Assembly: GCA_963847625.1 (NCBI GenBank)
Contig: CAWKAR010000041.1
Location: 1-64,000, forward strand
Source: a candidate division FCPU426 bacterium
GTDB lineage: Bacteria; Oederibacteriota; Muellerivitia; Muellerivitales; Muellerivitaceae
Direction of reading: 5' to 3'
Length of the DNA: 64,000 nt
Position numbers and translations under genes: made by a program. Shown here piece by piece: positions 1 to 64,000 of this stretch. The notes beneath the pieces were generated by a model. That model was not told the origin of the DNA. It did not search any database and saw only the letters and a list, made by a program, of their open reading frames with translations. Within the stretch, counting starts at the first letter, position 1. Each line of letters begins with the position of its first letter.

Positions 1-775
1 GAATACAATATTTTCTTCTACCAGCCACTAAAAAATATCCTGATTTTTACTAATCGGAACTTTTGAAATAATATTAGGTGGCATGAACAAGCCGTAGTTA
101 CAACCTCAATCATGCTTTCTACATCTTGACCCAATGGCACCCGCCTGGAATCGCATATCGCCGGACTAGCAACCATTTTCCTCCCACTTATGTATTCAAC
201 ATGGTTATAAATCCTTTCGAGATTTGATCTTTTCAAATTTCTCGAAACCACCTTCAAGGATAACCGCATGAATAAAACCCTAACGATCCAAGCCACCCAG
301 TAGGTCTAAACGGGTTGGTAACCGGGACCTATAAGGTGTTCAAATGGTCCCAAACTGATACAGAAGAAATCCCATGTTCATCAATGACTCGAAATTCCCA
401 TGTCCCAAGGCTATTTAACTCCGCCTTTTTTCAAATTCCTTCATGTGCTGAAGGCCTATGCTTGCGATTCAACAGTTATTTGGTTTTGGATGATGAAGTT
501 TTAAATCAATAAAAAGTCAAAAATAGTTTTAACAAGTTCAAAAAACTGACATTTTAAGCATAAAAACGCCACTAAGCTTTAACGTGAAATACTGAAAACC
601 ATTGATTTTGTGGCTTTATGGTTTTTGGCTTTTTACACATTTTGGTATAAATTATGCTTACTTTTATCGTTAAAGTGTTTTCTCGTGAAACTAGATTTTA
701 AAAGAATTATAATCAGTTAGCAGGAGTTTTAACCTGAAAATGGGTTAAAGGTTTAAATGACGGGGTACGAATTTA

Positions 776-3700
776 ATGAATTTATTATCATTCACAATCT
801 ATATTTGGCGGCGAATCAGGCCACTCATACCGATTTTAGGAATCCTCGTTTTAACCGGATTCCTCACCCGGTCATGGGCCCAAACATGCACGCCAACCTC
901 AGCGCAGATCTGCGTGGCCAGTGACGACTGGTCCCAGGTCTACGTTGGCGGCGTTTACCTGGGCCAAGTCGCTTACTGCAACTGGGACGGCAGCGGAACC
1001 TGCCCCCCGGGTTGTATCAGCGTTCCCACATCCCTTTTAACCGGCAGTAAAGTTTACGTCTCCGTCTATACCCAAAATACCATGTGCAACAACCTTTATT
1101 CTTCCTGGGATCTGGACATCACCTGTTCAGGCGGGAATCATTCTGAAATCACAAGTTCTAGCGCGGGCATATCCATGGATTACGTGAGCGCCGGAAACCC
1201 TTCTACTCCCCCTGCCACCAACTGGTACGCGACCAATTACACCGGAACGGGCGGCACTTGGGTGGCCCCCGTGGTCGTCAACACCACGGCCGGATATTGC
1301 TGTTGGGGGCAAGGCATTTACAATCCTGTGACGGGTCAGCAAGTTCCATTTACAGCCGCAACGACCGATGGGGATTACAGTACAAGCAATTGCGGCGGCG
1401 CTCTTTTCTATACCCAAGCTACCACCATCCCACCGCCTTCGCCGACCGCGGGGCCGCCGACTTTGACGATCGCAAAAACCCTTGTGGCCGGGTCGGAAAA
1501 CGAGCAAGGTCAAGACATGTATGTGACCTTCCAAGTGATAGTTTGCGACACCGGGGGGCCCGTGACATCAGGCGGCGTGACGCTGATCGACAACCAAGCC
1601 GGTACTGGACCGCCTTTCGGTTTTGTAGGCTGGCTAGTTCCGGCAATTTCCCCTGTTTCCCTCATTGGCGGGCAAGCCAGTTGGCCGGCGCCCGCGGGCA
1701 ATGGGGCTACCGCGATCTGGGGCGACTTCCAAGGGAATTCCTGCGTGACCCTTATGGCCAGTATGGAAGATTATTACTGGTGGGGAAACGAATGCACAAC
1801 GATCACCAATACGGCCAGCGTGGGTTTTACCGGCGGCACTAAAACCTCAAATCCGCCGGTGACGGTAAGCCGCCCTTGCTTCACCGCCACCCCCACAGTG
1901 ACAAATACGTTTACGCCGGTACCCCCCAATCCTTCCTTGACCAAGACCACTGGCGGCCCCACCTCGAATTATAACGATTCCAGCGCCATCGCCATGACTA
2001 TCATGGTCTGCAACGCGGCGGGTGCGGGGCCAGGCACCGGCGTCACGGTGACCGACAACATCACCAATCCCCTGGGATGGGCCTTCCAAGGACCCCATTA
2101 CAGCCAATGGATTGTGACAGTGGGAAGTAATTCGGTGACGATCAATCCCATATCTACCACCTATCCGACCCTCAGCTGGCAGATCCTCGGCCTGCCGGGT
2201 AATGCTTGTGTCCCGATCGATTTCACCGTGGGTTCCTATAGCGTCAACACCAGCGATTATTGCCAAGTTGTCACTGACAAGGGGGTGGCCACTTGGTCGG
2301 GTGGGGGGCCGGTGAACAGCAACAACATTTCCATCACGGTTGTTTGCCCCACCACCCCGACGAATACACCCACTAGCACGCCAACAAACACTCCAACGAA
2401 GACACCCACACCCACTAATACTACCACCAATACCCCAACTTCCACATCCACGAACACCCCGACGAAAACCAACACTCCCACAAATACACCCACGAACACG
2501 CCGACTTATACACTCACAAATACGCCAACGAAAACCAACACACCCACGAATACCCCGACCATCACAAACACATTCACGAACACTCCGACCAACACACCTA
2601 CGAACACGCCGACAAAAACCAACACACCCACGAATACTCCGACGAACACCCCGACCAACACCCCCACTAATACGCCCACGAACACCCCGACTAAAACTAA
2701 TACTCCTACGAACACTCCCACGAATACTCCGACCAATACCCCTTCCAACACTCCAACCAATACCCCGACGAGAACCAATACTCCCACAAACACCCCTTCC
2801 AACACTCCCACCAACACTCCGACCAATACACCCACGAACACGCCGACTAGGACCAATACTCCCACGAACACACCGTCGAACACCCCCACAAACACCCCGT
2901 CCAACACTCCGATCAATACGCCGACGAATACACCCACGAATACGCCGACAAAAACCAATACTCCTACGAACACACCCACGAACACGCCAAGCAATACCCC
3001 TACGAACACTCCGTCCAACACTCCGACCAATACACCGACTAATACACCCACAAACACCCCGACGAAAACCAATACTCCCACGAACACACCCACGAATACG
3101 CCAAGCAACACCCCTACGAATACCCCTCCCAACACTCCGACCAATACACCGACTAATACACCCACAAACACCCCGACGAAAACCAATACTCCCACGAACA
3201 CACCCACGAACACGCCAAGCAATACCCCTACGAACACCCCGTCCAACACTCCGACCAATACACCGACTAATACACCCACAAACACCCCGACGAAAACCAA
3301 TACTCCTACGAACACACCCACGAACACGCCAAGCAATACCCCTACGAACACCCCGTCCAACACTCCGACCAATACACCGACTAATACACCCACAAACACC
3401 CCGACGAAAACCAATACTCCCACGAACACACCCACGAATACGCCTAGCAATACCCCTACAAACACCCCGCCGAATACTCCGACCAATTCACCGACGAATA
3501 CACCCACGAACACCCCGACGAAAACCAATACTCCCACTAACACACCAATGAATACACCTAGCAATACCCCTACAAACACCCCGCCGAATACTCCGACCAA
3601 TTCACCGACGAATACACCCACGAACACCCCGACGAAAACCAATACTCCCACTAACACACCAACGAATACACCTAGCAATACCCCTACAAACACCCCGTCC

Positions 3701-6700
3701 AACACTCCGACCAATACGCCGACGAATACACCTACGAATACGCCGACAAAAACGAACACACCAACCAATACTCCGACGAACACTCCGTCCAACACCCCGA
3801 CGAACACGCCCACGCTGACCCCGACGACCACGCCCACTTTCACACCTACAAATACGCGGACCAATACCCCTACGCTGACCCCAACGACCACGCCCACTTT
3901 CACGCCCACGAATACACCGACCAACACCCCGACGAACACGCCCACGCTGACCCCGACGACCACACTCACTTTCACACCTACAAATACGCGGACCAATACG
4001 CCGACCAATACCCCCACGAACACTCCGACGACTACACCTACTTTTACACCTACAAATACGCGGACCAATACGCCAACCAATACCCCTACGCTGACCCCAA
4101 CGACCACGCCCACTTTCACGCCCACGAACACCCCGACCAACACGCCGACAAACACCCCCACAAACACTCCGACGACTACACCTACTTTTACACCTACAAA
4201 TACGCGGACCAATACCCCGACCAATACCCCTACGCTGACCCCAACGACCACGCCAACTTTCACGTCAACGAATACGCCGACCAACACACCGACGAGCACA
4301 CCCACGTTGACCCCGACAACCACGCCCACTTTCACACCTACAAATACGCGGACCAATACCCCGACCAATACCCCTACGCTGACCCCGACGACCACATCAA
4401 GTTTCTCACCGACGAATACGCCGACCAACACACCGACGAGCACACCCACGTTGACCCCGACGACCACGTCCACTTTCACACCTACAAATACGCGGACCAA
4501 TACCCCTACGCTGACCCCAACGACCACATCAAGTTTCTCACCAACGAATACGCCGACCAACACACCGACGAGCACACCCACGCCGACTCCGACAACCACG
4601 CCCACTTTCACGCCCACGAATACGCCAACCAACACGCCGACGAACACTCCCACGTTGACCCCGACAACAACGCCCACTTTCACGCCGACGAATACGCCGA
4701 CCAACACACCAACGAACACGCCCACGCTGACCCCGACAACCACGCCCACTTTCACACCGACGAATACGCGGACCAATACGCCGACCAATACCCCTACGCT
4801 GACCCCAACGTCCACATCAAGTTTCTCACCGACAAATACGCCGACCAACACACCGACGAGCACACCCACGTTGACCCCGACGACCACGCCCACTTTCACG
4901 TCAACGAATACGCCGACTAAAACGCCGACGAATACCCCCACGAACACTCCGACGACTACACCTACATTCACACCGACCAATACGCCGACCAACACACCAA
5001 CGAACACGCCCACGCTGACCCCGACAACCACGCCCACTTTCACACCGACGAATACGCGGATCAATACGCCGACCAATACCCCTACGCTGACCCCAACGAC
5101 CACGCCAACTTTCACGTCAACGAATACGCCGACCAACACACCGACGAGCACACCCACGTTGACCCCGACGACCACGCCCACTTTCACACCCACGAATACA
5201 CCGACCAACACACCAACGAATACGCCCACGAACACTTCGACGACTACACCTACTTTCACACCTACAAATACGCGGACCAATACCCCGACCAATACCCCTA
5301 CGCTGACCCCAACGACCACATCAAGTTTCTCACCGACGAATACGCCGACCAACACACCGACGAGCACACCCACGTTGACCCCGACGACCACACCCACTTT
5401 CACACCCACAAATACACCGACCAACACACCAACGAATACGCCCACGAACACTTCGACGACTACACCTACTTTCACACCTACAAATACGCCGACCAATACC
5501 CCGACCAATACCCCTACGCTGACCCCAACGACCACATCAAGTTTCTCACCAACGAATACGCCGACCAACACACCGACGAGCACGCCCACGCAGACTCCGA
5601 CAACCACGCCCACTTTCACGCCCACGAATACACCGACCAACACACCAACGAACACGCCCACGCTGACCCCGACAACCACACCTACTATCACACCGACCAA
5701 TACGCCGACCAACACACCGACGAGCACGCCCACGAACACTTCGACGACTACACCTACTTTCACACCTACAAATACGCCGACCAATACCCCGACCAATACC
5801 CCTACGCTGACCCCAACGACCACATCAAGTTTCTCACCGACGAATACGCTGACCAACACACCGACGAACACGCCCACGCAGACTCCGACAACCACGCCCA
5901 CTTACACGCCCACGAATACGCCGACCAATACCCCTACGCTGACCCCAACGACTACCTCAAGTTTCTCGCCGACGAATACGCCGACCAACACACCAACGAA
6001 CACGCCCACGCATGACCCCAACGACTACATCAAGTTTCTCACCGACGAATACGCCCACCAACACGCCCACTAATACCCCGACTAATACACCTACGAATAC
6101 GCCTACCAATACACCCACCAACACTCCCACGAATACGCCGACGAACACTCCTACCAACACACCCACAAACACACCAAGCTATACTCCGACGAACACCCCA
6201 ACCAGTACCCCGACTAATACACCTACGAATACACCTACCAATACGCTCACAAACACCGCGACTAATATTCCGACTAATACACCCACTAGCACTTTTACGA
6301 ATACCCCGACGAACACCTCAACCAATACCCCGACTAATACCCCTACAAATACACCGACTAATACACCTACGAATACACCTACCAATTCACCCACAAACAC
6401 TCCGACTAACACACCAACCAATACACCCATCTTCACTTCAACGGATACTCCGACTTACACGCCCACAAATACACCAACCAATACCAACACTTCTACCAAC
6501 ACGCCCACGAACACCCCAACCAGCACACCCACCAATACCCCGACCAATACGCCAACCAATACTCCGACGAATACGCCTACGAACACGCCGACTAACACCC
6601 CGACCAGTACACCCACCGATACCCCGACAAATACACCGACACTCACGACCACAAATACTCCGACCAATACCAACACTCCCACTAATACACCTACGAACAC

Positions 6701-8627
6701 CCCGACCAGTACACCCACGAACACCCAGACCAATACCCCGACGTATACGCCGACGCCCACCCCCACGCAGACGAACACGGCGACGAACACCCTTTCCCCG
6801 ACAAATACCAATACGGCGACCAACACGCCGACGAACACGCCAACCCTAACGCCGACGAACACGTCGACGAATACATACACTCTCACGAACACCTCCACCA
6901 GCACATCCACCAATACACCCACGAATACGGCGACGAACACTCCCTCCAATACACCCACCGACACTCCGACGAACACCTTGACCTCCACGACCACGAATAC
7001 GCCGACCAATACCAATACTCCCACGAATACGCCGACGAATACCCCAACCTCTACTCCGACCAACACGCCGACGAATACCAACACCCCCACGAATACCCCG
7101 ACAAGCACACCCACCAATACACCCACGAATACGCCGACGAATACCCCAACCCCCACGTCGACGAATACGCCGACGGATACCAACACTCCCACGAACACGC
7201 CAACTTCCACGTCGACTCCCACACCGACGGATACCAACACCCCAACATCCACGCCGACGAACACCCCAACATTCACGCCGACGAACACGCCAACTAAAAC
7301 CAATACACCGACCAACACCCCTACGCCCACGAACACGAATACGCCCACGAACACTCCTACGCCCACACCGGTGGTGACACTGCAAAAGCAGGAATCTGAA
7401 ACAATGGGCTTCCCCGGAGATCCCGTGACCTACACGCTAAACCTGAATGTGGCCTACAACTTCGTGACCGGGCTGATCGTGAATGACCCATTACCGGCTC
7501 AATGCGGTTTCGTGTCATTCGGAACCTCTCCGGCAGGCACGGCCGCAGTGACGAACGTAACGGGAGGGGTAACGGTGATGAACTGGACTCTGCCCACACT
7601 GGCTCCTGGGAACTACCAACTGACTTACGCGGTTACGATCAACGACTTCACGCAAGGAGGGCCGATGGTGAACTGCGCGGTGGGGACTTATCCAGGGTCC
7701 ACTCCCAAGTCGGCGTGCGCGACGCTGATGGTGGCGGGGAACTACACGGTGAAAATCGGGGTTTACAACGAAGCGGGGGAATTGGTGAAGGAACTGCTGT
7801 TGGCGCAATATTCCCAGCCGCTGGTGAACCTGCAATTCAAGAACGGGAACGTCATCAGCGGGTTGAACACTCCGGTGACGATCTTAGACCAGAACCACGA
7901 AATCACGGTGTGGGACGGGACGAACCAGGACGGCTCCCCGGTCCCCAACGGGGATTACTACCTCAAGGTAGACAACATCGACTCATTCGGAGTGGACTCG
8001 AGTGTGGTCTTAAATGTGGACGTGAACCGGTCGCTGGAAAAAGTGACGATCGACATCTACAACGAGGCGGGGGAGATCGTGAGGACGCTGTACAGCGTGG
8101 TGGAGGACCCCCAGGGGTCGGTCATCACGGGGGTGAAGCTGTCAAGCGGGGTATTGGAGCCTGGGTCGCCGACGGACGGGAGCCTAGTCATTACGACCAA
8201 CAACGGAGTGACGGCGGTATGGGACGGGCGCGGGTCCAACAAGACCATGGTTCCCAACGGCAACTACTTCATCGAGGTGCACTCCACCGACGGCAAGGGC
8301 GGGGAGACGATGATCATCACGTCGGTGTTGGTGGTGAACAACGCGAAACTGGCGGCGCCCAGGGTATGGGCGTACCCGAACCCCCTGACGGGTGGAACAA
8401 AGCTGGTGACATTCCAGGGTTCGACGGCGGGGTTGAGCCTGAGCGTGAAGATCTACGACCTAGCCGGGGAACTGGTGACGGAGCTGAGGGGTGCGGGAGG
8501 GTCCAGCCAAGCGACCTGGAACGCGGCGGGGATCGCCAGCGGACTTTACATCGCCAAGACCGAGCAAAAGGACTCAAACGATAACGTCATTGCCAGGCAG
8601 ACCCTCAAGATCCTGGTGAAGCAATAA
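776..8627 (+). CDS. Giant secreted Thr/Pro/Asn-repeat surface protein: Cys-rich N-terminal domain, DUF11-like Ig domains, ~1670-aa TPTN stalk, two FlgD-like Ig domains, T9SS-like C-terminal domain; frameshifted at 6012
   Basis: ORFs 776..6073 and 6012..8627 join into one ~2616-aa frame if the extra A at 6012 is removed (cccacgCATGacccca vs repeat consensus cccacgCTGacccca). Signal peptide ends ..[19 protein letters not shown] and [17 protein letters not shown] are FlgD-Ig-type motifs. C-terminus YPNP...IYDLAGELV...WN...ASGLYI. Confidence 0.85.
2351..7370 (+). repeat. Coding tandem repeat (TPTN stalk) with higher-order units of 114 bp (~2947-3760) and mostly 72 bp (~3810-6010)
   Basis: gac(g/a)aaaac recurs at 2947, 3061, 3175, 3289, 3403, 3517, 3631, 3745 (114-bp period). 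g(c/t)tgacccc recurs at 3874, 3946, 4090, 4234, 4306, 4378 (multiples of 72). Confidence 0.9.
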
Positions 8628-9179
8628 AAGAAAAAGGCCGCTTTCTGTCTCGAATCCAAGTTTGAGGGTGGCTATGACCCCTTTCCGGCGTTTTATCGGG
8701 GCGGCACAACCTTAATACCGAACGATAAAAAAACTACCGCTAAACTGGGGATTTCAACAAGATCCCAATCCAGCACTCGTTTGGTATCCTCGGAAGGATT
8801 AACTCGGGCCCTCTATGGTATAGCAGCATTTTGTCTATAATCATGAGGGGACCATACAGGGAGGGCAAGGAAACTGGGGATATAATGGCGAGTCAGACTG
8901 TCGCCTCGGGGCATGGAACCTAGTATTGCCAAGTAAACAGTGTGATTGTTGTTTTAACCCAACTGATGGTCACGCCCTTGCAGAATCCATATTCTGCACC
9001 AATGAGTCAACAAATCTCGTCCAACCCCGAATATTCGACTACTTTTCAAATAGATTTCCAGGCTAAACGATGCGAATAATATTTGCACCCTACAAGATGC
9101 CGGCAGACGAGGTAAACACTATTATTTGTTTAGAGTTAAGCCGAAAAGTAATGTGCATTCCTAGAGTTAAGAAGGTGAC

Positions 9180-10385
9180 TTGATAACAAAAATGGCTGAC
9201 TTAAACAGATATCGCGAAGAAGTTCTCGCGGAATTAACGAATGACATTCTTGCTTTTTGGATACAGAACGTTATCGATTTCGATTCAGGCGGCTTCCATG
9301 GTTCGGTGAGTGGCAAGGGCATCGCCGAACCGGCGGCGGATAAGGGTGTGGTTTTGGCGACACGCATTTTGTGGACTTTCTCGCGGGCCTATACCAGGGT
9401 GGGAAATGAGAAGTATATTCGGGCCGCCGAGTTAATGTACCGCTATCTCCGGGACCATTTCTTGGACAAGGAGCACGGGGGCGTCTTCTGGCTTGTTGAC
9501 TACAAGGGAAGGCCCCTTGACACTACCAAGAAATTATATGGGCAGGCTTTTGCAATATACTCGTTTTCCGAATTTTCATACGCGTCCGGCGACCGGCAGG
9601 CCTTGGATGAAGCACAAAAATTGTTTGGGCTGGTAGAAAGACATGGAAGGGATCCTGTCGAGGGTGGTTATCTTGACGCCCTTGGAGGCGACTGGGCGCC
9701 GGTCCGGGATACCAGGCTTTCCGAGAAGGATCTCAACACCCCCAAAACCATGAACACTAACCTTCATATTCTGGAGGCATACTCGGAACTTGCCCAATAT
9801 GACCCGGCGGGGCCCGTGATCGAAGCCCTGGAAAGCCTCGTGAAGGTTTTCTTGGAGAAAATCATCCTGCCCAACCGCCATTTCGGGCTTTATTTTGACA
9901 TGGCGTGGAATGAAGTCTCGGGAAAGATTTCCTACGGCCATGATATCGAAGGCAGTTGGCTGTTGACCGAGGCCGCCGAAAGGACGGGCCGCGAAAAGCT
10001 GGTGAAGAAAGTCACACCTGTTGCTGTTGATATGGCCCGGACGGTCCTAGAGGAAGGCCTGGACGCCGAGGGGGCCGTTTTGAACGAAAGGGCGGCAAAT
10101 GGATCCCTGAAGCCAGGCAAGGAATGGTGGATGCAGGCGGAAGCGATGGTCGGTTTTTTCAATGCTTACGAGATGACCGGAAAGGACATTTATTTCGAGA
10201 AATCATTGTCGGCATGGGAATATTGTAAAAAATATTTTTTACGACCCGGCGGAGAATGGTTTTCCGGCATCAATGATGAGGGCATGCCGGATCTTGAACG
10301 CGAGATCGCGGGCTCGTGGAAGTGTCCGTATCATACGGGAAGGGCCTGCTTGGAAATCATCGAAAGAACAGAGGGAAAGGCTTGA
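9180..10385 (+). CDS. AGE-family epimerase, probable cellobiose 2-epimerase
   Basis: Motifs R-ILWTFS, KTMNTNLHILEAY, SYGHDIEGSWLL, WWxQAE, WKCPYHTGRAC. Confidence 0.85.
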   Translation: MITKMADLNRYREEVLAELTNDILAFWIQNVIDFDSGGFHGSVSGKGIAEPAADKGVVLATRILWTFSRAYTRVGNEKYIRAAELMYRYLRDHFLDKEHGGVFWLVDYKGRPLDTTKKLYGQAFAIYSFSEFSYASGDRQALDEAQKLFGLVERHGRDPVEGGYLDALGGDWAPVRDTRLSEKDLNTPKTMNTNLHILEAYSELAQYDPAGPVIEALESLVKVFLEKIILPNRHFGLYFDMAWNEVSGKISYGHDIEGSWLLTEAAERTGREKLVKKVTPVAVDMARTVLEEGLDAEGAVLNERAANGSLKPGKEWWMQAEAMVGFFNAYEMTGKDIYFEKSLSAWEYCKKYFLRPGGEWFSGINDEGMPDLEREIAGSWKCPYHTGRACLEIIERTEGKA

Positions 10386-10495
10386 GGAATACATGGGATA
10401 AGTCCTCGGTGGATTAATATCGGATTTGGAAGCGAGCCGTTATTTTCAGGTAAGAAACTTTGACTTAAAACAAAATAATGCAAAAATAAGGCGTT

Positions 10496-10975
10496 ATGGA
10501 AATTTTAAAAATGGTCGCGTGCGCCGTCCTTTGCCTGGCGGCCGGGGGGATCGGTAGCGTTTTCACAAGACGCAAAATACCGGGTTGGTACAAAGATCTG
10601 AAGAAACCATCTTTCAACCCTCCCAATTGGTTGTTCGGACCTGTTTGGACCCTGCTTTACCTGCTCATGGGCGGGGCCCTCTACCGGATCTGGAGCCTCC
10701 CAGATTATGTGGCGGGCCGCAACACGGCCCTGGCTTTCTTTTTCATCCAGCTTTTCCTGAACGCTTTTTGGAGCTACGTCTTTTTCGGGATGCAGGCCCT
10801 TTGGCAGGCCTTTCGTGAACTTCTGGCCCTTTGGGCTTTCATCGCCTTGACGATCATGCAATTCCAGCGCCTGGATCCTCCCGCCGCCTGGCTTCTCGCC
10901 CCCTACCTGGCCTGGGTTAGCTTCGCGGGCCTCCTAAACTTTGCTATCGCGAAGTTGAATCCTGAAACTGAATAA
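10496..10975 (+). CDS. tspO: TspO/MBR tryptophan-rich sensory protein
   Basis: WY..LKKPSFNPPNWLFGPVWTLLY, LNAFWS.VFFG, LLAPYLAWVSFA..LN. Confidence 0.9.
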   Translation: MEILKMVACAVLCLAAGGIGSVFTRRKIPGWYKDLKKPSFNPPNWLFGPVWTLLYLLMGGALYRIWSLPDYVAGRNTALAFFFIQLFLNAFWSYVFFGMQALWQAFRELLALWAFIALTIMQFQRLDPPAAWLLAPYLAWVSFAGLLNFAIAKLNPETE

Positions 10976-11068
10976 GGTTTCAGCACAGGATTAAACCAGT
11001 TTTATTCCCAATTCTCCGTATCCTTGCGCAAATCGTCCCACAAAATAAGCGGGACCCCGGACAATAAA

Positions 11069-11095
11069 AAAAGCCCCGCATAGGACGGGGCTTTT
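11069..11095. terminator. Bidirectional intrinsic terminator between convergent genes
   Basis: aaaagccccg-catagga-cggggctttt, A/T tracts on both sides. Confidence 0.7.
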
Positions 11096-11121
11096 GGTTA
11101 ATTACTTTTTCATTAAGGCTT

Positions 11122-11499
11122 TTACTCGGACTTTTCCTCCGTTTTCCCCTTTTCTTTCATCATCCCTTTTCCTTCCATGCTATCGGAACCCGGCATCGCG
11201 TCCTTGCGATTCATCATTCCGGGGCCTCCCGCCGGGCATTGGCCGTTCATCATGCCGGGAGACCACATCCCATGCCGGTGCCATCCACCTCCGGCCCAAG
11301 GTCGCTGCTCTGAATAACCGCAAGCCGTGCCATGGCAATGGCGGCAACAGGCGGTCGCGGCCAGGCAAACGGGTCCCATCAGGGAAACCGCGATAATGAT
11401 CCAGGCGATCACACGGCCAATGGTCTTCGTATGATCCTTTTCCTTCTCGGCCAAGGTTAAAACCCAATAGCCAACCGCTAAACTGATTAAATAAGCCAC
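11122..11499 (-). CDS. Small membrane protein with two hydrophobic segments and a Cys/His/Met/Gly-rich tail; start uncertain
   Basis: 125-aa ORF, GGAGGA RBS upstream, terminator downstream. Confidence 0.6.
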   Translation of the reverse strand: MAYLISLAVGYWVLTLAEKEKDHTKTIGRVIAWIIIAVSLMGPVCLAATACCRHCHGTACGYSEQRPWAGGGWHRHGMWSPGMMNGQCPAGGPGMMNRKDAMPGSDSMEGKGMMKEKGKTEEKSE

Positions 11500-11893
11500 A
11501 ATCCGATGCGTAATTATTTATCCTCCCTCATTTCGAAAAACTGAGCTTCAAGGTTTTAGACGCGCAACGGCATAGTAATAGGCCTCACATTCTGGTAATT
11601 ATTATCTTACGTCAATCAAGGGAATCGGTGCTATACGGGCTTTTAGCCGGCAATACCCGGGCGGGTGAATGAAGGGATGGATTTGGTCTAAAAGCTGCCG
11701 AAAAAGATTCTTGCAAACGCTTTCTTATCCTCTGCGAAAAAACCTGTTTTGACGGCTATCAATTTGCGGGACCGGGAAACTGGTGGTAGCATCAACCTGT
11801 TTGTTAAAGGCCCGGCCGGTCTTTGGAGCCGGGGAGAGCCGTTTTTCGATCACGCCACCGTTTTTTGCGGGGCAAAAATTAAGGAGACTTCCC

Positions 11894-13060
11894 ATGCTGG
11901 ATTTCGAGTTTCAAACCCAAACCCGCCTCATTTTCGGAAAGGACGCCCTCTCTAAACTTCCGGCCGAGCTTTCCAAATTCGGCCCCAAGGTATTGATGGT
12001 CACGGGTGGGAAAAGCGTTCACGCCTCGGGATTGTACGACCGCGTACAGAAAGAGCTCCGGAAGGCTGGGAAAAAGGTTTTCGAGGTGAAGGGCGTGAAG
12101 CCCAATCCGCGCGTGGACATCGTGCGCGAGGGAATAGCCATCTGTAAAAAAGAAAAAGTGGACTTGGTGCTGGGAGTGGGGGGAGGAAGTACCATCGACA
12201 CAGCCAAGGGAATAGCGGTGGGGGCCCTTTACGACGGGGATGTTTGGGACCTGTACCAGTACAAGGTTCCAGCCACCCAGGCCCTTCCAATCGGCTGCGT
12301 TCTTACCCTGGCCGCCACCGGCACGGAAATGAACGGCAACTCGGTTGTCTCAAACCCGGAAACCGGCGAGAAACTCGGGCTGGTCACGCCCTTGATCCTC
12401 CAGCCGCGGTTTTCCATCCTGGACCCGCAGAACACCTTCACGGTCCCGCCCGACCAGACCGCCAACGGCCTGGTGGACATCATGGTGCATGTGTTCGAGC
12501 AGTACTTCAGCCACATCGAGGAAACCCCCCTGCAGGACCGCATGGCCGAGGCGGTCCTGACCACCGTCATCGAGAATGCGCCCAAGGTGCTCCGCAACCC
12601 CAAGGATTACGACGCCAGGGCCAATATCCTCTGGTGCGGGACCATGGCCTTGAACAACCTGCTGGGCCTGGGCAAGCAGGGCGACTGGGCCACCCACGGG
12701 ATCGAGCACGAGCTTTCCGCGGCCTATGACATTGCGCACGGGGCCGGCCTGTCCATCCTTTCGCCCCAGTGGATGAAGCACGTGCTGGACTCGGGTCCCG
12801 GCAAATTCAAGCAATTTGCGGTCCGGGTCTGGGGCGTGGAAGAGGACGGCAAGAACGACAAGGAAATAGCCCTGGAGGGGATCGAACGCACCAAGAAATT
12901 CTTCAAGTCCATCGGCGCCCCCGTTTCGCTTAAGGACGCGGGCATCGACGACAAGCGCATTCCCGAGATGGCCAAAAAATCCGTCCGCAACGGCCCCCTG
13001 GGGGCTTACAAAAAACTGGAAGCCAAGGACGTGGAAGCCATCCTGCGGGCCTGTTTATAG
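11894..13060 (+). CDS. Iron-containing alcohol dehydrogenase (NAD(P)H butanol dehydrogenase BdhA/YqhD type)
   Basis: AAGGAG RBS before ATG 11894; GGGSTIDTAK, TLAATGTEMN, HVFEQY, DWATHGIEHELSA, HGAGL. Confidence 0.9.
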   Translation: MLDFEFQTQTRLIFGKDALSKLPAELSKFGPKVLMVTGGKSVHASGLYDRVQKELRKAGKKVFEVKGVKPNPRVDIVREGIAICKKEKVDLVLGVGGGSTIDTAKGIAVGALYDGDVWDLYQYKVPATQALPIGCVLTLAATGTEMNGNSVVSNPETGEKLGLVTPLILQPRFSILDPQNTFTVPPDQTANGLVDIMVHVFEQYFSHIEETPLQDRMAEAVLTTVIENAPKVLRNPKDYDARANILWCGTMALNNLLGLGKQGDWATHGIEHELSAAYDIAHGAGLSILSPQWMKHVLDSGPGKFKQFAVRVWGVEEDGKNDKEIALEGIERTKKFFKSIGAPVSLKDAGIDDKRIPEMAKKSVRNGPLGAYKKLEAKDVEAILRACL

Positions 13061-13086
13061 TTTGAAAGCATAAAAAGGAGGACGCC

Positions 13087-13392
13087 ATGCTGGTACTCAT
13101 CGTCCATGTGAGCGTAAAGAAGGACCGAGTTGAGGACTTCAAGAGGGCCATCCTGGAAAACGCCAAGGCGAGCCAGGAAGAACCGGGGATCGCCCGGTTT
13201 GAAGTGGTGCAGGGCGATGAAGACCCGACCAAATTCGTTTTGATCGAGACTTACAAAAGCAAGGAAGCGCATGCGGCCCACCGGGAAACGCCTCACTACC
13301 TCAAGTTCCGCGACGGGGTGGAATCCATGATGGCCGAGCCCCGAAAGGGAGTGAAATACAAAAGCCTGTTCCCCGACGCGGCTGGTGGGTGA
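13087..13392 (+). CDS. Antibiotic biosynthesis monooxygenase (ABM)/LsrG-like protein
   Basis: EEPG..RFEV....DPTKF.LIE.Y....AHAAHRETPHY; AGGAGG RBS. Confidence 0.85.
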   Translation: MLVLIVHVSVKKDRVEDFKRAILENAKASQEEPGIARFEVVQGDEDPTKFVLIETYKSKEAHAAHRETPHYLKFRDGVESMMAEPRKGVKYKSLFPDAAGG

Positions 13393-13396
13393 TTGG

Positions 13397-14557
13397 ATGA
13401 CAACTTCCTTTGAGGTGACGATGCCGGGGAAGGTCCTTTTCGGTTCCGGAACCATCTCGCAATTGGGCGCGGAAACGAGACCCTTCGCCTCGAAGGTCCT
13501 GCTGGTTTGCGGTTCCAATCCGGTCCGGGCCCGGGACGCCCTGGAATCGCTCCGGCGCTCCGGCGTCGAAACGGTATCCATGCCGGTTCGGGGTGAACCT
13601 ACACTCGACGAGGTTCGGGATGGCGCTAAGCTATCCAGGGAAAACAAATGCCAGGGCGTCGTAGCCGTGGGCGGAGGAAGCGTCTTGGATGCGGGCAAGG
13701 CCATCGCCGCCATGGCGGCCAACCCGGGTGACCTGCTGGATTACCTGGAAGTCATCGGCGGGGGAAAAGTTCTGCCCCAAGCGCCCCTATTTTTCGCGGC
13801 CGTTCCCACCACCGCGGGGACCGGCACAGAAGCCACCCGGAACGCGGTGCTAACCTCCCCAACGCACAAAGTCAAAGTAAGCCTCCGGCATTCCTGGATG
13901 GTGCCGAAAGTAGCGGTGCTGGACCCCCGGTTGACCCTCACGGTTCCGCCCGGAGTCACGGCCACCACCGGCATGGATGCCCTGTGCCAGCTCATTGAAT
14001 CCTTCACCTGCAAGACACCCAACCCCTTCACCGATTCCCTCTGCCGGGAGGGCATGGCCCGGGCGGTCCGGGCGCTTCCCAAGGCTTTCCGGGACGGCTC
14101 CGACCTGGAAGCGAGGGAAGACATGGTCCTGGCCAGCCATTTCAGCGGCATCGCGCTCGCCAACGCCAAGCTCGGGGCGGTTCACGGTTTCGCCGCGTCC
14201 CTGGGCGGCATGTATGGGGCGGCGCACGGGGCGATCTGCGCGGCCTTGCTTCCGGCCGTGACGGCTGCGAACTTGAGGGCCATGGGCCAAAGGGAGCCCG
14301 GCCATCCCGCCCTGCGGCGATACCAGGAAGCGGCGGTCATTCTCACGGGAGACTCGAAGGCAAGACCGGAGGACGGGGTGGAAGCTTGTGAAAGACTGCG
14401 GAAGGAATTAGAAATACCCCCTCTTTCCGAATTGGGCGTGAAAAAAGAGGATTTCGACTTGATCTGTGAAAAAGCCTCCAAGGCCTCCAGTATGAAGGGC
14501 AACCCAATGGAACTGACCCTGGGGGAACTCAAGGGCATCCTCGAAAAGGCTTTTTGA
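13397..14557 (+). CDS. Second iron-containing alcohol dehydrogenase
   Basis: GGGSVLDAGKA, PTTAGTGTEATRNAV, DALCQLIE, LGAVHGFA, HGAIC. Confidence 0.9.
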   Translation: MTTSFEVTMPGKVLFGSGTISQLGAETRPFASKVLLVCGSNPVRARDALESLRRSGVETVSMPVRGEPTLDEVRDGAKLSRENKCQGVVAVGGGSVLDAGKAIAAMAANPGDLLDYLEVIGGGKVLPQAPLFFAAVPTTAGTGTEATRNAVLTSPTHKVKVSLRHSWMVPKVAVLDPRLTLTVPPGVTATTGMDALCQLIESFTCKTPNPFTDSLCREGMARAVRALPKAFRDGSDLEAREDMVLASHFSGIALANAKLGAVHGFAASLGGMYGAAHGAICAALLPAVTAANLRAMGQREPGHPALRRYQEAAVILTGDSKARPEDGVEACERLRKELEIPPLSELGVKKEDFDLICEKASKASSMKGNPMELTLGELKGILEKAF

Positions 14558-14658
14558 CCCCATAAAATCTTTTGGGTGGACGACGGAAGCACGGATAAAA
14601 TGAATGAGATTCAGGTTATCCTGGTTTTTAGCGGGTAGATTGGCCGCTGGGAGTAAAC

Positions 14659-14892
14659 ATGTTTATTGAAGTCCATTTTCGCAACGCCAGCCCGGATGGA
14701 TTGAGAAAATTCATCGAATCCGTCAAGTGCCCGGTTGACGATATCCAACCTTCCTTTGACTCCTACCACTCCGGCCAAGGTGGACTCCATATCCTCCGGT
14801 ACATCACCTGCTGTACGGACCTCAACCACCTTCTCAAGCGTAAGGTTTCAGCCCTCCACTCCGATGTGAAATACGAGGAAGGGATGGACTGA
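14659..14892 (+). CDS. Small hypothetical protein (77 aa)
   Basis: GGGAG RBS before ATG; fills an intergenic gap; no recognised motif. Confidence 0.45.
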   Translation: MFIEVHFRNASPDGLRKFIESVKCPVDDIQPSFDSYHSGQGGLHILRYITCCTDLNHLLKRKVSALHSDVKYEEGMD

Positions 14893-15083
14893 GTTTTCGG
14901 CCTTCCAAAGCCCGGATTTCCAATTTTCTCAAGCCGATAGTTCAAAATCCCCTCCCGCCAAAAACCGACCGCTTTTTGTTTTCAGGTTCTTAAAGCCCAT
15001 CCGTGGTAAAGTAAACCCGCACAGTTGGCTTTTTCGGCGTTTCCAAAACGTAACGGAAGCATTAAACCACTCAGGGGGAAAAC

Positions 15084-16115
15084 ATGGGACGGTCCAAAAT
15101 CCTGGTTCTATCACTCGTTTTATTGGGCTTGGCCGGCGGTGTGGCGGCCGCGGATTACCTGGCCGGATACAAGATCCTCAAGAGAGCGCTGGTTCCGGGC
15201 GACTTGGGATGGGATTACCTGACACTCGACAGCCAGGCCCGAAAGCTTTACGTGAGCCATGACACGGTGGTCCAGGTCCTGGACGCCGACAGCCTGAATG
15301 TGATCGGCCAGATCCGGGGCCTCCAACACTGCCATGGGATCGCTCTCGCGCTCGAATTTGGCCGGGGTTTCATCACCAGCGGGGAAGACGGCACTGTCGT
15401 GGTTTTCGACCTGACGACCCTGAAGCCCGTCGGGAAAGTGCCGGCCCAGAAGGGCGCGGACGGGATATTGTACGACCCGGCCACCAGCCGGGTTTTTTCC
15501 TTCAACGGCGAACCCGCCAACACCACGGTCATCGGCGCCAGGACCCTGAAGGTGGTTAAGACGCTGGATTTGGGCGGGAAACCCGAGTCGGCCGCCTCCG
15601 ACGGGAAAGGCAGGGTTTACGACTGTATCGAGGACAAGGACGAAGTGGCTGTGATCGATTCCAAGGGGCTCAAGGTCATCCAACGCTGGCCGACCTCGCC
15701 GGGCAAGTCCCCGGCTGGGATGGCCATCGACACGGCCAACCACCGCCTTTTCATCGGGTGCCGGAACGAGCTGATGGTGATCATGGACTCCGCCAGCGGG
15801 AAAGTGCTCAAGACCCTTCCGATCGGGAAACGCGTGGACGCGACCGCCTACGACCCCGTCCGGGGAATCATCTTCAATTCCTGCGGGGAGGGGACCTTGA
15901 GCGTGATCCACGCCGAAGCGCTCGACCGCTATTGGGTGGTGGAGAACGCGAAAACCGAACCGGGCGCGCGGACCATGGCCCTGGACCTCAAAACCGGCCA
16001 TGTTTTCCTGGACACGGCTGAAACCCTGCCGCCGGCAACACCCACGGCGGACAATCCAAAACCCAGGCCCAGAATCCTGCCCGACACCTTTCACCTGTTG
16101 GTGATGGGGCTGTAA
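15084..16115 (+). CDS. Secreted YVTN/YncE-family beta-propeller protein
   Basis: Signal peptide; GWDYL..D...RKLYVSH, HGIAL....GRGFIT, GARTMALD; repeated blades. Confidence 0.85.
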   Translation: MGRSKILVLSLVLLGLAGGVAAADYLAGYKILKRALVPGDLGWDYLTLDSQARKLYVSHDTVVQVLDADSLNVIGQIRGLQHCHGIALALEFGRGFITSGEDGTVVVFDLTTLKPVGKVPAQKGADGILYDPATSRVFSFNGEPANTTVIGARTLKVVKTLDLGGKPESAASDGKGRVYDCIEDKDEVAVIDSKGLKVIQRWPTSPGKSPAGMAIDTANHRLFIGCRNELMVIMDSASGKVLKTLPIGKRVDATAYDPVRGIIFNSCGEGTLSVIHAEALDRYWVVENAKTEPGARTMALDLKTGHVFLDTAETLPPATPTADNPKPRPRILPDTFHLLVMGL

Positions 16116-16200
16116 CCGGGCTAATCCTTTCCTATAAGCACAAAATCCAATTCGAATCGGCAAAGCCTGTCTCCCGTTTTTCTTTTGGAACCTGCCTGTT

Positions 16201-16803
16201 ATGATGCTTCTCCATCCTATTGCCGATTACCACGGCGGAAAGGTTTCCCAAATGCCAAGCCTCAAGAAAGCCCCGCCGGTGTTTATTGCCGCGGACAAGA
16301 AACGCGCCGAACTCAGGAACGAGGTCCAACATTGGAGCAGGTCCAAGAAACTGGCCGCATTTTCCCGGGGCGGGGCGAGAGTGCAACAGGCCTTCCGGAA
16401 ATGTCCCCGCTCCATGTGGACCTATACGGCCAAGAAGGACAACTGGTGCGTCAATGAGGTGCTTTGGCACCTGGCCGACCAGGAGGCCAATGTTTACCTG
16501 CGATTACGTACGGCTTTGGCTGAAAACGGGCCGGCCGTGATCGCCTGGGACCACTCGAAATGGGCCATTGCGACCCTTTACTCCAAGGCCGATCCCCAAC
16601 AGGCCCTGGGTCTGATCCAAATCCTCCGGAAGGCCAACGCCGACCTAATCAAAAGAATCGGGCCTAAAGCCTGGACCAAGCGCTTCAAGCACCCGGAATT
16701 CGGCGCCCGGACGGTGGAATACACGGTGGGAATGAATATCTGGCATGTCGAGCACCACATCGGCCAAATGGGGAGACGGCTTCGGGAATGGAAGGGCCGT
16801 TGA
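16201..16803 (+). CDS. DinB/YfiT-family protein (start may be 16252)
   Basis: W.V.EVLWHLADQE, HPEFG, WHVEHHIGQ metal-binding histidines. Confidence 0.8.
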   Translation: MMLLHPIADYHGGKVSQMPSLKKAPPVFIAADKKRAELRNEVQHWSRSKKLAAFSRGGARVQQAFRKCPRSMWTYTAKKDNWCVNEVLWHLADQEANVYLRLRTALAENGPAVIAWDHSKWAIATLYSKADPQQALGLIQILRKANADLIKRIGPKAWTKRFKHPEFGARTVEYTVGMNIWHVEHHIGQMGRRLREWKGR

Positions 16804-16805
16804 GT

Positions 16806-17762
16806 ATGGAAGAGCCCGGGAAACCCGACTGGATCGATTGGGTGGTCAAGGCCGCCGCGTTTTTCGGCGCCAACCCCGTCCGCCTGCGTTGGAAGCTCCT
16901 CTCCTGGCGGGATTCCATGGGGAGGGCGAAAAACCGCGGGCAATCCACGGTCGAGCACATCACCTACGAGCATAAGGTCTGTCCCCATTGCGGGAGCCTG
17001 CAGGACAAGGGCCGCAAGGTTTGCTCCGACTGCGGCAAGGGACTCTCCCCCCGTTTCTGGGAAATCCTGAGGCGCCTGGGCTTCACCCTCCCGAAATTCG
17101 GCTCCGTCACCGGCCTCATCACCGCGGTATGCGTGGCGGCCTACGTCCGCCTGGTGGTTTACCAGGGCGGCGGGGGATTGATGTCCTTTGACATCGATAC
17201 CCTCATGCGGTTCGGCGCCCATTACCCACCTTATGTGTGGGCGGGCCAATGGTGGCGCCTTTCCACCGCCATCCTCCTGCACGCGGGGCTATGGCACATC
17301 CTCTTCAATCTCATGGCCCTCCAGCAGATCGGGCCGACTCTAGAGGAAATCTTCGGTAGGGGTCGGATTCTCTTCTACTTCATGGTGACGGGAATTTTAG
17401 CCAATGTGGGAAGTGAAATCCTGGGCCTCCACGCCCCGGCCATCGGGGCTTCGGGAGCCCTGATGGGCTTGATGGGCCTGGCCGCGGGATGGGGCCAGAA
17501 GGACGGGTCTCCTATGGGCCGCAATGTCCGGGACCTGATGGTAAAGTGGACACTCTATACCATTGTTTTTGGTTTCATGATTGGCGCGGATAACGGCGCC
17601 CATATCTCCGGTTTTGTTTGCGGGGGCGTCATCGGCCTGATCGCGAAACCCAGTTATTCCTGGAGCCACCACAACAGCCTTTGGGTCAAGATCCAAACCT
17701 TCCTGGGAGCGGTTCTTTTCGCGGGCACGGCACTTTTGGTGTTTTTCCCACCCGTAGGGTAA
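16806..17762 (+). CDS. Rhomboid intramembrane serine protease with N-terminal zinc ribbon
   Basis: QWWRL, H.G.WHILFN, GASG, AH.SG; CPHC/CSDC pair. Confidence 0.9.
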   Translation: MEEPGKPDWIDWVVKAAAFFGANPVRLRWKLLSWRDSMGRAKNRGQSTVEHITYEHKVCPHCGSLQDKGRKVCSDCGKGLSPRFWEILRRLGFTLPKFGSVTGLITAVCVAAYVRLVVYQGGGGLMSFDIDTLMRFGAHYPPYVWAGQWWRLSTAILLHAGLWHILFNLMALQQIGPTLEEIFGRGRILFYFMVTGILANVGSEILGLHAPAIGASGALMGLMGLAAGWGQKDGSPMGRNVRDLMVKWTLYTIVFGFMIGADNGAHISGFVCGGVIGLIAKPSYSWSHHNSLWVKIQTFLGAVLFAGTALLVFFPPVG

Positions 17763-17805
17763 GCCGAAATTCAGCAGGGACCCGGCTATTCCAATGGGTT
17801 TGAAC

Positions 17806-17834
17806 GACACCCTGACGCAAGAACTTCGTCTAAT
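17806..17834 (+). promoter_or_regulatory. Putative ECF promoter, autoregulatory
   Basis: GACAC(17806)-N16-CGTCTAAT(17827) upstream of the ECF sigma gene; motif occurs five times locally. Confidence 0.75.
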
Positions 17835-17869
17835 ACCTGGCAAATTCATGGGCCGGGGTCAGGGGTATA

Positions 17870-18478
17870 ATGGGATGGACGCGTAAAATACCCTCCGAAA
17901 CCAAAAGGGGTGCCGCCATCGAAGAGAAAGACCTCATCCTTGAAATCCTCGCGGGGAATCGGGACCTCTACGCGGAATTGGTGGAGCGCCACGGGAAAAA
18001 CCTATTCCAGCTCTGCCTGGCAGTGCTCGGCGATCCCCATGAGGCAGAGGAGGCCGCCCAGGTGGCTTTCATCAAGGCATACCGGGGCCTTTCTTCTTAT
18101 AAAGGGGCTTCTTCCTTCCGCACCTGGATCACCCGTATCGGTTTGAACCAATGCAAGGACATGATCCGCAAGAAAAAACGAAGGCATATCCTTTCGCTGG
18201 AAGGCCTTTTGGAGGGTGGGAAATCCTTATCCGCTTTATCGGTGGAAAACCCTCAGGAGACCCCCGACCCCCTGCCTCACGTCACCGAAAGGATGCTGGG
18301 GGCCTTGAGTGAGGGCGAAAGAAGAGTCATCCGGCTGATGCTGGATAAGGGAAAACTCTCCTACGGGCAGATCGCGGGGGAACTGGGGCTGAGCCTGGAC
18401 GGGGTCAAGGGCCGCTTAAAAAGGGCCAGAATGAAGCTTCAACACTTTTTGGAAGAACCTTCGTCTAATGGGGGCTGA
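17870..18478 (+). CDS. ECF RNA polymerase sigma factor
   Basis: AEEAAQVAFIKAY, SSFRTWITRIGLNQCKD (region 2); LSYGQIAGELG...VKGRLKRAR (region 4). Confidence 0.9.
   Translation: MGWTRKIPSETKRGAAIEEKDLILEILAGNRDLYAELVERHGKNLFQLCLAVLGDPHEAEEAAQVAFIKAYRGLSSYKGASSFRTWITRIGLNQCKDMIRKKKRRHILSLEGLLEGGKSLSALSVENPQETPDPLPHVTERMLGALSEGERRVIRLMLDKGKLSYGQIAGELGLSLDGVKGRLKRARMKLQHFLEEPSSNGG
18441..18469 (+). promoter_or_regulatory. Putative ECF promoter inside the sigma 3' end, ahead of the anti-sigma gene
   Basis: AACAC-N16-CGTCTAAT. Confidence 0.6.
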
Positions 18479-18903
18479 TGGGGATACCGGAGAGGTTTCC
18501 GGGTCCGGCTTCAGCAATGGAGAAGACCATGTTGCATGAGGAAATACTAGGGAAAGCCGGGGAATTTCGGCGCGGGGAATTGAAAGCCCCCGAGAGCGCG
18601 GCGGTGCGTCGCCACCTGGAGGCTTGCGCCGATTGCCGGGCCTTGGTGGAACGGTGGTCCGACGCGCCCCTTCCCCTTGGTTTCAACCAGCGGGTTATGT
18701 CCCGGTTGCCGGGGCTTCCGGCACGACGAGCCATTTTTTGGCGTGGTCTTTTGGCCCCCCTGGCGGGAACCGCTGTCGCGGCGTTCCTGATTCTCGCGGC
18801 CTTCTGGCACCCGGAACGTTCCTGGGTGAATTCGGACAAGTCCTTCGCCTGGACCGATTCCGGCCGCGGGTCCGCGAATCAAAACCAATCTTTCAGACCG
18901 TAA
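18478..18903 (+). CDS. Zinc-binding (zf-HC2) transmembrane anti-sigma factor
   Basis: HLEACADC (HxxxCxxC), one TM helix, directly after the sigma gene. Confidence 0.8.
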   Translation: MGIPERFPGPASAMEKTMLHEEILGKAGEFRRGELKAPESAAVRRHLEACADCRALVERWSDAPLPLGFNQRVMSRLPGLPARRAIFWRGLLAPLAGTAVAAFLILAAFWHPERSWVNSDKSFAWTDSGRGSANQNQSFRP

Positions 18904-18913
18904 AGGAAATCCT

Positions 18914-19321
18914 ATGAGTAAATACTTCGTTTTCTTAATTCTAGGCCTGATGGTGGGCCTAGCCGCCGGTTCTTGGACCATGCGGGTTTATTACGACCGC
19001 ACCCTGGGGTCTTGGAACCCCGCCGACCGTCTCTTGGCGCAGTTGGACCAGGACCTGAAACTCACCCCAGACCAACGCCTCAAGGTGGCGGATATTTTGG
19101 CCGCGCAAAAGGACCGTATGGAAGAATTGCGCCGGCAGTGGAAATTCCAGGTGGGCACCCTGGACCGGCAGGGGGAAGACGCCATCGCGAGGATCTTGAC
19201 GCCAGAGCAGGCCGACCAGTTCACGAAAATCAACGACCGCATCCACGGCCGTATGGACCGTTTCCTCTGGACCACCGAATCCGGCCCGACCGCCATTGCC
19301 GTAGGTCCCTCCGGGAAATAG
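18914..19321 (+). CDS. Membrane-anchored periplasmic helical protein (Spy/CpxP-like), third gene of the ECF module
   Basis: N-terminal hydrophobic anchor; LKLTPDQ and ILTPEQ motifs. Confidence 0.7.
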   Translation: MSKYFVFLILGLMVGLAAGSWTMRVYYDRTLGSWNPADRLLAQLDQDLKLTPDQRLKVADILAAQKDRMEELRRQWKFQVGTLDRQGEDAIARILTPEQADQFTKINDRIHGRMDRFLWTTESGPTAIAVGPSGK

Positions 19322-19372
19322 GGAAAACCCTCAAGTAATCCTGGCATTTTTTAAGATTTTTACCGTGCCGAT

Positions 19373-19400
19373 GACACTTCGAGGATTTGCTTCGTCTAAT
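19373..19400 (+). promoter_or_regulatory. Putative ECF promoter
   Basis: GACAC-N15-CGTCTAAT, 46 nt before ATG 19447. Confidence 0.75.
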
Positions 19401-19446
19401 TGGCGCTGTTGATAGAACGTGTTTTTCATCTTAATGGAGGTGTGTT

Positions 19447-20526
19447 ATGAAAAAAATTCTCATGGGAGCGGTCCTGGCCTGGGCGCTGGTTTCCCTCGCG
19501 GGGGCGGCGACCCTGCAGGATTGGACCGTTTTGAAAACCGGAAAGACCGCGGGGATCTTCACGGATAAGGACGGTTCAACCGTCAAAGTGGAGAAAGCCC
19601 AGGGCCCCGAAGGGGAAGAAGCCCTGAAGATCACTTGCAACCTGGTGAAATGGGGCGGCGCCTGGACCGTGGCCGAAGGGGACCTGACCGGCGCGGCCGC
19701 TATCTCCTTCAAGGCCAAGACCCTGACACCCGGACTGGTCATGGTGGGGCTTTCGGACGACCAAAAAACGCAGTTCATCACCAAAGTGCGCGTCACCTCC
19801 GCGGATTGGACCGATTTCATCATCCCGCTTTCACTGTTCAAAAAGACGCCCTGGCCCATGCCGGACGCGCCCAAGGACGCCAAGATCCGCTGGAACAAGA
19901 TCGTATCCATGGTGTTCCAACCGCAAGTCCACGGGGCCAGTTCTTACCTGATCGGCCCCGTTTCGTCCGTCAAGGGCAAGGTCGAGGCCGCCACGGGAAT
20001 CGCACCCGCCAACGCCAAGTCCCTGGTGGTCCAGGACTTCACCATGCTGGAAAAAAGCGCCTACGGGTCCTTCACGGACGACAAGAAGGGGACTATGGTC
20101 AAGCTGGCCGTGAAAAAGGATCCCGACGCCGACGGGAAGAAGGTCCTGGAGTACAACTACTCATTCAAGGTCGGGGGCTGGTGCGGCGGATGGTTCCGGG
20201 CCGGGGATGCCTGGGAAGGGCAGGATTGGACCGGCGCGAAGCAGGTGGCCATCAAGGTCAAATCGGATGAGCCCATCGCCTTGCAATTCGGGTTCAACGA
20301 CGCCAACCAGAACGCTTATTTCGGGGCGGTGCCCTCCACCCGGGGGACCGGATGGGAAACGGTCAAGTTGGACTTCAAGGACATCATCTTGAACCCCTAT
20401 TACCAGCCGACAGATGCCAAGAAGGGGGCGAAGCAGGACTTGTCCCGTATCGAGACTTTCAACCTCGCCCCGGTGACGCCGGGAGCCCATAGTTTCCAAG
20501 TCGGGGAAATCACCATCGAGAAATAA
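19447..20526 (+). CDS. Secreted protein with tandem CBM11/CIA30-like carbohydrate-binding domains, no obvious catalytic domain
   Basis: Signal peptide; two similar halves (GDLTGAAAISFKAK...W..FIIPLS.F and QDWTGAKQVAIKVK...WETVKLDFKD); GGAGG RBS. Confidence 0.7.
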   Translation: MKKILMGAVLAWALVSLAGAATLQDWTVLKTGKTAGIFTDKDGSTVKVEKAQGPEGEEALKITCNLVKWGGAWTVAEGDLTGAAAISFKAKTLTPGLVMVGLSDDQKTQFITKVRVTSADWTDFIIPLSLFKKTPWPMPDAPKDAKIRWNKIVSMVFQPQVHGASSYLIGPVSSVKGKVEAATGIAPANAKSLVVQDFTMLEKSAYGSFTDDKKGTMVKLAVKKDPDADGKKVLEYNYSFKVGGWCGGWFRAGDAWEGQDWTGAKQVAIKVKSDEPIALQFGFNDANQNAYFGAVPSTRGTGWETVKLDFKDIILNPYYQPTDAKKGAKQDLSRIETFNLAPVTPGAHSFQVGEITIEK

Positions 20527-20540
20527 TTCATCATGAAATT

Positions 20541-20577
20541 AAAACCCCGGGTTCACACCGAATCCGGGGTTTTTTTA
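20541..20577 (+). terminator. Intrinsic terminator
   Basis: aaaaccccgg...ccggggtttt followed by T-run. Confidence 0.7.
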
Positions 20578-20689
20578 TTTCAAACCCGAAAGGAGGTACA
20601 ATATGGCCTCTTCTTGGTTTTACATGCATCATTTAAGGAAGCGTCGGTTCCGGTATTTTTCTTGCCCCGGCCAAGAATAAAGGAGTTCT

Positions 20690-22735
20690 TTGGACATTCC
20701 TTTGAAAATAAATTATCCCGCATATTTCCTGATTTTTTCCGCCACAAACGCGCTTTTGTCTTATACATCCTTTCAGATTGAAACCAAGCTGTGGATTGGC
20801 CTCATTGGCTTTGCGGTCCCTTTTTTCTTCGGGCTTTTGACGACCCTGAGAAAGTCTTCAGAGAGTGTTGATTTTTGCTCCAAGGAATGGATGACTTCTA
20901 TTCCTGGATGGGCCTGGGTCGTCATCATCGTTTTGGCTCTTCCGATGAGGTTTTATTGCCTTTTCAACTCGAACTGGCTGGTTTCAGACGAGGGAGTTTT
21001 TGGATTTTTGTCCCTGGAACTCAGCCGGAAATGGAACTGGCATTTAGTTTATTCCGCTCATGGCCAGATTCCGCCCCTTTTCAATTGGCTGCTCGCCCTC
21101 TATTTCAAGCTGGTTACTCCAACGATCCTTTCTATGCGATTTTTCATATTTACGCTTTCCCTTCTGTCCTTGATTTCCTTTTACCTCACCGCAAATCTCT
21201 TCTTCCGGAAAACCCTTTCGTTCTTGTGCTTTTCTTTATTCTGTTTCGGGTTTTGGCCTCTTTTTACTTTTAAGTTTGTTTATTACTTTTCCGCGGCTCT
21301 TTTATTCCAAATACTGGCCTTTTGGGCGCTGGGATCATGCCTTCGTTCCAATCCCGCTTCAATTGGCTTCGCACTATTGCTCAGTATTTTATTGGGCTTG
21401 GGTTTGTGGGTCTCCATTTCCTGGCCGTTGCTTTTGTTGATGGTCATTGTGCCTTTTGTCTTGAAACGGAAGGCATTTTTTCTTGAGCACGGGTTTTGGG
21501 TTTCCCTCAGCCCTTTGGGTCTTTTCCTCGGGGTGTTTTTGGCCTGCTTATTTTTTGAAAACAACCTCCAACATATCCGTTGGCTTTTAGTGAACGAATC
21601 AACGACAAATGTCTATGGACGATTGCCAAGCCTGTTTTCAAATTGGACGACACTTTTCTGGGAAGGGCATCCTCACAATTCGCTCGGGCCGTCCTGGGGA
21701 GGGATTCTGAACCCCCTCGAGGGAGCGGCCTGTTTATTAGGAATCCTGGAATTGATCAAATATAGAAAAAACAGATTTTCCCAATGGTTGATGGCTGCGG
21801 CGATGGTATTTGCTATTCCGGGCTTGTTAACCAACAATTATGAGTCTTTCCATAATCACCTTCTTCTGCCCGTTCTCATTGGAGTATGTGCTTTGGGAAT
21901 CCAAGCTGTGCTTTTGGAACTGCCTAAGCCTTTTAGATGGATCCTGCTTTTGATTTTTTTTCTATTCTCCGCGTCCCTTAATGCTTTTCATATCCTTCAA
22001 TCCGACAATCCGGCTGTTTATTCGGAGGATGTTTGCCAGCGAGCCTACCGAATATTAAACCACCATGCCAAAACCTTTGGGCCGGGCTTGGTTTTTCAGG
22101 ATATGGACTTGAATATGGATGACCAAACACTGACCCTGGCGTCGTATCACTGGAATGCCGCTCAAAATCAAAAGTTGGATCCTTTCCGCGTTCACTGGTC
22201 CGCTGTAATCGTTAATTCAAATTATAAATATTTTTTATCCCGTCGTTTCCCCGATATCCAGTGGTATTCGCTGGGCCCGGACGCTGTTTGGAACCTAGGA
22301 GGCCTTCTGTTGGCGATCATTCCCCAGACCCGTTCTAATGAAGGTGACATGCGGGAGTGGAATTTGTTCAATCTCAAATTACACGGCGTCACAACGCGAT
22401 TCTTCTTCGACCATAGTGCATCTCAAACAAAATCTATTTTTTCCCAACTTTTGGAATTGGAGGACCAGGCCGGGAAAGACCCATTTTTGGAATCTATTTT
22501 TTGCGAGAAGGTCATTTTCTATCTGCGGAATTCCGAGAATCCCCTCAACTTGTTGCCCTGGATTCAAAAAGCTGTCCAAAAGGGATATCCCGCGCCCCAC
22601 CTTTTGGTGGCGGAAGGGCTTCTCCTTCAAGCGTTGGGAAATCATAGCCAGGCCAAAGCCGCCTTCCAAAAGGCGGTCCAATGCCCTTTGAATGACACCC
22701 GGGCCAAAGATTTACTGGCGGCATTAAGCCGTTAA
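20690..22735 (+). CDS. Polytopic GT-C-fold glycosyltransferase (ArnT/PMT-like) with C-terminal TPR-like helices
   Basis: RF..L....L.SDEG loop, PPLFNWLL, SMRF, many TM segments; AT-richer than flanks; start uncertain. Confidence 0.65.
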   Translation: MDIPLKINYPAYFLIFSATNALLSYTSFQIETKLWIGLIGFAVPFFFGLLTTLRKSSESVDFCSKEWMTSIPGWAWVVIIVLALPMRFYCLFNSNWLVSDEGVFGFLSLELSRKWNWHLVYSAHGQIPPLFNWLLALYFKLVTPTILSMRFFIFTLSLLSLISFYLTANLFFRKTLSFLCFSLFCFGFWPLFTFKFVYYFSAALLFQILAFWALGSCLRSNPASIGFALLLSILLGLGLWVSISWPLLLLMVIVPFVLKRKAFFLEHGFWVSLSPLGLFLGVFLACLFFENNLQHIRWLLVNESTTNVYGRLPSLFSNWTTLFWEGHPHNSLGPSWGGILNPLEGAACLLGILELIKYRKNRFSQWLMAAAMVFAIPGLLTNNYESFHNHLLLPVLIGVCALGIQAVLLELPKPFRWILLLIFFLFSASLNAFHILQSDNPAVYSEDVCQRAYRILNHHAKTFGPGLVFQDMDLNMDDQTLTLASYHWNAAQNQKLDPFRVHWSAVIVNSNYKYFLSRRFPDIQWYSLGPDAVWNLGGLLLAIIPQTRSNEGDMREWNLFNLKLHGVTTRFFFDHSASQTKSIFSQLLELEDQAGKDPFLESIFCEKVIFYLRNSENPLNLLPWIQKAVQKGYPAPHLLVAEGLLLQALGNHSQAKAAFQKAVQCPLNDTRAKDLLAALSR

Positions 22736-22780
22736 AATCAGGATTGTTGCAGGTGTTTTCGGGCTTAACTTTAATTGAAT

Positions 22781-22808
22781 GACACTTATTGCGAAATCCT
22801 CGTCTAAT
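22781..22808 (+). promoter_or_regulatory. Putative ECF promoter
   Basis: GACAC-N15-CGTCTAAT, 50 nt before the GH5 ATG. Confidence 0.75.
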
Positions 22809-22858
22809 GAAGCGCTAAACCTTTTCATCAACAACTCCCAACACCAGGAGTATCCATC

Positions 22859-23899
22859 ATGAAAAAAATCCTTTTGCGGGCGGCCGGGTTGTGCTTATTG
22901 GCAACCCTGGCCGAAAGCTGCATGCACGGCTCGGTCCGGATGAACGCGGCCCCCACTTCCCTGGTGTCCCTCCGGGTCCAGGGAAACCATTTTGTGGATG
23001 CGAACGGAAACACGGTGGTCCTCAAGGGCCTGAACCTCTGCTATCCCTCCATCCTCCAGCGGGAAGGCCATTGGTCGGAGGATTACTTCAAACAAGCCGC
23101 GTCCTGGGGCGCGCGGCTGGTACGCGTTCCCATCGATCCGGGCAGTTACAGGAAAATCGGCAAGGAAAAGTACCTGGCCGTGCTCGACCAGGCGGTGGAA
23201 TGGTCGAAATCACAGGGGATGTACGTGATGGTCGATTGGCATTCCATCGGCAATCCTATTTCCGGGATTTTCCAGGAACCATGGCAGGAAGAAATGCGGA
23301 CAACCTTGCCGGAAATGAAGGAATTCTGGGCCGCGGTCGCGGACCGGTATAAGGACGAGCCGGCCGTGGCCTTTTACGAGATTTTCAACGAGCCGGCCGC
23401 CATGGATTGGAAAGGCGGGCATTTGGCCTGGTCCCAATGGAGGGACATGGCGGACGGGATCATCGACGTCCTATACGCCCACAATCCCCGGGCCATCCCC
23501 GTGGTGGGGGGCCTCCAATGGGCCTACGACCTGAAAGGCGCCGCCGCCGAGCCGCTGCGAAACCGGGGGATCGCATTCGCGGCCCACCCCTATCCCGGCC
23601 ACGCGCCCAAGGCGGTTTGGGAGGAAACCTGGGAAAAGGATTTTGGGTACCTGGCCAAGGATTATCCGGTGATATTGACCGAGTTCGGCTTCGACCCCCA
23701 TGACACGGTGATGCCGAGCGTCTATCAGGCCGATACGGATTATGGCCGCCGCATCCTGGCCTTCGCGAAAGAAAGGGGCATGTCCTGGACGGCGTTCGTT
23801 TTCTACAACGGCCCGGGTTGGCCCATGCCGCTCTTCAAGGACTGGAACTATACTCCCACCGAATCAGGATCTTTTTTCAAGGAGATGCTGAACCAGTAG
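22859..23899 (+). CDS. Glycoside hydrolase family 5 (cellulase-like), probable lipoprotein
   Basis: VRVP, VDWH, YEIFNEP (acid/base), HPY, ILTEFG (nucleophile); signal ending in Cys. Confidence 0.9.
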   Translation: MKKILLRAAGLCLLATLAESCMHGSVRMNAAPTSLVSLRVQGNHFVDANGNTVVLKGLNLCYPSILQREGHWSEDYFKQAASWGARLVRVPIDPGSYRKIGKEKYLAVLDQAVEWSKSQGMYVMVDWHSIGNPISGIFQEPWQEEMRTTLPEMKEFWAAVADRYKDEPAVAFYEIFNEPAAMDWKGGHLAWSQWRDMADGIIDVLYAHNPRAIPVVGGLQWAYDLKGAAAEPLRNRGIAFAAHPYPGHAPKAVWEETWEKDFGYLAKDYPVILTEFGFDPHDTVMPSVYQADTDYGRRILAFAKERGMSWTAFVFYNGPGWPMPLFKDWNYTPTESGSFFKEMLNQ

Positions 23900-23928
23900 C
23901 GCCATCGCTTAAAAGGGGACCAGCGCTT

Positions 23929-26157
23929 TTATTGACTCGAAAGGTATCCCGCGCAGAACACAAGCGCAGCGGTTTCGGAGGTTTCCCCCTCGTTGGAGGC
24001 CCAGGAGCCGTTCGTGTTGTTGGCGTCCACGAAACACTTGGCGGGCGGAGTGCCTCGGTTGATGACGGAAACCAACAGGGTATCGGCTCCCGTGGGATAT
24101 TCATTGGGTCCGCCTGAAACCCAGCCAGGCATGAGTTTCCCATAGTCATGGCTGGTCCAGTGCCAGGGATGCGCCGTGGAGCGGGTCCCATGGCCAGTGA
24201 CGAAGGAAAAGCCCAGGCTGTTCTCGCCCAACAGCCAGTCCATTTGCCTCAGGGCCGCCTCGCGGTACAGGGCGTTGCCCGTGGCCTCGAAACCAAAAAG
24301 AAGCAGGTTGGCCTTGTCCAAAAGGTTTTCGTTGGATTCCCACCAATACTCGTTTGCCGCCTGGACCACGCCGTAGCCGTTAGCCTGGGACGCCTTTACC
24401 AGGCTGTCGCAAGCCTCGGCAAGCGCCTTTTGGATCCCCTCCTTCAAGGGAGCCGGTGCCTTCGGGTCAAAACACAGGGCCATGTAGCCGAAAAACTGGG
24501 GTTCCATCCAACTGCCCTGTTTGAGATTTCCCAACGGTGCCTCCTTCCCGAAACGTTCCAGCAATTGGGGGTCCCCGGTCACCCGGGCCATTTCCCCCAG
24601 GGCCCAGATTTTTTCCTGGGAAGGATCCGTGTCCAGGTAGTCGGTATCGCGCTCGACCACGTTCGGGTTTTGCTCCAGCCATTTCCATGCTTTGTTGGCG
24701 GCCGCGAGGCACTTGCGAGCGTAGGCGGGGTCGGCCTCGCGGAAGGCCCGGGAGGCCAGGCACAGGGTCCCCACGAAGTCGGCCGCGTCGATGGTTCCGG
24801 GTTTCTTGTAGTACCGGGGAAAAGGGTCCTTTTCCGGCACGGTCCCGACGCAAAAGTGGTCTTCCGCGTCCACCTTGTGCAGGACGCTTCCGTCGGGCCT
24901 TTGCATCTTGAGCATCCAGTCCAAGCCCCACCTGGCCTGGTTGAGCAGGTCGGACATTCCATTGGAGGACTCCGGGATATTGATCTTCAAGCCGGCCATC
25001 TGTTTTTCCTTGAACTCGTAAAGCCACAGTATCCAGGAACAGCTGAGGCCCTCCTCCAGCACCCACTTGCCGTAATCGTCCGCGTTATGCCACCCGCCGG
25101 TTAGGTCTAGGACCTTGCCGTCCTCGTGGGACGGCGCGTCCTTCAGGTGGCAGGGCGGATGCTTGATGCCGGTCACGGGATCGTCAATGGCGGTGCCGCA
25201 ACGGATGACGTAAAAGGACCGCAGGGCGTCCTTGAAGAGTGGAAGATAGACCGAGGGGCCGACCTCGAAGGGCTGGGACTTGAGGCCGCCCACTTCCACG
25301 GTGTAACGGCCCGGACGGGTCAGGCCCGAAAAATCCACCTGGAAGACCTTCTCGCCCGTGGAGGGCGTGTCGTCCACCGCGTCCATGCGCAGGGTTCCGG
25401 TATAGGCTGTCTTGCCCGCCTCGTCCAGGATCTTGAAACGGTCGCCCAGTTGGGGGCCGCCCTGGAATTGGGTGAGGGCGAAATATTTTTCAGCGTCCGG
25501 CAGGTAGCCCTGCTGGTTGACCTTGGGTTCCTTGAGGATGGGATTGGCCTCGGGTGGCTTCAGGCTCGCCTCGGCCTTCTTGTAAAACTCGATGCCGTCC
25601 ACGCAGATATAGCCCTTGGAACCGGCCGAGCCTCCCGCGGACCATTGGACGCCGGTGACCTGGGTGGGGTCCCAGGGTTTGTGGGTGCCCCAGGTCTGGA
25701 CCAACTGGGAAAAGGGAAGCTCGTACAATTTCCATTCGGGGGTGAACTCGATAGGGAAGCTGTAGTGGTTGTACTCAGCGCTGGTGGAAGTGAGGGGGAC
25801 CTGGCAGTTCCAAAAGCCCTCCCCCTTGGCAAAAAACCGAACCCCCTCGTATTCCGAGAGGTCGGTGGCCTTGAAAGTGGTGTTCATGCCGGCGTAGGGA
25901 TACTGGATCCCGGTTTTGAGCTCGTATTCCACCTTGGCGCAACGGGCGGACTGGTACCCCCCCTCAGTAAAGGCGAAGGGCTTCGGGAGGATGGTGGAGT
26001 ATTGGTCGCACCAGGAGGACCAGACCCCTCCCAGGGGATTGGAATTGGCCGTGCCCTGGCAGTCGTCCACCAAAAGGGAGGCGGGGGAGGGTCGGGTTAA
26101 GAACAATAGGGGAATGGAAATAAACAAAAAATTTCTAAACAGGAAATGAAAACGCAT
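23929..26157 (-). CDS. Glycoside hydrolase family 9 with N-terminal CBM11/CIA30-like and CelD-type Ig domains
   Basis: GGAGGT RBS before ATG 26157; KVNQQGYLP, DLTGGWHNADDYGK, WLLGEN...SFVTG.G, HPWH, WASNE. Confidence 0.88.
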   Translation of the reverse strand: MRFHFLFRNFLFISIPLLFLTRPSPASLLVDDCQGTANSNPLGGVWSSWCDQYSTILPKPFAFTEGGYQSARCAKVEYELKTGIQYPYAGMNTTFKATDLSEYEGVRFFAKGEGFWNCQVPLTSTSAEYNHYSFPIEFTPEWKLYELPFSQLVQTWGTHKPWDPTQVTGVQWSAGGSAGSKGYICVDGIEFYKKAEASLKPPEANPILKEPKVNQQGYLPDAEKYFALTQFQGGPQLGDRFKILDEAGKTAYTGTLRMDAVDDTPSTGEKVFQVDFSGLTRPGRYTVEVGGLKSQPFEVGPSVYLPLFKDALRSFYVIRCGTAIDDPVTGIKHPPCHLKDAPSHEDGKVLDLTGGWHNADDYGKWVLEEGLSCSWILWLYEFKEKQMAGLKINIPESSNGMSDLLNQARWGLDWMLKMQRPDGSVLHKVDAEDHFCVGTVPEKDPFPRYYKKPGTIDAADFVGTLCLASRAFREADPAYARKCLAAANKAWKWLEQNPNVVERDTDYLDTDPSQEKIWALGEMARVTGDPQLLERFGKEAPLGNLKQGSWMEPQFFGYMALCFDPKAPAPLKEGIQKALAEACDSLVKASQANGYGVVQAANEYWWESNENLLDKANLLLFGFEATGNALYREAALRQMDWLLGENSLGFSFVTGHGTRSTAHPWHWTSHDYGKLMPGWVSGGPNEYPTGADTLLVSVINRGTPPAKCFVDANNTNGSWASNEGETSETAALVFCAGYLSSQ

Positions 26158-26207
26158 TAATGGACCTCCTGGAATGAGGGCGGTTTCATGAACTATGGAC
26201 ATCGCCT

Positions 26208-26236
26208 ATTAGACGGTAATTTGAGTCGTAGGTGTC
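26208..26236 (-). promoter_or_regulatory. Putative ECF promoter
   Basis: Minus strand GACAC-N16-CGTCTAAT, 50 nt before the GH9 ATG. Confidence 0.75.
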
Positions 26237-26390
26237 GGGAAATTTTTCCGGGGATTCAACCGCGGCCACGCTTTAAAAATGCCCTTCTTCCCTTGCTTGC
26301 CGGGGCGTCCCCTCATTATGATGCCTCTCATTCAATCCCTGCCGTAAAGCCGTTAAGGTAATCCCATTCTTTCGGACCGGGGGAGGGTTC

Positions 26391-27323
26391 ATGGCCGGAT
26401 TGGCCGATCAAGAAACCAATAACACACTGGATACCGCGGGCGTCGCGGCCGGCATCCGCCGGCGGGTCCTGGAACACACCCTCCGCAACAACGGGGGTTA
26501 CCTGAGCCAGGCCTGCTCCTCGGCCGAGATCCTCGCCACGCTTTACACCCGCGTCATGAAATTGGGTCCTGTGCCTGTCCCCATCAAACCCGCCCCCTTC
26601 GCGGGCGTGCCTGGCGACGGCAATCCCGATTACCGCCGGGGCGACTTCTACAACGGCCCGAAAGGGAAGGATCTGGACCGGTTCATCCTTTCCCCCACCC
26701 ACTATTCCCTCGTGCTTTACGCCACGCTGGTGGAGACCCGCCGCATGGACGAGGAGGGTTTCAAGGATTTCAACAAGGACGGCGGCATCCTGGAGATGAT
26801 CGGCGCCGAGCATTCCCCCGGCATGGAAGTCATGACCGGCTCCCTCGGCCAGGGCATCAGCCAGGCCGCGGGCATCGCCTTGGCCCGACGGCTCAAGGGC
26901 GACACCGGCAAGGTCTGGGTCTTCATGTCCGACGGCGAGCTCCAGCCGGGCCAGGTCTGGGAAGCCCTGCAAACCATGAGCTATTACAAGCTGGACAACA
27001 TGGGAATCTACGTGGATGTGAACGGCCAGCAATGCGACGGAAAAACTTCCGACGTCATGGGTTTGGAACCCCTCCAGGCGCGCTTCGAGGCCTTCGGCTG
27101 CGCCGCCTACCGGGTCAACGGCCATGAACCCTCGCAACTGGCCGCCCCCGCCCTGGCGCCCCATCCGGGCAAGCCCCTGGTGGTGCTTTGCGACACGATC
27201 CCCTGGAAGGGCATGGACCCCTTGAAGAGCCGGGCCCCTAAATTCCATTACATGCGCTTCAACAGCCCCGGGGAGCGAAAGACCTACGAGGAATACCTCA
27301 AGACCCTGCCGGGAGGGGGCTGA
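26391..27323 (+). CDS. Transketolase-like protein, N-terminal ThDP-binding subunit, divergent active site
   Basis: DRFILS..H, TGSLGQG, SDGE...GQVWEA...VDVNGQQCDG. Confidence 0.88.
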   Translation: MAGLADQETNNTLDTAGVAAGIRRRVLEHTLRNNGGYLSQACSSAEILATLYTRVMKLGPVPVPIKPAPFAGVPGDGNPDYRRGDFYNGPKGKDLDRFILSPTHYSLVLYATLVETRRMDEEGFKDFNKDGGILEMIGAEHSPGMEVMTGSLGQGISQAAGIALARRLKGDTGKVWVFMSDGELQPGQVWEALQTMSYYKLDNMGIYVDVNGQQCDGKTSDVMGLEPLQARFEAFGCAAYRVNGHEPSQLAAPALAPHPGKPLVVLCDTIPWKGMDPLKSRAPKFHYMRFNSPGERKTYEEYLKTLPGGG

Positions 27324-27325
27324 CC

Positions 27326-28333
27326 ATGGAAATCCTCTCCCGGGTGCACGCCAAGAAACTGGTGGAATGGGCTTTCGACAAGCCCGAGGTGGTGGTGTTT
27401 TCGGCTGACCTGACCTCCTCCAGCGAGGCGGACCTGTTCAAGAACGCCTATCCCCAGCGGTTCTTCTCACTCGGCATCGCCGAGCAGAACATGATGAGCT
27501 TCGCGGGCGGCATGGCCCGGGAAGGCTTTGTGCCCCTCGTGCACACCTTCGCGGTCTTCATCTACCGGCGCGCCTACGACCAAGTGGCCATATCCATTGC
27601 CTATCCCAACCTGCCGGTCAAGATGTTTGGGTTCCTGCCGGGCATCCTTTCCCCAGGCGGTGCCACCCACCAAGCCATCGAGGATATTTCACTCATGCGG
27701 TCCCTGCCGAACATGACGGTGCTGGAGGTGGGGGACGCCACGGAGGCGGAGTCGGTCCTGGAAACGGCCTACCGCGTGCCGGGCCCCGTTTACGTGAGGG
27801 CCCTTCGGGGGGAAGTGCCCCGCCTTTTCAACGCCTCGGAACCCATGGTGCTGAACAAGGCGAGGCGCCTGAGCACGGGCCAGGACCTCGCGCTCTTCAC
27901 CTCCGGCATCTGCACCGAGGAAGCGTGCAAAGCCGTCGAGGTGTTGAAGGCCAAGGGGGTGTCCATCGAGCACCTTCATGTTTCCACCCTGAAACCCTTC
28001 ACGGACCCCCAGGTCGTGGAGGCCCTATCCAAAGTAAAACTGGGCGCCATCACCCTGGAAAACCACACGATCATCGGCGGGCTGGGCACCTCGGTGGCCG
28101 AGGTCATCGCCGAAAAGGGGCTTAAATGCAAACTGGTCCGCATGGGCATCCAGGACCGGTTCCTCCACGGCGCCAGCCGGCCCACCCTGGCGAAAGAAAA
28201 TAAGATGGACGGCTTGTTTTTGGTCCGGGAAATTGAAAGTATTACGGGGAAGTCCTTTGGGATCACCCGGGAAGACCTGGGGTCGGTGCACCTGACCCCC
28301 GTCCACAGTGATTCCAAGGCGGAGGCGCTTTAA
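27326..28333 (+). CDS. Transketolase-like protein, C-terminal subunit
   Basis: ADL..S, GIAEQNM, TFAVF..RAYDQ, GATHQAIED, ENH.IIGGLG. Confidence 0.88.
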   Translation: MEILSRVHAKKLVEWAFDKPEVVVFSADLTSSSEADLFKNAYPQRFFSLGIAEQNMMSFAGGMAREGFVPLVHTFAVFIYRRAYDQVAISIAYPNLPVKMFGFLPGILSPGGATHQAIEDISLMRSLPNMTVLEVGDATEAESVLETAYRVPGPVYVRALRGEVPRLFNASEPMVLNKARRLSTGQDLALFTSGICTEEACKAVEVLKAKGVSIEHLHVSTLKPFTDPQVVEALSKVKLGAITLENHTIIGGLGTSVAEVIAEKGLKCKLVRMGIQDRFLHGASRPTLAKENKMDGLFLVREIESITGKSFGITREDLGSVHLTPVHSDSKAEAL

Positions 28334-29541
28334 TGGCTGAACCCCATCCTTGCAGCATTGAATTCTGCTCCAACTGCGACCGGTTCGGGGCCTGGTATCG
28401 CCTGACCGGAGACCGGCAAGAGGCCCTCACCAAGGCAAACGACCTTTGCCTGGAACAAACCGTGGAATTTCCCGCGGACCTGGTGCCGGAGGGTTTCATC
28501 AAGGACCATGTGATCGGCCAGGTTGCGGAATTCGGGCCGGACCCCAGCGCTCCGGGGGAAGCCTCCAGGGCCCTCATCACCTTCCTGAACGACGACACCG
28601 GATTCGAGCTCACCCAGGTTTTGAACGTTCTCTACGGCAACATCAGCCTGAAGAAGGGATTCCGGCTGGACCTCATCAAGGACTGCCGGAATTTCTGGAA
28701 CCGTTTCAAAGGCCCCCGGTTTGGCCGGGAAGGCCTGAGGAAGTTGCTGGGTGCGCCTTCAAGGCCGCTCCTGGCCACGGCCATCAAGCCTATGGGGCTT
28801 TCCGCAACGAAGTTGGCCGAATTGGCCGGGCATTTCGCCGCGGGCGGAATCGATCTGGTGAAGGACGACCACGGGCTGGCCAACCAGCCTTTCGCGGCAT
28901 TCACCGAGCGGGTCGAGCGTTGCGTTGAGGCTGTCCGGCAGGGATCCAAAAAATCCGGAAAGACCGTGCTCTATGCGCCCAACATCACGGCTCCCGCCGG
29001 GGAGCTGGAAGAGAGGGCCTGGTTCGCCATGGAAAAGGGGGCGGGCGCCCTCTTGATCTGCCCGGGTTTGACCGGGTTTGATTCCATGAGGAAATTGGCC
29101 GGCGACGATTCGCTTAACCTGCCCATCCTGGCCCACCCGGCCTTCCTGGGAAGTTTCGTTACCAGTCCCGATAACGGCATCTCCCACTTCGCGCTTTTCG
29201 GCCAGCTCATGCGCCTAGCCGGCGCCGACGCCACTATTTTTCCCCATAGCGGGGGACGATTCGGTTTCAGCACGGAGGAATGCCGCCGGATTTCCTTGGG
29301 GGTCGAGATGCCCATGGGACACATGAGGCCGATTTTTCCCATGCCGGGCGGGGGCATGAGCCTTCATCGGATACCCGAATTGCTGGAGTTCTACGGCAAC
29401 GAGGTTATCTTCCTGATAGGCGGCGACCTGGTCCGCCAAAGCGCCGATATCGAGGGGAACTGCAAAAAGTTCCGGGATGAGGTCGAGAAAAATTTCAAGA
29501 TCCAGAACGTCTATGAAAAGTCAAAAAAAGCCGGCGGTTAA
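28333..29541 (+). CDS. Form IV RuBisCO-like protein (DeepYkr-like, resembles 5-methylthioribulose-1-phosphate isomerase)
   Basis: EQTVEFP, GPRFG..GLR, IKPMGLS, KDDHGLANQ, AHP, GADATIFPHSGGRFGFS, PGGGMS, LIGG; TAATG coupling to the upstream gene. Confidence 0.88.
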   Translation: MAEPHPCSIEFCSNCDRFGAWYRLTGDRQEALTKANDLCLEQTVEFPADLVPEGFIKDHVIGQVAEFGPDPSAPGEASRALITFLNDDTGFELTQVLNVLYGNISLKKGFRLDLIKDCRNFWNRFKGPRFGREGLRKLLGAPSRPLLATAIKPMGLSATKLAELAGHFAAGGIDLVKDDHGLANQPFAAFTERVERCVEAVRQGSKKSGKTVLYAPNITAPAGELEERAWFAMEKGAGALLICPGLTGFDSMRKLAGDDSLNLPILAHPAFLGSFVTSPDNGISHFALFGQLMRLAGADATIFPHSGGRFGFSTEECRRISLGVEMPMGHMRPIFPMPGGGMSLHRIPELLEFYGNEVIFLIGGDLVRQSADIEGNCKKFRDEVEKNFKIQNVYEKSKKAGG

Positions 29542-29579
29542 GCGGGGGAGAAAAGGTTTTTTTGCTTTTTGAGCAAGCT

Positions 29580-29804
29580 TCAAGGGTTCGCGGAGCGGAG
29601 AATCAATTGCGCCCGGTCGAACTGGTTCGGAAACAAATCGGGCGGTACTTTTTCGGGGCCGAGTTTGGCCGCCACCATGAAGCGGGCGCAATTCTCGAAT
29701 TCCGACTTGCAAAATCTTTGTTTGTATAAGGTGCTTACCGCGGGCATGTTGGCCATCTGGTCGTTGAAAAAGATACACTTCGGAAGTCTTTGACACTCGG
29801 GCAT
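29580..29804 (-). CDS. Small Cys-rich hypothetical protein (74 aa)
   Basis: GGAGGT RBS; C..LPKCIFFND.M..MP...YK..FC......CARF.V...G...VP.DLFPN. Confidence 0.7.
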   Translation of the reverse strand: MPECQRLPKCIFFNDQMANMPAVSTLYKQRFCKSEFENCARFMVAAKLGPEKVPPDLFPNQFDRAQLILRSANP

Positions 29805-29945
29805 TTTGGACCTCCTTTTCAATCTGTTTCTTCCATCCCTCGCTTAAAATCACTTTAAAACCCAACTGAACGATAAACAAGTGGATAAACCTACGCTTTT
29901 CACAATTATCAGCCGAAATAAAATTTAAAATTGACATTTATAAGA

Positions 29946-29965
29946 ATATTAGTATTATCTTATAT
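29946..29965. promoter_or_regulatory. Putative ArsR operator overlapping a sigma70 promoter
   Basis: ATATTAG-N6-CTTATAT imperfect inverted repeat; TTGACA at 29931. Confidence 0.55.
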
Positions 29966-29982
29966 ATGAAGGGACGAATAGA

Positions 29983-30267
29983 GTGAAAACAGCCCATATC
30001 CATCAAGCGGCGCACTGCGTGAAGGCCATCGCGCATCCGATCAGGCTTTCGATCCTGTCGATGCTGGCCGAAGGGGAGAAGAACGTGCAGGAGCTGACCC
30101 GGGGCGTGGGGACCAGCCAATCCAACATCTCCCAGCACCTGTTTCAGATGCGGGCCCGGAACATCGTGGTGACACGCCGGGAAGGCAATATGGTTTATTA
30201 CTCGATCCAAAACCCGAAACTACTCAAGCTCATCGAGCTGATGCGGGAAATTTTCTGTGAGGGTTGA
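29983..30267 (+). CDS. ArsR/SmtB-family regulator (BigR/HlyU-like)
   Basis: KAIAHPIRLSIL, SQSNISQHL, V.TRREG..VYYS; C-terminal FC. Confidence 0.9.
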   Translation: MKTAHIHQAAHCVKAIAHPIRLSILSMLAEGEKNVQELTRGVGTSQSNISQHLFQMRARNIVVTRREGNMVYYSIQNPKLLKLIELMREIFCEG

Positions 30268-30283
30268 TTTTTTTTACCCATCT

Positions 30284-30303
30284 ATATTAGAATATATTAA
30301 TAT
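30284..30303. promoter_or_regulatory. Second putative ArsR operator
   Basis: ATATTAG-N6-TTAATAT. Confidence 0.55.
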
Positions 30304-30321
30304 ACTTAAAAGGAACTGGAA

Positions 30322-30846
30322 ATGAGGGTATTAATCGGGATTTTAATCGGGTGCCTCCTGGGATTCGGCTATTACAAGCTGGTGGGTTGCCCCACAGGCG
30401 GCTGCCCCATCACTTCCAATCCCTGGACCAGCACTCTTTACGGGGCCCTGATGGGCCTCTTGATCGCGACATCCGGCGGATCTTTCGGCGCCGGCACTGA
30501 CACAAAAAAGGAGGAGACCATGAAAGACACAAAGGAATTCACGGTGCAGAACTGGGACAAGGAGGTTTTGAAATCCAGCAAGCCGGTATTGGTGGATTTT
30601 TGGGCCCCTTGGTGCGGTCCCTGTCGGATGCAAGGCCCCATTGTGGAGCAGTTAGCCAAGGACATGGGCGATTCGGCGGTAATAGGGAAGCTCAACAGCG
30701 ACGACAATCCTGAAATTGCCGCGCAGTACGGAATCCGGGGCATTCCCACCTTGATGGTTTTCCTCAACGGCAAACCCAAGAGGACCTTTGTGGGCGTGAC
30801 CCAGTCCGAGGCGCTCAAGGCGGCCTTGCAGGAAGCGCTGAATTGA
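30322..30846 (+). CDS. trxA: Thioredoxin with fused N-terminal DUF6132-like membrane domain; internal start at 30520 likely
   Basis: GC.TG.CPITSNP domain, then VDFWAPWCGPC and GIPTL; AAGGAGG before ATG 30520. Confidence 0.85.
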   Translation: MRVLIGILIGCLLGFGYYKLVGCPTGGCPITSNPWTSTLYGALMGLLIATSGGSFGAGTDTKKEETMKDTKEFTVQNWDKEVLKSSKPVLVDFWAPWCGPCRMQGPIVEQLAKDMGDSAVIGKLNSDDNPEIAAQYGIRGIPTLMVFLNGKPKRTFVGVTQSEALKAALQEALN

Positions 30847-30962
30847 AAAATGAATCCGCACTGGGGGCAGTCAAGGGGGGCCTGCCCCCAACCCTTTCCT
30901 CATAGGAGGCGGGGTAGGTTATTTTCATGTGATGAGATTCAACTAGTTATACTAAGGATTGC

Positions 30963-31430
30963 ATGAGTCGAAAAACTGATTTTTTATCAAAAAATAACCG
31001 ATGGGGAAAATCCTTGTTATGGGTCCCGACGGTCCTACTCTTGCTAAGTTTTCTTGGGGCCGGCATGGCCCTCGCGAAAGACAAGGCAAAACCCAGGCAG
31101 TCGGGCGTAATGATCTTAACGGCCGCCAACTGGAATAAAGCCGTGCTTAGGGTCAAGAAACCCGTTCTGGTGGACTTCTGGGCCACCTAGTGCGGCCCTT
31201 GCCGGATGCAGGGACTCATCGTGGAAAAAGTGGCGCAGGAAATCGGGGACAAGGCGTTGGTGGGCAAGCTCGACACCGACGATAACCGGGAAATCGCAGC
31301 CAGGTACGGGATCATGTACATTCCAACCTTGATAGTTTTCAAACACGGTAAAATCCAGGCGCGTTTCACTTCGGTGACAAGGGGAAGCACCCTCCTGGCC
31401 GCGCTTAGGAAGGCAAGGAAAAAACCATGA
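30963..31430 (+). pseudogene. Signal-peptide-bearing thioredoxin interrupted by in-frame TAG at the W of WCGPC
   Basis: VDFWAT-TAG(31188-31190)-CGPCRMQGLIVE...IPTL, all in one frame. Confidence 0.75.
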
Positions 31431-32077
31431 AGCAGTCCTCGGAACAAATGCAACGTGATTTCGACAAAGAAGCCTCATCCTGGGACGAGAATCCGGGGCG
31501 TGTGAAGCTCGCGGCGGACGTGGCGGAGGCTATCAAGAACCATGTGCCGATCAGGAACGACATGGATGTTTTGGATTTCGGCTGCGGAACCGGGTTGGTC
31601 ACGCTCCATCTCCAACCCCTCGTGGGAACCATCACGGGCATGGACAGTTCCCAAGGCATGCTCGGGGTCCTGCGGGATAAGGCCGAAAAAAGGGGATTGA
31701 AAAACGTAAAAACCAAATTCCTGGACTTGGAAAAGGGCGGTGTGCTGGAGGGCTGTTACCACCTCATTGTCAGCAGTATGGCCCTGCACCACGTTCCGGA
31801 AACGGCCGAGTTGATTTCGAAGTTCCACGCAATTTTAAAGCCAAGAGGGGTCCTGGCCCTGGCGGACCTGGATCCGGATGGGGGGCTCTTTCACGAGGAC
31901 AACACCGGGGTTTTCCACCAAGGTTTCGACCGCTCGGAACTGGCATCCATTTATCGGCAGGCGAGTTTCGAGAATGTCCAGGATTGGACGGCGGCCCAGG
32001 TGGTGAAACCCGCGCCCAGAGGCGGGACCAGGAATTTCACGGTGTTTCTCATGACCGGCGATAAAAAAGGCCGGTGA
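31427..32077 (+). CDS. Class I SAM-dependent methyltransferase
   Basis: FDKEA..WD, VLDFGCGTG, SSMALHHV, LKP.G.L.LADL. Confidence 0.9.
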   Translation: MKQSSEQMQRDFDKEASSWDENPGRVKLAADVAEAIKNHVPIRNDMDVLDFGCGTGLVTLHLQPLVGTITGMDSSQGMLGVLRDKAEKRGLKNVKTKFLDLEKGGVLEGCYHLIVSSMALHHVPETAELISKFHAILKPRGVLALADLDPDGGLFHEDNTGVFHQGFDRSELASIYRQASFENVQDWTAAQVVKPAPRGGTRNFTVFLMTGDKKGR

Positions 32078-32129
32078 ACGGTTCTGGAAACTGAAATTTT
32101 GATATGAATTCAAACGGGGAGGAGAAAAA

Positions 32130-32321
32130 ATGAAAAACGTGGGATCTTACGACAGGTTGATCCGGTTCATCGCGGCGGGCGTCCTGATCGCCGACGGTTT
32201 TTTTGAGGCGGGAACAACCAGGTACGTCTTGTGGGCTGTTTCGCTGATACCTTTAGCCACCGCCACCTTCAGGTTTTGCCCCTTATGGGTGCCGTTCAAG
32301 ATCAACACTTATAAAAAATAA
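32130..32321 (+). CDS. DUF2892 (YgaP-like) small membrane protein
   Basis: MKNVG..DR.IR...L.TA...FCPL...FKINT; GGAGG RBS. Confidence 0.85.
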   Translation: MKNVGSYDRLIRFIAAGVLIADGFFEAGTTRYVLWAVSLIPLATATFRFCPLWVPFKINTYKK

Positions 32322-32621
32322 GCGATTGGATTAAAGACCCAATAACACTAACCGGTTTTTCTTCGATCGTTCCCAAGGCCTGGAACCTGCTGGGAGGTTA
32401 CCTTTCCTATTTGCGCCTTTATCCCCAAGGCCCGGTTGCGAATTAGAAAAATCATCGTATCTTCAATAACTCTCCCCGTTTTTCCTAAAAAAGATAATAT
32501 AAAAACAATTTAGCAGCAATAAAGACGGCTCGCGGTTTGTTTGCCGGACCCTTCGGCGATTTCACCGGCAGTTTCGTTATCTGTTCGATCAAACTTGGGG
32601 ACCCACTCGTTCTTTTTCCAT

Positions 32622-33530
32622 TTAAGCGAAAAAAGTTTTCGGGTTTTCGCAGGTTTCCACTTCCGGCTCCAAGGTAACGTGCTGGATGCCCCACTTCTCA
32701 TGCAGGTATGTTTTGAGGCTCTTGATGAGGCCGGCCACGGCTGAAGCGTCGGTTTTAGGGTTTACCACGACATGGGCCGTGAAAAGGCGTTGACCAGGGC
32801 CGTTTTCCCAGAGATGGACATGGTGAATGTGGATACCCGGGAACACCAGGGCCACATCCTTGGCCACTTCCCCCGAATCCATATCGTGCGGAACCCCCTC
32901 CAAGAGGGTTGAAAATGTCATGCGCAGGAGCCTGAAAGCGCCGAAAAATATCAAGAAACCGATAGCTAACGCGGTGAACGGGTCCAGCCAAGGTCCTGCC
33001 GCGGTGCGGGCGAACAATGCCGCCATCACCACGGCAAGGGAGGAAAGGGTATCCTGGATCATATGAAGGAAGGAGCTTCGCACGTTGACGTCGTCGCGGT
33101 CGTGACGGCGCAGCAGTAGCACCGACCCCGCGTTCGCGGCCAGCGCCAACAGGGCCACCGTTAACATGATGCCTTGGGAGGGCGGGTGAGGTTGACACAG
33201 CCTTTGGATGACTTCCCGGGTGATAAGAGCGGCTATGACGAAAAGGACGACGGCGTTGGTGGTGGCCGCGATCACCTCCGCCCGCTTGAAACCATAGGTG
33301 TGGCGGGAGGTGGCCGGGAGGCGCCCGATCCGGCGGGCGCTAATGGTCAGGAGAAGGGCCACCACGTCCCCGAAATTGTGCGCTGAATCCGAGAGGAGCG
33401 CCAGGCTCCCCGAGAAAAGGCCGCCCAGGAGTTCCCCCAAGCTGATGGCCGAGTTCAGGAGGAAGGAAATCCAAAGCCTTCGGTCGAGGTTCGGGTGGAT
33501 GGGAGGTTGCGGTTCATGGACATGGCTCAT
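32622..33530 (-). CDS. Cation diffusion facilitator transporter (CzcD/ZitB-like)
   Basis: SLALLSDSAHNFGD, TYGFKRAE, LH...D, HHVHLW, HVTLE. Confidence 0.9.
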   Translation of the reverse strand: MSHVHEPQPPIHPNLDRRLWISFLLNSAISLGELLGGLFSGSLALLSDSAHNFGDVVALLLTISARRIGRLPATSRHTYGFKRAEVIAATTNAVVLFVIAALITREVIQRLCQPHPPSQGIMLTVALLALAANAGSVLLLRRHDRDDVNVRSSFLHMIQDTLSSLAVVMAALFARTAAGPWLDPFTALAIGFLIFFGAFRLLRMTFSTLLEGVPHDMDSGEVAKDVALVFPGIHIHHVHLWENGPGQRLFTAHVVVNPKTDASAVAGLIKSLKTYLHEKWGIQHVTLEPEVETCENPKTFFA

Positions 33531-33594
33531 GGCGGCCTACCTTCATACGGTTGGATTTTCTTTCCCCGATATTAACGGATGAAGAAAGAAAAAC

Positions 33595-34410
33595 CTAAAA
33601 ACCTTCGGCTACGATCTTGATGCTGATGGTGGGATCTGCCTTCCTGCGCTTGTAAACGACTTCTTCCATATCCTCCAGGACCGGGACCACCGCCTCGCCC
33701 GCGCCGATCAGGCTCAAGTGGGCGGATTTCAAGGTGCCGGGATAGCTGTGAAGACCCGCGAAGTGCTTGGGGGACTGGTGGATGTAGGTATAGCCCTGGG
33801 GATCGTAGCGGCAGGCGGATTCGATCACCGGCTTCTGTTCGCCTTTGTTCAAGGCCTTCGTCAGCATGACTTCCAGGCTGTCCTCGTCCAATCGACGATC
33901 TGAAATGTCGAAAAACACGGAGGATACGCAATAATTCTTTTTAGGCGCCAAACGGAACTTTTTAGACGCCTCTTGGACCGAATGGAACAACTTTTCGGGT
34001 TCCTCCTGATGAGCCATTTCCTTGCTGACGATCTCGCTCAAGCTGACGGTCTTCACCGGTTCCCCAATGATCTGGTTGCTTCTTTCGAACATCAGCTTTC
34101 CGTCCTTTTCGGGACTGCAGGTATAGAGTTCGTCAATCAACTTTTTAGACGCGGGGTCGTATATTAGGACCCGGTGGGACTCCGAAAGGATCCAGGAATA
34201 TTTCAACACATCCTCCGCTCCCACATTCCCGAGGCCGGGATAGGGGACAAAATCCAGGATAATGAAATTGTTTTTCAGGACTGTTTCAGTGCCGAATTCT
34301 AGCAGAGCTGAACACCGTTTTTTCACGTCCCCGGGGAAAGAGACGTTCTCATAAACCGAGAAAAGACCCGTGCCTTTGGCGTATTTTGAATCATCAAAGG
34401 ATTCAATCAT
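33595..34410 (-). CDS. Hypothetical protein (271 aa)
   Basis: Long ORF co-oriented between the NifX-like and CDF genes; no recognised motif. Confidence 0.6.
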   Translation of the reverse strand: MIESFDDSKYAKGTGLFSVYENVSFPGDVKKRCSALLEFGTETVLKNNFIILDFVPYPGLGNVGAEDVLKYSWILSESHRVLIYDPASKKLIDELYTCSPEKDGKLMFERSNQIIGEPVKTVSLSEIVSKEMAHQEEPEKLFHSVQEASKKFRLAPKKNYCVSSVFFDISDRRLDEDSLEVMLTKALNKGEQKPVIESACRYDPQGYTYIHQSPKHFAGLHSYPGTLKSAHLSLIGAGEAVVPVLEDMEEVVYKRRKADPTISIKIVAEGF

Positions 34411-34473
34411 TGGGTTTTTGCGCGGCCTTTCTTAAACGGTTGGGAATGTGCGTTATTCAAAGCAGATTCATTT

Positions 34474-34872
34474 TTAGTGTTTGGAACACTGTGAGGACGA
34501 ATAATCTTGTCCGGCCCCATGGCCGCCGCAGCATTCCGCCATGGTCGCGGCCTGGAGGCTGTTTGATTTATATCCCGTGACGACTTCTCCCACCGTGCGG
34601 TGTTCGGAAATAAACACCTGGATACCGGCGGCTTGGAGTTTGTGAAGGGCCCCCTTTCCAATGCCCCCAACCACGACGCCGTCGACAGTTTCGCCGGATA
34701 GCGATTGGACGGGCCGGCATTCCCCGTGCTCGTGGTGTTGTGACTGTGGGGGGAGAGAACGGCAATTTCCGCTTTCAGTATCAACGATCAGGAATTGGGG
34801 AGCGGAGCCGAAATGACGGCTGATCTCGCTTTGAAGACCATTGTTTTCTTGGACTGGAATGCAGAGTTTCAT
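34474..34872 (-). CDS. NifB/NifX-family (FeMo-cofactor-binding-like) protein
   Basis: MKLCIP, HFGSAP.F.IVD, GGIGKGA..KL...GI; His/Cys-rich tail; AAGGAG RBS. Confidence 0.85.
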   Translation of the reverse strand: MKLCIPVQENNGLQSEISRHFGSAPQFLIVDTESGNCRSLPPQSQHHEHGECRPVQSLSGETVDGVVVGGIGKGALHKLQAAGIQVFISEHRTVGEVVTGYKSNSLQAATMAECCGGHGAGQDYSSSQCSKH

Positions 34873-34913
34873 GGGGTTGACTCCTTTGAAAAACAGATTC
34901 AATCAAATCTATT

Positions 34914-34929
34914 ATGAGCATATGTTCAT
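34914..34929. promoter_or_regulatory. Near-perfect palindrome, candidate DUF134 operator
   Basis: ATGAGCAT-ATGTTCAT upstream of the NifX-like gene. Confidence 0.55.
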
Positions 34930-35029
34930 TACGGTCAAGGGAAAAATTCGGAGCATTGTATATTTTGGGTAGATATGGGAAATAATAGAAAAAGGTAAAA
35001 GGTTAGGAACATTCAGGGATGTAAAAGGG

Positions 35030-35335
35030 TTACTTTGTTTTTTGTGACGAATTTTTAATTTCTGCCTGAATTTGAAGGGCATTACCCTTGACCAGGGCCG
35101 AGGCGACTTTCTTTCGGGCCGACTCGAGGATGCGCCCGAAAGTGGGACGGGAGATACCCATTTTTTTCGCGGCCTTCTCGTGGTAAAGGCCCTCGTAATC
35201 GGCGAGGCGCAGGGATTCCATTTCATCGGCTTCCAAGCGGATTTCCTCCAACTCGTCCATTGGAATGCCCCGGGGCTTGAAATAATTCGAGTCGGGGCGG
35301 CATTCGATGCGGCGTGGGCAGCGTGGTCTGGGCAT
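35030..35335 (-). CDS. DUF134 (UPF0251) HTH protein
   Basis: MPRPRC.R.I...P...YFKPRG, E.E.LRL.D.EG, AA.KMGISRPTF.RI..SARKKVA.ALV.G. Confidence 0.9.
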   Translation of the reverse strand: MPRPRCPRRIECRPDSNYFKPRGIPMDELEEIRLEADEMESLRLADYEGLYHEKAAKKMGISRPTFGRILESARKKVASALVKGNALQIQAEIKNSSQKTK

Positions 35336-35654
35336 GTTTTCTCCGGCGCCTATCATAAACCGGCGCGGAAAAACCGCAAGGGGCCGCCTGAAAAACTGTG
35401 TGGGGCGACTATTCCGAACCAAACCAGAAATGATTCAACCTGGTCAGTGGAAGACCGAATTCATTGCTTGCACAAGGCGATGATCTCTGGTATGAAAAAC
35501 AGGTTGATTGGGTCCGCCGGCGGCAGGACCGGCGCGCCCAAGAGGATTATCTCGGCGACTTCCCCGCGCAAACGGCCCGGGTTCCCACCCGCCGCTAGAA
35601 CACCCACCCCCAGCGCCGAAGACCTGAACCTGCCCATGAAAGGAAGTCCATCCT

Positions 35655-36830
35655 ATGGCTCATGACCCGCTGACACCCTACGGAAACCGGCCGATGGTGA
35701 CCCCCATCGTCAACGCCGTGAATTACGAATATCTCTCGTTCGAGGTGTTGCGCCAAATCACCGACGGCGAGATCGACGGTTACACCTACCACCGCGACGA
35801 CAACCCGACCGTGAGGCACGTGGAAAAACAAATCGCGGCCCTGGAGGGCGCGGAAGACTGCATCGTCTGCACGACCGGCATGGCGGCCTGCACCATGGTG
35901 TTCCTGACCTACTTGAACGCGGGCGACCACTTGATCCTTTTCCGCGACATTTACGGCGCGAACTACAAGGTTTCCCTCATCCTGGAGCGCCTCGGCGTGA
36001 AGATCACCTGGCTTGATTCCGAGGACGTGCCGCGCATCAAAAAGCACCTTCGCCCGCGCACGCGCATGATTTTCCTGGAAACGCCCACCAACCCGCTTTG
36101 CAAGGTCATCGACATCGCCGCGGTCCGGAAGGCGGCTGACACCGTCAAGGCCATGCTTGTGGTCGACAACACCTTCGCCACGCCCTATCACCAAAAGCCG
36201 CTCAAGATGGGGGCCGACCTGGTCGTGCACAGCGCCACCAAGGCGCTGGGGGGCCATAACGACCTGATGGCCGGGGCCATCGCCGGGTCGAAAGAGCACT
36301 ACAACGACCTATGGTTCACGCGGCAGGCCATCGGCACGACGCTGGACGCCTACTCCGCCTTCCTGCTGGACCGGGGCCTCAAGACCTTCGACATACGCGC
36401 CGACGCCATGGCGCGGGGTGGCCAGGCCGTGGCGAAGTTCCTGTCGAAGCAACCCCAGATTTCCCGCCTCTCCTATCCGGGGCTGCCCGGCACCCCCGGC
36501 CACGAAGTGGCCAAGCGCCAGATGCGCAAGGGCTTCGGCGGCATGATGGCCTTCGACGTGGGCAAGGACGAGGAGGACGCCAAGCGTTTCATCGTGGCCT
36601 TGAAAGTGATTTACCACGCCGTGAGCCTGGGGGCCACCGAGACGCTCATCTGCATCCCGTACCTGACCACCATGCTTTATATGCCGCCCGAACTGCGCCC
36701 CCTTTGCGGGGTCAAAAAGAACACCGTCCGTCTGGCCCTGGGAATCGAACCGGCCGATAAGCTGGTGGCGGACTTGAAGCAGGCGTTGGCTTGCGTGTCG
36801 AAACCCACCAGGGTGGGCACCAAGAAATAA
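35655..36830 (+). CDS. Cys/Met metabolism PLP enzyme (cystathionine gamma-synthase/methionine gamma-lyase family)
   Basis: Y.R..NPT, TGMAA, ETPTNP, VDNTFATP, HSATK..GGHND, AVSLG..ETL. Confidence 0.9.
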   Translation: MAHDPLTPYGNRPMVTPIVNAVNYEYLSFEVLRQITDGEIDGYTYHRDDNPTVRHVEKQIAALEGAEDCIVCTTGMAACTMVFLTYLNAGDHLILFRDIYGANYKVSLILERLGVKITWLDSEDVPRIKKHLRPRTRMIFLETPTNPLCKVIDIAAVRKAADTVKAMLVVDNTFATPYHQKPLKMGADLVVHSATKALGGHNDLMAGAIAGSKEHYNDLWFTRQAIGTTLDAYSAFLLDRGLKTFDIRADAMARGGQAVAKFLSKQPQISRLSYPGLPGTPGHEVAKRQMRKGFGGMMAFDVGKDEEDAKRFIVALKVIYHAVSLGATETLICIPYLTTMLYMPPELRPLCGVKKNTVRLALGIEPADKLVADLKQALACVSKPTRVGTKK

Positions 36831-36948
36831 AAAGGGTTTCTCCGGCAATTTTGCGGCCGGACCCAATTGATAAGCCGGTCAAACTCCATCCGCTAACCCG
36901 GTTCCAGGAGGCCGCTAACGCTTTAAAATTCAGGTTGAAAGGCTGCCT

Positions 36949-37359
36949 ATGGGGAAAGTTTACAAACAAATCGATAAACGGGTCGCTTCCCGGCTCGATA
37001 CCCAAATATCGGTCATCATCAGGGAGATGGATGGTGAGGATGAAATAGAAAGGCTTCTTGACCGGGATAAGAAGGAAATAAAAACCGACACGTTGAATAT
37101 AAGCCTAAGCGGCATGTCCCTGGTGGGGTGCAAGACGCTAAAGGTCGGCGAAAAATTGAACCTTGATATTATGCTTCCCGGCACGACAGTCATAATAAGG
37201 GCCATTGCCGAAGTGGTCAGGTCGAACGAAAAGGGCGCGGGCATCCATTTCCTGGCCATGAAAAAAGGTGGGATGAAAACCTTGAAAACTTATCTCGATG
37301 ATGTCGCCTCTAAAAGCAATCAAAAAAAGGGGTTGTTTTCCCGATGGTTACATTTTTAA
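36949..37359 (+). CDS. PilZ domain protein
   Basis: KRVASR (RxxxR) and NISLSG (N/DxSxxG); AEVVR, GIHF. Confidence 0.8.
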   Translation: MGKVYKQIDKRVASRLDTQISVIIREMDGEDEIERLLDRDKKEIKTDTLNISLSGMSLVGCKTLKVGEKLNLDIMLPGTTVIIRAIAEVVRSNEKGAGIHFLAMKKGGMKTLKTYLDDVASKSNQKKGLFSRWLHF

Positions 37360-37751
37360 AGACCAAAATATTTAAGAAGTTGGATTTCGGGCGCTCGGGT
37401 TGTGGTCAGCCTAAAGTGAAAAATGTCCGCACCGCATGCCGAACCTCTATTAGGCTTTCAATGAAAGTTCGGTATAGTACCAATCACATTATCTGTTTTA
37501 TGGAGAATTGGCACCGCGTAGGGCAGGGCTTCGGGTCGCCACTTGGGCGGGGCATGGAACCCCGCCCAAGTACACGGCTAGGCCCCCGGGCATGCCGACA
37601 TTCAATAAGATGTCAAAAGTGGCCGGTATAGTACCGATTTCCATATAGGCTTTTTTGATGAATCGGCACAAGCCCGGGGCCTTTGCAGTCGGTAAAATCC
37701 TTGCCGAACCGGTAACCTATATTGGAATAGACCGAAAGGAGGCTGTGCTGT

Positions 37752-37780
37752 TTGAATAAATGTATCAAATCGGATACAAT
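37752..37780 (+). promoter_or_regulatory. TA promoter with embedded operator
   Basis: TTGAAT-N17-TACAAT containing TGTATC-N6-GATACA. Confidence 0.65.
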
Positions 37781-37786
37781 TACCAC

Positions 37787-38170
37787 ATGAATGAGGGATG
37801 GACCGTAAAATATTTCTACACCGAAGACGGAAAAGTCCCTTTTTCTGAATGGTTTAATAAATTGGATGTTTCGGTTCGGAAAAAGGTAGACCCTTACATC
37901 ACCAGGATGCGCGCCGGGAATTTTAGTAATTGCAAACCGCTCAAGGGAATCCCGGATATTTGCGAACTTGTCATGGATTTCGGCCCCGGATATAGGGCCT
38001 ATTACATTAGAGCGGGAAAGGTTTTGCTCTTGATGTTTTGCGGCGGCATTAAGAAGGGGCAAAAGGCGGACGTAAATAAAGCCGTTAAATACCATGGGGA
38101 TTTCAAGAAACGCTTGAAGGCTGGGAAGTACCACGAACCGGAATTGGGGGAACAGCATGAGAAAACCTAA
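37787..38170 (+). CDS. Type II TA toxin, RelE/HigB (HI1419-like)
   Basis: GK.PF.EW, R..AGNF...K, EL..DFGPGYR.YY, LL.FCGG.K..Q..D. Confidence 0.88.
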   Translation: MNEGWTVKYFYTEDGKVPFSEWFNKLDVSVRKKVDPYITRMRAGNFSNCKPLKGIPDICELVMDFGPGYRAYYIRAGKVLLLMFCGGIKKGQKADVNKAVKYHGDFKKRLKAGKYHEPELGEQHEKT

Positions 38171-38504
38171 TACTGATTACAAAACCGATCTTATTGAAAG
38201 ATTAAAAAACCGGGAATACGCGATGGATTATCTCCGGGAATCCTTCAATTTAAGCCTGGAAGATGGCGACGGCGCAACCTACCAATTGGCGCTAAGGGAC
38301 GTAGCCGAGGCGCAAGGGGGTGTCGCCGTTATTTCCAAGCGGGCTGGAATGCAACGTGAGAACACCTACCGGGTTTTATCGAAGGAACGTAATCCCCGTT
38401 TCGACAGCATCCTCAAATTATCCAAAGCCGTGGGCTTTGACTTGTCGAATCAGAAGATAAAATGGGATAAAAAACACCATCCGCCTTTAGCTGTTGCCCA
38501 TTAA
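38157..38504 (+). CDS. Type II TA antitoxin, HigA (HI1420-like HTH)
   Basis: ALRDVAEAQGG, RE..YR.LS..RNP.F.S; overlaps the toxin stop. Confidence 0.88.
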   Translation: MRKPNTDYKTDLIERLKNREYAMDYLRESFNLSLEDGDGATYQLALRDVAEAQGGVAVISKRAGMQRENTYRVLSKERNPRFDSILKLSKAVGFDLSNQKIKWDKKHHPPLAVAH

Positions 38505-38700
38505 TATTGCGACCCTGAACTCCGGGAGAGCTGGTAGAAGGAAAAAGGGGCCAAACATTCAACACTTTAAAATTTACTTGGTATTCCCCGAACATTTTGC
38601 GAAGGATTAGAAAACTCTTACGATAGATCTCCCACAATTTCTTCCGCGAAGTTCCATGATTTCAGGCACCTATTTCCCGTCCGGGAAACAGGGGTTCTTT

Positions 38701-39180
38701 TTAACCGCCGTATTTCCAGCCGGTCGAGGACAGCAGAAGCGGGCCCTTGGCCGGGCCCAGTTCCGCCCCGACCACTTCCGCCACGAAAACCGCGTGGTCG
38801 CCCCGTTCCACCAGATCCGTGACCCGGCACTCCAGATAACCGGCCATCGACGGGAAAAAGGGGAATTCCAGGACCCGGCTGGGCAGGAAGCGCTCCCCGG
38901 CCAAGAAGTCCCCCTCGGGTTCCACGTGCTTGAAAAGTTTCTGGGCCAGGTCCTTCTGGCCCGCCCCCAGGTAATTCACCAGGAAGGCGCCGGCGGTTTT
39001 CACCACCCGGAAGGTATGGGAATCAGCCTTCAGGGCGGTCATGACCAGGGGCGGCTTGAGGGAGGCCTGGGAAAACCAAGTGATGGTGGAGGCGGCCATG
39101 AGGCCGCCCGCCCGCGCCGTGATGACGTAGAGGGCGTCGGGAATCATGAGCAGAAGTTTTTTCTTGGCAGATTCGTCCAT
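38701..39180 (-). CDS. Flavin reductase family protein
   Basis: LYVIT, W.SQAS.KPPL, LECRV......GDH.VFVAEVV. Confidence 0.88.
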   Translation of the reverse strand: MDESAKKKLLLMIPDALYVITARAGGLMAASTITWFSQASLKPPLVMTALKADSHTFRVVKTAGAFLVNYLGAGQKDLAQKLFKHVEPEGDFLAGERFLPSRVLEFPFFPSMAGYLECRVTDLVERGDHAVFVAEVVGAELGPAKGPLLLSSTGWKYGG

Positions 39181-39329
39181 AAAGACCTCGGGAAGTAGTT
39201 TTTATAAGATTTAACCGATTTTGACAACCCCAATCCATAAAAACCGGTTTTGTTCCCCACGTATTATATTTGTAGGGAAAAGGGCTCCGTGTTAAACTTC
39301 AAAACCCTGAATAACATCGGGAAATTCCC

Positions 39330-40061
39330 TTGATAACGAAAGGCTGGCTCTTGGAATCCTACGAAGCCCTCGAAAAAATGGTCGCTCTCCAAACAACCGA
39401 TTCCGGCCTGGATGAGCTGGAAAAGCTGAAAAAAGGTTTCCTCCAGGAAATTTCCGACCTGGAAAAAGACCTGGAGAATGTTAAGGGACGGGTTCAAGAG
39501 GCCAAAAAGAGCCAGGAAGAGCTGGTCAAACGCCGCCGTTCCCTGGAGGTGGAGGTTGTTTCCTGGGACAACAAGATCAAGAAATACCAGGACCAGGAAC
39601 CCGAGGTGAAAAGCAACGAGCAGTTCATCGCCCTGAGGTCCGAGATCGAACAAGCGAAAGCGGAAAAGGGAAAGGTCGAGGAAAAAATCCTGGAAATCCT
39701 GTTCCAGGAGGACGAGGCGAAGAAAAAGGGCCAGGAGCTGGCCTCGGAGCTGGCGAAAGGCGAGAAAAAGGTCGCCGAGGATAGGAAAACCCTCCAGGGA
39801 AAAATCGAGGACTGCGATAAGGCCGCTGAAGGCAAGAATGCGGAGCGCGTGAAACAACTGGGCGAGGTGCCGGAAGAATTCTCCCAAATCTACGAGTCCA
39901 TCCGGAACCACGGGAAAAAGATAGCGGTGGCCGCTATAGAGGAGGACCATATGTGCGGGGGCTGCCACATGACCATCGCGCCCCAGGTCATCAACGAACT
40001 CCGGAAAAACATCAAGATCCAGTTTTGCAGGTGCGGCCGGTTTATTTATTTGAAGGATTAA
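39330..40061 (+). CDS. Coiled-coil C4-type zinc ribbon protein (DUF164 family)
   Basis: LQ..D, VK.N....AL..EIE, CGGCHM...PQ, CGR..Y. Confidence 0.85.
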   Translation: MITKGWLLESYEALEKMVALQTTDSGLDELEKLKKGFLQEISDLEKDLENVKGRVQEAKKSQEELVKRRRSLEVEVVSWDNKIKKYQDQEPEVKSNEQFIALRSEIEQAKAEKGKVEEKILEILFQEDEAKKKGQELASELAKGEKKVAEDRKTLQGKIEDCDKAAEGKNAERVKQLGEVPEEFSQIYESIRNHGKKIAVAAIEEDHMCGGCHMTIAPQVINELRKNIKIQFCRCGRFIYLKD

Positions 40062-40101
40062 ACACAACCCCCGGCTTTTCCATTTTGAATGAAGGTGCGG
40101 T

Positions 40102-41070
40102 ATGAGCGTCGCTACGGCCAAAAGGGTCCTTAAAATCGAGGCGGACGGGCTTTTGCGCCTGGCCCGGCGCACGGGGAAGTCCTTCGAGAAAGCCCTCCGG
40201 CTGGTCCTGAAATCCAAGGGCCGCGTGGTGGTCACCGGCATGGGCAAATCGGGCCTGGTCGGCCAGAAGATCGCGGCCACCCTTTCCTCCACCGGCACCC
40301 CCTCTTATTTCCTCAGCTCGGCCGAGGCCCTGCACGGGGACATGGGAAAGGCCGCCAAGGGGGACGTGGTCCTGGCCCTTTCCAACAGCGGCGAAACCGA
40401 CGAGCTGAAAAGCCTACTGCCGCACCTCAGGCGCATGGGCTGTCCCATCATCCTTTTTACCGGCAAACCCGCCTCCAGCCTCGCCCGGCTTTCGGACGTG
40501 GTGGTGGACGTCGGCGTCCAAAAGGAAGCCTGCCCCCTGAACCTCTCGCCCACCGCGAGCACGACCGCGGCCCTGGCCATGGGGGACGCCCTAGCCGTCG
40601 CCCTGTTGGAAGAGCGGGGTTTCACCGAAAAGCAATTCGCCCTGTTCCACCCCGCGGGCGACCTGGGGAGGCGGCTCCAGTTGAAGGTCACCGAAATCAT
40701 GCGAAAAGGAAAAGCGGTTCCCAAGGTCCCCCTGTCCGCGGGATTCCGGCAAGTGGTTCGGGAGATCAACGCCAAGCGGGTGGGGTCGGCCTGCGTGACG
40801 GACAAGCGCGGGAGAATTTCCGGCATCATCGTGGACGGGGACATCCGCCGGGCCCTCTTGAAGGACCCCGACATCCGGCATTGGGACGCGGGAAACCTTC
40901 GGACTCCCAGGCCCAAGACCATCCGCCCCGGCGTGACCCTTGCCCAGGCCCTCCAGTTGATGGAGGAAAACGCCATTTTCCAATTGGTGGTTATCGACGC
41001 TCACAAGCGGCCGGTCGGGCTGGTGCACCTGCACGACCTGCTGGGACGGGGAAGGATCAAGATCGTTTAA
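40102..41070 (+). CDS. kdsD: D-arabinose-5-phosphate isomerase (SIS + CBS)
   Basis: GMGKSG..G.KIAAT.SSTGTP, EA.HGD.G, PTASTTA..A.GDALA, FHP.G.LG. Confidence 0.93.
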   Translation: MSVATAKRVLKIEADGLLRLARRTGKSFEKALRLVLKSKGRVVVTGMGKSGLVGQKIAATLSSTGTPSYFLSSAEALHGDMGKAAKGDVVLALSNSGETDELKSLLPHLRRMGCPIILFTGKPASSLARLSDVVVDVGVQKEACPLNLSPTASTTAALAMGDALAVALLEERGFTEKQFALFHPAGDLGRRLQLKVTEIMRKGKAVPKVPLSAGFRQVVREINAKRVGSACVTDKRGRISGIIVDGDIRRALLKDPDIRHWDAGNLRTPRPKTIRPGVTLAQALQLMEENAIFQLVVIDAHKRPVGLVHLHDLLGRGRIKIV

Positions 41071-41115
41071 TAACGGTTCTCTTTGAAATTCCGTAAATTA
41101 TTTTTGGTGAGGCCC

Positions 41116-41667
41116 ATGAGCATCAAAAACATCCGGCTGCTTTTAACCGACGTGGACGGCATCCTGACCGACGGCAAGGTTTACCTGGACAACCGGGGGG
41201 GCGAGTTTACCTCCTTCGATATCCAGGACGGCATCGGCCAGCGCCTGGCCGCGGCCGGGGGCCTCCAGGTGGGATGGCTCTCGGGCCGAACCTCCAAGCC
41301 GGTCGCGTTGAGGGCCAAACGCCTGGATGTGCCGTTTCTCTTCCGGGGGAAAGTGGACAAAGTGGCGGTCGCCCGGAAGCTTTGCGCCAAGCTCGGCCTC
41401 TCGCTTTCCCAGGTCGCCTACCTGGGCGACGATTTGATCGATCTGCCCCTCCTCCGGAAGGCGGGGTGGTCCGCCACGGTTCCCTACGGCCGACCCGAAG
41501 TGAGGAAGGCGGTCCATTACGTGACCCGGGCGCCCGGAGGCGGGGGAGCCTTCCGGGAAGTCGTGGAAAAAATCCTGAAAGCCAGGGGCCTTTGGGGGAA
41601 GGCCCTCGGACTGTTCCACAACGGCAACGGGCATTCCGCCTGGTCCTTTCCAAAAGGCCTGGACTGA
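41116..41667 (+). CDS. kdsC: KDO-8-phosphate phosphatase
   Basis: DVDG.LTDG, F...DG.G, YLGDD.IDLP, GG.GA.RE. Confidence 0.92.
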   Translation: MSIKNIRLLLTDVDGILTDGKVYLDNRGGEFTSFDIQDGIGQRLAAAGGLQVGWLSGRTSKPVALRAKRLDVPFLFRGKVDKVAVARKLCAKLGLSLSQVAYLGDDLIDLPLLRKAGWSATVPYGRPEVRKAVHYVTRAPGGGGAFREVVEKILKARGLWGKALGLFHNGNGHSAWSFPKGLD

Positions 41668-41675
41668 GGCTCCCC

Positions 41676-42596
41676 TTGGCCCGGCCCCTCCAGAAACTCA
41701 AGAACCACCTCATCTATTACTCGGCGCGTTTCCTGATGTTCTTCATCGCCCGCCTGCCGTATTCCCTGGCCTCCCGCTCGGGCCGCTGGTTCGGGGCCGC
41801 GGTTTACCATTTGGCCCGCGGGGAAAGGCGCAAGACCCTCCAAAGCATCCAAACGGCGTTTTGCCAGGACCTCGGGCCGGGGGAGGCTAAGCGCCTCGCG
41901 TGCCGTGTCTGGAAAAACGCGGGACAAAACCTTTTCGAGATCGTCCGTTGGACTCGCTGGGAGCGGGAGCAAATTCACGCCCAAGTGTCCCGTGTGTCCG
42001 GCCTTGAGAATATCGACAAGGTTTTGACCCGGGGAAAGGGATTTTTTATCGCGACGGGACATCTGGGAAACTGGGAACTATTGGGCGGTTATTTATCCCG
42101 GATTTACCGGGGGGCCGCCATCGCCCAGAAATTATACGATCCGCGGTTTGACGGGCTTATCAACAAGTTCCGAAGGGATAAGTTGGGGGAGGGCACCGTG
42201 ATCAAGAGGGGAATGGCCCTGAGGGGAATCCTGGAAGCCCTCAGGGACAACAAGTTCATTTTGGCGTTATTGGACCAGGACACGGGAAGCGACGGAGTTT
42301 TTGTCCCCTTTTTCGGGAAAATGGCCTGGACCCAGACCGGCGTCGCCCGGATCGCCCGTAAGACCGGCGCGGCCATCGTGCCGGCTTTCCTGGTAAGGGG
42401 TTCCGACGGCCTATTCGAGGCCCATGTGGAGAAGGAAATTGAAATTCCCCGGACCGGCGGCACGGAAAAGGATATCTTGGAAACCGTCCGACGTTATACT
42501 GGGATCATCGAAACTTACGTGAGGGCTTACCCGGACCAGTGGATGTGGATGCATGAACGTTGGAAAACACGCCCCGCGGCTGATAAGTTCAAATAA
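41676..42596 (+). CDS. lpxL: Lipid A late acyltransferase (LpxL/HtrB family); start inferred at TTG 41676
   Basis: GHLGNWE, DQD, V.VPFFG, YPDQW.W.H.RWKTRP. Confidence 0.8.
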   Translation: MARPLQKLKNHLIYYSARFLMFFIARLPYSLASRSGRWFGAAVYHLARGERRKTLQSIQTAFCQDLGPGEAKRLACRVWKNAGQNLFEIVRWTRWEREQIHAQVSRVSGLENIDKVLTRGKGFFIATGHLGNWELLGGYLSRIYRGAAIAQKLYDPRFDGLINKFRRDKLGEGTVIKRGMALRGILEALRDNKFILALLDQDTGSDGVFVPFFGKMAWTQTGVARIARKTGAAIVPAFLVRGSDGLFEAHVEKEIEIPRTGGTEKDILETVRRYTGIIETYVRAYPDQWMWMHERWKTRPAADKFK

Positions 42597-42612
42597 AAAA
42601 AGGGGTCGTAAA

Positions 42613-43275
42613 GTGGCCGAAGAAAAAACCCTATTTCCGGAAGAGGAATCCCTCCTGGAGCAAACGGTCCAGGATGCCCCGCCCGGGCGTCAAAAACGCA
42701 CGGGATGGCTTTTGGCCTGCATTCTTTTAGCCGTCATCCTGCTTTTTTGGTATTTAAGCAAAAGCAACAAACAGCAAAACAACGTGGAAACCTTTGTCCA
42801 GGGCCAGAATTCACCGGACGCTGTCATTTTAAAATTCCACCTGGTCTCTTCCGTCCATGGCCAAAAGCAATGGGAGTTGATGTCCGATAAGGCCATGCTT
42901 TACCAGAACCAGAAGCAGGCCTACGCGGACCAGATCTTTGCGCAATACTATAAAAAGGGTAAAATCGTCTCGACCTTGACCGCCGACAAGGCCGTCATCA
43001 ACACCGAGACCAACGCGACCGAGGCCCAAGGGCACGTGGAGCTGATAACGGATAACGGATCAAAATTGGCGACCAACAAACTCAATTGGAACCCCGACAC
43101 CGACCAAATCCAAACGGAAAGCCGGGTGCACGTCTATAAGGGCCAGGACGAGATCAGCGCATTAGGTTTGGTGGCGGATACCCAATTAAACAACATCCGT
43201 TTCAAGAGCGACGTCAGGACTAAAATGAGGGATACCCATGAAATCGAAGATTTCAGTGAATCCAAGAAATTCTGA
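42613..43275 (+). CDS. lptC: LPS export protein LptC
   Basis: Single TM then beta-jellyroll-like sequence; position between kds genes and lptA/lptB. Confidence 0.8.
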   Translation: MAEEKTLFPEEESLLEQTVQDAPPGRQKRTGWLLACILLAVILLFWYLSKSNKQQNNVETFVQGQNSPDAVILKFHLVSSVHGQKQWELMSDKAMLYQNQKQAYADQIFAQYYKKGKIVSTLTADKAVINTETNATEAQGHVELITDNGSKLATNKLNWNPDTDQIQTESRVHVYKGQDEISALGLVADTQLNNIRFKSDVRTKMRDTHEIEDFSESKKF

Positions 43276-44116
43276 ATGGAAAAGCGTGGGAAATTCGGCC
43301 TGGTTTTTGCTCTGCCTGGTCCCGGCGGTTGTCCTGGGCTATGAAATCAACGACCACTCGAACATTTCGTCCAAAAAGCCTGTTAGAATCACGGCGAACC
43401 AATTGACGTTCGACCGGCTGAACAGCCTGACCGTTTTCAAGGGGTACGTCGTGGCCACCCATGAAAAAGTCAGGTTGAAGACCGACCAACTCCGGGCCTT
43501 CTCGGACAACCGGGAAGCCACGGCTTTGGGCCATGTGAAGGTGGTGGACTCCAGCTCGGGAATGACCTTGACCTGCGGAAACCTGGAATACCTGGACTTG
43601 ATGGAAACCATGACGGCCCACGACCATCCCTTATTGACGGCCATGGATGAGAATGGAATGCCGTTGACCGTTCAAGGCCGCCAAATCGAGTTGGATAACG
43701 ACAAAAAAACCGTGGCGGTCAACCAAAACGTGGATGTCTCCAGCGCTGACGGCCATGCGACGGCCCGGAATGCCGTTTACATTTCCCGGGAGGACAAGTT
43801 AATCCTGGAGGGCGATCCCAGTGTCGCGTATGGAAACGGGAAGATTTCCGGAAGGCGGATCATTTCCAATTTAGGGCAGAATCGGCGGGTTTTCGCGGAA
43901 GGCATGGCCGAGGCTGTTTTCAGCACCGACTCATCGGGGAATACCAGTACCGCATTGCGAGGGAATTCCACCCCCGGCGTTCCGGGAAAAGGGCCCGGTT
44001 CACTCCCCGGGGGTGACTCGTCGCACGGGAATCCGGGGTTGACGCCGACTCCCACCCCCGGGCATGCCCCCTTCATGCCGATCTTGGAACCGTCGCTTAG
44101 TCCGCCGGGACATTGA
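43238..44116 (+). CDS. lptA: LptA/OstA-family LPS transport protein
   Basis: PVRITA..L, F.G.V.A, A.GHV; synteny. Confidence 0.8.
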   Translation: MKSKISVNPRNSEWKSVGNSAWFLLCLVPAVVLGYEINDHSNISSKKPVRITANQLTFDRLNSLTVFKGYVVATHEKVRLKTDQLRAFSDNREATALGHVKVVDSSSGMTLTCGNLEYLDLMETMTAHDHPLLTAMDENGMPLTVQGRQIELDNDKKTVAVNQNVDVSSADGHATARNAVYISREDKLILEGDPSVAYGNGKISGRRIISNLGQNRRVFAEGMAEAVFSTDSSGNTSTALRGNSTPGVPGKGPGSLPGGDSSHGNPGLTPTPTPGHAPFMPILEPSLSPPGH

Positions 44117-44172
44117 TCCCATAGCGGGGATGATCCCGCCGTTCACGGGGATTCCCCATTCAAGGAAAAAGA

Positions 44173-44907
44173 ATGAAAACTCTTCGGACCCAGAATTTGG
44201 TCAAGGCTTACAACAAGAAGAAGGTGGTGGACCATGTTTCCATAGAGGTCCACGAGGGGGAGGTGGTCGGCCTTTTGGGCCCGAATGGCGCAGGCAAGAC
44301 CACGACTTTTTACATGGCCACGGGGTTTATCGCGCCAAACGAGGGAAAGGTCTTTTTCGAGGAGGACGGCCAGGCCCGTGAGATCACCCGCCTGCCCATG
44401 TACCAAAGGGCGCGCCTGGGAATCGCCTACCTTCCCCAGGAACCTTCCATCTTCCGCAAGCTCACGGTCGAGGATAACCTCATGGCGATCCTGGAATTGA
44501 CTCCCTTGTCCCCCGCAGAACGTGAAAAAAAACGGAAGGAACTTTTGGAGGAGTTGAAAATTTCCCATTTGGCCAAGCAAATGGCCTATACCCTCTCCGG
44601 CGGGGAAAGGCGGCGGACGGAAATCGCCCGGGCCCTGGTACTCCACCCCCATTTCATGCTGTTGGACGAGCCTTTCGTGGGGATCGACCCTATCGCGGTC
44701 CAAGATATTCAAAACATCATCCGGTTTCTTGTTCAAAGGAACATCGGAATCCTTATGACCGACCACAATGTCCGGGAAACCCTGTCGATCGTGGACCGCG
44801 CCTATATCATGTTCGAGGGAAAAATCCTCCTTTCGGGGACGGCTTCCGAGCTTGCTTCCAACCAAAAAGCGCGCGAGATCTACCTGGGAGAAAGATTTTC
44901 ACTTTAA
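44173..44907 (+). CDS. lptB: LPS export ABC ATPase
   Basis: [46 protein letters not shown]. Confidence 0.95.
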
Positions 44908-45036
44908 TAGGCTGCTGAAAAATTAAAAATAGGCCCACAAAGCAGCCTATGACCCCAAAGATTCCGCAGGAATCGTGGGGTTTCCGCAAATGTCGTCAGC
45001 TGAAAAAGTCCGTTGTGGGGACTTTTTCAGCAAACT
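44908..45036. repeat. Structured intergenic repeat, copy 1 (MITE/REP-like)
   Basis: Three stems; core gaccccaaagattccgcaggaatcg.ggggtt and gctgaaaaag...gactttt shared with 49149-49276. Confidence 0.7.
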
Positions 45037-45047
45037 GTTAAATCCTT

Positions 45048-45659
45048 TTGGAGACAACTATCCAATCCCCAACTCCAACCCCATCGGGAAACAAACTGAA
45101 AAATCTCGCCGACCGGATCCTGGCCCCCCTGTGCGGTTTGTTGGCGTTTTTGCGCATCAGTCCCAATGGGGTGACATTAGCCGGCGTCCTCTTGACTTTC
45201 ATGGTTCCGTTCGAGCTTCTCCAAGAAAGGTGGATTCCAGCCGGCTTGTGGCTTTTGGGGGCGGGATTTTTTGACGTTTTAGACGGTTCCCTGGCCCGAT
45301 ATTATGGTTTCAAAGGGACATTTGGGTCTTTTTGGGATTCGACCCTGGACAGGGTCTCTGAAGCCGTCGTTTTTATGGGATTTCTATTGTATTATTACCA
45401 CCAACATTTCCAGGGGGGCTTAGGACTTGCCTTCGCCGCTTGTGTTTTATCCTTCCTGGTTTCCTATACAAGGGCAAGGGCGGAAGGACTCGGGATCGAC
45501 TGTGAGGTGGGAATCTTGCCGCGCCCCGGGAGAGTTTTGCTCCTCTCCTTGGGCCTGATGACCGCCCAGCCCACCCCGGCCTTGGCGTTGGTGGGGTTTT
45601 TATCCCTGGTGACCGTGATCCAGAGGGTGTTATGGGTTTGGAAAAAGACACAGCCATAA
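45048..45659 (+). CDS. CDP-alcohol phosphatidyltransferase, probable phosphatidylinositol(-phosphate) synthase
   Basis: SPN.VT, D.LDGSLAR...G...DSTLDR..E, VSYTRARAE; adjacent to ino1. Confidence 0.85.
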   Translation: METTIQSPTPTPSGNKLKNLADRILAPLCGLLAFLRISPNGVTLAGVLLTFMVPFELLQERWIPAGLWLLGAGFFDVLDGSLARYYGFKGTFGSFWDSTLDRVSEAVVFMGFLLYYYHQHFQGGLGLAFAACVLSFLVSYTRARAEGLGIDCEVGILPRPGRVLLLSLGLMTAQPTPALALVGFLSLVTVIQRVLWVWKKTQP

Positions 45660-45712
45660 AAGTCATTTAAACAGCTTTTTAGCCGTCATTTTGCCTGGAG
45701 GTTTTCCTGATT

Positions 45713-46813
45713 ATGTCCAAGATCCGAGTGGCTTTGGTGGGAGTGGGTTGCTGCGCCTCGTCCTTGGTGCAGGGCGTGAGATTTTACCGCGATGCGGAGG
45801 AAGACGGTTTCGTGCCGGGCCTCATGCATGTGCGGCTGGGGAAGTACCACGTGGGGGACATCGAGTTCTCCTGCGCCTTCGACGTGGACGCCGACAAGGT
45901 CGGGAAGGACCTTATCGATGCGGTTTTCGCGCCCATCAACAATACGATCAAATTCTGCGACGTGCCTACCTCGGGTATTAAGGTCCATCGGGGCCCCACC
46001 TTGGACGGCTTGGGCAAGTACTACCGGCAAACCATCACCGAATCCCCCGAGAAACCCGTGGACGTTGCCTCCATCCTGAAGGAAACCAAGACCGATGTCC
46101 TGGTCAACTACCTGCCGGTGGGCAGTGAGGAAGCCGCGAAGTTTTACATGAACGAGGCCATGAAGGCGGGGGTGGGTGTTGTCAATTGCATGCCGGTTTT
46201 CATCGCCTCCAACCCGGTCTGGGCGAAAAAATTCGAGAAGGCAGACCTGCCCGTGCTGGGGGACGACATCAAGGCCCAGGTGGGCGCCACCATCACGCAC
46301 CGGGTCCTGGCTAAAATGTTCTCCGACCGGGGTGTCGTCTTGGACCGCACCTCCCAATTGAATTTCGGCGGGAACATGGATTTCAAGAACATGCTGGAGA
46401 GGGAACGGCTGGAATCCAAGAAGATCTCCAAGACCGGCGCGGTCGTGAGCCAGCTCTCCCATCCCATCAAGCCTGAGAACATCTACATCGGACCATCGGA
46501 CTATGTGCCTTGGCTTAACGACCGCAAGTGGGCCCACATCCGGTTGGAGGGCAGGGAATTCGGAAACGTTCCGGTCTCCATTGAGCTCAAATTGGAGGTC
46601 TGGGACTCGCCCAACAGCGCGGGCGTATCCATCGACGCCATCCGATGCTGTAAAATGGCCATGGATGCCAAGCTTTCCGGCGCTATGGAGGGCCCTTCCT
46701 CCTATTTCTTCAAGACACCGCCGGTGCAATACTCCGATGCCGAGGCCCACGAACTGGTGGAGGCTTTCATCGCCAAGTACGCCAAGACGGGGGATCCCAT
46801 TAAAGTCAGATAA
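45713..46813 (+). CDS. ino1: myo-inositol-1-phosphate synthase
   Basis: [39 protein letters not shown]. Confidence 0.93.
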
Positions 46814-46847
46814 TTCCGAGTTTTGTGTTGAAAATTTAAATCGAGAG

Positions 46848-46873
46848 AGCCCGGGAAGGCCCCGGGCTTTTTT
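46848..46873 (+). terminator. Intrinsic terminator
   Basis: agcccggg-aaggc-cccgggct-ttttt. Confidence 0.7.
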
Positions 46874-46934
46874 GTGAAACCTACCGGAAAATCCCGGCCG
46901 GAAGCCGGGGAAGAATCTTCATGGGGGATAGTTC

Positions 46935-47774
46935 ATGAGGAAATTTTTCCTCTGCGTAACGGCGGCCAGTTTAATGGCCCCCGGGAATCTCTTGGGCTGG
47001 GGTGCGGTGGGGCACGAGACTGTGGCTTTTATCGCCCAGGACCGCTTGACTCCCCAGGCCCGGGACGAGGTCCGGAATATCCTGGGAAGCAATGAGAATT
47101 TGGCTTCGGTTTCCACTTGGGCCGATTCCATCGTGGAGAACCGGCCCGAGACCGCCCCCTGGCATTACCTGAACCTGGACGTGCGTCAGCTCCAGAACGT
47201 GTTCGACCTTTCCGGCTCCTGCAAAAACCACGATTGCGTGGTGGACCAGATCCTGAAGGACTTGGGAATTCTCCGCAAGCCATTCGCCCCACGGAAGGAA
47301 AAGAGGGAGGCCCTCAAGTTCCTCGTGCATTTCCTGGGGGATATACACCAGCCCCTGCATTGCGTGGACGACCACGACCGCGGCGGGAACGAGAAATGGT
47401 TCCGTTATCATCCCGGAAAACCCTCTGACCGTTATACTTGGGTCAACCTCCATGGTTTCTGGGACCATTTACTGGAGACTGAAACCCGCGAAAATCCCGG
47501 CAGATTTGCCCGGTGGCTGGAGAGAAGAATCAGTTCCGAAGATGAAAAAAATTGGTCCCGGGGAAAACCGGCCGACTGGGCCTATGAAAGCTTTCTTATC
47601 GCCCAAGGGGATATTTACTCCGAACTGCCCAGGGGACCCGTGCAAAAAGGCCGCTGGGGAAGGGACCTGCCGAGGGATTACTATACCGGGAAGATGAGGG
47701 GAATCGTGGAGCGCCAACTTGAGAAGGCGGGCGTGAGGCTGGCTTTTCTGTTGAACGGCTTATTTGATCATTAA
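46935..47774 (+). CDS. S1/P1 nuclease, secreted
   Basis: WG..GH, WAD, WHY, HF.GDIHQPLH, DRGGN, NLH..WD, AG.RLA..LN. Confidence 0.92.
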   Translation: MRKFFLCVTAASLMAPGNLLGWGAVGHETVAFIAQDRLTPQARDEVRNILGSNENLASVSTWADSIVENRPETAPWHYLNLDVRQLQNVFDLSGSCKNHDCVVDQILKDLGILRKPFAPRKEKREALKFLVHFLGDIHQPLHCVDDHDRGGNEKWFRYHPGKPSDRYTWVNLHGFWDHLLETETRENPGRFARWLERRISSEDEKNWSRGKPADWAYESFLIAQGDIYSELPRGPVQKGRWGRDLPRDYYTGKMRGIVERQLEKAGVRLAFLLNGLFDH

Positions 47775-47912
47775 TCGAAATTCCAACACCCATTCCTTCG
47801 GGAGTTTTGGGGCTCAGAGCGAGGACACGGGAAAAAGATTTAAGGTTAACTGTTGAATCCGGCATTCCGGTTTGTTTGTCTCCCTAACGTTTATCGGCGG
47901 TATCGAGGTTTT

Positions 47913-49142
47913 ATGCTCAAAGTCAATACTTCCATCGAGAAAGCCACGCTCTACGACGGTGTCGGCGAAAAACCGGTTTCCGACGTGACCATTCTCATTG
48001 CGGGCGATACCATCGCCTACGCCGGTCCCCACCGACAGGCCCCGGCCTACGAGGCTGCCGAGGTGTATTACGCCGAAGGCTTGTTTGTCCTTCCGGGTTT
48101 GATCGACCTGCACGTCCATGGGCTTGTGGACCAGGCCAGCCTGCTTTCCTTCCTGCAAAACGGCGTCACCACCATCCGGGACCTGGCCAGCGATGTTTTC
48201 GAGGCCCTGGAATGGAAGGCCCAGGAGCGCTCGGGCCTTATCGACTCACCCCGGATTTTCACCGCCGGACCGGTTTTGACCTGTCCAGGCGGCTATCCCC
48301 AGAACGTTTGGGGCCCGAAGATCGCCGCGCTGGTCCAGGGGCGTTACCAAGCCCAGGAAAAAGTCAAAAAGCTGTGCGGATTGGGAATGGACGTCATTAA
48401 GATCGGTTTGGAACACGAACTGGGGCCCTGTCTCTCTGAAGCCGAGGTGGACGGGATCGTGAAAGCCGCGCACTCCCTGGGAAAGCGAGTAACCGCCCAT
48501 ATCACCAATGAGGCGGATTTCGAGCTTTGCTTGAAATTCAACGTGGATGAAATGGCCCACATACCCTCGCGCCCCCTATCGGACGATTTTTGGAAGGAAG
48601 CGGCCCGCCAAGGGGTTTTGATCCTGCCCACCCTCCACGCCCACGCCGGATGGGCCGAGGAATGGCGCCGCCGCTCGGAACACCCATTCGGGCAATATTG
48701 CCGCCTAGGCTTTAAAGCTGGGCACCAACAAAGCCGGAAGAATTTGGAGAAATTCCTGGGCCAGGGGGGGCGGGTTGCCTATGGCACCGACGCGGGTAAT
48801 CCCCATATGCCCTACGGCGTTTGCATAAGGGAATGGGCCGACCTTCAAATTGTCGGTTTGTCCCCTTTCCAATGCCTGAAGATGGCCACTTCCGATGCGG
48901 CACGGGTCTTAGGCCTGGAGGACCGATTGGGGTCCGTCGTGAAAGGCAAGTGGGCGGATCTGGTGATCTTTAAAAACGACCCCCTTCATCATCCCGAGAA
49001 TTTCAGGACGATTCAAAGGGTTTACAAAGGGGGAAAAGCCTATCCGGGAGGCGCGCTGGAATTTCCAAAACCCTTCGACCTGGATTATTGGATCCGGCAA
49101 TGGGAAAAGACCAAATTCAAGCAGGGTTGGCAAGGAAATTAA
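47913..49142 (+). CDS. Amidohydrolase superfamily protein
   Basis: PGLIDLHVH, GVTTIRD, GTDAG, G....GK.ADL. Confidence 0.9.
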   Translation: MLKVNTSIEKATLYDGVGEKPVSDVTILIAGDTIAYAGPHRQAPAYEAAEVYYAEGLFVLPGLIDLHVHGLVDQASLLSFLQNGVTTIRDLASDVFEALEWKAQERSGLIDSPRIFTAGPVLTCPGGYPQNVWGPKIAALVQGRYQAQEKVKKLCGLGMDVIKIGLEHELGPCLSEAEVDGIVKAAHSLGKRVTAHITNEADFELCLKFNVDEMAHIPSRPLSDDFWKEAARQGVLILPTLHAHAGWAEEWRRRSEHPFGQYCRLGFKAGHQQSRKNLEKFLGQGGRVAYGTDAGNPHMPYGVCIREWADLQIVGLSPFQCLKMATSDAARVLGLEDRLGSVVKGKWADLVIFKNDPLHHPENFRTIQRVYKGGKAYPGGALEFPKPFDLDYWIRQWEKTKFKQGWQGN

Positions 49143-49148
49143 GAATCT

Positions 49149-49276
49149 GAAACCTCTGAAAAACTAAAAAAAGCGGCCAACAGAGGTTTCGACCCCAAAG
49201 ATTTCCGCAGGAAATCGCGGGGTTACCTTTAATGATTGCTGAAAAAGCTGGCGATAAGCCGACTTTTTTAGAGGTT
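49149..49276. repeat. Structured intergenic repeat, copy 2 (MITE/REP-like)
   Basis: Same core as 44908-45036; ends aacctctgaaaaa / ttttttagaggtt form an imperfect terminal inverted repeat. Confidence 0.7.
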
Positions 49277-49515
49277 ACAATTTATATAAAAACTTTTCGG
49301 ATCTCTCAAAGCATTTCTGGTAAGTTTTTCGATCCAAAGGAATTAGTTTCGAAATGATCTTGCGGTCCCAATGCAAGTTTTTGGACTATTAAACCCAAGC
49401 GGTTTTGGCAACCCCTCTCGAGCAACAAAACCCTTCGTTTATATGCTAAAGACCCAAACAACTAAAAAAGGTATAATTCTTGCTCGAGCTTTCTTTTCCC
49501 GGAGTGGCATGGATT

Positions 49516-51045
49516 ATGCGCCAACAATTTGGAATGAACCAAAAGATGCAGCAACGGATGATCATGACGCCCATGCTGCAGTTGGCCATGAAAATTCTAC
49601 AGCTTTCGACCCTGGAGCTTAAGGAATGGGTTGAAAAGGAAATGACCGAGAATCCGGTCCTGGAAGAGGATAACGAAGAAGCCCCTCCCGAGACAGCCGG
49701 GGAAAAAAGCATATCCCCTACGATTACGAACATGACCGAGGAGGCTCCCCTGCCGGACCAGGACATCAACCTGGAAAAAATGAAACAGACCCGCCAGGCG
49801 GATTTGGTGGAGAACCTGAGGGAAGGGGACCAGTTTAAGAACGGGACCTGGGAACTTTACAACGAGAGCGAGGAATATGACGGCGCCGGGGAGGGCTCCT
49901 GGGGGAGTAATGAGGATTCACAGGGGATGCAGGAAAAGCGTGACTTTATGGAGGCCTCCATCAGCCGCGCCCAAACCCTCGCCGAAAGCCTGGAATGGCA
50001 GCTGATGATGACTTCCCGGAATGAAGAGGAAAAAAACCTGGGAAAAGTCCTCATCGGCAACTTGGACGTGCACGGTTACTTGACCGAAACGATTGAAAAC
50101 ATTGCCGCGACTCAGAAGGTTTCCCCGGGAAAGATCGAGAAAATCCTAAAGTTGATCCAATCCTTCGACCCGCCCGGCGTAGGGGCCCGGGACTTGCGCG
50201 AATGTCTGCTGCTCCAGCTGGAAATCCGAAAGGGTGAAATCGCCCAAAAGGCCTACCAAATTGTCCGGGATCATTTCGAGGACATGGAAAAAAAACGTTA
50301 TCACCCGATCCTGCGGGCCCTGCAATGCACCGAGGAGCAGCTCCGGGAAATCCTGGCTTATATCGGCACTCTGGAACCCAAGCCTGGCCGCTCCTTTGAG
50401 GAAGAGGACACCAAATATGTGACGCCCGACGTGAGTATCCGCAAGATCGAAGGGGAATACGTGGTTGTCCTCAACGACGAGCCGGTGCCAAAGCTTCATA
50501 TCTCCTCCTATTATCGCAAGCTCATGAAGGACAAATCCTCCCTGGGGAGCAAGGAAACCAAGAAATTCCTGGAGGGGAAAATCCAATCAGCCGTTTGGCT
50601 TATTAAAAATATCGAACAGCGCCGCAAGACCATTTACCGTGTCACGGAGGTCATTTTTAGGATTCAAAGGGAATTTCTCGAGAACGGCGTCAGCGGTTTA
50701 AAACCTCTCACGTTGAAACAAGTGGCTGACATGGTCGGAATGCATGAGTCCACTGTGAGCCGGGTGACCACCCATAAATACGTCCAAACCGAACGGGGTC
50801 TTTTCGAGTTGAAATATTTTTTTTCCAGCGGATTGGAATCATCCAACGGGATGGATGTGTCCTCCCTCTCAGTCAAGCAGAAAATCAAGGAGATGGTGGA
50901 ACAGGAAAGCTCCCAGAAACCCTACTCGGACCAGAAGATCATGCAAGTATTGAATGGACAGGGCCTTTCTATCGCCCGCCGTACCATCGCCAAGTACCGG
51001 GAGGAATTGAAAATTCCCCCAGCTTCTCAACGCCGAAAACTGTGA
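49516..51045 (+). CDS. rpoN: RNA polymerase sigma-54 factor
   Basis: MTP.LQ...K.LQL, DPPGVGARDL.ECL, HESTVSRVT, RpoN box ARRTIAKYR. Confidence 0.96.
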   Translation: MRQQFGMNQKMQQRMIMTPMLQLAMKILQLSTLELKEWVEKEMTENPVLEEDNEEAPPETAGEKSISPTITNMTEEAPLPDQDINLEKMKQTRQADLVENLREGDQFKNGTWELYNESEEYDGAGEGSWGSNEDSQGMQEKRDFMEASISRAQTLAESLEWQLMMTSRNEEEKNLGKVLIGNLDVHGYLTETIENIAATQKVSPGKIEKILKLIQSFDPPGVGARDLRECLLLQLEIRKGEIAQKAYQIVRDHFEDMEKKRYHPILRALQCTEEQLREILAYIGTLEPKPGRSFEEEDTKYVTPDVSIRKIEGEYVVVLNDEPVPKLHISSYYRKLMKDKSSLGSKETKKFLEGKIQSAVWLIKNIEQRRKTIYRVTEVIFRIQREFLENGVSGLKPLTLKQVADMVGMHESTVSRVTTHKYVQTERGLFELKYFFSSGLESSNGMDVSSLSVKQKIKEMVEQESSQKPYSDQKIMQVLNGQGLSIARRTIAKYREELKIPPASQRRKL

Positions 51046-51185
51046 CAATAAGTCAGCTGTCAGCAATCAGCCAACGGTCCAAGACTTTTGACGCTGTCAA
51101 TTCCTTTTTCCCAGTATTAACTCTTAATCCATCGCTTTCTAAAACAATACGAGGGTGGATGGACGATGGCTACTATTTCCGTGGA

Positions 51186-51213
51186 TTGACTTCCCCCTGT
51201 CGAATGTTAAAAT
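51186..51213 (+). promoter_or_regulatory. sigma70-type promoter upstream of hpf
   Basis: TTGACT-N16-TAAAAT with extended -10 TG. Confidence 0.5.
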
Positions 51214-51290
51214 AACTTCTCTTTTTTCAAGCGTTCCGATAGAGAAACAAGCGACAGGGGGGTTTTTTGTTCAGGAAAACCGAGTCGACC

Positions 51291-51827
51291 ATGAAAATCC
51301 TCATCACGAGCCGCCATGAGAACTTAAGCGAGGGTTTAAAAGATCATATTGGGGGTAAAATCCAACGGGTGCAAAAATACCTGGGAAATATCCGTGAAGC
51401 CCACGTCATCCTGACCTTTGAGAAGAACCTGCATACGTGCGAAGTCACCCTGGCCGCCAAGCACCTCAAGCTGAGCGCCAAGGCTTCCTCCCGGGACATG
51501 TACCAGTCAATCGATTCCGCCCTGGAACGCTTGGAGAAACAGGCCAGAAAACAAAAAGAAAAGCGGGTGGAAAGACGCCACTTCGAGGAAGGACAGGCCC
51601 TTTCCGTCGTTCATGGATTGATTTCGACCCCGTTGGAAGGGGAGGAAATCGAAGTCATTAAGGCCAAGAGATTTGAAATCAAGCCTATGACGGTGGAGGA
51701 AGCTGCCCTTCAACTTGCCAATTCAAAGAACGAATTTCTTGTTTTTTTCGACGCGGAAACCGATAAAACCAGCGTTGTTTACAAAAGGAAGGACAATCAT
51801 ATCGGCCTTATTTCGCCGGATTTTTAA
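51291..51827 (+). CDS. hpf: Long ribosome hibernation promoting factor
   Basis: DMY.SID....LEKQ.RK.K; C-terminal KPM.VEEA..QL...F.VF...VVYKRKD. Confidence 0.92.
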   Translation: MKILITSRHENLSEGLKDHIGGKIQRVQKYLGNIREAHVILTFEKNLHTCEVTLAAKHLKLSAKASSRDMYQSIDSALERLEKQARKQKEKRVERRHFEEGQALSVVHGLISTPLEGEEIEVIKAKRFEIKPMTVEEAALQLANSKNEFLVFFDAETDKTSVVYKRKDNHIGLISPDF

Positions 51828-51893
51828 ATTGGAGATTTTTTTCAAAAAAATGTTTCACCATAGTTTTAACCATATAGGTGGGGAGGAATAGGA

Positions 51894-52358
51894 ATGCAAA
51901 TTCTGGATTTTTTAGCGATTGATGCCATTAAAATGTCCTTGGAGTCCAAGAATAAGAAGGATGTTATCAAGGAATTGGTGGAATTGCTGGTGAAAACCGG
52001 CAAGGTGAAGGATAAGAAAAAAATGGTTCAAACGCTGGTGGAAAGGGAGGAACTGGGCTCCACTGGCATCGGCCAGGGGATCGCCATCCCCCATGGCAAA
52101 TCGGACACGGTTACGGACCTGGCGGCAGCGTTCGGGCTTTCCGCCGAGGGAATCAGTTTCGACTCTTTGGATGGGGAACCGGTCAATATTTTTTTCTTAC
52201 TGGTAGCCCCGGAAGGGGCGGCGGGAGCCCACCTGAAGGCTCTTGCCCGGATTTCCAGTCTTTTAAAGGATAAGTATTTTCGTAAGACCCTGCTCGTGGC
52301 GAAAACCCCCGAAGAAGTGGTTAAAATCATCCAAGAGGAAGAAAAGTTAAAGCACTAA
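51894..52358 (+). CDS. ptsN: PTS EIIA(Ntr)-type protein
   Basis: RE.LGSTGIGQGIAIPH, FDSLDG.PV, HLKALA.IS. Confidence 0.9.
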   Translation: MQILDFLAIDAIKMSLESKNKKDVIKELVELLVKTGKVKDKKKMVQTLVEREELGSTGIGQGIAIPHGKSDTVTDLAAAFGLSAEGISFDSLDGEPVNIFFLLVAPEGAAGAHLKALARISSLLKDKYFRKTLLVAKTPEEVVKIIQEEEKLKH

Positions 52359-52467
52359 ATCCCGTAATCAGCGGCTACCCTCCGCTTCGAGCCTTTTCGG
52401 GTTTCCCCCGAAACAGGTCTTCGGGGCTAAAAAATTCAAATGCGTTGAAAATTTCCGGGGAAATCTT

Positions 52468-53442
52468 ATGAAAAAAATATCGGTGGAAGCTCTCTTCCAA
52501 CAGGCCAAGGAAAGGCTCCGCCTTTTACCTCTGGTCGAAGAAGGCATGGCCGACCGCTACATCGTCAGCGTGGACATCAACCGAATGGGAATGGCCCTGA
52601 CCGGTTATCTCAAGTGGTTCGCTTACGAAAGGCTCCAGGTCATCGGCAAAACCGAGATCCATTACTTGGGCACCTTGAAGCCCGCCACGCGCAAGAAAAT
52701 TTTCAAAGCCCTTCTCTCTTACCGCTTGCCTTGCATCGTGGTCACTCACAAGATGAAACCCCCGGCTGAGATGGTGTCGGAGGCCCGGAAACAAAAAATC
52801 CCCATCTTCACCACCCCCACCCCGACCACCAAGTTCGTTTCCGAGATCTCGGTTTTCCTGGAGGAGGAGTTCGCCCCTGAGACCACCATTCACGGCACCC
52901 TGCTGGATGTTTATGGCGTGGGAGTGCTCCTCCTGGGGGATTCCGGTATCGGCAAGAGTGAGTGCGCCCTGGAACTGGTCGAACGGGGACACCGGCTCGT
53001 GGCGGACGACCTGGTTTACATTAAACGCATGGCCCAGCGAATCCTCATGGGTTCCCGTTCGGAGATCATCAAGCACCATATGGAGATCCGGGGCCTGGGT
53101 ATCATCAATATCGAAAGCCTCTTCGGGGTGGGGGCCATCCGCGATAAAAAACGCATCGAACTCGTCATCCGATTGGAGGAATGGAACAATAAAAAGGAAT
53201 ACGACCGGATTGGGCTGACGCCCGCCTCACACAAGATTTTCGACGTGGAAATTCCCACTTTCGTCATACCGGTTCGTCCCGGCCGTAACCTGGCGGTCAT
53301 CATTGAGGTCGCCGCCATGAATAACCGCCTGATGAAGCTGGGCTATTTCACCGCCCAAGAATTCGCCGACCGGGTCACCCGTATCATGGTGGAGGAATCC
53401 TCCAGCAAAAACGGCCCCCCTCGCAAGGAAATCAGTGAATGA
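52468..53442 (+). CDS. hprK: HPr kinase/phosphorylase
   Basis: HG.L.DVYG.GVL..G.SGIGKSE.ALELV.RGHRLVADD, EIRGLGII, PGRNLA.IIEVAA. Confidence 0.96.
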   Translation: MKKISVEALFQQAKERLRLLPLVEEGMADRYIVSVDINRMGMALTGYLKWFAYERLQVIGKTEIHYLGTLKPATRKKIFKALLSYRLPCIVVTHKMKPPAEMVSEARKQKIPIFTTPTPTTKFVSEISVFLEEEFAPETTIHGTLLDVYGVGVLLLGDSGIGKSECALELVERGHRLVADDLVYIKRMAQRILMGSRSEIIKHHMEIRGLGIINIESLFGVGAIRDKKRIELVIRLEEWNNKKEYDRIGLTPASHKIFDVEIPTFVIPVRPGRNLAVIIEVAAMNNRLMKLGYFTAQEFADRVTRIMVEESSSKNGPPRKEISE

Positions 53443-54707
53443 TTGGTTTCCGATGGCTTTACCCCGGCATACGCCTCAAGCGCTGGTTTTTCCTCCTGGC
53501 GCTCTCGGTTATCGTCCTCATGGTGGGTTTATCGGGCACCATGAGCCGTTACACCTCAGGCCTGCATTACAATCCCCGTCCAATCCAGGAATTCAGCGAG
53601 CACCTCAAGCATCTTAAATTCGTCGATTTTCTTTTCATCCTCCTGGCCATATCTGGCATTATCCTGGGAATCCGGAGGGCTATTTACGGAGTTCTGACCG
53701 TTCTGATTCCCACGCGGGAGAGAGATTTCATCAACATCGCCCACAGCCGCTTGCGGTTGAAAAGGGGACCGCGAATCGTCGCGGTGGGCGGGGGAACGGG
53801 TCTTCCCAACGTTCTTTACAGCCTTAAGCACTACACCAGCAACCTCACGGCGGTAGTGACGGTCGCCGATGACGGCGGAAGCTCAGGCCGCCTGCGCCGC
53901 GATTTCAACACCCCACCGCCGGGAGATATCCGCAACTGTATTGTGGCACTCGCCGACCATGAAACCCTCCTCAACGGCCTGTTCCAATACCGCTTCAAGA
54001 GCCATGGAGACCTGAAAGGGCACAGTTTTGGAAATCTTTTCATCACCGTCATGAAGGAAATCACGGGTGATTTTGGAATGGCGGTGGAGGAATCGAGCCG
54101 CCTGTTCGCCACCCGGGGCACGGTCATGCCCGTGACCTTCGATCCCATGACTCTCCAAGCCAGGTTGAAAAACGGGAAATTAGTGACGGGGGAATCCAAG
54201 ATTCCCCTTGGAAAGTCCCCCATCCAAAGGGTCCTGTTGAAGGAAAAAAAGATCCGGCCCAACAAGGACGTGTTGAAGGCCATTCTGGAGGCCGACGCCA
54301 TTGTCTTCGGACCAGGAAGCCTCTTCACCAGCATTCTGCCCAACCTGCTGATCGAAGAAGTTGCCTCCACGATCGCCTTGTCCCGGGCCGTCAAGATCTA
54401 CGTCTGCAACATCATGACACAGCCGGGCGAGACGGATGGATACACCGTTTCAGACCATGTCCGGGTGTTTCTCGCCCATACTGCCCCGCATTTCATCCAC
54501 TACGTTATCGCCAACAAGGAGGAAGTGCCTATTCCCCTTTTGGAGCGGTACTTGGTATCCCATCAGGAACCGGTGAAAATCGATGAGGAAGCAATCGAAA
54601 AATTGGGTGTCAAACTCGTCCAGGCGAATTTGTTGCACCGAAAGGATTTTGTCCGGCACAGCCCGGAAAAACTTGGTAAAACCATTATACGCCGCTTGGT
54701 GATTTAA
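53439..54707 (+). CDS. yvcK: YvcK/GlmR (UDP-GlcNAc-binding) protein with N-terminal TM segments
   Basis: GGGTGL, VTVADDGGSSG.LR, PGDIRNC, GHSFGNL, GPGSLFTS, N.MTQPGET. Confidence 0.92.
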   Translation: MIGFRWLYPGIRLKRWFFLLALSVIVLMVGLSGTMSRYTSGLHYNPRPIQEFSEHLKHLKFVDFLFILLAISGIILGIRRAIYGVLTVLIPTRERDFINIAHSRLRLKRGPRIVAVGGGTGLPNVLYSLKHYTSNLTAVVTVADDGGSSGRLRRDFNTPPPGDIRNCIVALADHETLLNGLFQYRFKSHGDLKGHSFGNLFITVMKEITGDFGMAVEESSRLFATRGTVMPVTFDPMTLQARLKNGKLVTGESKIPLGKSPIQRVLLKEKKIRPNKDVLKAILEADAIVFGPGSLFTSILPNLLIEEVASTIALSRAVKIYVCNIMTQPGETDGYTVSDHVRVFLAHTAPHFIHYVIANKEEVPIPLLERYLVSHQEPVKIDEEAIEKLGVKLVQANLLHRKDFVRHSPEKLGKTIIRRLVI

Positions 54708-54724
54708 GGGCGGAAAGGACTAAA

Positions 54725-55141
54725 ATGATCGGAATTGTATTAGCCACGCACGGAGATTTTGGGAATTCCCTCCTAGGAACCCTTCGGATGATCATGGGGG
54801 ACGATTCGGGGGTGAAATCGGCGGCGCTTTTGAACGAGGATTCTCTGGAAACTTTCCAGGAAAAACTCGAAAAGGCTCTCTTGAATGCCGATCCCGCGGA
54901 CAAGGGGTCGCTGGTGTTGGTCGATATGTTGGGGGGCACTCCCTTTAACGTCGCAGTGCAGATGGCCCGCAGGAAAAAAATCCGGGTGATCACGGGGGTC
55001 AACCTTCCCATGCTCATCAAGATCATCTCCCACCGGGACGCGACGGATTTGGAGGCCCTGATGGGGGATGTTCAAAAGGCAGCCCGGGAAGGCATCGTGA
55101 CGACGGAAGATTTATTCAAAAAGAATAGCGGAACGGAATAA
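54725..55141 (+). CDS. PTS mannose/fructose/sorbose family IIA
   Basis: IVLATHG, D..GGTPFN, GVNLPML. Confidence 0.9.
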   Translation: MIGIVLATHGDFGNSLLGTLRMIMGDDSGVKSAALLNEDSLETFQEKLEKALLNADPADKGSLVLVDMLGGTPFNVAVQMARRKKIRVITGVNLPMLIKIISHRDATDLEALMGDVQKAAREGIVTTEDLFKKNSGTE

Positions 55142-55165
55142 TCAAGCGCATAAGAAGGGGGGGCC

Positions 55166-55651
55166 ATGGATATCCAATTGATCCGGGTGGACGATCGCCT
55201 TATCCACGGCCAGGTGGTTGTGGGATGGGTAAAAGCCCTTAACATCGGGCTCTTGGCGGTGGTCAATGACACCATCGCGGCCGATAAAATGCAAATAAAC
55301 CTCATGCGGATGGCCGTGCCGTCGGGATTGAAAGTCGCCTTTTGGACCGTGGATCAAGCCGCGGAGGCTTGCCGCGAGGAGGCCTCCAAGGATCGGGCGC
55401 TGCTGCTATTTTCCAATCCAAGGGATGTTGTTTCTTTCACCGAAAAGGGAGGTTTTCTAACCTCGGTCAACGTGGGAGGAATGCACTTCTGCGAAGGCAA
55501 GAAGCAAGTCGCGAAAACCGTTTGTGTGGACGAGAACGACATCCTGGCATTCCAAAGTTTGAAAGCGCGCGGCGTGGAGTTGGAAGTCCGCGCGGTTCCG
55601 GGGGACTTGAGGGAGTCTTTGGAAAAGTTCATTCCGGAGTTAAAAGTTTAA
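55166..55651 (+). CDS. PTS mannose/fructose/sorbose family IIB
   Basis: RVDDRLIHGQV...W, NVGGM. Confidence 0.92.
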   Translation: MDIQLIRVDDRLIHGQVVVGWVKALNIGLLAVVNDTIAADKMQINLMRMAVPSGLKVAFWTVDQAAEACREEASKDRALLLFSNPRDVVSFTEKGGFLTSVNVGGMHFCEGKKQVAKTVCVDENDILAFQSLKARGVELEVRAVPGDLRESLEKFIPELKV

Positions 55652-55704
55652 GTTTACCGACATATCCACCCCTGCGTGGTAAGCGAGTTTATCAAGGGAT
55701 TAAA

Positions 55705-57873
55705 ATGAAAAAATTGACCTTCATTTTCGGCGTCCACAACCATCAGCCCGTGGGTAATTTTAGCCAGGTTTTTGAGACCCTTTACCGTCAATCCTACGAG
55801 CCCTTTCTGCGCGCGTTGAACCGCCATCCCGCCATTAAATGCACTTTTCATATCACAGGGTCCCTTTTGGAGTGGCTGGATGAAAACCGTCCCGAGTATA
55901 TCCGGATCCTGCGCGAAATGGCCGACCGGGGGCAGATCGAGTTTTTCACCGGCGGCATGTACGAGCCTATTCTGTCCATCCTGCCCGACCGGGACAAGCT
56001 GGGGCAAATCCGTATGATGACCCAATACCTGCGTGAAAAATTCAAAGCGGATGCCCGGGGCATGTGGATGGCTGAGCGGGTCTGGGAGCCCCACTTGACC
56101 AAGTCCCTCGCCGAAGCCGGTGTCCGATATGTTGTGGTAGACGACGCCCACTTCAAGGCGGTCGGCTTGACGGAAGAGGAGACTTTTTTCTATTACCTGA
56201 TGGAGGAGCAGGGAGAAACCTGCGCGGTATTCCCCATCTCCGAGAAAATGCGCTACCTGATGCCTTTCCGTTCGGTGGAGGAAAGCCTCCAATATATCCA
56301 GTCCGTTGCCACCGAGGAGGGGGACCGTTGCCTGGTTCTCATGGACGACGGGGAAAAGTTTGGCGGCTGGCCCGACACCTATAAATGGGTTTACGAGGAC
56401 GGTTACCTGGAAAAATTTTTTGTCATGCTCGAACAAAACGCCACCTGGCTCCAAAGTTCAACCTTTTCGGAGTTTGTTTCGACGCACCTGCCCCAGGGCC
56501 ATTTAAGCCTTCCGACCGGTTCCTATACCGAGATGGGGGAATGGTCCCTTCCGGTGGAAGCTTCTCGGGAGTACGGGAACATCCGCCGCGGACTGAAGGA
56601 AAACGGCCAATTACCCCGCTTTGACCGTTTCTTAAAGGGAGGAATTTGGAGGAATTTCCTGGCGAAGTACGACGAAAGCAACCACCTTCATAAAAAATTG
56701 CTTTGGGTTTCATCGAAGTTGGAGGAGGCTCGACGAACCCTGGGGAAAAAAGAAGACTCGAAGAAAAGGGCCGTGTTAGAAAAGGCGGAGCGAGCGCTTT
56801 ACCGGGGCCAGTGCAATTGCGCCTATTGGCACGGAGTATTCGGCGGTCTTTACTTGAATCATCTCCGGTTTGCTCTTTACCAAAACCTCATTGAGGCTGA
56901 AAAACTGGCGGATTCGATCCTGCCACTTCCTCCCAAGGGTTTCCGGGTGGACATCACCGATTTCAATAAAGACGGAAAAGACGAGATTATGATCACCAGC
57001 ACCGGATATCACGTGGTATTGCAACCCTCGGCCGGCGGAACCCTGATCGAACTGGATTACCTCAAACGCCCCATCAACCTTTGCGACACCCTCACGCGCC
57101 GGAAGGAGGCTTATCATTCGCGTCTTCTGGAGCTGGCCCGGCAGAACCAAGGAGGAGGGGCCGTGTCCAGCATCCACGACATCTTGCGGACCAAGGAGCA
57201 AGGCCTGGAAAACCGTCTTTTCTACGATATGAACCGCCGCGCCAGTCTGGTGGATCGTTTTCTTTCCCGGCAAACCACTCCGGAGGACCTTTGGGCTTCC
57301 CGCGCAGGTGAAATTTCCGATTTCCTGAAAAACACATATGATTTCAAGGTGCTTGAACCCAAACGAAAGGGTGGAAATCTCACCGTCAGGATGTCCCGGC
57401 AGGGACAGGTCGAAGGGGCACCCCTCTATCTCGAAAAGAATCTGGAGTTCTCCCCCGGCGCTTTTAGTATGGATGCGGAGTACTCATTGGTAAACCGGGG
57501 AGACCATGAAATTCAGTTCCTTTGGATGGTTGAGTGGAACCTCACCCTTTTGGCCGGGGACGCTCCCGACCGGAACTATTTCGTGGCGGGACGCAGTCTG
57601 GCTTCCCCGAGGCTCAACAGCATGGGTGAGGAGACGGGAGTCCTTGAGATGGGCATGAGGGACGGTTGGCTGGGGATAGAAGTGAACTTCAAGACTGAAA
57701 AATCCGCCAGGTTCTGGAGATATCCGGTGGAGACCATTTCCCAATCCGAGGGCGGCTTTGAGAGGGTGTACCAAGGGTCCTGCCTTCTGTTGGGTTGGAA
57801 TATAGGATTGAAACCCGGGGAATCTTTTAAAAATTGCGTCAAGACGGAATTGAAGGAGACGAAGAATTCATGA
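55705..57873 (+). CDS. GH57 alpha-amylase/4-alpha-glucanotransferase
   Basis: HNHQPVGN, YEPIL, W.AERVWE, DDGEKFG.WP, SY.EM.EW, QCN.AYWHG.FGGLY, SQSE.G.E..YQG. Confidence 0.92.
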   Translation: MKKLTFIFGVHNHQPVGNFSQVFETLYRQSYEPFLRALNRHPAIKCTFHITGSLLEWLDENRPEYIRILREMADRGQIEFFTGGMYEPILSILPDRDKLGQIRMMTQYLREKFKADARGMWMAERVWEPHLTKSLAEAGVRYVVVDDAHFKAVGLTEEETFFYYLMEEQGETCAVFPISEKMRYLMPFRSVEESLQYIQSVATEEGDRCLVLMDDGEKFGGWPDTYKWVYEDGYLEKFFVMLEQNATWLQSSTFSEFVSTHLPQGHLSLPTGSYTEMGEWSLPVEASREYGNIRRGLKENGQLPRFDRFLKGGIWRNFLAKYDESNHLHKKLLWVSSKLEEARRTLGKKEDSKKRAVLEKAERALYRGQCNCAYWHGVFGGLYLNHLRFALYQNLIEAEKLADSILPLPPKGFRVDITDFNKDGKDEIMITSTGYHVVLQPSAGGTLIELDYLKRPINLCDTLTRRKEAYHSRLLELARQNQGGGAVSSIHDILRTKEQGLENRLFYDMNRRASLVDRFLSRQTTPEDLWASRAGEISDFLKNTYDFKVLEPKRKGGNLTVRMSRQGQVEGAPLYLEKNLEFSPGAFSMDAEYSLVNRGDHEIQFLWMVEWNLTLLAGDAPDRNYFVAGRSLASPRLNSMGEETGVLEMGMRDGWLGIEVNFKTEKSARFWRYPVETISQSEGGFERVYQGSCLLLGWNIGLKPGESFKNCVKTELKETKNS

Positions 57874-58640
57874 TGTCCCACTGGTTGTCCATATCTCTCT
57901 TGCTCGCCTTTCTGGGCTTGGACGTGTCTGCGGTGGGCCAGTTTATGGTTTCCCGGCCCATTGTGGTGGGGCCTTTGGTTGGGCTGCTGACGGGACACGC
58001 GGATCTTGGCCTGGAATTGGGGGCGTTCGTAGAGCTCATTTGGTCCGGGGATGTGCCGGTGGGTGCGCACCTGCCGCTTGATCTTTCCATGTTGGCTGGG
58101 CTATCGGTGGCATTCGCTTCCGAACTCGTGGGAGGGGCCTGCCCGAAGGAGGCCGCAGTGACTTATGCCTTGGGGGTGGCGATTCCCCTATCCGCCGTAA
58201 GCACGCATGTGGAAATTTTCCTCCGGAAGTTTCATGTCCGCTGGGTACACTTCGCCCAACGCATGGCCATGAATTCGCGCCTGAGAACCTTCGAATGGGT
58301 CAACTATATCGTGATCCTAGAACTTTTCTTGAAGGGATTTCTGATGGCTTTCCTGGGCCTTCTCATAGAACATTGGACAGCCGGTATTTTCCATTCATTC
58401 CCGCCCCGGGTCATCGAGGGCCTTTATTATGCGAACTGGCTTCTTCTGGCCCTGGGTTGTTCGGCGGTCATTGACCTGGTGGTGGAAAAGAAAAATGTCC
58501 TTTGGCTGGTCCTCTCCATCGCCACGCTTCTGACACTGGCCCTGGTCTTTCGGGTCCAGGAAGTCTGGCTGGTGGCCTTGTCCCTCTTGGCCGGCTTCGT
58601 GGCCACTCTTTTTTTCCTGGGAAAGGGGGAGGCCACATGA
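57870..58640 (+). CDS. PTS mannose family IIC
   Basis: GQFM.SRPIV.GP..G, G...EL.W....PVG; ATGA overlap with the GH57 stop. Confidence 0.88.
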   Translation: MMSHWLSISLLLAFLGLDVSAVGQFMVSRPIVVGPLVGLLTGHADLGLELGAFVELIWSGDVPVGAHLPLDLSMLAGLSVAFASELVGGACPKEAAVTYALGVAIPLSAVSTHVEIFLRKFHVRWVHFAQRMAMNSRLRTFEWVNYIVILELFLKGFLMAFLGLLIEHWTAGIFHSFPPRVIEGLYYANWLLLALGCSAVIDLVVEKKNVLWLVLSIATLLTLALVFRVQEVWLVALSLLAGFVATLFFLGKGEAT

Positions 58641-59524
58641 CCCCGGAAGAAAAACCTAAAATAAAATTCTCACTGGGATGGCTGACCCTGACCTCCGCGT
58701 TCCTTCGAACCTTCTTCATCCAAACTGTCTGGAATTTCGAACGTTATTTGAGCTATGGTTTCGCCTTCATCCTTCTTCCCGTTCTGAAACGAACCTGTCC
58801 GCCCGAGGAAAGAGGGCAAGCCCTGGCCCGTCATATGGATTATTTCAACACCCACCCCTATATGGCGTCTTTCCTCCTGGGAGCAGTCATACGGATGGAG
58901 GAGGAAAAACAGTCGGAACCGCGTTGGAAGCACAAGCTGAGGGACGAGGAGATCAGCGCCTTAAAAGTGGGCATGATGGGTCCACTGGCGGGAATGGGGG
59001 ACAACCTTTTCTGGGCCACCATCCGTCCCTATTGTGGGTTGATCGCCATTTCTCTGGTTTTATCCCACGCCTTTCAGTTCAGGGGGCGTTTTTGGATTGT
59101 CCCACTGCTCTATCTTTTGGTGTTTAATGTGGTACATGTGGGGATCCGTCTCCTGGGGTTCCTTCAAGGGTACAATAAGGGTGACCAAGTGGTTCTCAGC
59201 CTCCGCAAATACGGTTTTCAGGAAGCCATCCGGGGCTTGAGGCTGGCGTCCCTTTTGCTGTTATCGGTCCTGATCGTGATGGTAAATTTATCGGATTTGG
59301 ATAAGGAACCGGGGCTTTTCGTGTTGAAATTGACTTTTTTTAGCGCAATCGTGGGTTTTTTTACCTTCGCTCTGCACCGGAAAATTAGTCCCTCACAGTT
59401 ATTTTATACAGTTGTCTTATTCGCGCTGATGTTGGCTTTTTGGCCGGATCTGAGTTCCCCGCCCGTTTTGGACGGTGTTTCTCCGGGGGGTTCCAACACG
59501 ATCCCCTCGGCCATGATGAAGTGA
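58637..59524 (+). CDS. PTS mannose family IID
   Basis: Q..WNFER, H..YFNTHP, K...MGPLAG.GD..FW. Confidence 0.9.
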   Translation: MTPEEKPKIKFSLGWLTLTSAFLRTFFIQTVWNFERYLSYGFAFILLPVLKRTCPPEERGQALARHMDYFNTHPYMASFLLGAVIRMEEEKQSEPRWKHKLRDEEISALKVGMMGPLAGMGDNLFWATIRPYCGLIAISLVLSHAFQFRGRFWIVPLLYLLVFNVVHVGIRLLGFLQGYNKGDQVVLSLRKYGFQEAIRGLRLASLLLLSVLIVMVNLSDLDKEPGLFVLKLTFFSAIVGFFTFALHRKISPSQLFYTVVLFALMLAFWPDLSSPPVLDGVSPGGSNTIPSAMMK

Positions 59525-59534
59525 AAGGGCTCCC

Positions 59535-59807
59535 ATGAAATTGAGCGATAAGATAACCGTGGTCAACAAATTGGGGTTGCATTTAAGAGCCGCCGCCGAA
59601 CTGGTGAAGGTGGCCAACAAATTCAAGTGTCAAATCACCATCCATCACGGGGTCCAGAATGTCAACGCCAAGAGCTTAATGGGCCTGATGACACTGGCTG
59701 CAGCCAAGGGAACCGAACTGGAGTTTCTGGCGGACGGGGAAGACGCCAAGGAGGCCCTGGCGGCCTTGAAACAGTTGGTGACGCAAAAATTCGGAGAAAA
59801 AGAGTGA
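59535..59807 (+). CDS. ptsH: Phosphocarrier HPr
   Basis: GLHLRAA (His15), AKSLMGLM (Ser46). Confidence 0.93.
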   Translation: MKLSDKITVVNKLGLHLRAAAELVKVANKFKCQITIHHGVQNVNAKSLMGLMTLAAAKGTELEFLADGEDAKEALAALKQLVTQKFGEKE

Positions 59808-59862
59808 AACCATTTGACGGTTATGGGCGGAATAGAAGCCTAAACCTTTTTAGGAGATCCTA

Positions 59863-61611
59863 GTGGCGGAGAAAATTCTCAACGGGATTCCGGCTTCCGG
59901 CGGCATCGCCATCGGACCGGCTTATTTATACCGTCCCCAAGGTTTTTCCATTCCCCGGAAAAGCCTGCGGGCTGAGGAAGTGGGCCAGGAATTAGGCCGG
60001 TACCTGGAGGCCTTGAAAAAAACCCGTGAACAGATTCTGGAACTCGAGGGCCGAATGAAGGAAAAACTCGGGGAGGAGCACGCAGCGATTTTCCAGGCCC
60101 ACCAAGTGGTATTGGATGATCCCCTCTTTCTGGAGGAAATTCCTGATGCTATCCGCAAGCGCCGCTTGAACGCCGAACACCTATTGATCGAGGCCCTGGA
60201 AAAGTTTCAAACGGTTATCGCTTCCGTTGAGGATTCCTTTTTCCGTGAGCGGGGAGGGGACATTCAGGACGTGGGAGACCGTGTCTTGAAGAACCTAACG
60301 GGAGGCGGGAAAGATATTCTCGGCAAATTGGACCATGAAGTTATCGTATTGGCCTCCGACCTGACTCCCTCGGACACTGCCACGATGCCCACTGATCATG
60401 TGAAGGGTTTTTGCACCGAGATTGGCGGACGAACCTCCCACGTCGCCATCGTGGCCCGGTCAATGGGGTTGCCGTCCGTGGTGGGCACGCCCAACGTTAC
60501 TTTGGAAGCGCAGGACGGCGACCTAGTCATTCTGGACGGCAATAAAGGGTTAATGGTCATCAACCCAAACCCCCAGACCCTGAAACAGTACCAGCGGTTG
60601 AAGGTGAATTACGAGACCTTCCAGAGAAGCTTGGATAAACTTCGGGCCCTGCCTGCGGCCACGCCCGACGGCCACCGCATCACTCTAGCCGCCAACATCG
60701 AAATTCCGCTGGAGTTGGACGAGGTTTTCAGCCATGGGGCTGAGGGCATCGGGCTTTTCCGGACGGAATTCCTTTTTTTGGACCGCGGGGGTGTCCCTTC
60801 GGAGGAGGAACAGTTCGAGGCCTACAGTCAGTTGGCCACGCGGACAGGGGTGAACCCCGCCATTGTGCGCACTCTTGACCTGGGAGGCGACAAGTTTCTC
60901 TCTGAGGTCAACCCCTTTCACGAGATGAACCCCTTCCTGGGATTGAGGGCCATCCGTCTTTGCCTGAAAAGGCCCGACATCTTCAAGCCACAGCTCAGGG
61001 CTATCCTCCGGGCGGCGGTGCACGGGCCCCTCAAAATTATGTTTCCCATGGTGGCCACCGTGGACGAGATCCGGCAGGCCAAGTTGCTTCTGAAGGAATG
61101 CGGGCAGGAACTTAAAAGGGAAGGGAAAAAATTCCGGGAAGACATCGAAGTGGGAGCCATGATCGAGATTCCGTCGGCGGCTATTATGGCCGACCTGCTG
61201 ATCCAGGAAGCGGACTTTCTTTCCATCGGGACAAACGACCTGATTCAGTACACGATGGCGGTGGACCGTGTGAACGAGGCGGTGGCCTATCTTTATGAGC
61301 CCTTGAACCCGGCGATTCTCAGGCTTATCCGCATGACAGTGGAGGCTTGCCATAAACAGGGTAAATGGGTGGGAATGTGCGGGGAAATGGCGGGCGATCC
61401 CCAGTTCGTGCCCCTGCTTTTAGGGATGGGCCTGGATGAGTTGTCCGTGTCTCCCTCCATCATTCCTGAAGTGAAGAAGGTGATCCGCCTCATGCCCTAT
61501 GCGAAGTCCAAGGAGATCGCCCAGGAGGCACTCAAGAGGACCACCGCAAGCGAGGTTTACGATTTGATCAGGGAAAGTGTGCCGGCCGAATTGAAAGGTA
61601 TCCTGTTTTAA
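59863..61611 (+). CDS. ptsI: PTS enzyme I
   Basis: GGRTSH.AI.AR, GIGLFRTEF, RTLD.GGDK, E.NPFLG.R, SIGTNDL.QY, CGEMAG. Confidence 0.96.
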   Translation: MAEKILNGIPASGGIAIGPAYLYRPQGFSIPRKSLRAEEVGQELGRYLEALKKTREQILELEGRMKEKLGEEHAAIFQAHQVVLDDPLFLEEIPDAIRKRRLNAEHLLIEALEKFQTVIASVEDSFFRERGGDIQDVGDRVLKNLTGGGKDILGKLDHEVIVLASDLTPSDTATMPTDHVKGFCTEIGGRTSHVAIVARSMGLPSVVGTPNVTLEAQDGDLVILDGNKGLMVINPNPQTLKQYQRLKVNYETFQRSLDKLRALPAATPDGHRITLAANIEIPLELDEVFSHGAEGIGLFRTEFLFLDRGGVPSEEEQFEAYSQLATRTGVNPAIVRTLDLGGDKFLSEVNPFHEMNPFLGLRAIRLCLKRPDIFKPQLRAILRAAVHGPLKIMFPMVATVDEIRQAKLLLKECGQELKREGKKFREDIEVGAMIEIPSAAIMADLLIQEADFLSIGTNDLIQYTMAVDRVNEAVAYLYEPLNPAILRLIRMTVEACHKQGKWVGMCGEMAGDPQFVPLLLGMGLDELSVSPSIIPEVKKVIRLMPYAKSKEIAQEALKRTTASEVYDLIRESVPAELKGILF

Positions 61612-61972
61612 CTACCTTTTTTCCAATTTCTGAAAAATTATTGTATTTTGGGCCCATTAGTTGAGTAATAAAGGCTTTGAAATAAGCGTTTTTGAAGTTT
61701 CCCGCCTGAAATAAAAAACAATAATAGTGAATTAAAAACACAATTCATCTTTTCCGTTTGGAGGCTTAGGAACAAAGGCAGGGATATAATTTACATACAT
61801 CAGGAAGAATTTTTCCTTTGGGGAAGCGCTTTTTGGGCATTTTTAAACAGGGAAGGGTAATAAAAGCAGTTTAAAACGATTTTCATTGTGTTACCAACAT
61901 ATTTTAACGAATCAATTCCAACCCGACTCTCCCCAAGAACCTTCCTGAATTGAATACAATTTCAGGTTTGAA

Positions 61973-64000
61973 ATGACCGTCAAACGGAAAAATAAAATCT
62001 GTCGGGGTTTATTTCCCTTTGAAACCGGTTTAATTACCCGGTTGGTTTCTGCACTACTGGCTTTCCTTTGTTTTTGTCTATCTCTGACTCTTCCGTTCCG
62101 GTCTTTGGCCCAATGCACCCCCTCCTCGGCCAGGATCTGCCTAAGCGGTGACGACAACACCCATGTTTGGATGAATGGTTTCGATATTGGGACGCAGATG
62201 TATTGCAATTGGGACGGCACCGGCACATGCCCGCCGGCATGCCTGACCATTCCTACTTCGGATTTCAACCTAGGTCAAACCGTGTGCCTGTCCATCGCCA
62301 CCACAAATACCTCCGCCGGCTTTGTTTATTCCTCCTGGATGTTGGACGTGACCTGCTCGAACGGTTCTCATTCGGTTATCACCAACACCACGACCACGCC
62401 GAAGCTCTATTTCGACTCCGGCGCCGCGGGTGATGGGACGGGCACTTGCGGCACCTCAACGGGGGCCCCCGTCACTGACGGTAGCAGTAATGCCTGGACT
62501 TCCCCTAATTACAACCCCGCATCGAGCCCTTTTACCTGGACGGTTTACAGCGACGCCGGCACAGTCTATTCACCGCCGATCTACAATCCCATCACCGGAG
62601 CTTCCGTCCCTTGGATCTCCTGGCAAGCCTCGGGGCAGGGAAGCGGGAACGGAAGCTGCGGCATCATGTATATGCGCCAATGCACCACGCTTCCGACCAC
62701 CCAGACACCCTTGGGTCCGACCAGTTTTACCATCAGTAAGGTTTTCGCTAGTGGAAATCCTGTCATTGGAACCAGCAATGTCATGGTTACCTATTACGTC
62801 GAGGTTTGCAACAAGGGCCAGGGGGCAACAACGCCTGTTACACTCACCGACACCATGAGCAACACTTTGATTGGCATGAACTATACCGCAATCAACGATT
62901 TAACCCCGGAACCCACCGAGTCCGTGGGTGCAGTCAGTTTTCTCGACAATGGCAGTCCACTTACGCTCATATATCTTGGGGGTTATTTCCCCGGAAATGC
63001 TTGTGTAACCCTGGTTGTTTCAGCCGCGAATGATTATTACACGTCCAGTGATCTCGGGACCCCCATTCCAAATTGTGGCGGCGTGGCTTGGAGCACGGGA
63101 AGCGCCAGCTCTTGTGTTACCTTCACCCTTCCGACCCTTTCCCCCACGCCAACCTTCACTTACACTTTGACCTATACTAATACATACACTTATACACCGA
63201 CCAAGACGACACCCACCTATACTCCTACCTATACCTATACTTATACCCCGACAATCGCGGTTACTCCGACACCCACCCATACCAATACCTACACCTATAC
63301 TTACACCAATACATTCACCGCCACTTCCACTCAGACTCGCACCAATTCTCCGACCAATACACAGACGCCCTCGCCTACCCCCACACAAACGAACACGCCA
63401 ACGCGTTCAGCTACCCCCACACTGACAAACACAATCTCGCCTACTCCTACCCCCACCATGACACCGACGCCTACTCCGACGCGTTCAAACACACCCACCT
63501 CCACACCCACAGTTTCACCGACACCCACCCCTACAAATACCCCGACCCGGACACCGAGCCCCACGTCTACGGTTACACCTACCCCAACTCCGACCGTCTC
63601 GCCCACTCCTACTCCCACAGTTTCACCGACGCCTACTCCGACGCGTTCAAATACACCCACCAACAGCCCTACCAATACCATGACGGTTACCCCGTCAAAT
63701 ACTGCTACCCGAACGTCGACACCCACACTGACAAACACAATCTCGCCTACTCCTACTCCCACAATGACACCGACGCCTACTCCGACGCGTTCAAATACAC
63801 CGACCAACAGCCCTACCAATACCATGACGGTTACCCCATCAAATACTGCTACCCGGACGCCTACTCCCACCCTGACGAACACCACGACCCAGACACCCAC
63901 AACATCCTCCACCCCGACGCCTACAAATACGGCTACTCCTACTCCAACCCGTACACCCACTCCCACTCCGACTAACTCCCCAATCTCTACACCCACAACC
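61973..64000 (+). CDS. Second secreted Cys-rich/DUF11/Thr-Pro-repeat protein, paralogue of 776..8627; 3' end outside the window
   Basis: Manual translation from ATG 61973: hydrophobic signal, [16 protein letters not shown]...[14 protein letters not shown]...[13 protein letters not shown]...IYNPITG, then TPT repeats. Absent from the ORF track, consistent with no stop in the window. Confidence 0.85.

Follow-up and report, generated by a model that had tools for sequence, protein, structure and literature searches.

A RuBisCO-like protein and a remodelled split transketolase in a conserved module: a candidate cupin-independent branch of S-adenosylmethionine by-product salvage

A Form IV RuBisCO-like protein (RLP) and a split transketolase-like enzyme form a conserved module that is carried by Chloroflexota, Bacillota, Spirochaetota, Planctomycetota, Nitrospirota, Myxococcota, Pseudomonadota and one diatom. 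By a narrow balance, the operon that encodes this pair in a candidate division FCPU426 bacterium is probably a cupin-independent branch of the salvage of methylthioadenosine and 5'-deoxyadenosine sugars, in which the thiamine enzyme is predicted to cleave the product of the RLP. Both nucleosides are unavoidable and inhibitory by-products of S-adenosylmethionine (SAM) chemistry, and to our knowledge the recovery of their sulfur and carbon in anaerobes is still only partly understood. The operon lies within the window, i.e., the whole 64,000-nucleotide stretch of contig CAWKAR010000041.1 that was analysed, and consists of the following features:

26379..26387, + strand: purine-rich ribosome-binding-like stretch, read from the sequence, 4 nt 5' of the N subunit start codon
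26391..27323, + strand: transketolase-like N subunit gene, 310 aa; Pfam Transketolase_N PF00456, E 1.1e-19
27326..28333, + strand: transketolase-like C subunit gene, 335 aa; Pfam Transket_pyr PF02779 and Transketolase_C PF02780
28333..29541, + strand: Form IV RLP gene, 402 aa; Pfam RuBisCO_large PF00016

An earlier note on this DNA had described three tightly coupled genes, and the junctions bear this out, as the genes for the two subunits are separated by a 2-nt spacer, the C subunit and RLP genes overlap by 1 nt, and all lie on one strand. A 188-nt spacer, in which no sigma-70-like promoter was scored, separates the N subunit gene from a divergent GH9 cellulase gene. Positions 20000-40000 of the window gave no match to any Rfam element (E up to 0.1), and neither a SAM riboswitch nor any other Rfam element was found upstream in nine related loci with methylthioribose salvage genes (see below), where the sole matches were group II intron pieces at locus L041; a regulatory RNA therefore gives no support to the SAM-salvage reading.

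The translated RLP contains both the KDDHG and the IFPHSGGRFG motifs that had been picked out previously. It scores 116 bits against PF00016, and it stays far below the cut-offs of the RuBisCO models for form III, form I/II and the bona fide enzyme. Its best match among solved structures is 3qfw (E 5.1e-67), which we take to be the DeepYkr RLP of R. palustris, and the second is 4nas (4e-46), followed by MtnW structures at 1e-37 to 5e-40 and Photo RLPs at about 5e-34. Scores against the MtnW (YkrW) models TIGR03332 (156.7, cut-off 513.6) and NF007095 (218.9, cut-off 409) and against the OiaX apionate model NF042437 (72.8 bits, cut-off 700) were all too low for assignment. The 3qfw type is far closer (E 5e-67) than the MtnW, Photo or apionate types, which favours the DeepYkr likeness proposed in the earlier note, and the window RLP is probably of the 3qfw (presumably DeepYkr) type. 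In addition, it departs at none of the 77 columns that reach 93% conservation or more in a set of 73 related RLPs. RLPs linked to a cupin gene have the same conserved columns and KDDHG, and in a quick tree, which held no named DeepYkr, YkrW or Photo references, they were nested among the transketolase-linked members. In R. palustris, RLP1 has been demonstrated to be an MTRu-1P 1,3-isomerase, as given in the available part of PMC5893883.

The closest solved relative of the thiamine enzyme is the split transketolase of Carboxydothermus hydrogenoformans (6yak/6yaj; E 7.3e-38 for the N subunit and 1.9e-57 for the C subunit), which has the same two-gene build, the same thiamine-diphosphate motif and, like the window enzyme, both the activating Glu and His115. 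The motif that binds thiamine diphosphate and metal (S180-D-G-E ... N211 in the N subunit) and the cofactor-activating Glu53 of the C subunit are present and conserved in the family, and the C subunit also retains His115. Where the C. hydrogenoformans enzyme has His, His, His and Glu-Asp, however, the window enzyme has Tyr37, Ile137, Leu104 and Pro110-Gly111, and its N subunit has a further conserved loop, some 25 residues long (62-88). When aligned with solved transketolases, both pairwise and by profile, the N subunit has Tyr37 at human His37 and Ile137 at human His110, positions that we take to be yeast His30 and His103, the binders of the donor C1-hydroxyl. Human His77 corresponds to His104, which is kept, as is His286. 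In the N subunit family, Tyr37, Ile137 and His141 are each conserved in 45/45 sequences; the donor C1-hydroxyl histidines of a transketolase (EC 2.2.1.1) are replaced by Tyr37 and Ile137.

The substitutions that had been read by eye, GGYLSQ at the yeast His30 site and EMIGAE at the His103 site, were thereby confirmed by profile alignment, and the alignment of the C subunit likewise confirmed that the EDG(P/A)(T/S)HQ stretch of transketolases (EDGPTHQ in the earlier reading) is here PGGATHQ, with Pro110-Gly111 standing where ordinary transketolases have Glu-Asp. The supposed change of GDGE to SDGE does not set the enzyme apart, as SDGE or SDGD is also found in the ordinary transketolase paralogues of this genome. 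Retained catalytic histidines in a proper alignment had been named as evidence that would count against the earlier reading; the donor histidines are lost family-wide and the cofactor residues are kept. Changes on the aldose and phosphate side were not recognised as such in the earlier note. Alignments to 6yaj and DXS put Leu104 of the C subunit at the site of the phosphate-binding His and Gly111 at that of the Asp that reads a sugar hydroxyl, presumably yeast His469 and Asp477, the aldose hydroxyl and phosphate binders. Each of the two residues reaches 95% conservation or more in 46 sequences; the aldose-binding Asp and His of a transketolase are lacking as well.

No curated transketolase or DXS model claims the enzyme. 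The N subunit is below the cut-off of every NCBIfam transketolase model; against NF004559, which describes the whole unsplit enzyme, the N and C subunits score 151.8 and 186.2 bits (cut-off 488), and against the DXS model TIGR00204 they score 19.9 and 168.7 bits (cut-off 465.95). DXS is comparable in that it handles a 1-deoxy ketose phosphate, has a RAYDQ stretch in common with the C subunit, and has structures that match the C subunit (2.7e-33) nearly as well as human transketolase does (3e-30). At the Leu104 and Gly111 sites DXS has Arg and Asp, both of which the window C subunit lacks. Elsewhere the genome encodes a true DXS (contig C60, 845.6 bits) as well as three other transketolases, two of them full-length and one split. 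Unlike the window enzyme, these three paralogues keep the donor-site histidines, and they do not show the Leu104 and Gly111 changes either. As the genome has its own DXS and other transketolases, the RLP-transketolase module is not a housekeeping one.

That the pair belongs together is plain from other genomes. We collected 80 related RLP loci, 63 of which had at least 2.3 kb of upstream sequence and were testable for adjacency. Both transketolase genes lie directly upstream of the RLP gene in 46/63 (median gap 39 nt), the C subunit alone is there in 2/63, and neither subunit in 15/63. The RLP occurs in 10 of 41 kin genomes. An N subunit of the window type is encoded in 9, all of them within those 10, and in none of the 31 kin that lack the RLP. 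There are also two natural fusions of RLP and transketolase, one of them under the NCBI name Skeletonema marinoi; the fusion protein P0129 keeps GGY, ELIGAEHSPG and TPGGVTHQ. Fusions of this kind argue for consecutive steps in a pathway.

In Rhodospirillum rubrum and Rhodopseudomonas palustris, the DeepYkr RLP is partnered by a cupin methylsulfurylase, with which it forms the MTA-isoprenoid shunt together with MtnP and MtnA. The earlier note had seen no cupin gene adjoining the operon, and this stands, as Pfam identified no Cupin_2 in the flanks and a profile of four RLP-adjacent cupins, which recovered its positive controls (4/4), gave only 23-bit generic matches across the whole assembly. 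The same profile had no match in five kin that carry the RLP-transketolase pair. Conversely, at four transketolase-less loci a Cupin_2 gene sits beside the RLP gene, and the N subunit occurs in 0/4 of those genomes. A strict exclusivity of cupin and transketolase was considered and rejected, with 2 strong and 6 weaker partial cupin-profile matches in 46 transketolase-linked genomes. The shunt and the operon probably share one RLP type, and the genes for the preceding steps of the shunt (mtnA, alone or together with mtnK) occur in clusters related to the window operon, whereas in 46/63 testable loci the place of the cupin methylsulfurylase is taken by the remodelled split transketolase.

The proposed tie of the pair to methylthioribose comes from the mtn genes. 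As the earlier note had proposed, the neighbourhoods of homologues were inspected, and mtnA and mtnK, whose products make the known substrate of the DeepYkr RLP, are clustered with the pair in other genomes. mtnA is in the same cluster at nine transketolase-bearing RLP loci, with mtnK too in seven of those nine (examples being Chloroflexus sp. MS-G, Alicyclobacillus sp. ALC3 and Pseudovibrio sp.), and among all 80 RLP loci mtnA is found within 8 kb in 10/80 and mtnK in 8/80. Sugar ABC importer genes are frequent in the RLP-transketolase clusters. Simple co-occurrence says less: IF-2B-family genes are present in 47/50 transketolase-linked genomes and 9/14 control genomes, and their presence in 40/40 kin, with RLP or not, makes mtnA co-occurrence weakly informative at best.

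The window's own assembly (93.9% complete) contains no IF-2B/MtnA, MtnK, MTAP, MtnN or any PNP_UDP_1 gene, nor could a class II aldolase be found there. In a genome of the same genus, mtnA adjoins a nucleoside phosphorylase gene within a SecD-SecF-YggS-ProC ... FlgB-FliH block. Because the housekeeping genes of that block also have no counterpart in the window's assembly, mtnA and the nucleoside phosphorylase gene are most likely missing through an assembly gap, and we rejected the view that the pathway is absent from this genome. A distribution complementary to that of the class II aldolase route was likewise rejected as uninformative, with Aldolase_II in 37/41 kin regardless of RLP.

Each part of the earlier reading that could be checked is thus supported by comparative evidence, the chemistry of the thiamine enzyme being what we infer. 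The RLP would likely isomerise 5-methylthioribulose-1-phosphate, and probably also 5-deoxyribulose-1-phosphate, and the split thiamine-diphosphate enzyme is predicted to cut the resulting 1-methylthio- (or 1-deoxy-) xylulose-5-phosphate between C2 and C3, which would free glyceraldehyde-3-phosphate and leave the two-carbon unit on the cofactor. The enzyme would fill the role that the cupin methylsulfurylase has in the MTA-isoprenoid shunt, with chemistry of its own: the shunt yields DXP, whereas triose phosphate and a C2 unit are predicted here. Our preferred continuation, put forward tentatively, is a phosphoketolase-like beta-elimination of methanethiol giving acetyl-thiamine-diphosphate, from which acetate or acetyl-phosphate would form; methanethiol would re-enter methionine via O-acetylhomoserine sulfhydrylase, and with a 1-deoxy substrate the two-carbon unit would leave as acetaldehyde. 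Phosphoketolase eliminates a group beta to the cofactor-bound carbanion, and both enzymes would thus expel a beta leaving group to form acetyl-thiamine-diphosphate, a comparison of how they might work with no sequence membership claimed; phosphoketolase keeps active-site histidines that the window enzyme has lost. That the remodelled transketolase is a thiamine-diphosphate C-S lyase of a new kind, converting 1-methylthioxylulose-5-phosphate to glyceraldehyde-3-phosphate, methanethiol and an acetyl unit, is accordingly a possible reading that we advance with some doubt. Leu104 and Gly111 would be unexpected if glyceraldehyde-3-phosphate is what leaves, and they allow for a different substrate or mode of binding.

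At the same position in the pathway, the enzyme might instead be a simple lyase that leaves the C-S bond intact, cleaving 1-methylthioxylulose-5-P to glyceraldehyde-3-P and free 2-(methylthio)acetaldehyde, or DXP to glyceraldehyde-3-P and acetaldehyde. The aldehyde would then meet the fate that it has in the DHAP shunt, reduction or oxidation. The lost C1-OH ligands fit this equally well, Zn-dependent ADH genes (3 loci) or SDR genes (9 loci) occur in the RLP clusters, and the products would mirror those of the DHAP shunt. The DHAP shunt (MtnK/MtnP, MtnA, class II aldolase Ald2), outlined in the available part of PMC5893883, has the same input sugars and first steps, whereas here cleavage is predicted to follow RLP isomerisation and to be carried out by a thiamine enzyme. 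A simple lyase would, however, duplicate the class II aldolase route, whose gene shares the cluster at three related loci, and the sulfur would go unrecovered unless a further enzyme acted, so that we regard it as unlikely.

Less probable again is that the operon handles a sugar phosphate unrelated to SAM by-products, e.g., a plant-derived or branched pentose, or that 5-methylthioribulose-1-P is a direct substrate of the thiamine enzyme, which would work alongside the RLP and not downstream of it. The substrate site is remodelled at both ends, the assembly has no mtn genes, and the neighbours in the window are the cellulase genes GH9, GH5 and CBM11, without salvage genes; RLPs of apiose pathways, moreover, act on other substrates, as the available part of PMC6302742 describes, which shows that the family can accept them. 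The cellulase setting is, however, lineage-specific synteny, being found also in the same-genus genome, with GH9 otherwise common to only locus L008 among the related loci, and against this reading there also stand the mtnK, mtnA and sugar importer neighbours in other phyla, the low OiaX score (72.8 of 700 bits) and the fusions. A true transferase that passes the 1-deoxy/1-methylthio two-carbon unit of the RLP product on to an acceptor aldose, giving a longer 1-deoxy/1-methylthio ketose phosphate (e.g., a 7-deoxysedoheptulose-like compound), is the ancestral reaction of the transketolase family, agrees with the kept His115 and His286, and recalls a Synechococcus study (bioRxiv 10.1101/2020.12.30.424818) in which transketolase reportedly makes deoxy-sugars from 5-deoxyribose, but it is improbable, since the acceptor hydroxyl/phosphate-binding Asp and His are gone (Gly111, Leu104), transfer would not dispose of the by-product, and no recurrent downstream genes for such a product are present among the related loci.

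The RLP-transketolase salvage route is likely undescribed. We found no RLP-transketolase link in such salvage in the literature searched, including the available parts of PMC6302742, PMC6389311, PMC7895386, PMC13474568, PMC10663253, PMC5893883 and PMC6079011; neighbourhood remarks or supplements of older RLP papers could bear on its novelty. If the salvage reading is true, the module is a missing and widespread branch of SAM by-product salvage, DeepYkr-type RLPs gain a second partner that is commoner than the cupin, and the transketolase family gains a new type of reaction, with Tyr37, Ile137, Leu104 and Gly111 as its annotation signature. Should the C-S lyase reading also be true, it would provide an oxygen- and glutathione-independent salvage of methionine and carbon, extending from anaerobic bacteria to diatoms, in which RLP and enzyme are fused. 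The labels that these genes carry at present, 'transketolase' and 'ribulose-bisphosphate carboxylase', mislead surveys of carbon fixation. Among the minor features of the related loci, a ribulose-phosphate-epimerase homologue is present at 2 RLP loci, and 5 fusion proteins of Cupin_2 and RLP exist.

The operon has the layout below, in which the close spacing and shared strand bear out the tight coupling of the three genes claimed in the earlier note.

Window 17870-26202, upstream flank: ECF sigma factor, zf-HC2 anti-sigma factor, CBM11 protein, 681-residue protein without a family, GH5 cellulase and divergent GH9 cellulase
Window 26391-29541, operon: three ORFs on the same strand, of 310, 335 and 402 residues, with a 2-nt spacer and then a 1-nt overlap between them
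ORF 1 (N subunit of the split transketolase-like enzyme): Pfam Transketolase_N
ORF 2 (C subunit): Pfam Transket_pyr and Transketolase_C
ORF 3 (Form IV RuBisCO-like protein, RLP): Pfam RuBisCO_large
Downstream flank: thioredoxin, methyltransferase and cation-efflux gene

The cellulase-side region upstream of the operon is syntenic in a genome of the same genus, and a GH9 gene also adjoins the RLP-transketolase pair in L008, the locus of a related RLP. The 188-nt spacer upstream of the operon yielded neither an Rfam element nor a convincing promoter. Some 6 kb downstream of the RLP, at window 35655-36830, lies a Cys/Met-metabolism PLP enzyme that resembles the cystathionine gamma-synthase family models most, though with scores under their cut-offs; the closer O-acetylhomoserine sulfhydrylase homologue of this genome is on another contig, C34.

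Scanning a single genome for each prokaryote species confirmed at least 586 RLP relatives, of which the best 80 were examined. Upstream DNA of at least 2.3 kb was available at 63 of these 80 loci, and in 46 of the 63 the RLP is immediately preceded, on its own strand, by both transketolase genes, at a median distance of 39 nt from the RLP match; of the remainder, two have only a C subunit there and 15 have neither. The two loci with only a C subunit, in a Thiomargarita and a Thermoguttaceae genome, have ample upstream DNA and no N subunit nearby. Among the 17 of the best 80 with a short flank, transketolase pieces were present in eight and absent from nine. Carriers among the best 80 are labelled Chloroflexota, Bacillota, Spirochaetota, Planctomycetota, Nitrospirota, Myxococcota, Verrucomicrobiota, Elusimicrobiota and Pseudomonadota, and in two of these loci the N and C subunits are joined as one chain. 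The carriers include the cultured Chloroflexus sp. MS-G, Alkalispirochaeta alkalica DSM 8900, Alicyclobacillus sp. ALC3 and Marichromatium gracile DSM 203. A survey of 41 related genomes, including the window's own (RLP at E <=1e-60, N subunit at E <=1e-50), found the RLP in ten and the N subunit in nine, all nine within those ten, and in none of the 31 genomes lacking the RLP; the one RLP-bearing genome without an N subunit is 65% complete, and a contig end lies 1.1 kb from its RLP. Eight matches came from a search for longer proteins: five Cupin_2-RLP fusions, one RLP joined to another domain, and two RLP-transketolase fusions, one of them from the diatom Skeletonema marinoi according to NCBI. 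In one RLP-transketolase fusion, P0129, the signatures GGY, ELIGAEHSPG and TPGGVTHQ are all retained. These results show a genetic tie between the thiamine enzyme and a DeepYkr-type RLP, in some cases as one fused protein.

This enzyme scores below the NCBIfam models for transketolase (151.8 bits for the N subunit and 186.2 for the C subunit, cut-off 488) and for 1-deoxyxylulose-5-P synthase, DXS (168.7 bits for the C subunit, cut-off 465.95); all three operon proteins stay under the cut-off of every NCBIfam equivalog model. Pairwise alignments and a 30-sequence profile alignment to solved transketolases, which were mutually consistent, place Tyr37, His104 and Ile137 of the N subunit at the sites of human His37, His77 and His110, the last being the equivalent of yeast His103. 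The replacements that the earlier note had read by eye at the yeast His30 and His103 sites are thus upheld as Tyr37 and Ile137. The same is true of its change from EDGPTHQ to PGGATHQ, since alignment of the C subunit to 6yaj sets Pro110-Gly111 on the Glu-Asp of EDG, with His115 retained; Leu104 takes the site that His holds in the ATHAG stretch. Both Glu53, which activates the cofactor, and the cofactor motif (SDGE ... N211) are preserved. A further proposed change, GDGE to SDGE, is no real difference, because the motifs of two paralogues in this genome, on contigs C24 and C33, also begin with Ser. Within the family, Tyr37, Ile137 and His141-Ser-Pro-Gly are each conserved in 45/45 N subunits and Ser180 in 44/45, while at position 104 His occurs in 35 sequences and Gln in 10; Leu104, Pro110, Gly111 and Gly112 of the C subunit are each at least 95% conserved in 46 sequences. 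As an in-genome control, two full-length transketolases (C24, C23) and a second split one (C33) retain the GH, GH and GHP histidines and are without the insertion at 62-88, and the C24 transketolase and the C60 DXS keep Asp, whereas the window's C subunit has Gly111. The alignments show an intact thiamine-diphosphate enzyme that lacks the ligands for the donor C1 hydroxyl. The second split pair, at C33:114275-115449, keeps its N-terminal histidines and has GVMGATHH where transketolases have EDGPTHQ; its N-domain match crosses one TGA.

The best solved relative of the RLP is, by a wide margin, 3qfw (E 5.1e-67), which we take to be the DeepYkr-clade RLP of R. palustris, followed by 4nas (4e-46), MtnW enolases (1e-37 to 5e-40) and Photo-type RLPs (about 5e-34). 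It retains 77/77 of the columns conserved at >=93% among 73 related RLPs, and falls short of both MtnW models (218.9 against a cut-off of 409, and 156.7 against 513.6) and of the OiaX apionate decarboxylase model (72.8 against 700). PMC5893883 describes R. palustris RLP1 as a demonstrated 5-methylthioribulose-1-P 1,3-isomerase.

Among the best 80 of at least 586 relatives, a Cupin_2 gene adjoins the RLP in four transketolase-less loci, an adjacency like that of the known MTA-isoprenoid shunt. The N subunit is absent from the genomes of all four; among the 20 remaining transketolase-less genomes, 8 encode it at another place. Because the cupin-linked RLPs nest among the transketolase-linked ones in a quick maximum-likelihood tree and share their conserved columns, the RLP probably carries out the same chemistry whichever partner it has. 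A profile built from the four RLP-linked cupins (controls 4/4) was run on 46 transketolase-linked genomes, four further transketolase-linked loci not being included, and gave strong, near-full-length matches in two and weaker, partial matches in six. Cupin and transketolase partners are, then, largely, not strictly, alternative, and this overlap counts against the pathway argument. The earlier note had seen no cupin methylsulfurylase next to the RLP, and in the profile search a cupin of this type is absent from the window's whole assembly as well as from five other related genomes bearing the pair. L087, one of the two strong cases, comes from a genome in the same family as the window's organism. 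Its Cupin_2, close to the RLP-linked cupins, has the gene for a sulfate-type binding protein on one side and that for an O-acetylhomoserine-sulfhydrylase-like enzyme on the other. The full cluster (G005:C10, 4178-13502) also encodes a TonB-dependent receptor, a CoA-binding protein, a porin and a second binding protein, and resembles a set for scavenging sulfur, present in this genome alongside the RLP-transketolase pair.

Neighbours of the best 80 of at least 586 were taken from crude ORF calls (longest non-overlapping, >=90 residues), which were clustered and their representatives annotated. The salvage genes mtnA and mtnK, which the earlier note had singled out for a search beside homologues, are both present, in 10/80 and 8/80 loci; nine transketolase-bearing loci have mtnA inside an 8 kb stretch, seven of them with mtnK too. 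The order importer-mtnK-mtnA-N-C-RLP occurs in several loci: L022, L034, L035 (Chloroflexus sp. MS-G), L076 (Alicyclobacillus sp. ALC3) and L080 (Pseudovibrio sp.). Other repeated neighbours in this set of 80 are parts of ribose-type ABC importers, SDR dehydrogenases (nine loci), LsrF-like class I aldolase/thiolase (five), class II aldolase (three), O-acetylhomoserine sulfhydrylase (three) and a ribulose-phosphate-epimerase homologue (two). The last agrees with the mixed xylulose/ribulose product that PMC6302742 gives for the R. rubrum RLP.

Counting against the salvage reading, the window's assembly (93.9% complete) has no gene for IF-2B/MtnA, MtnK, MTAP, MtnN or any PNP_UDP_1 protein, and an IF-2B-family gene is present in 40/40 related genomes. 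In the same-genus genome, ~85% identical to the window in nucleotides over the RLP region, mtnA adjoins a purine-nucleoside-phosphorylase-family gene within a block ordered SecD-SecF-YggS-ProC ... phosphorylase-mtnA-GGDEF-FlgB-FlgC-FliE-FliF-FliG-FliH, and the SecD-to-FliH block recurs in a same-family genome. Among 18 ORFs of this stretch compared with the window's assembly, 14 have no tblastn match, including SecD, SecF, ProC and flagellar genes, and four match only at 36-43% identity elsewhere; YggS and FlgB to FliH, in one block in the two relatives, have no counterpart. At least one housekeeping contig is therefore missing, and the absence of the salvage genes would most simply reflect such a gap in the assembly and not a loss of the pathway. 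The presence of IF-2B genes in 47/50 transketolase-linked genomes carries little weight, such genes being near-universal.

Based on these comparisons, the RLP would make 1-methylthioxylulose-5-P, or 1-deoxyxylulose-5-P if the substrate is the 5-deoxy analogue, and its product would then be cut at C2-C3 by the thiamine enzyme. As the next step we favour a carbanion, bound to the cofactor, that eliminates methanethiol and so, by analogy with phosphoketolase chemistry, would give an acetyl unit. A free aldehyde could be released instead, or the C2 unit could be truly transferred to an acceptor. Leu104 and Gly111, which by alignment would lie on the aldose/phosphate side, would be unexpected if plain glyceraldehyde-3-phosphate leaves, and this weakens the argument; a different substrate altogether is the remaining alternative. 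We rate the module as a known front end (MtnK or phosphorylase, MtnA, DeepYkr RLP) with an undescribed thiamine-dependent back end. A link between RLP and transketolase in this salvage was not found in the literature searched, some key work of 2007-2012 lying outside that search. New from this window are a module reduced to three genes, controls by paralogues and by phyletic distribution, another group of remodelled residues beside the first, and the observation that cupin and transketolase mostly, though not always, replace one another.

Two minor observations follow. In L041, a Bacillota locus, group II intron domains (RF02001, RF01998, RF00029) lie at 11548-13343, a few kb downstream of the RLP. 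At window 776-8627 there are very large overlapping ORFs of 1765 aa (+) and 1131 aa (-) without a Pfam match, in a stretch where the strand skew is extreme (GC skew about -0.5, AT skew about +0.5); the next ORF (window 6012-8627) combines FlgD_ig with a CHU_C type IX secretion signal, and repetitive DNA resembling this stretch recurs on many contigs of this genome and is also present in the same-genus genome.
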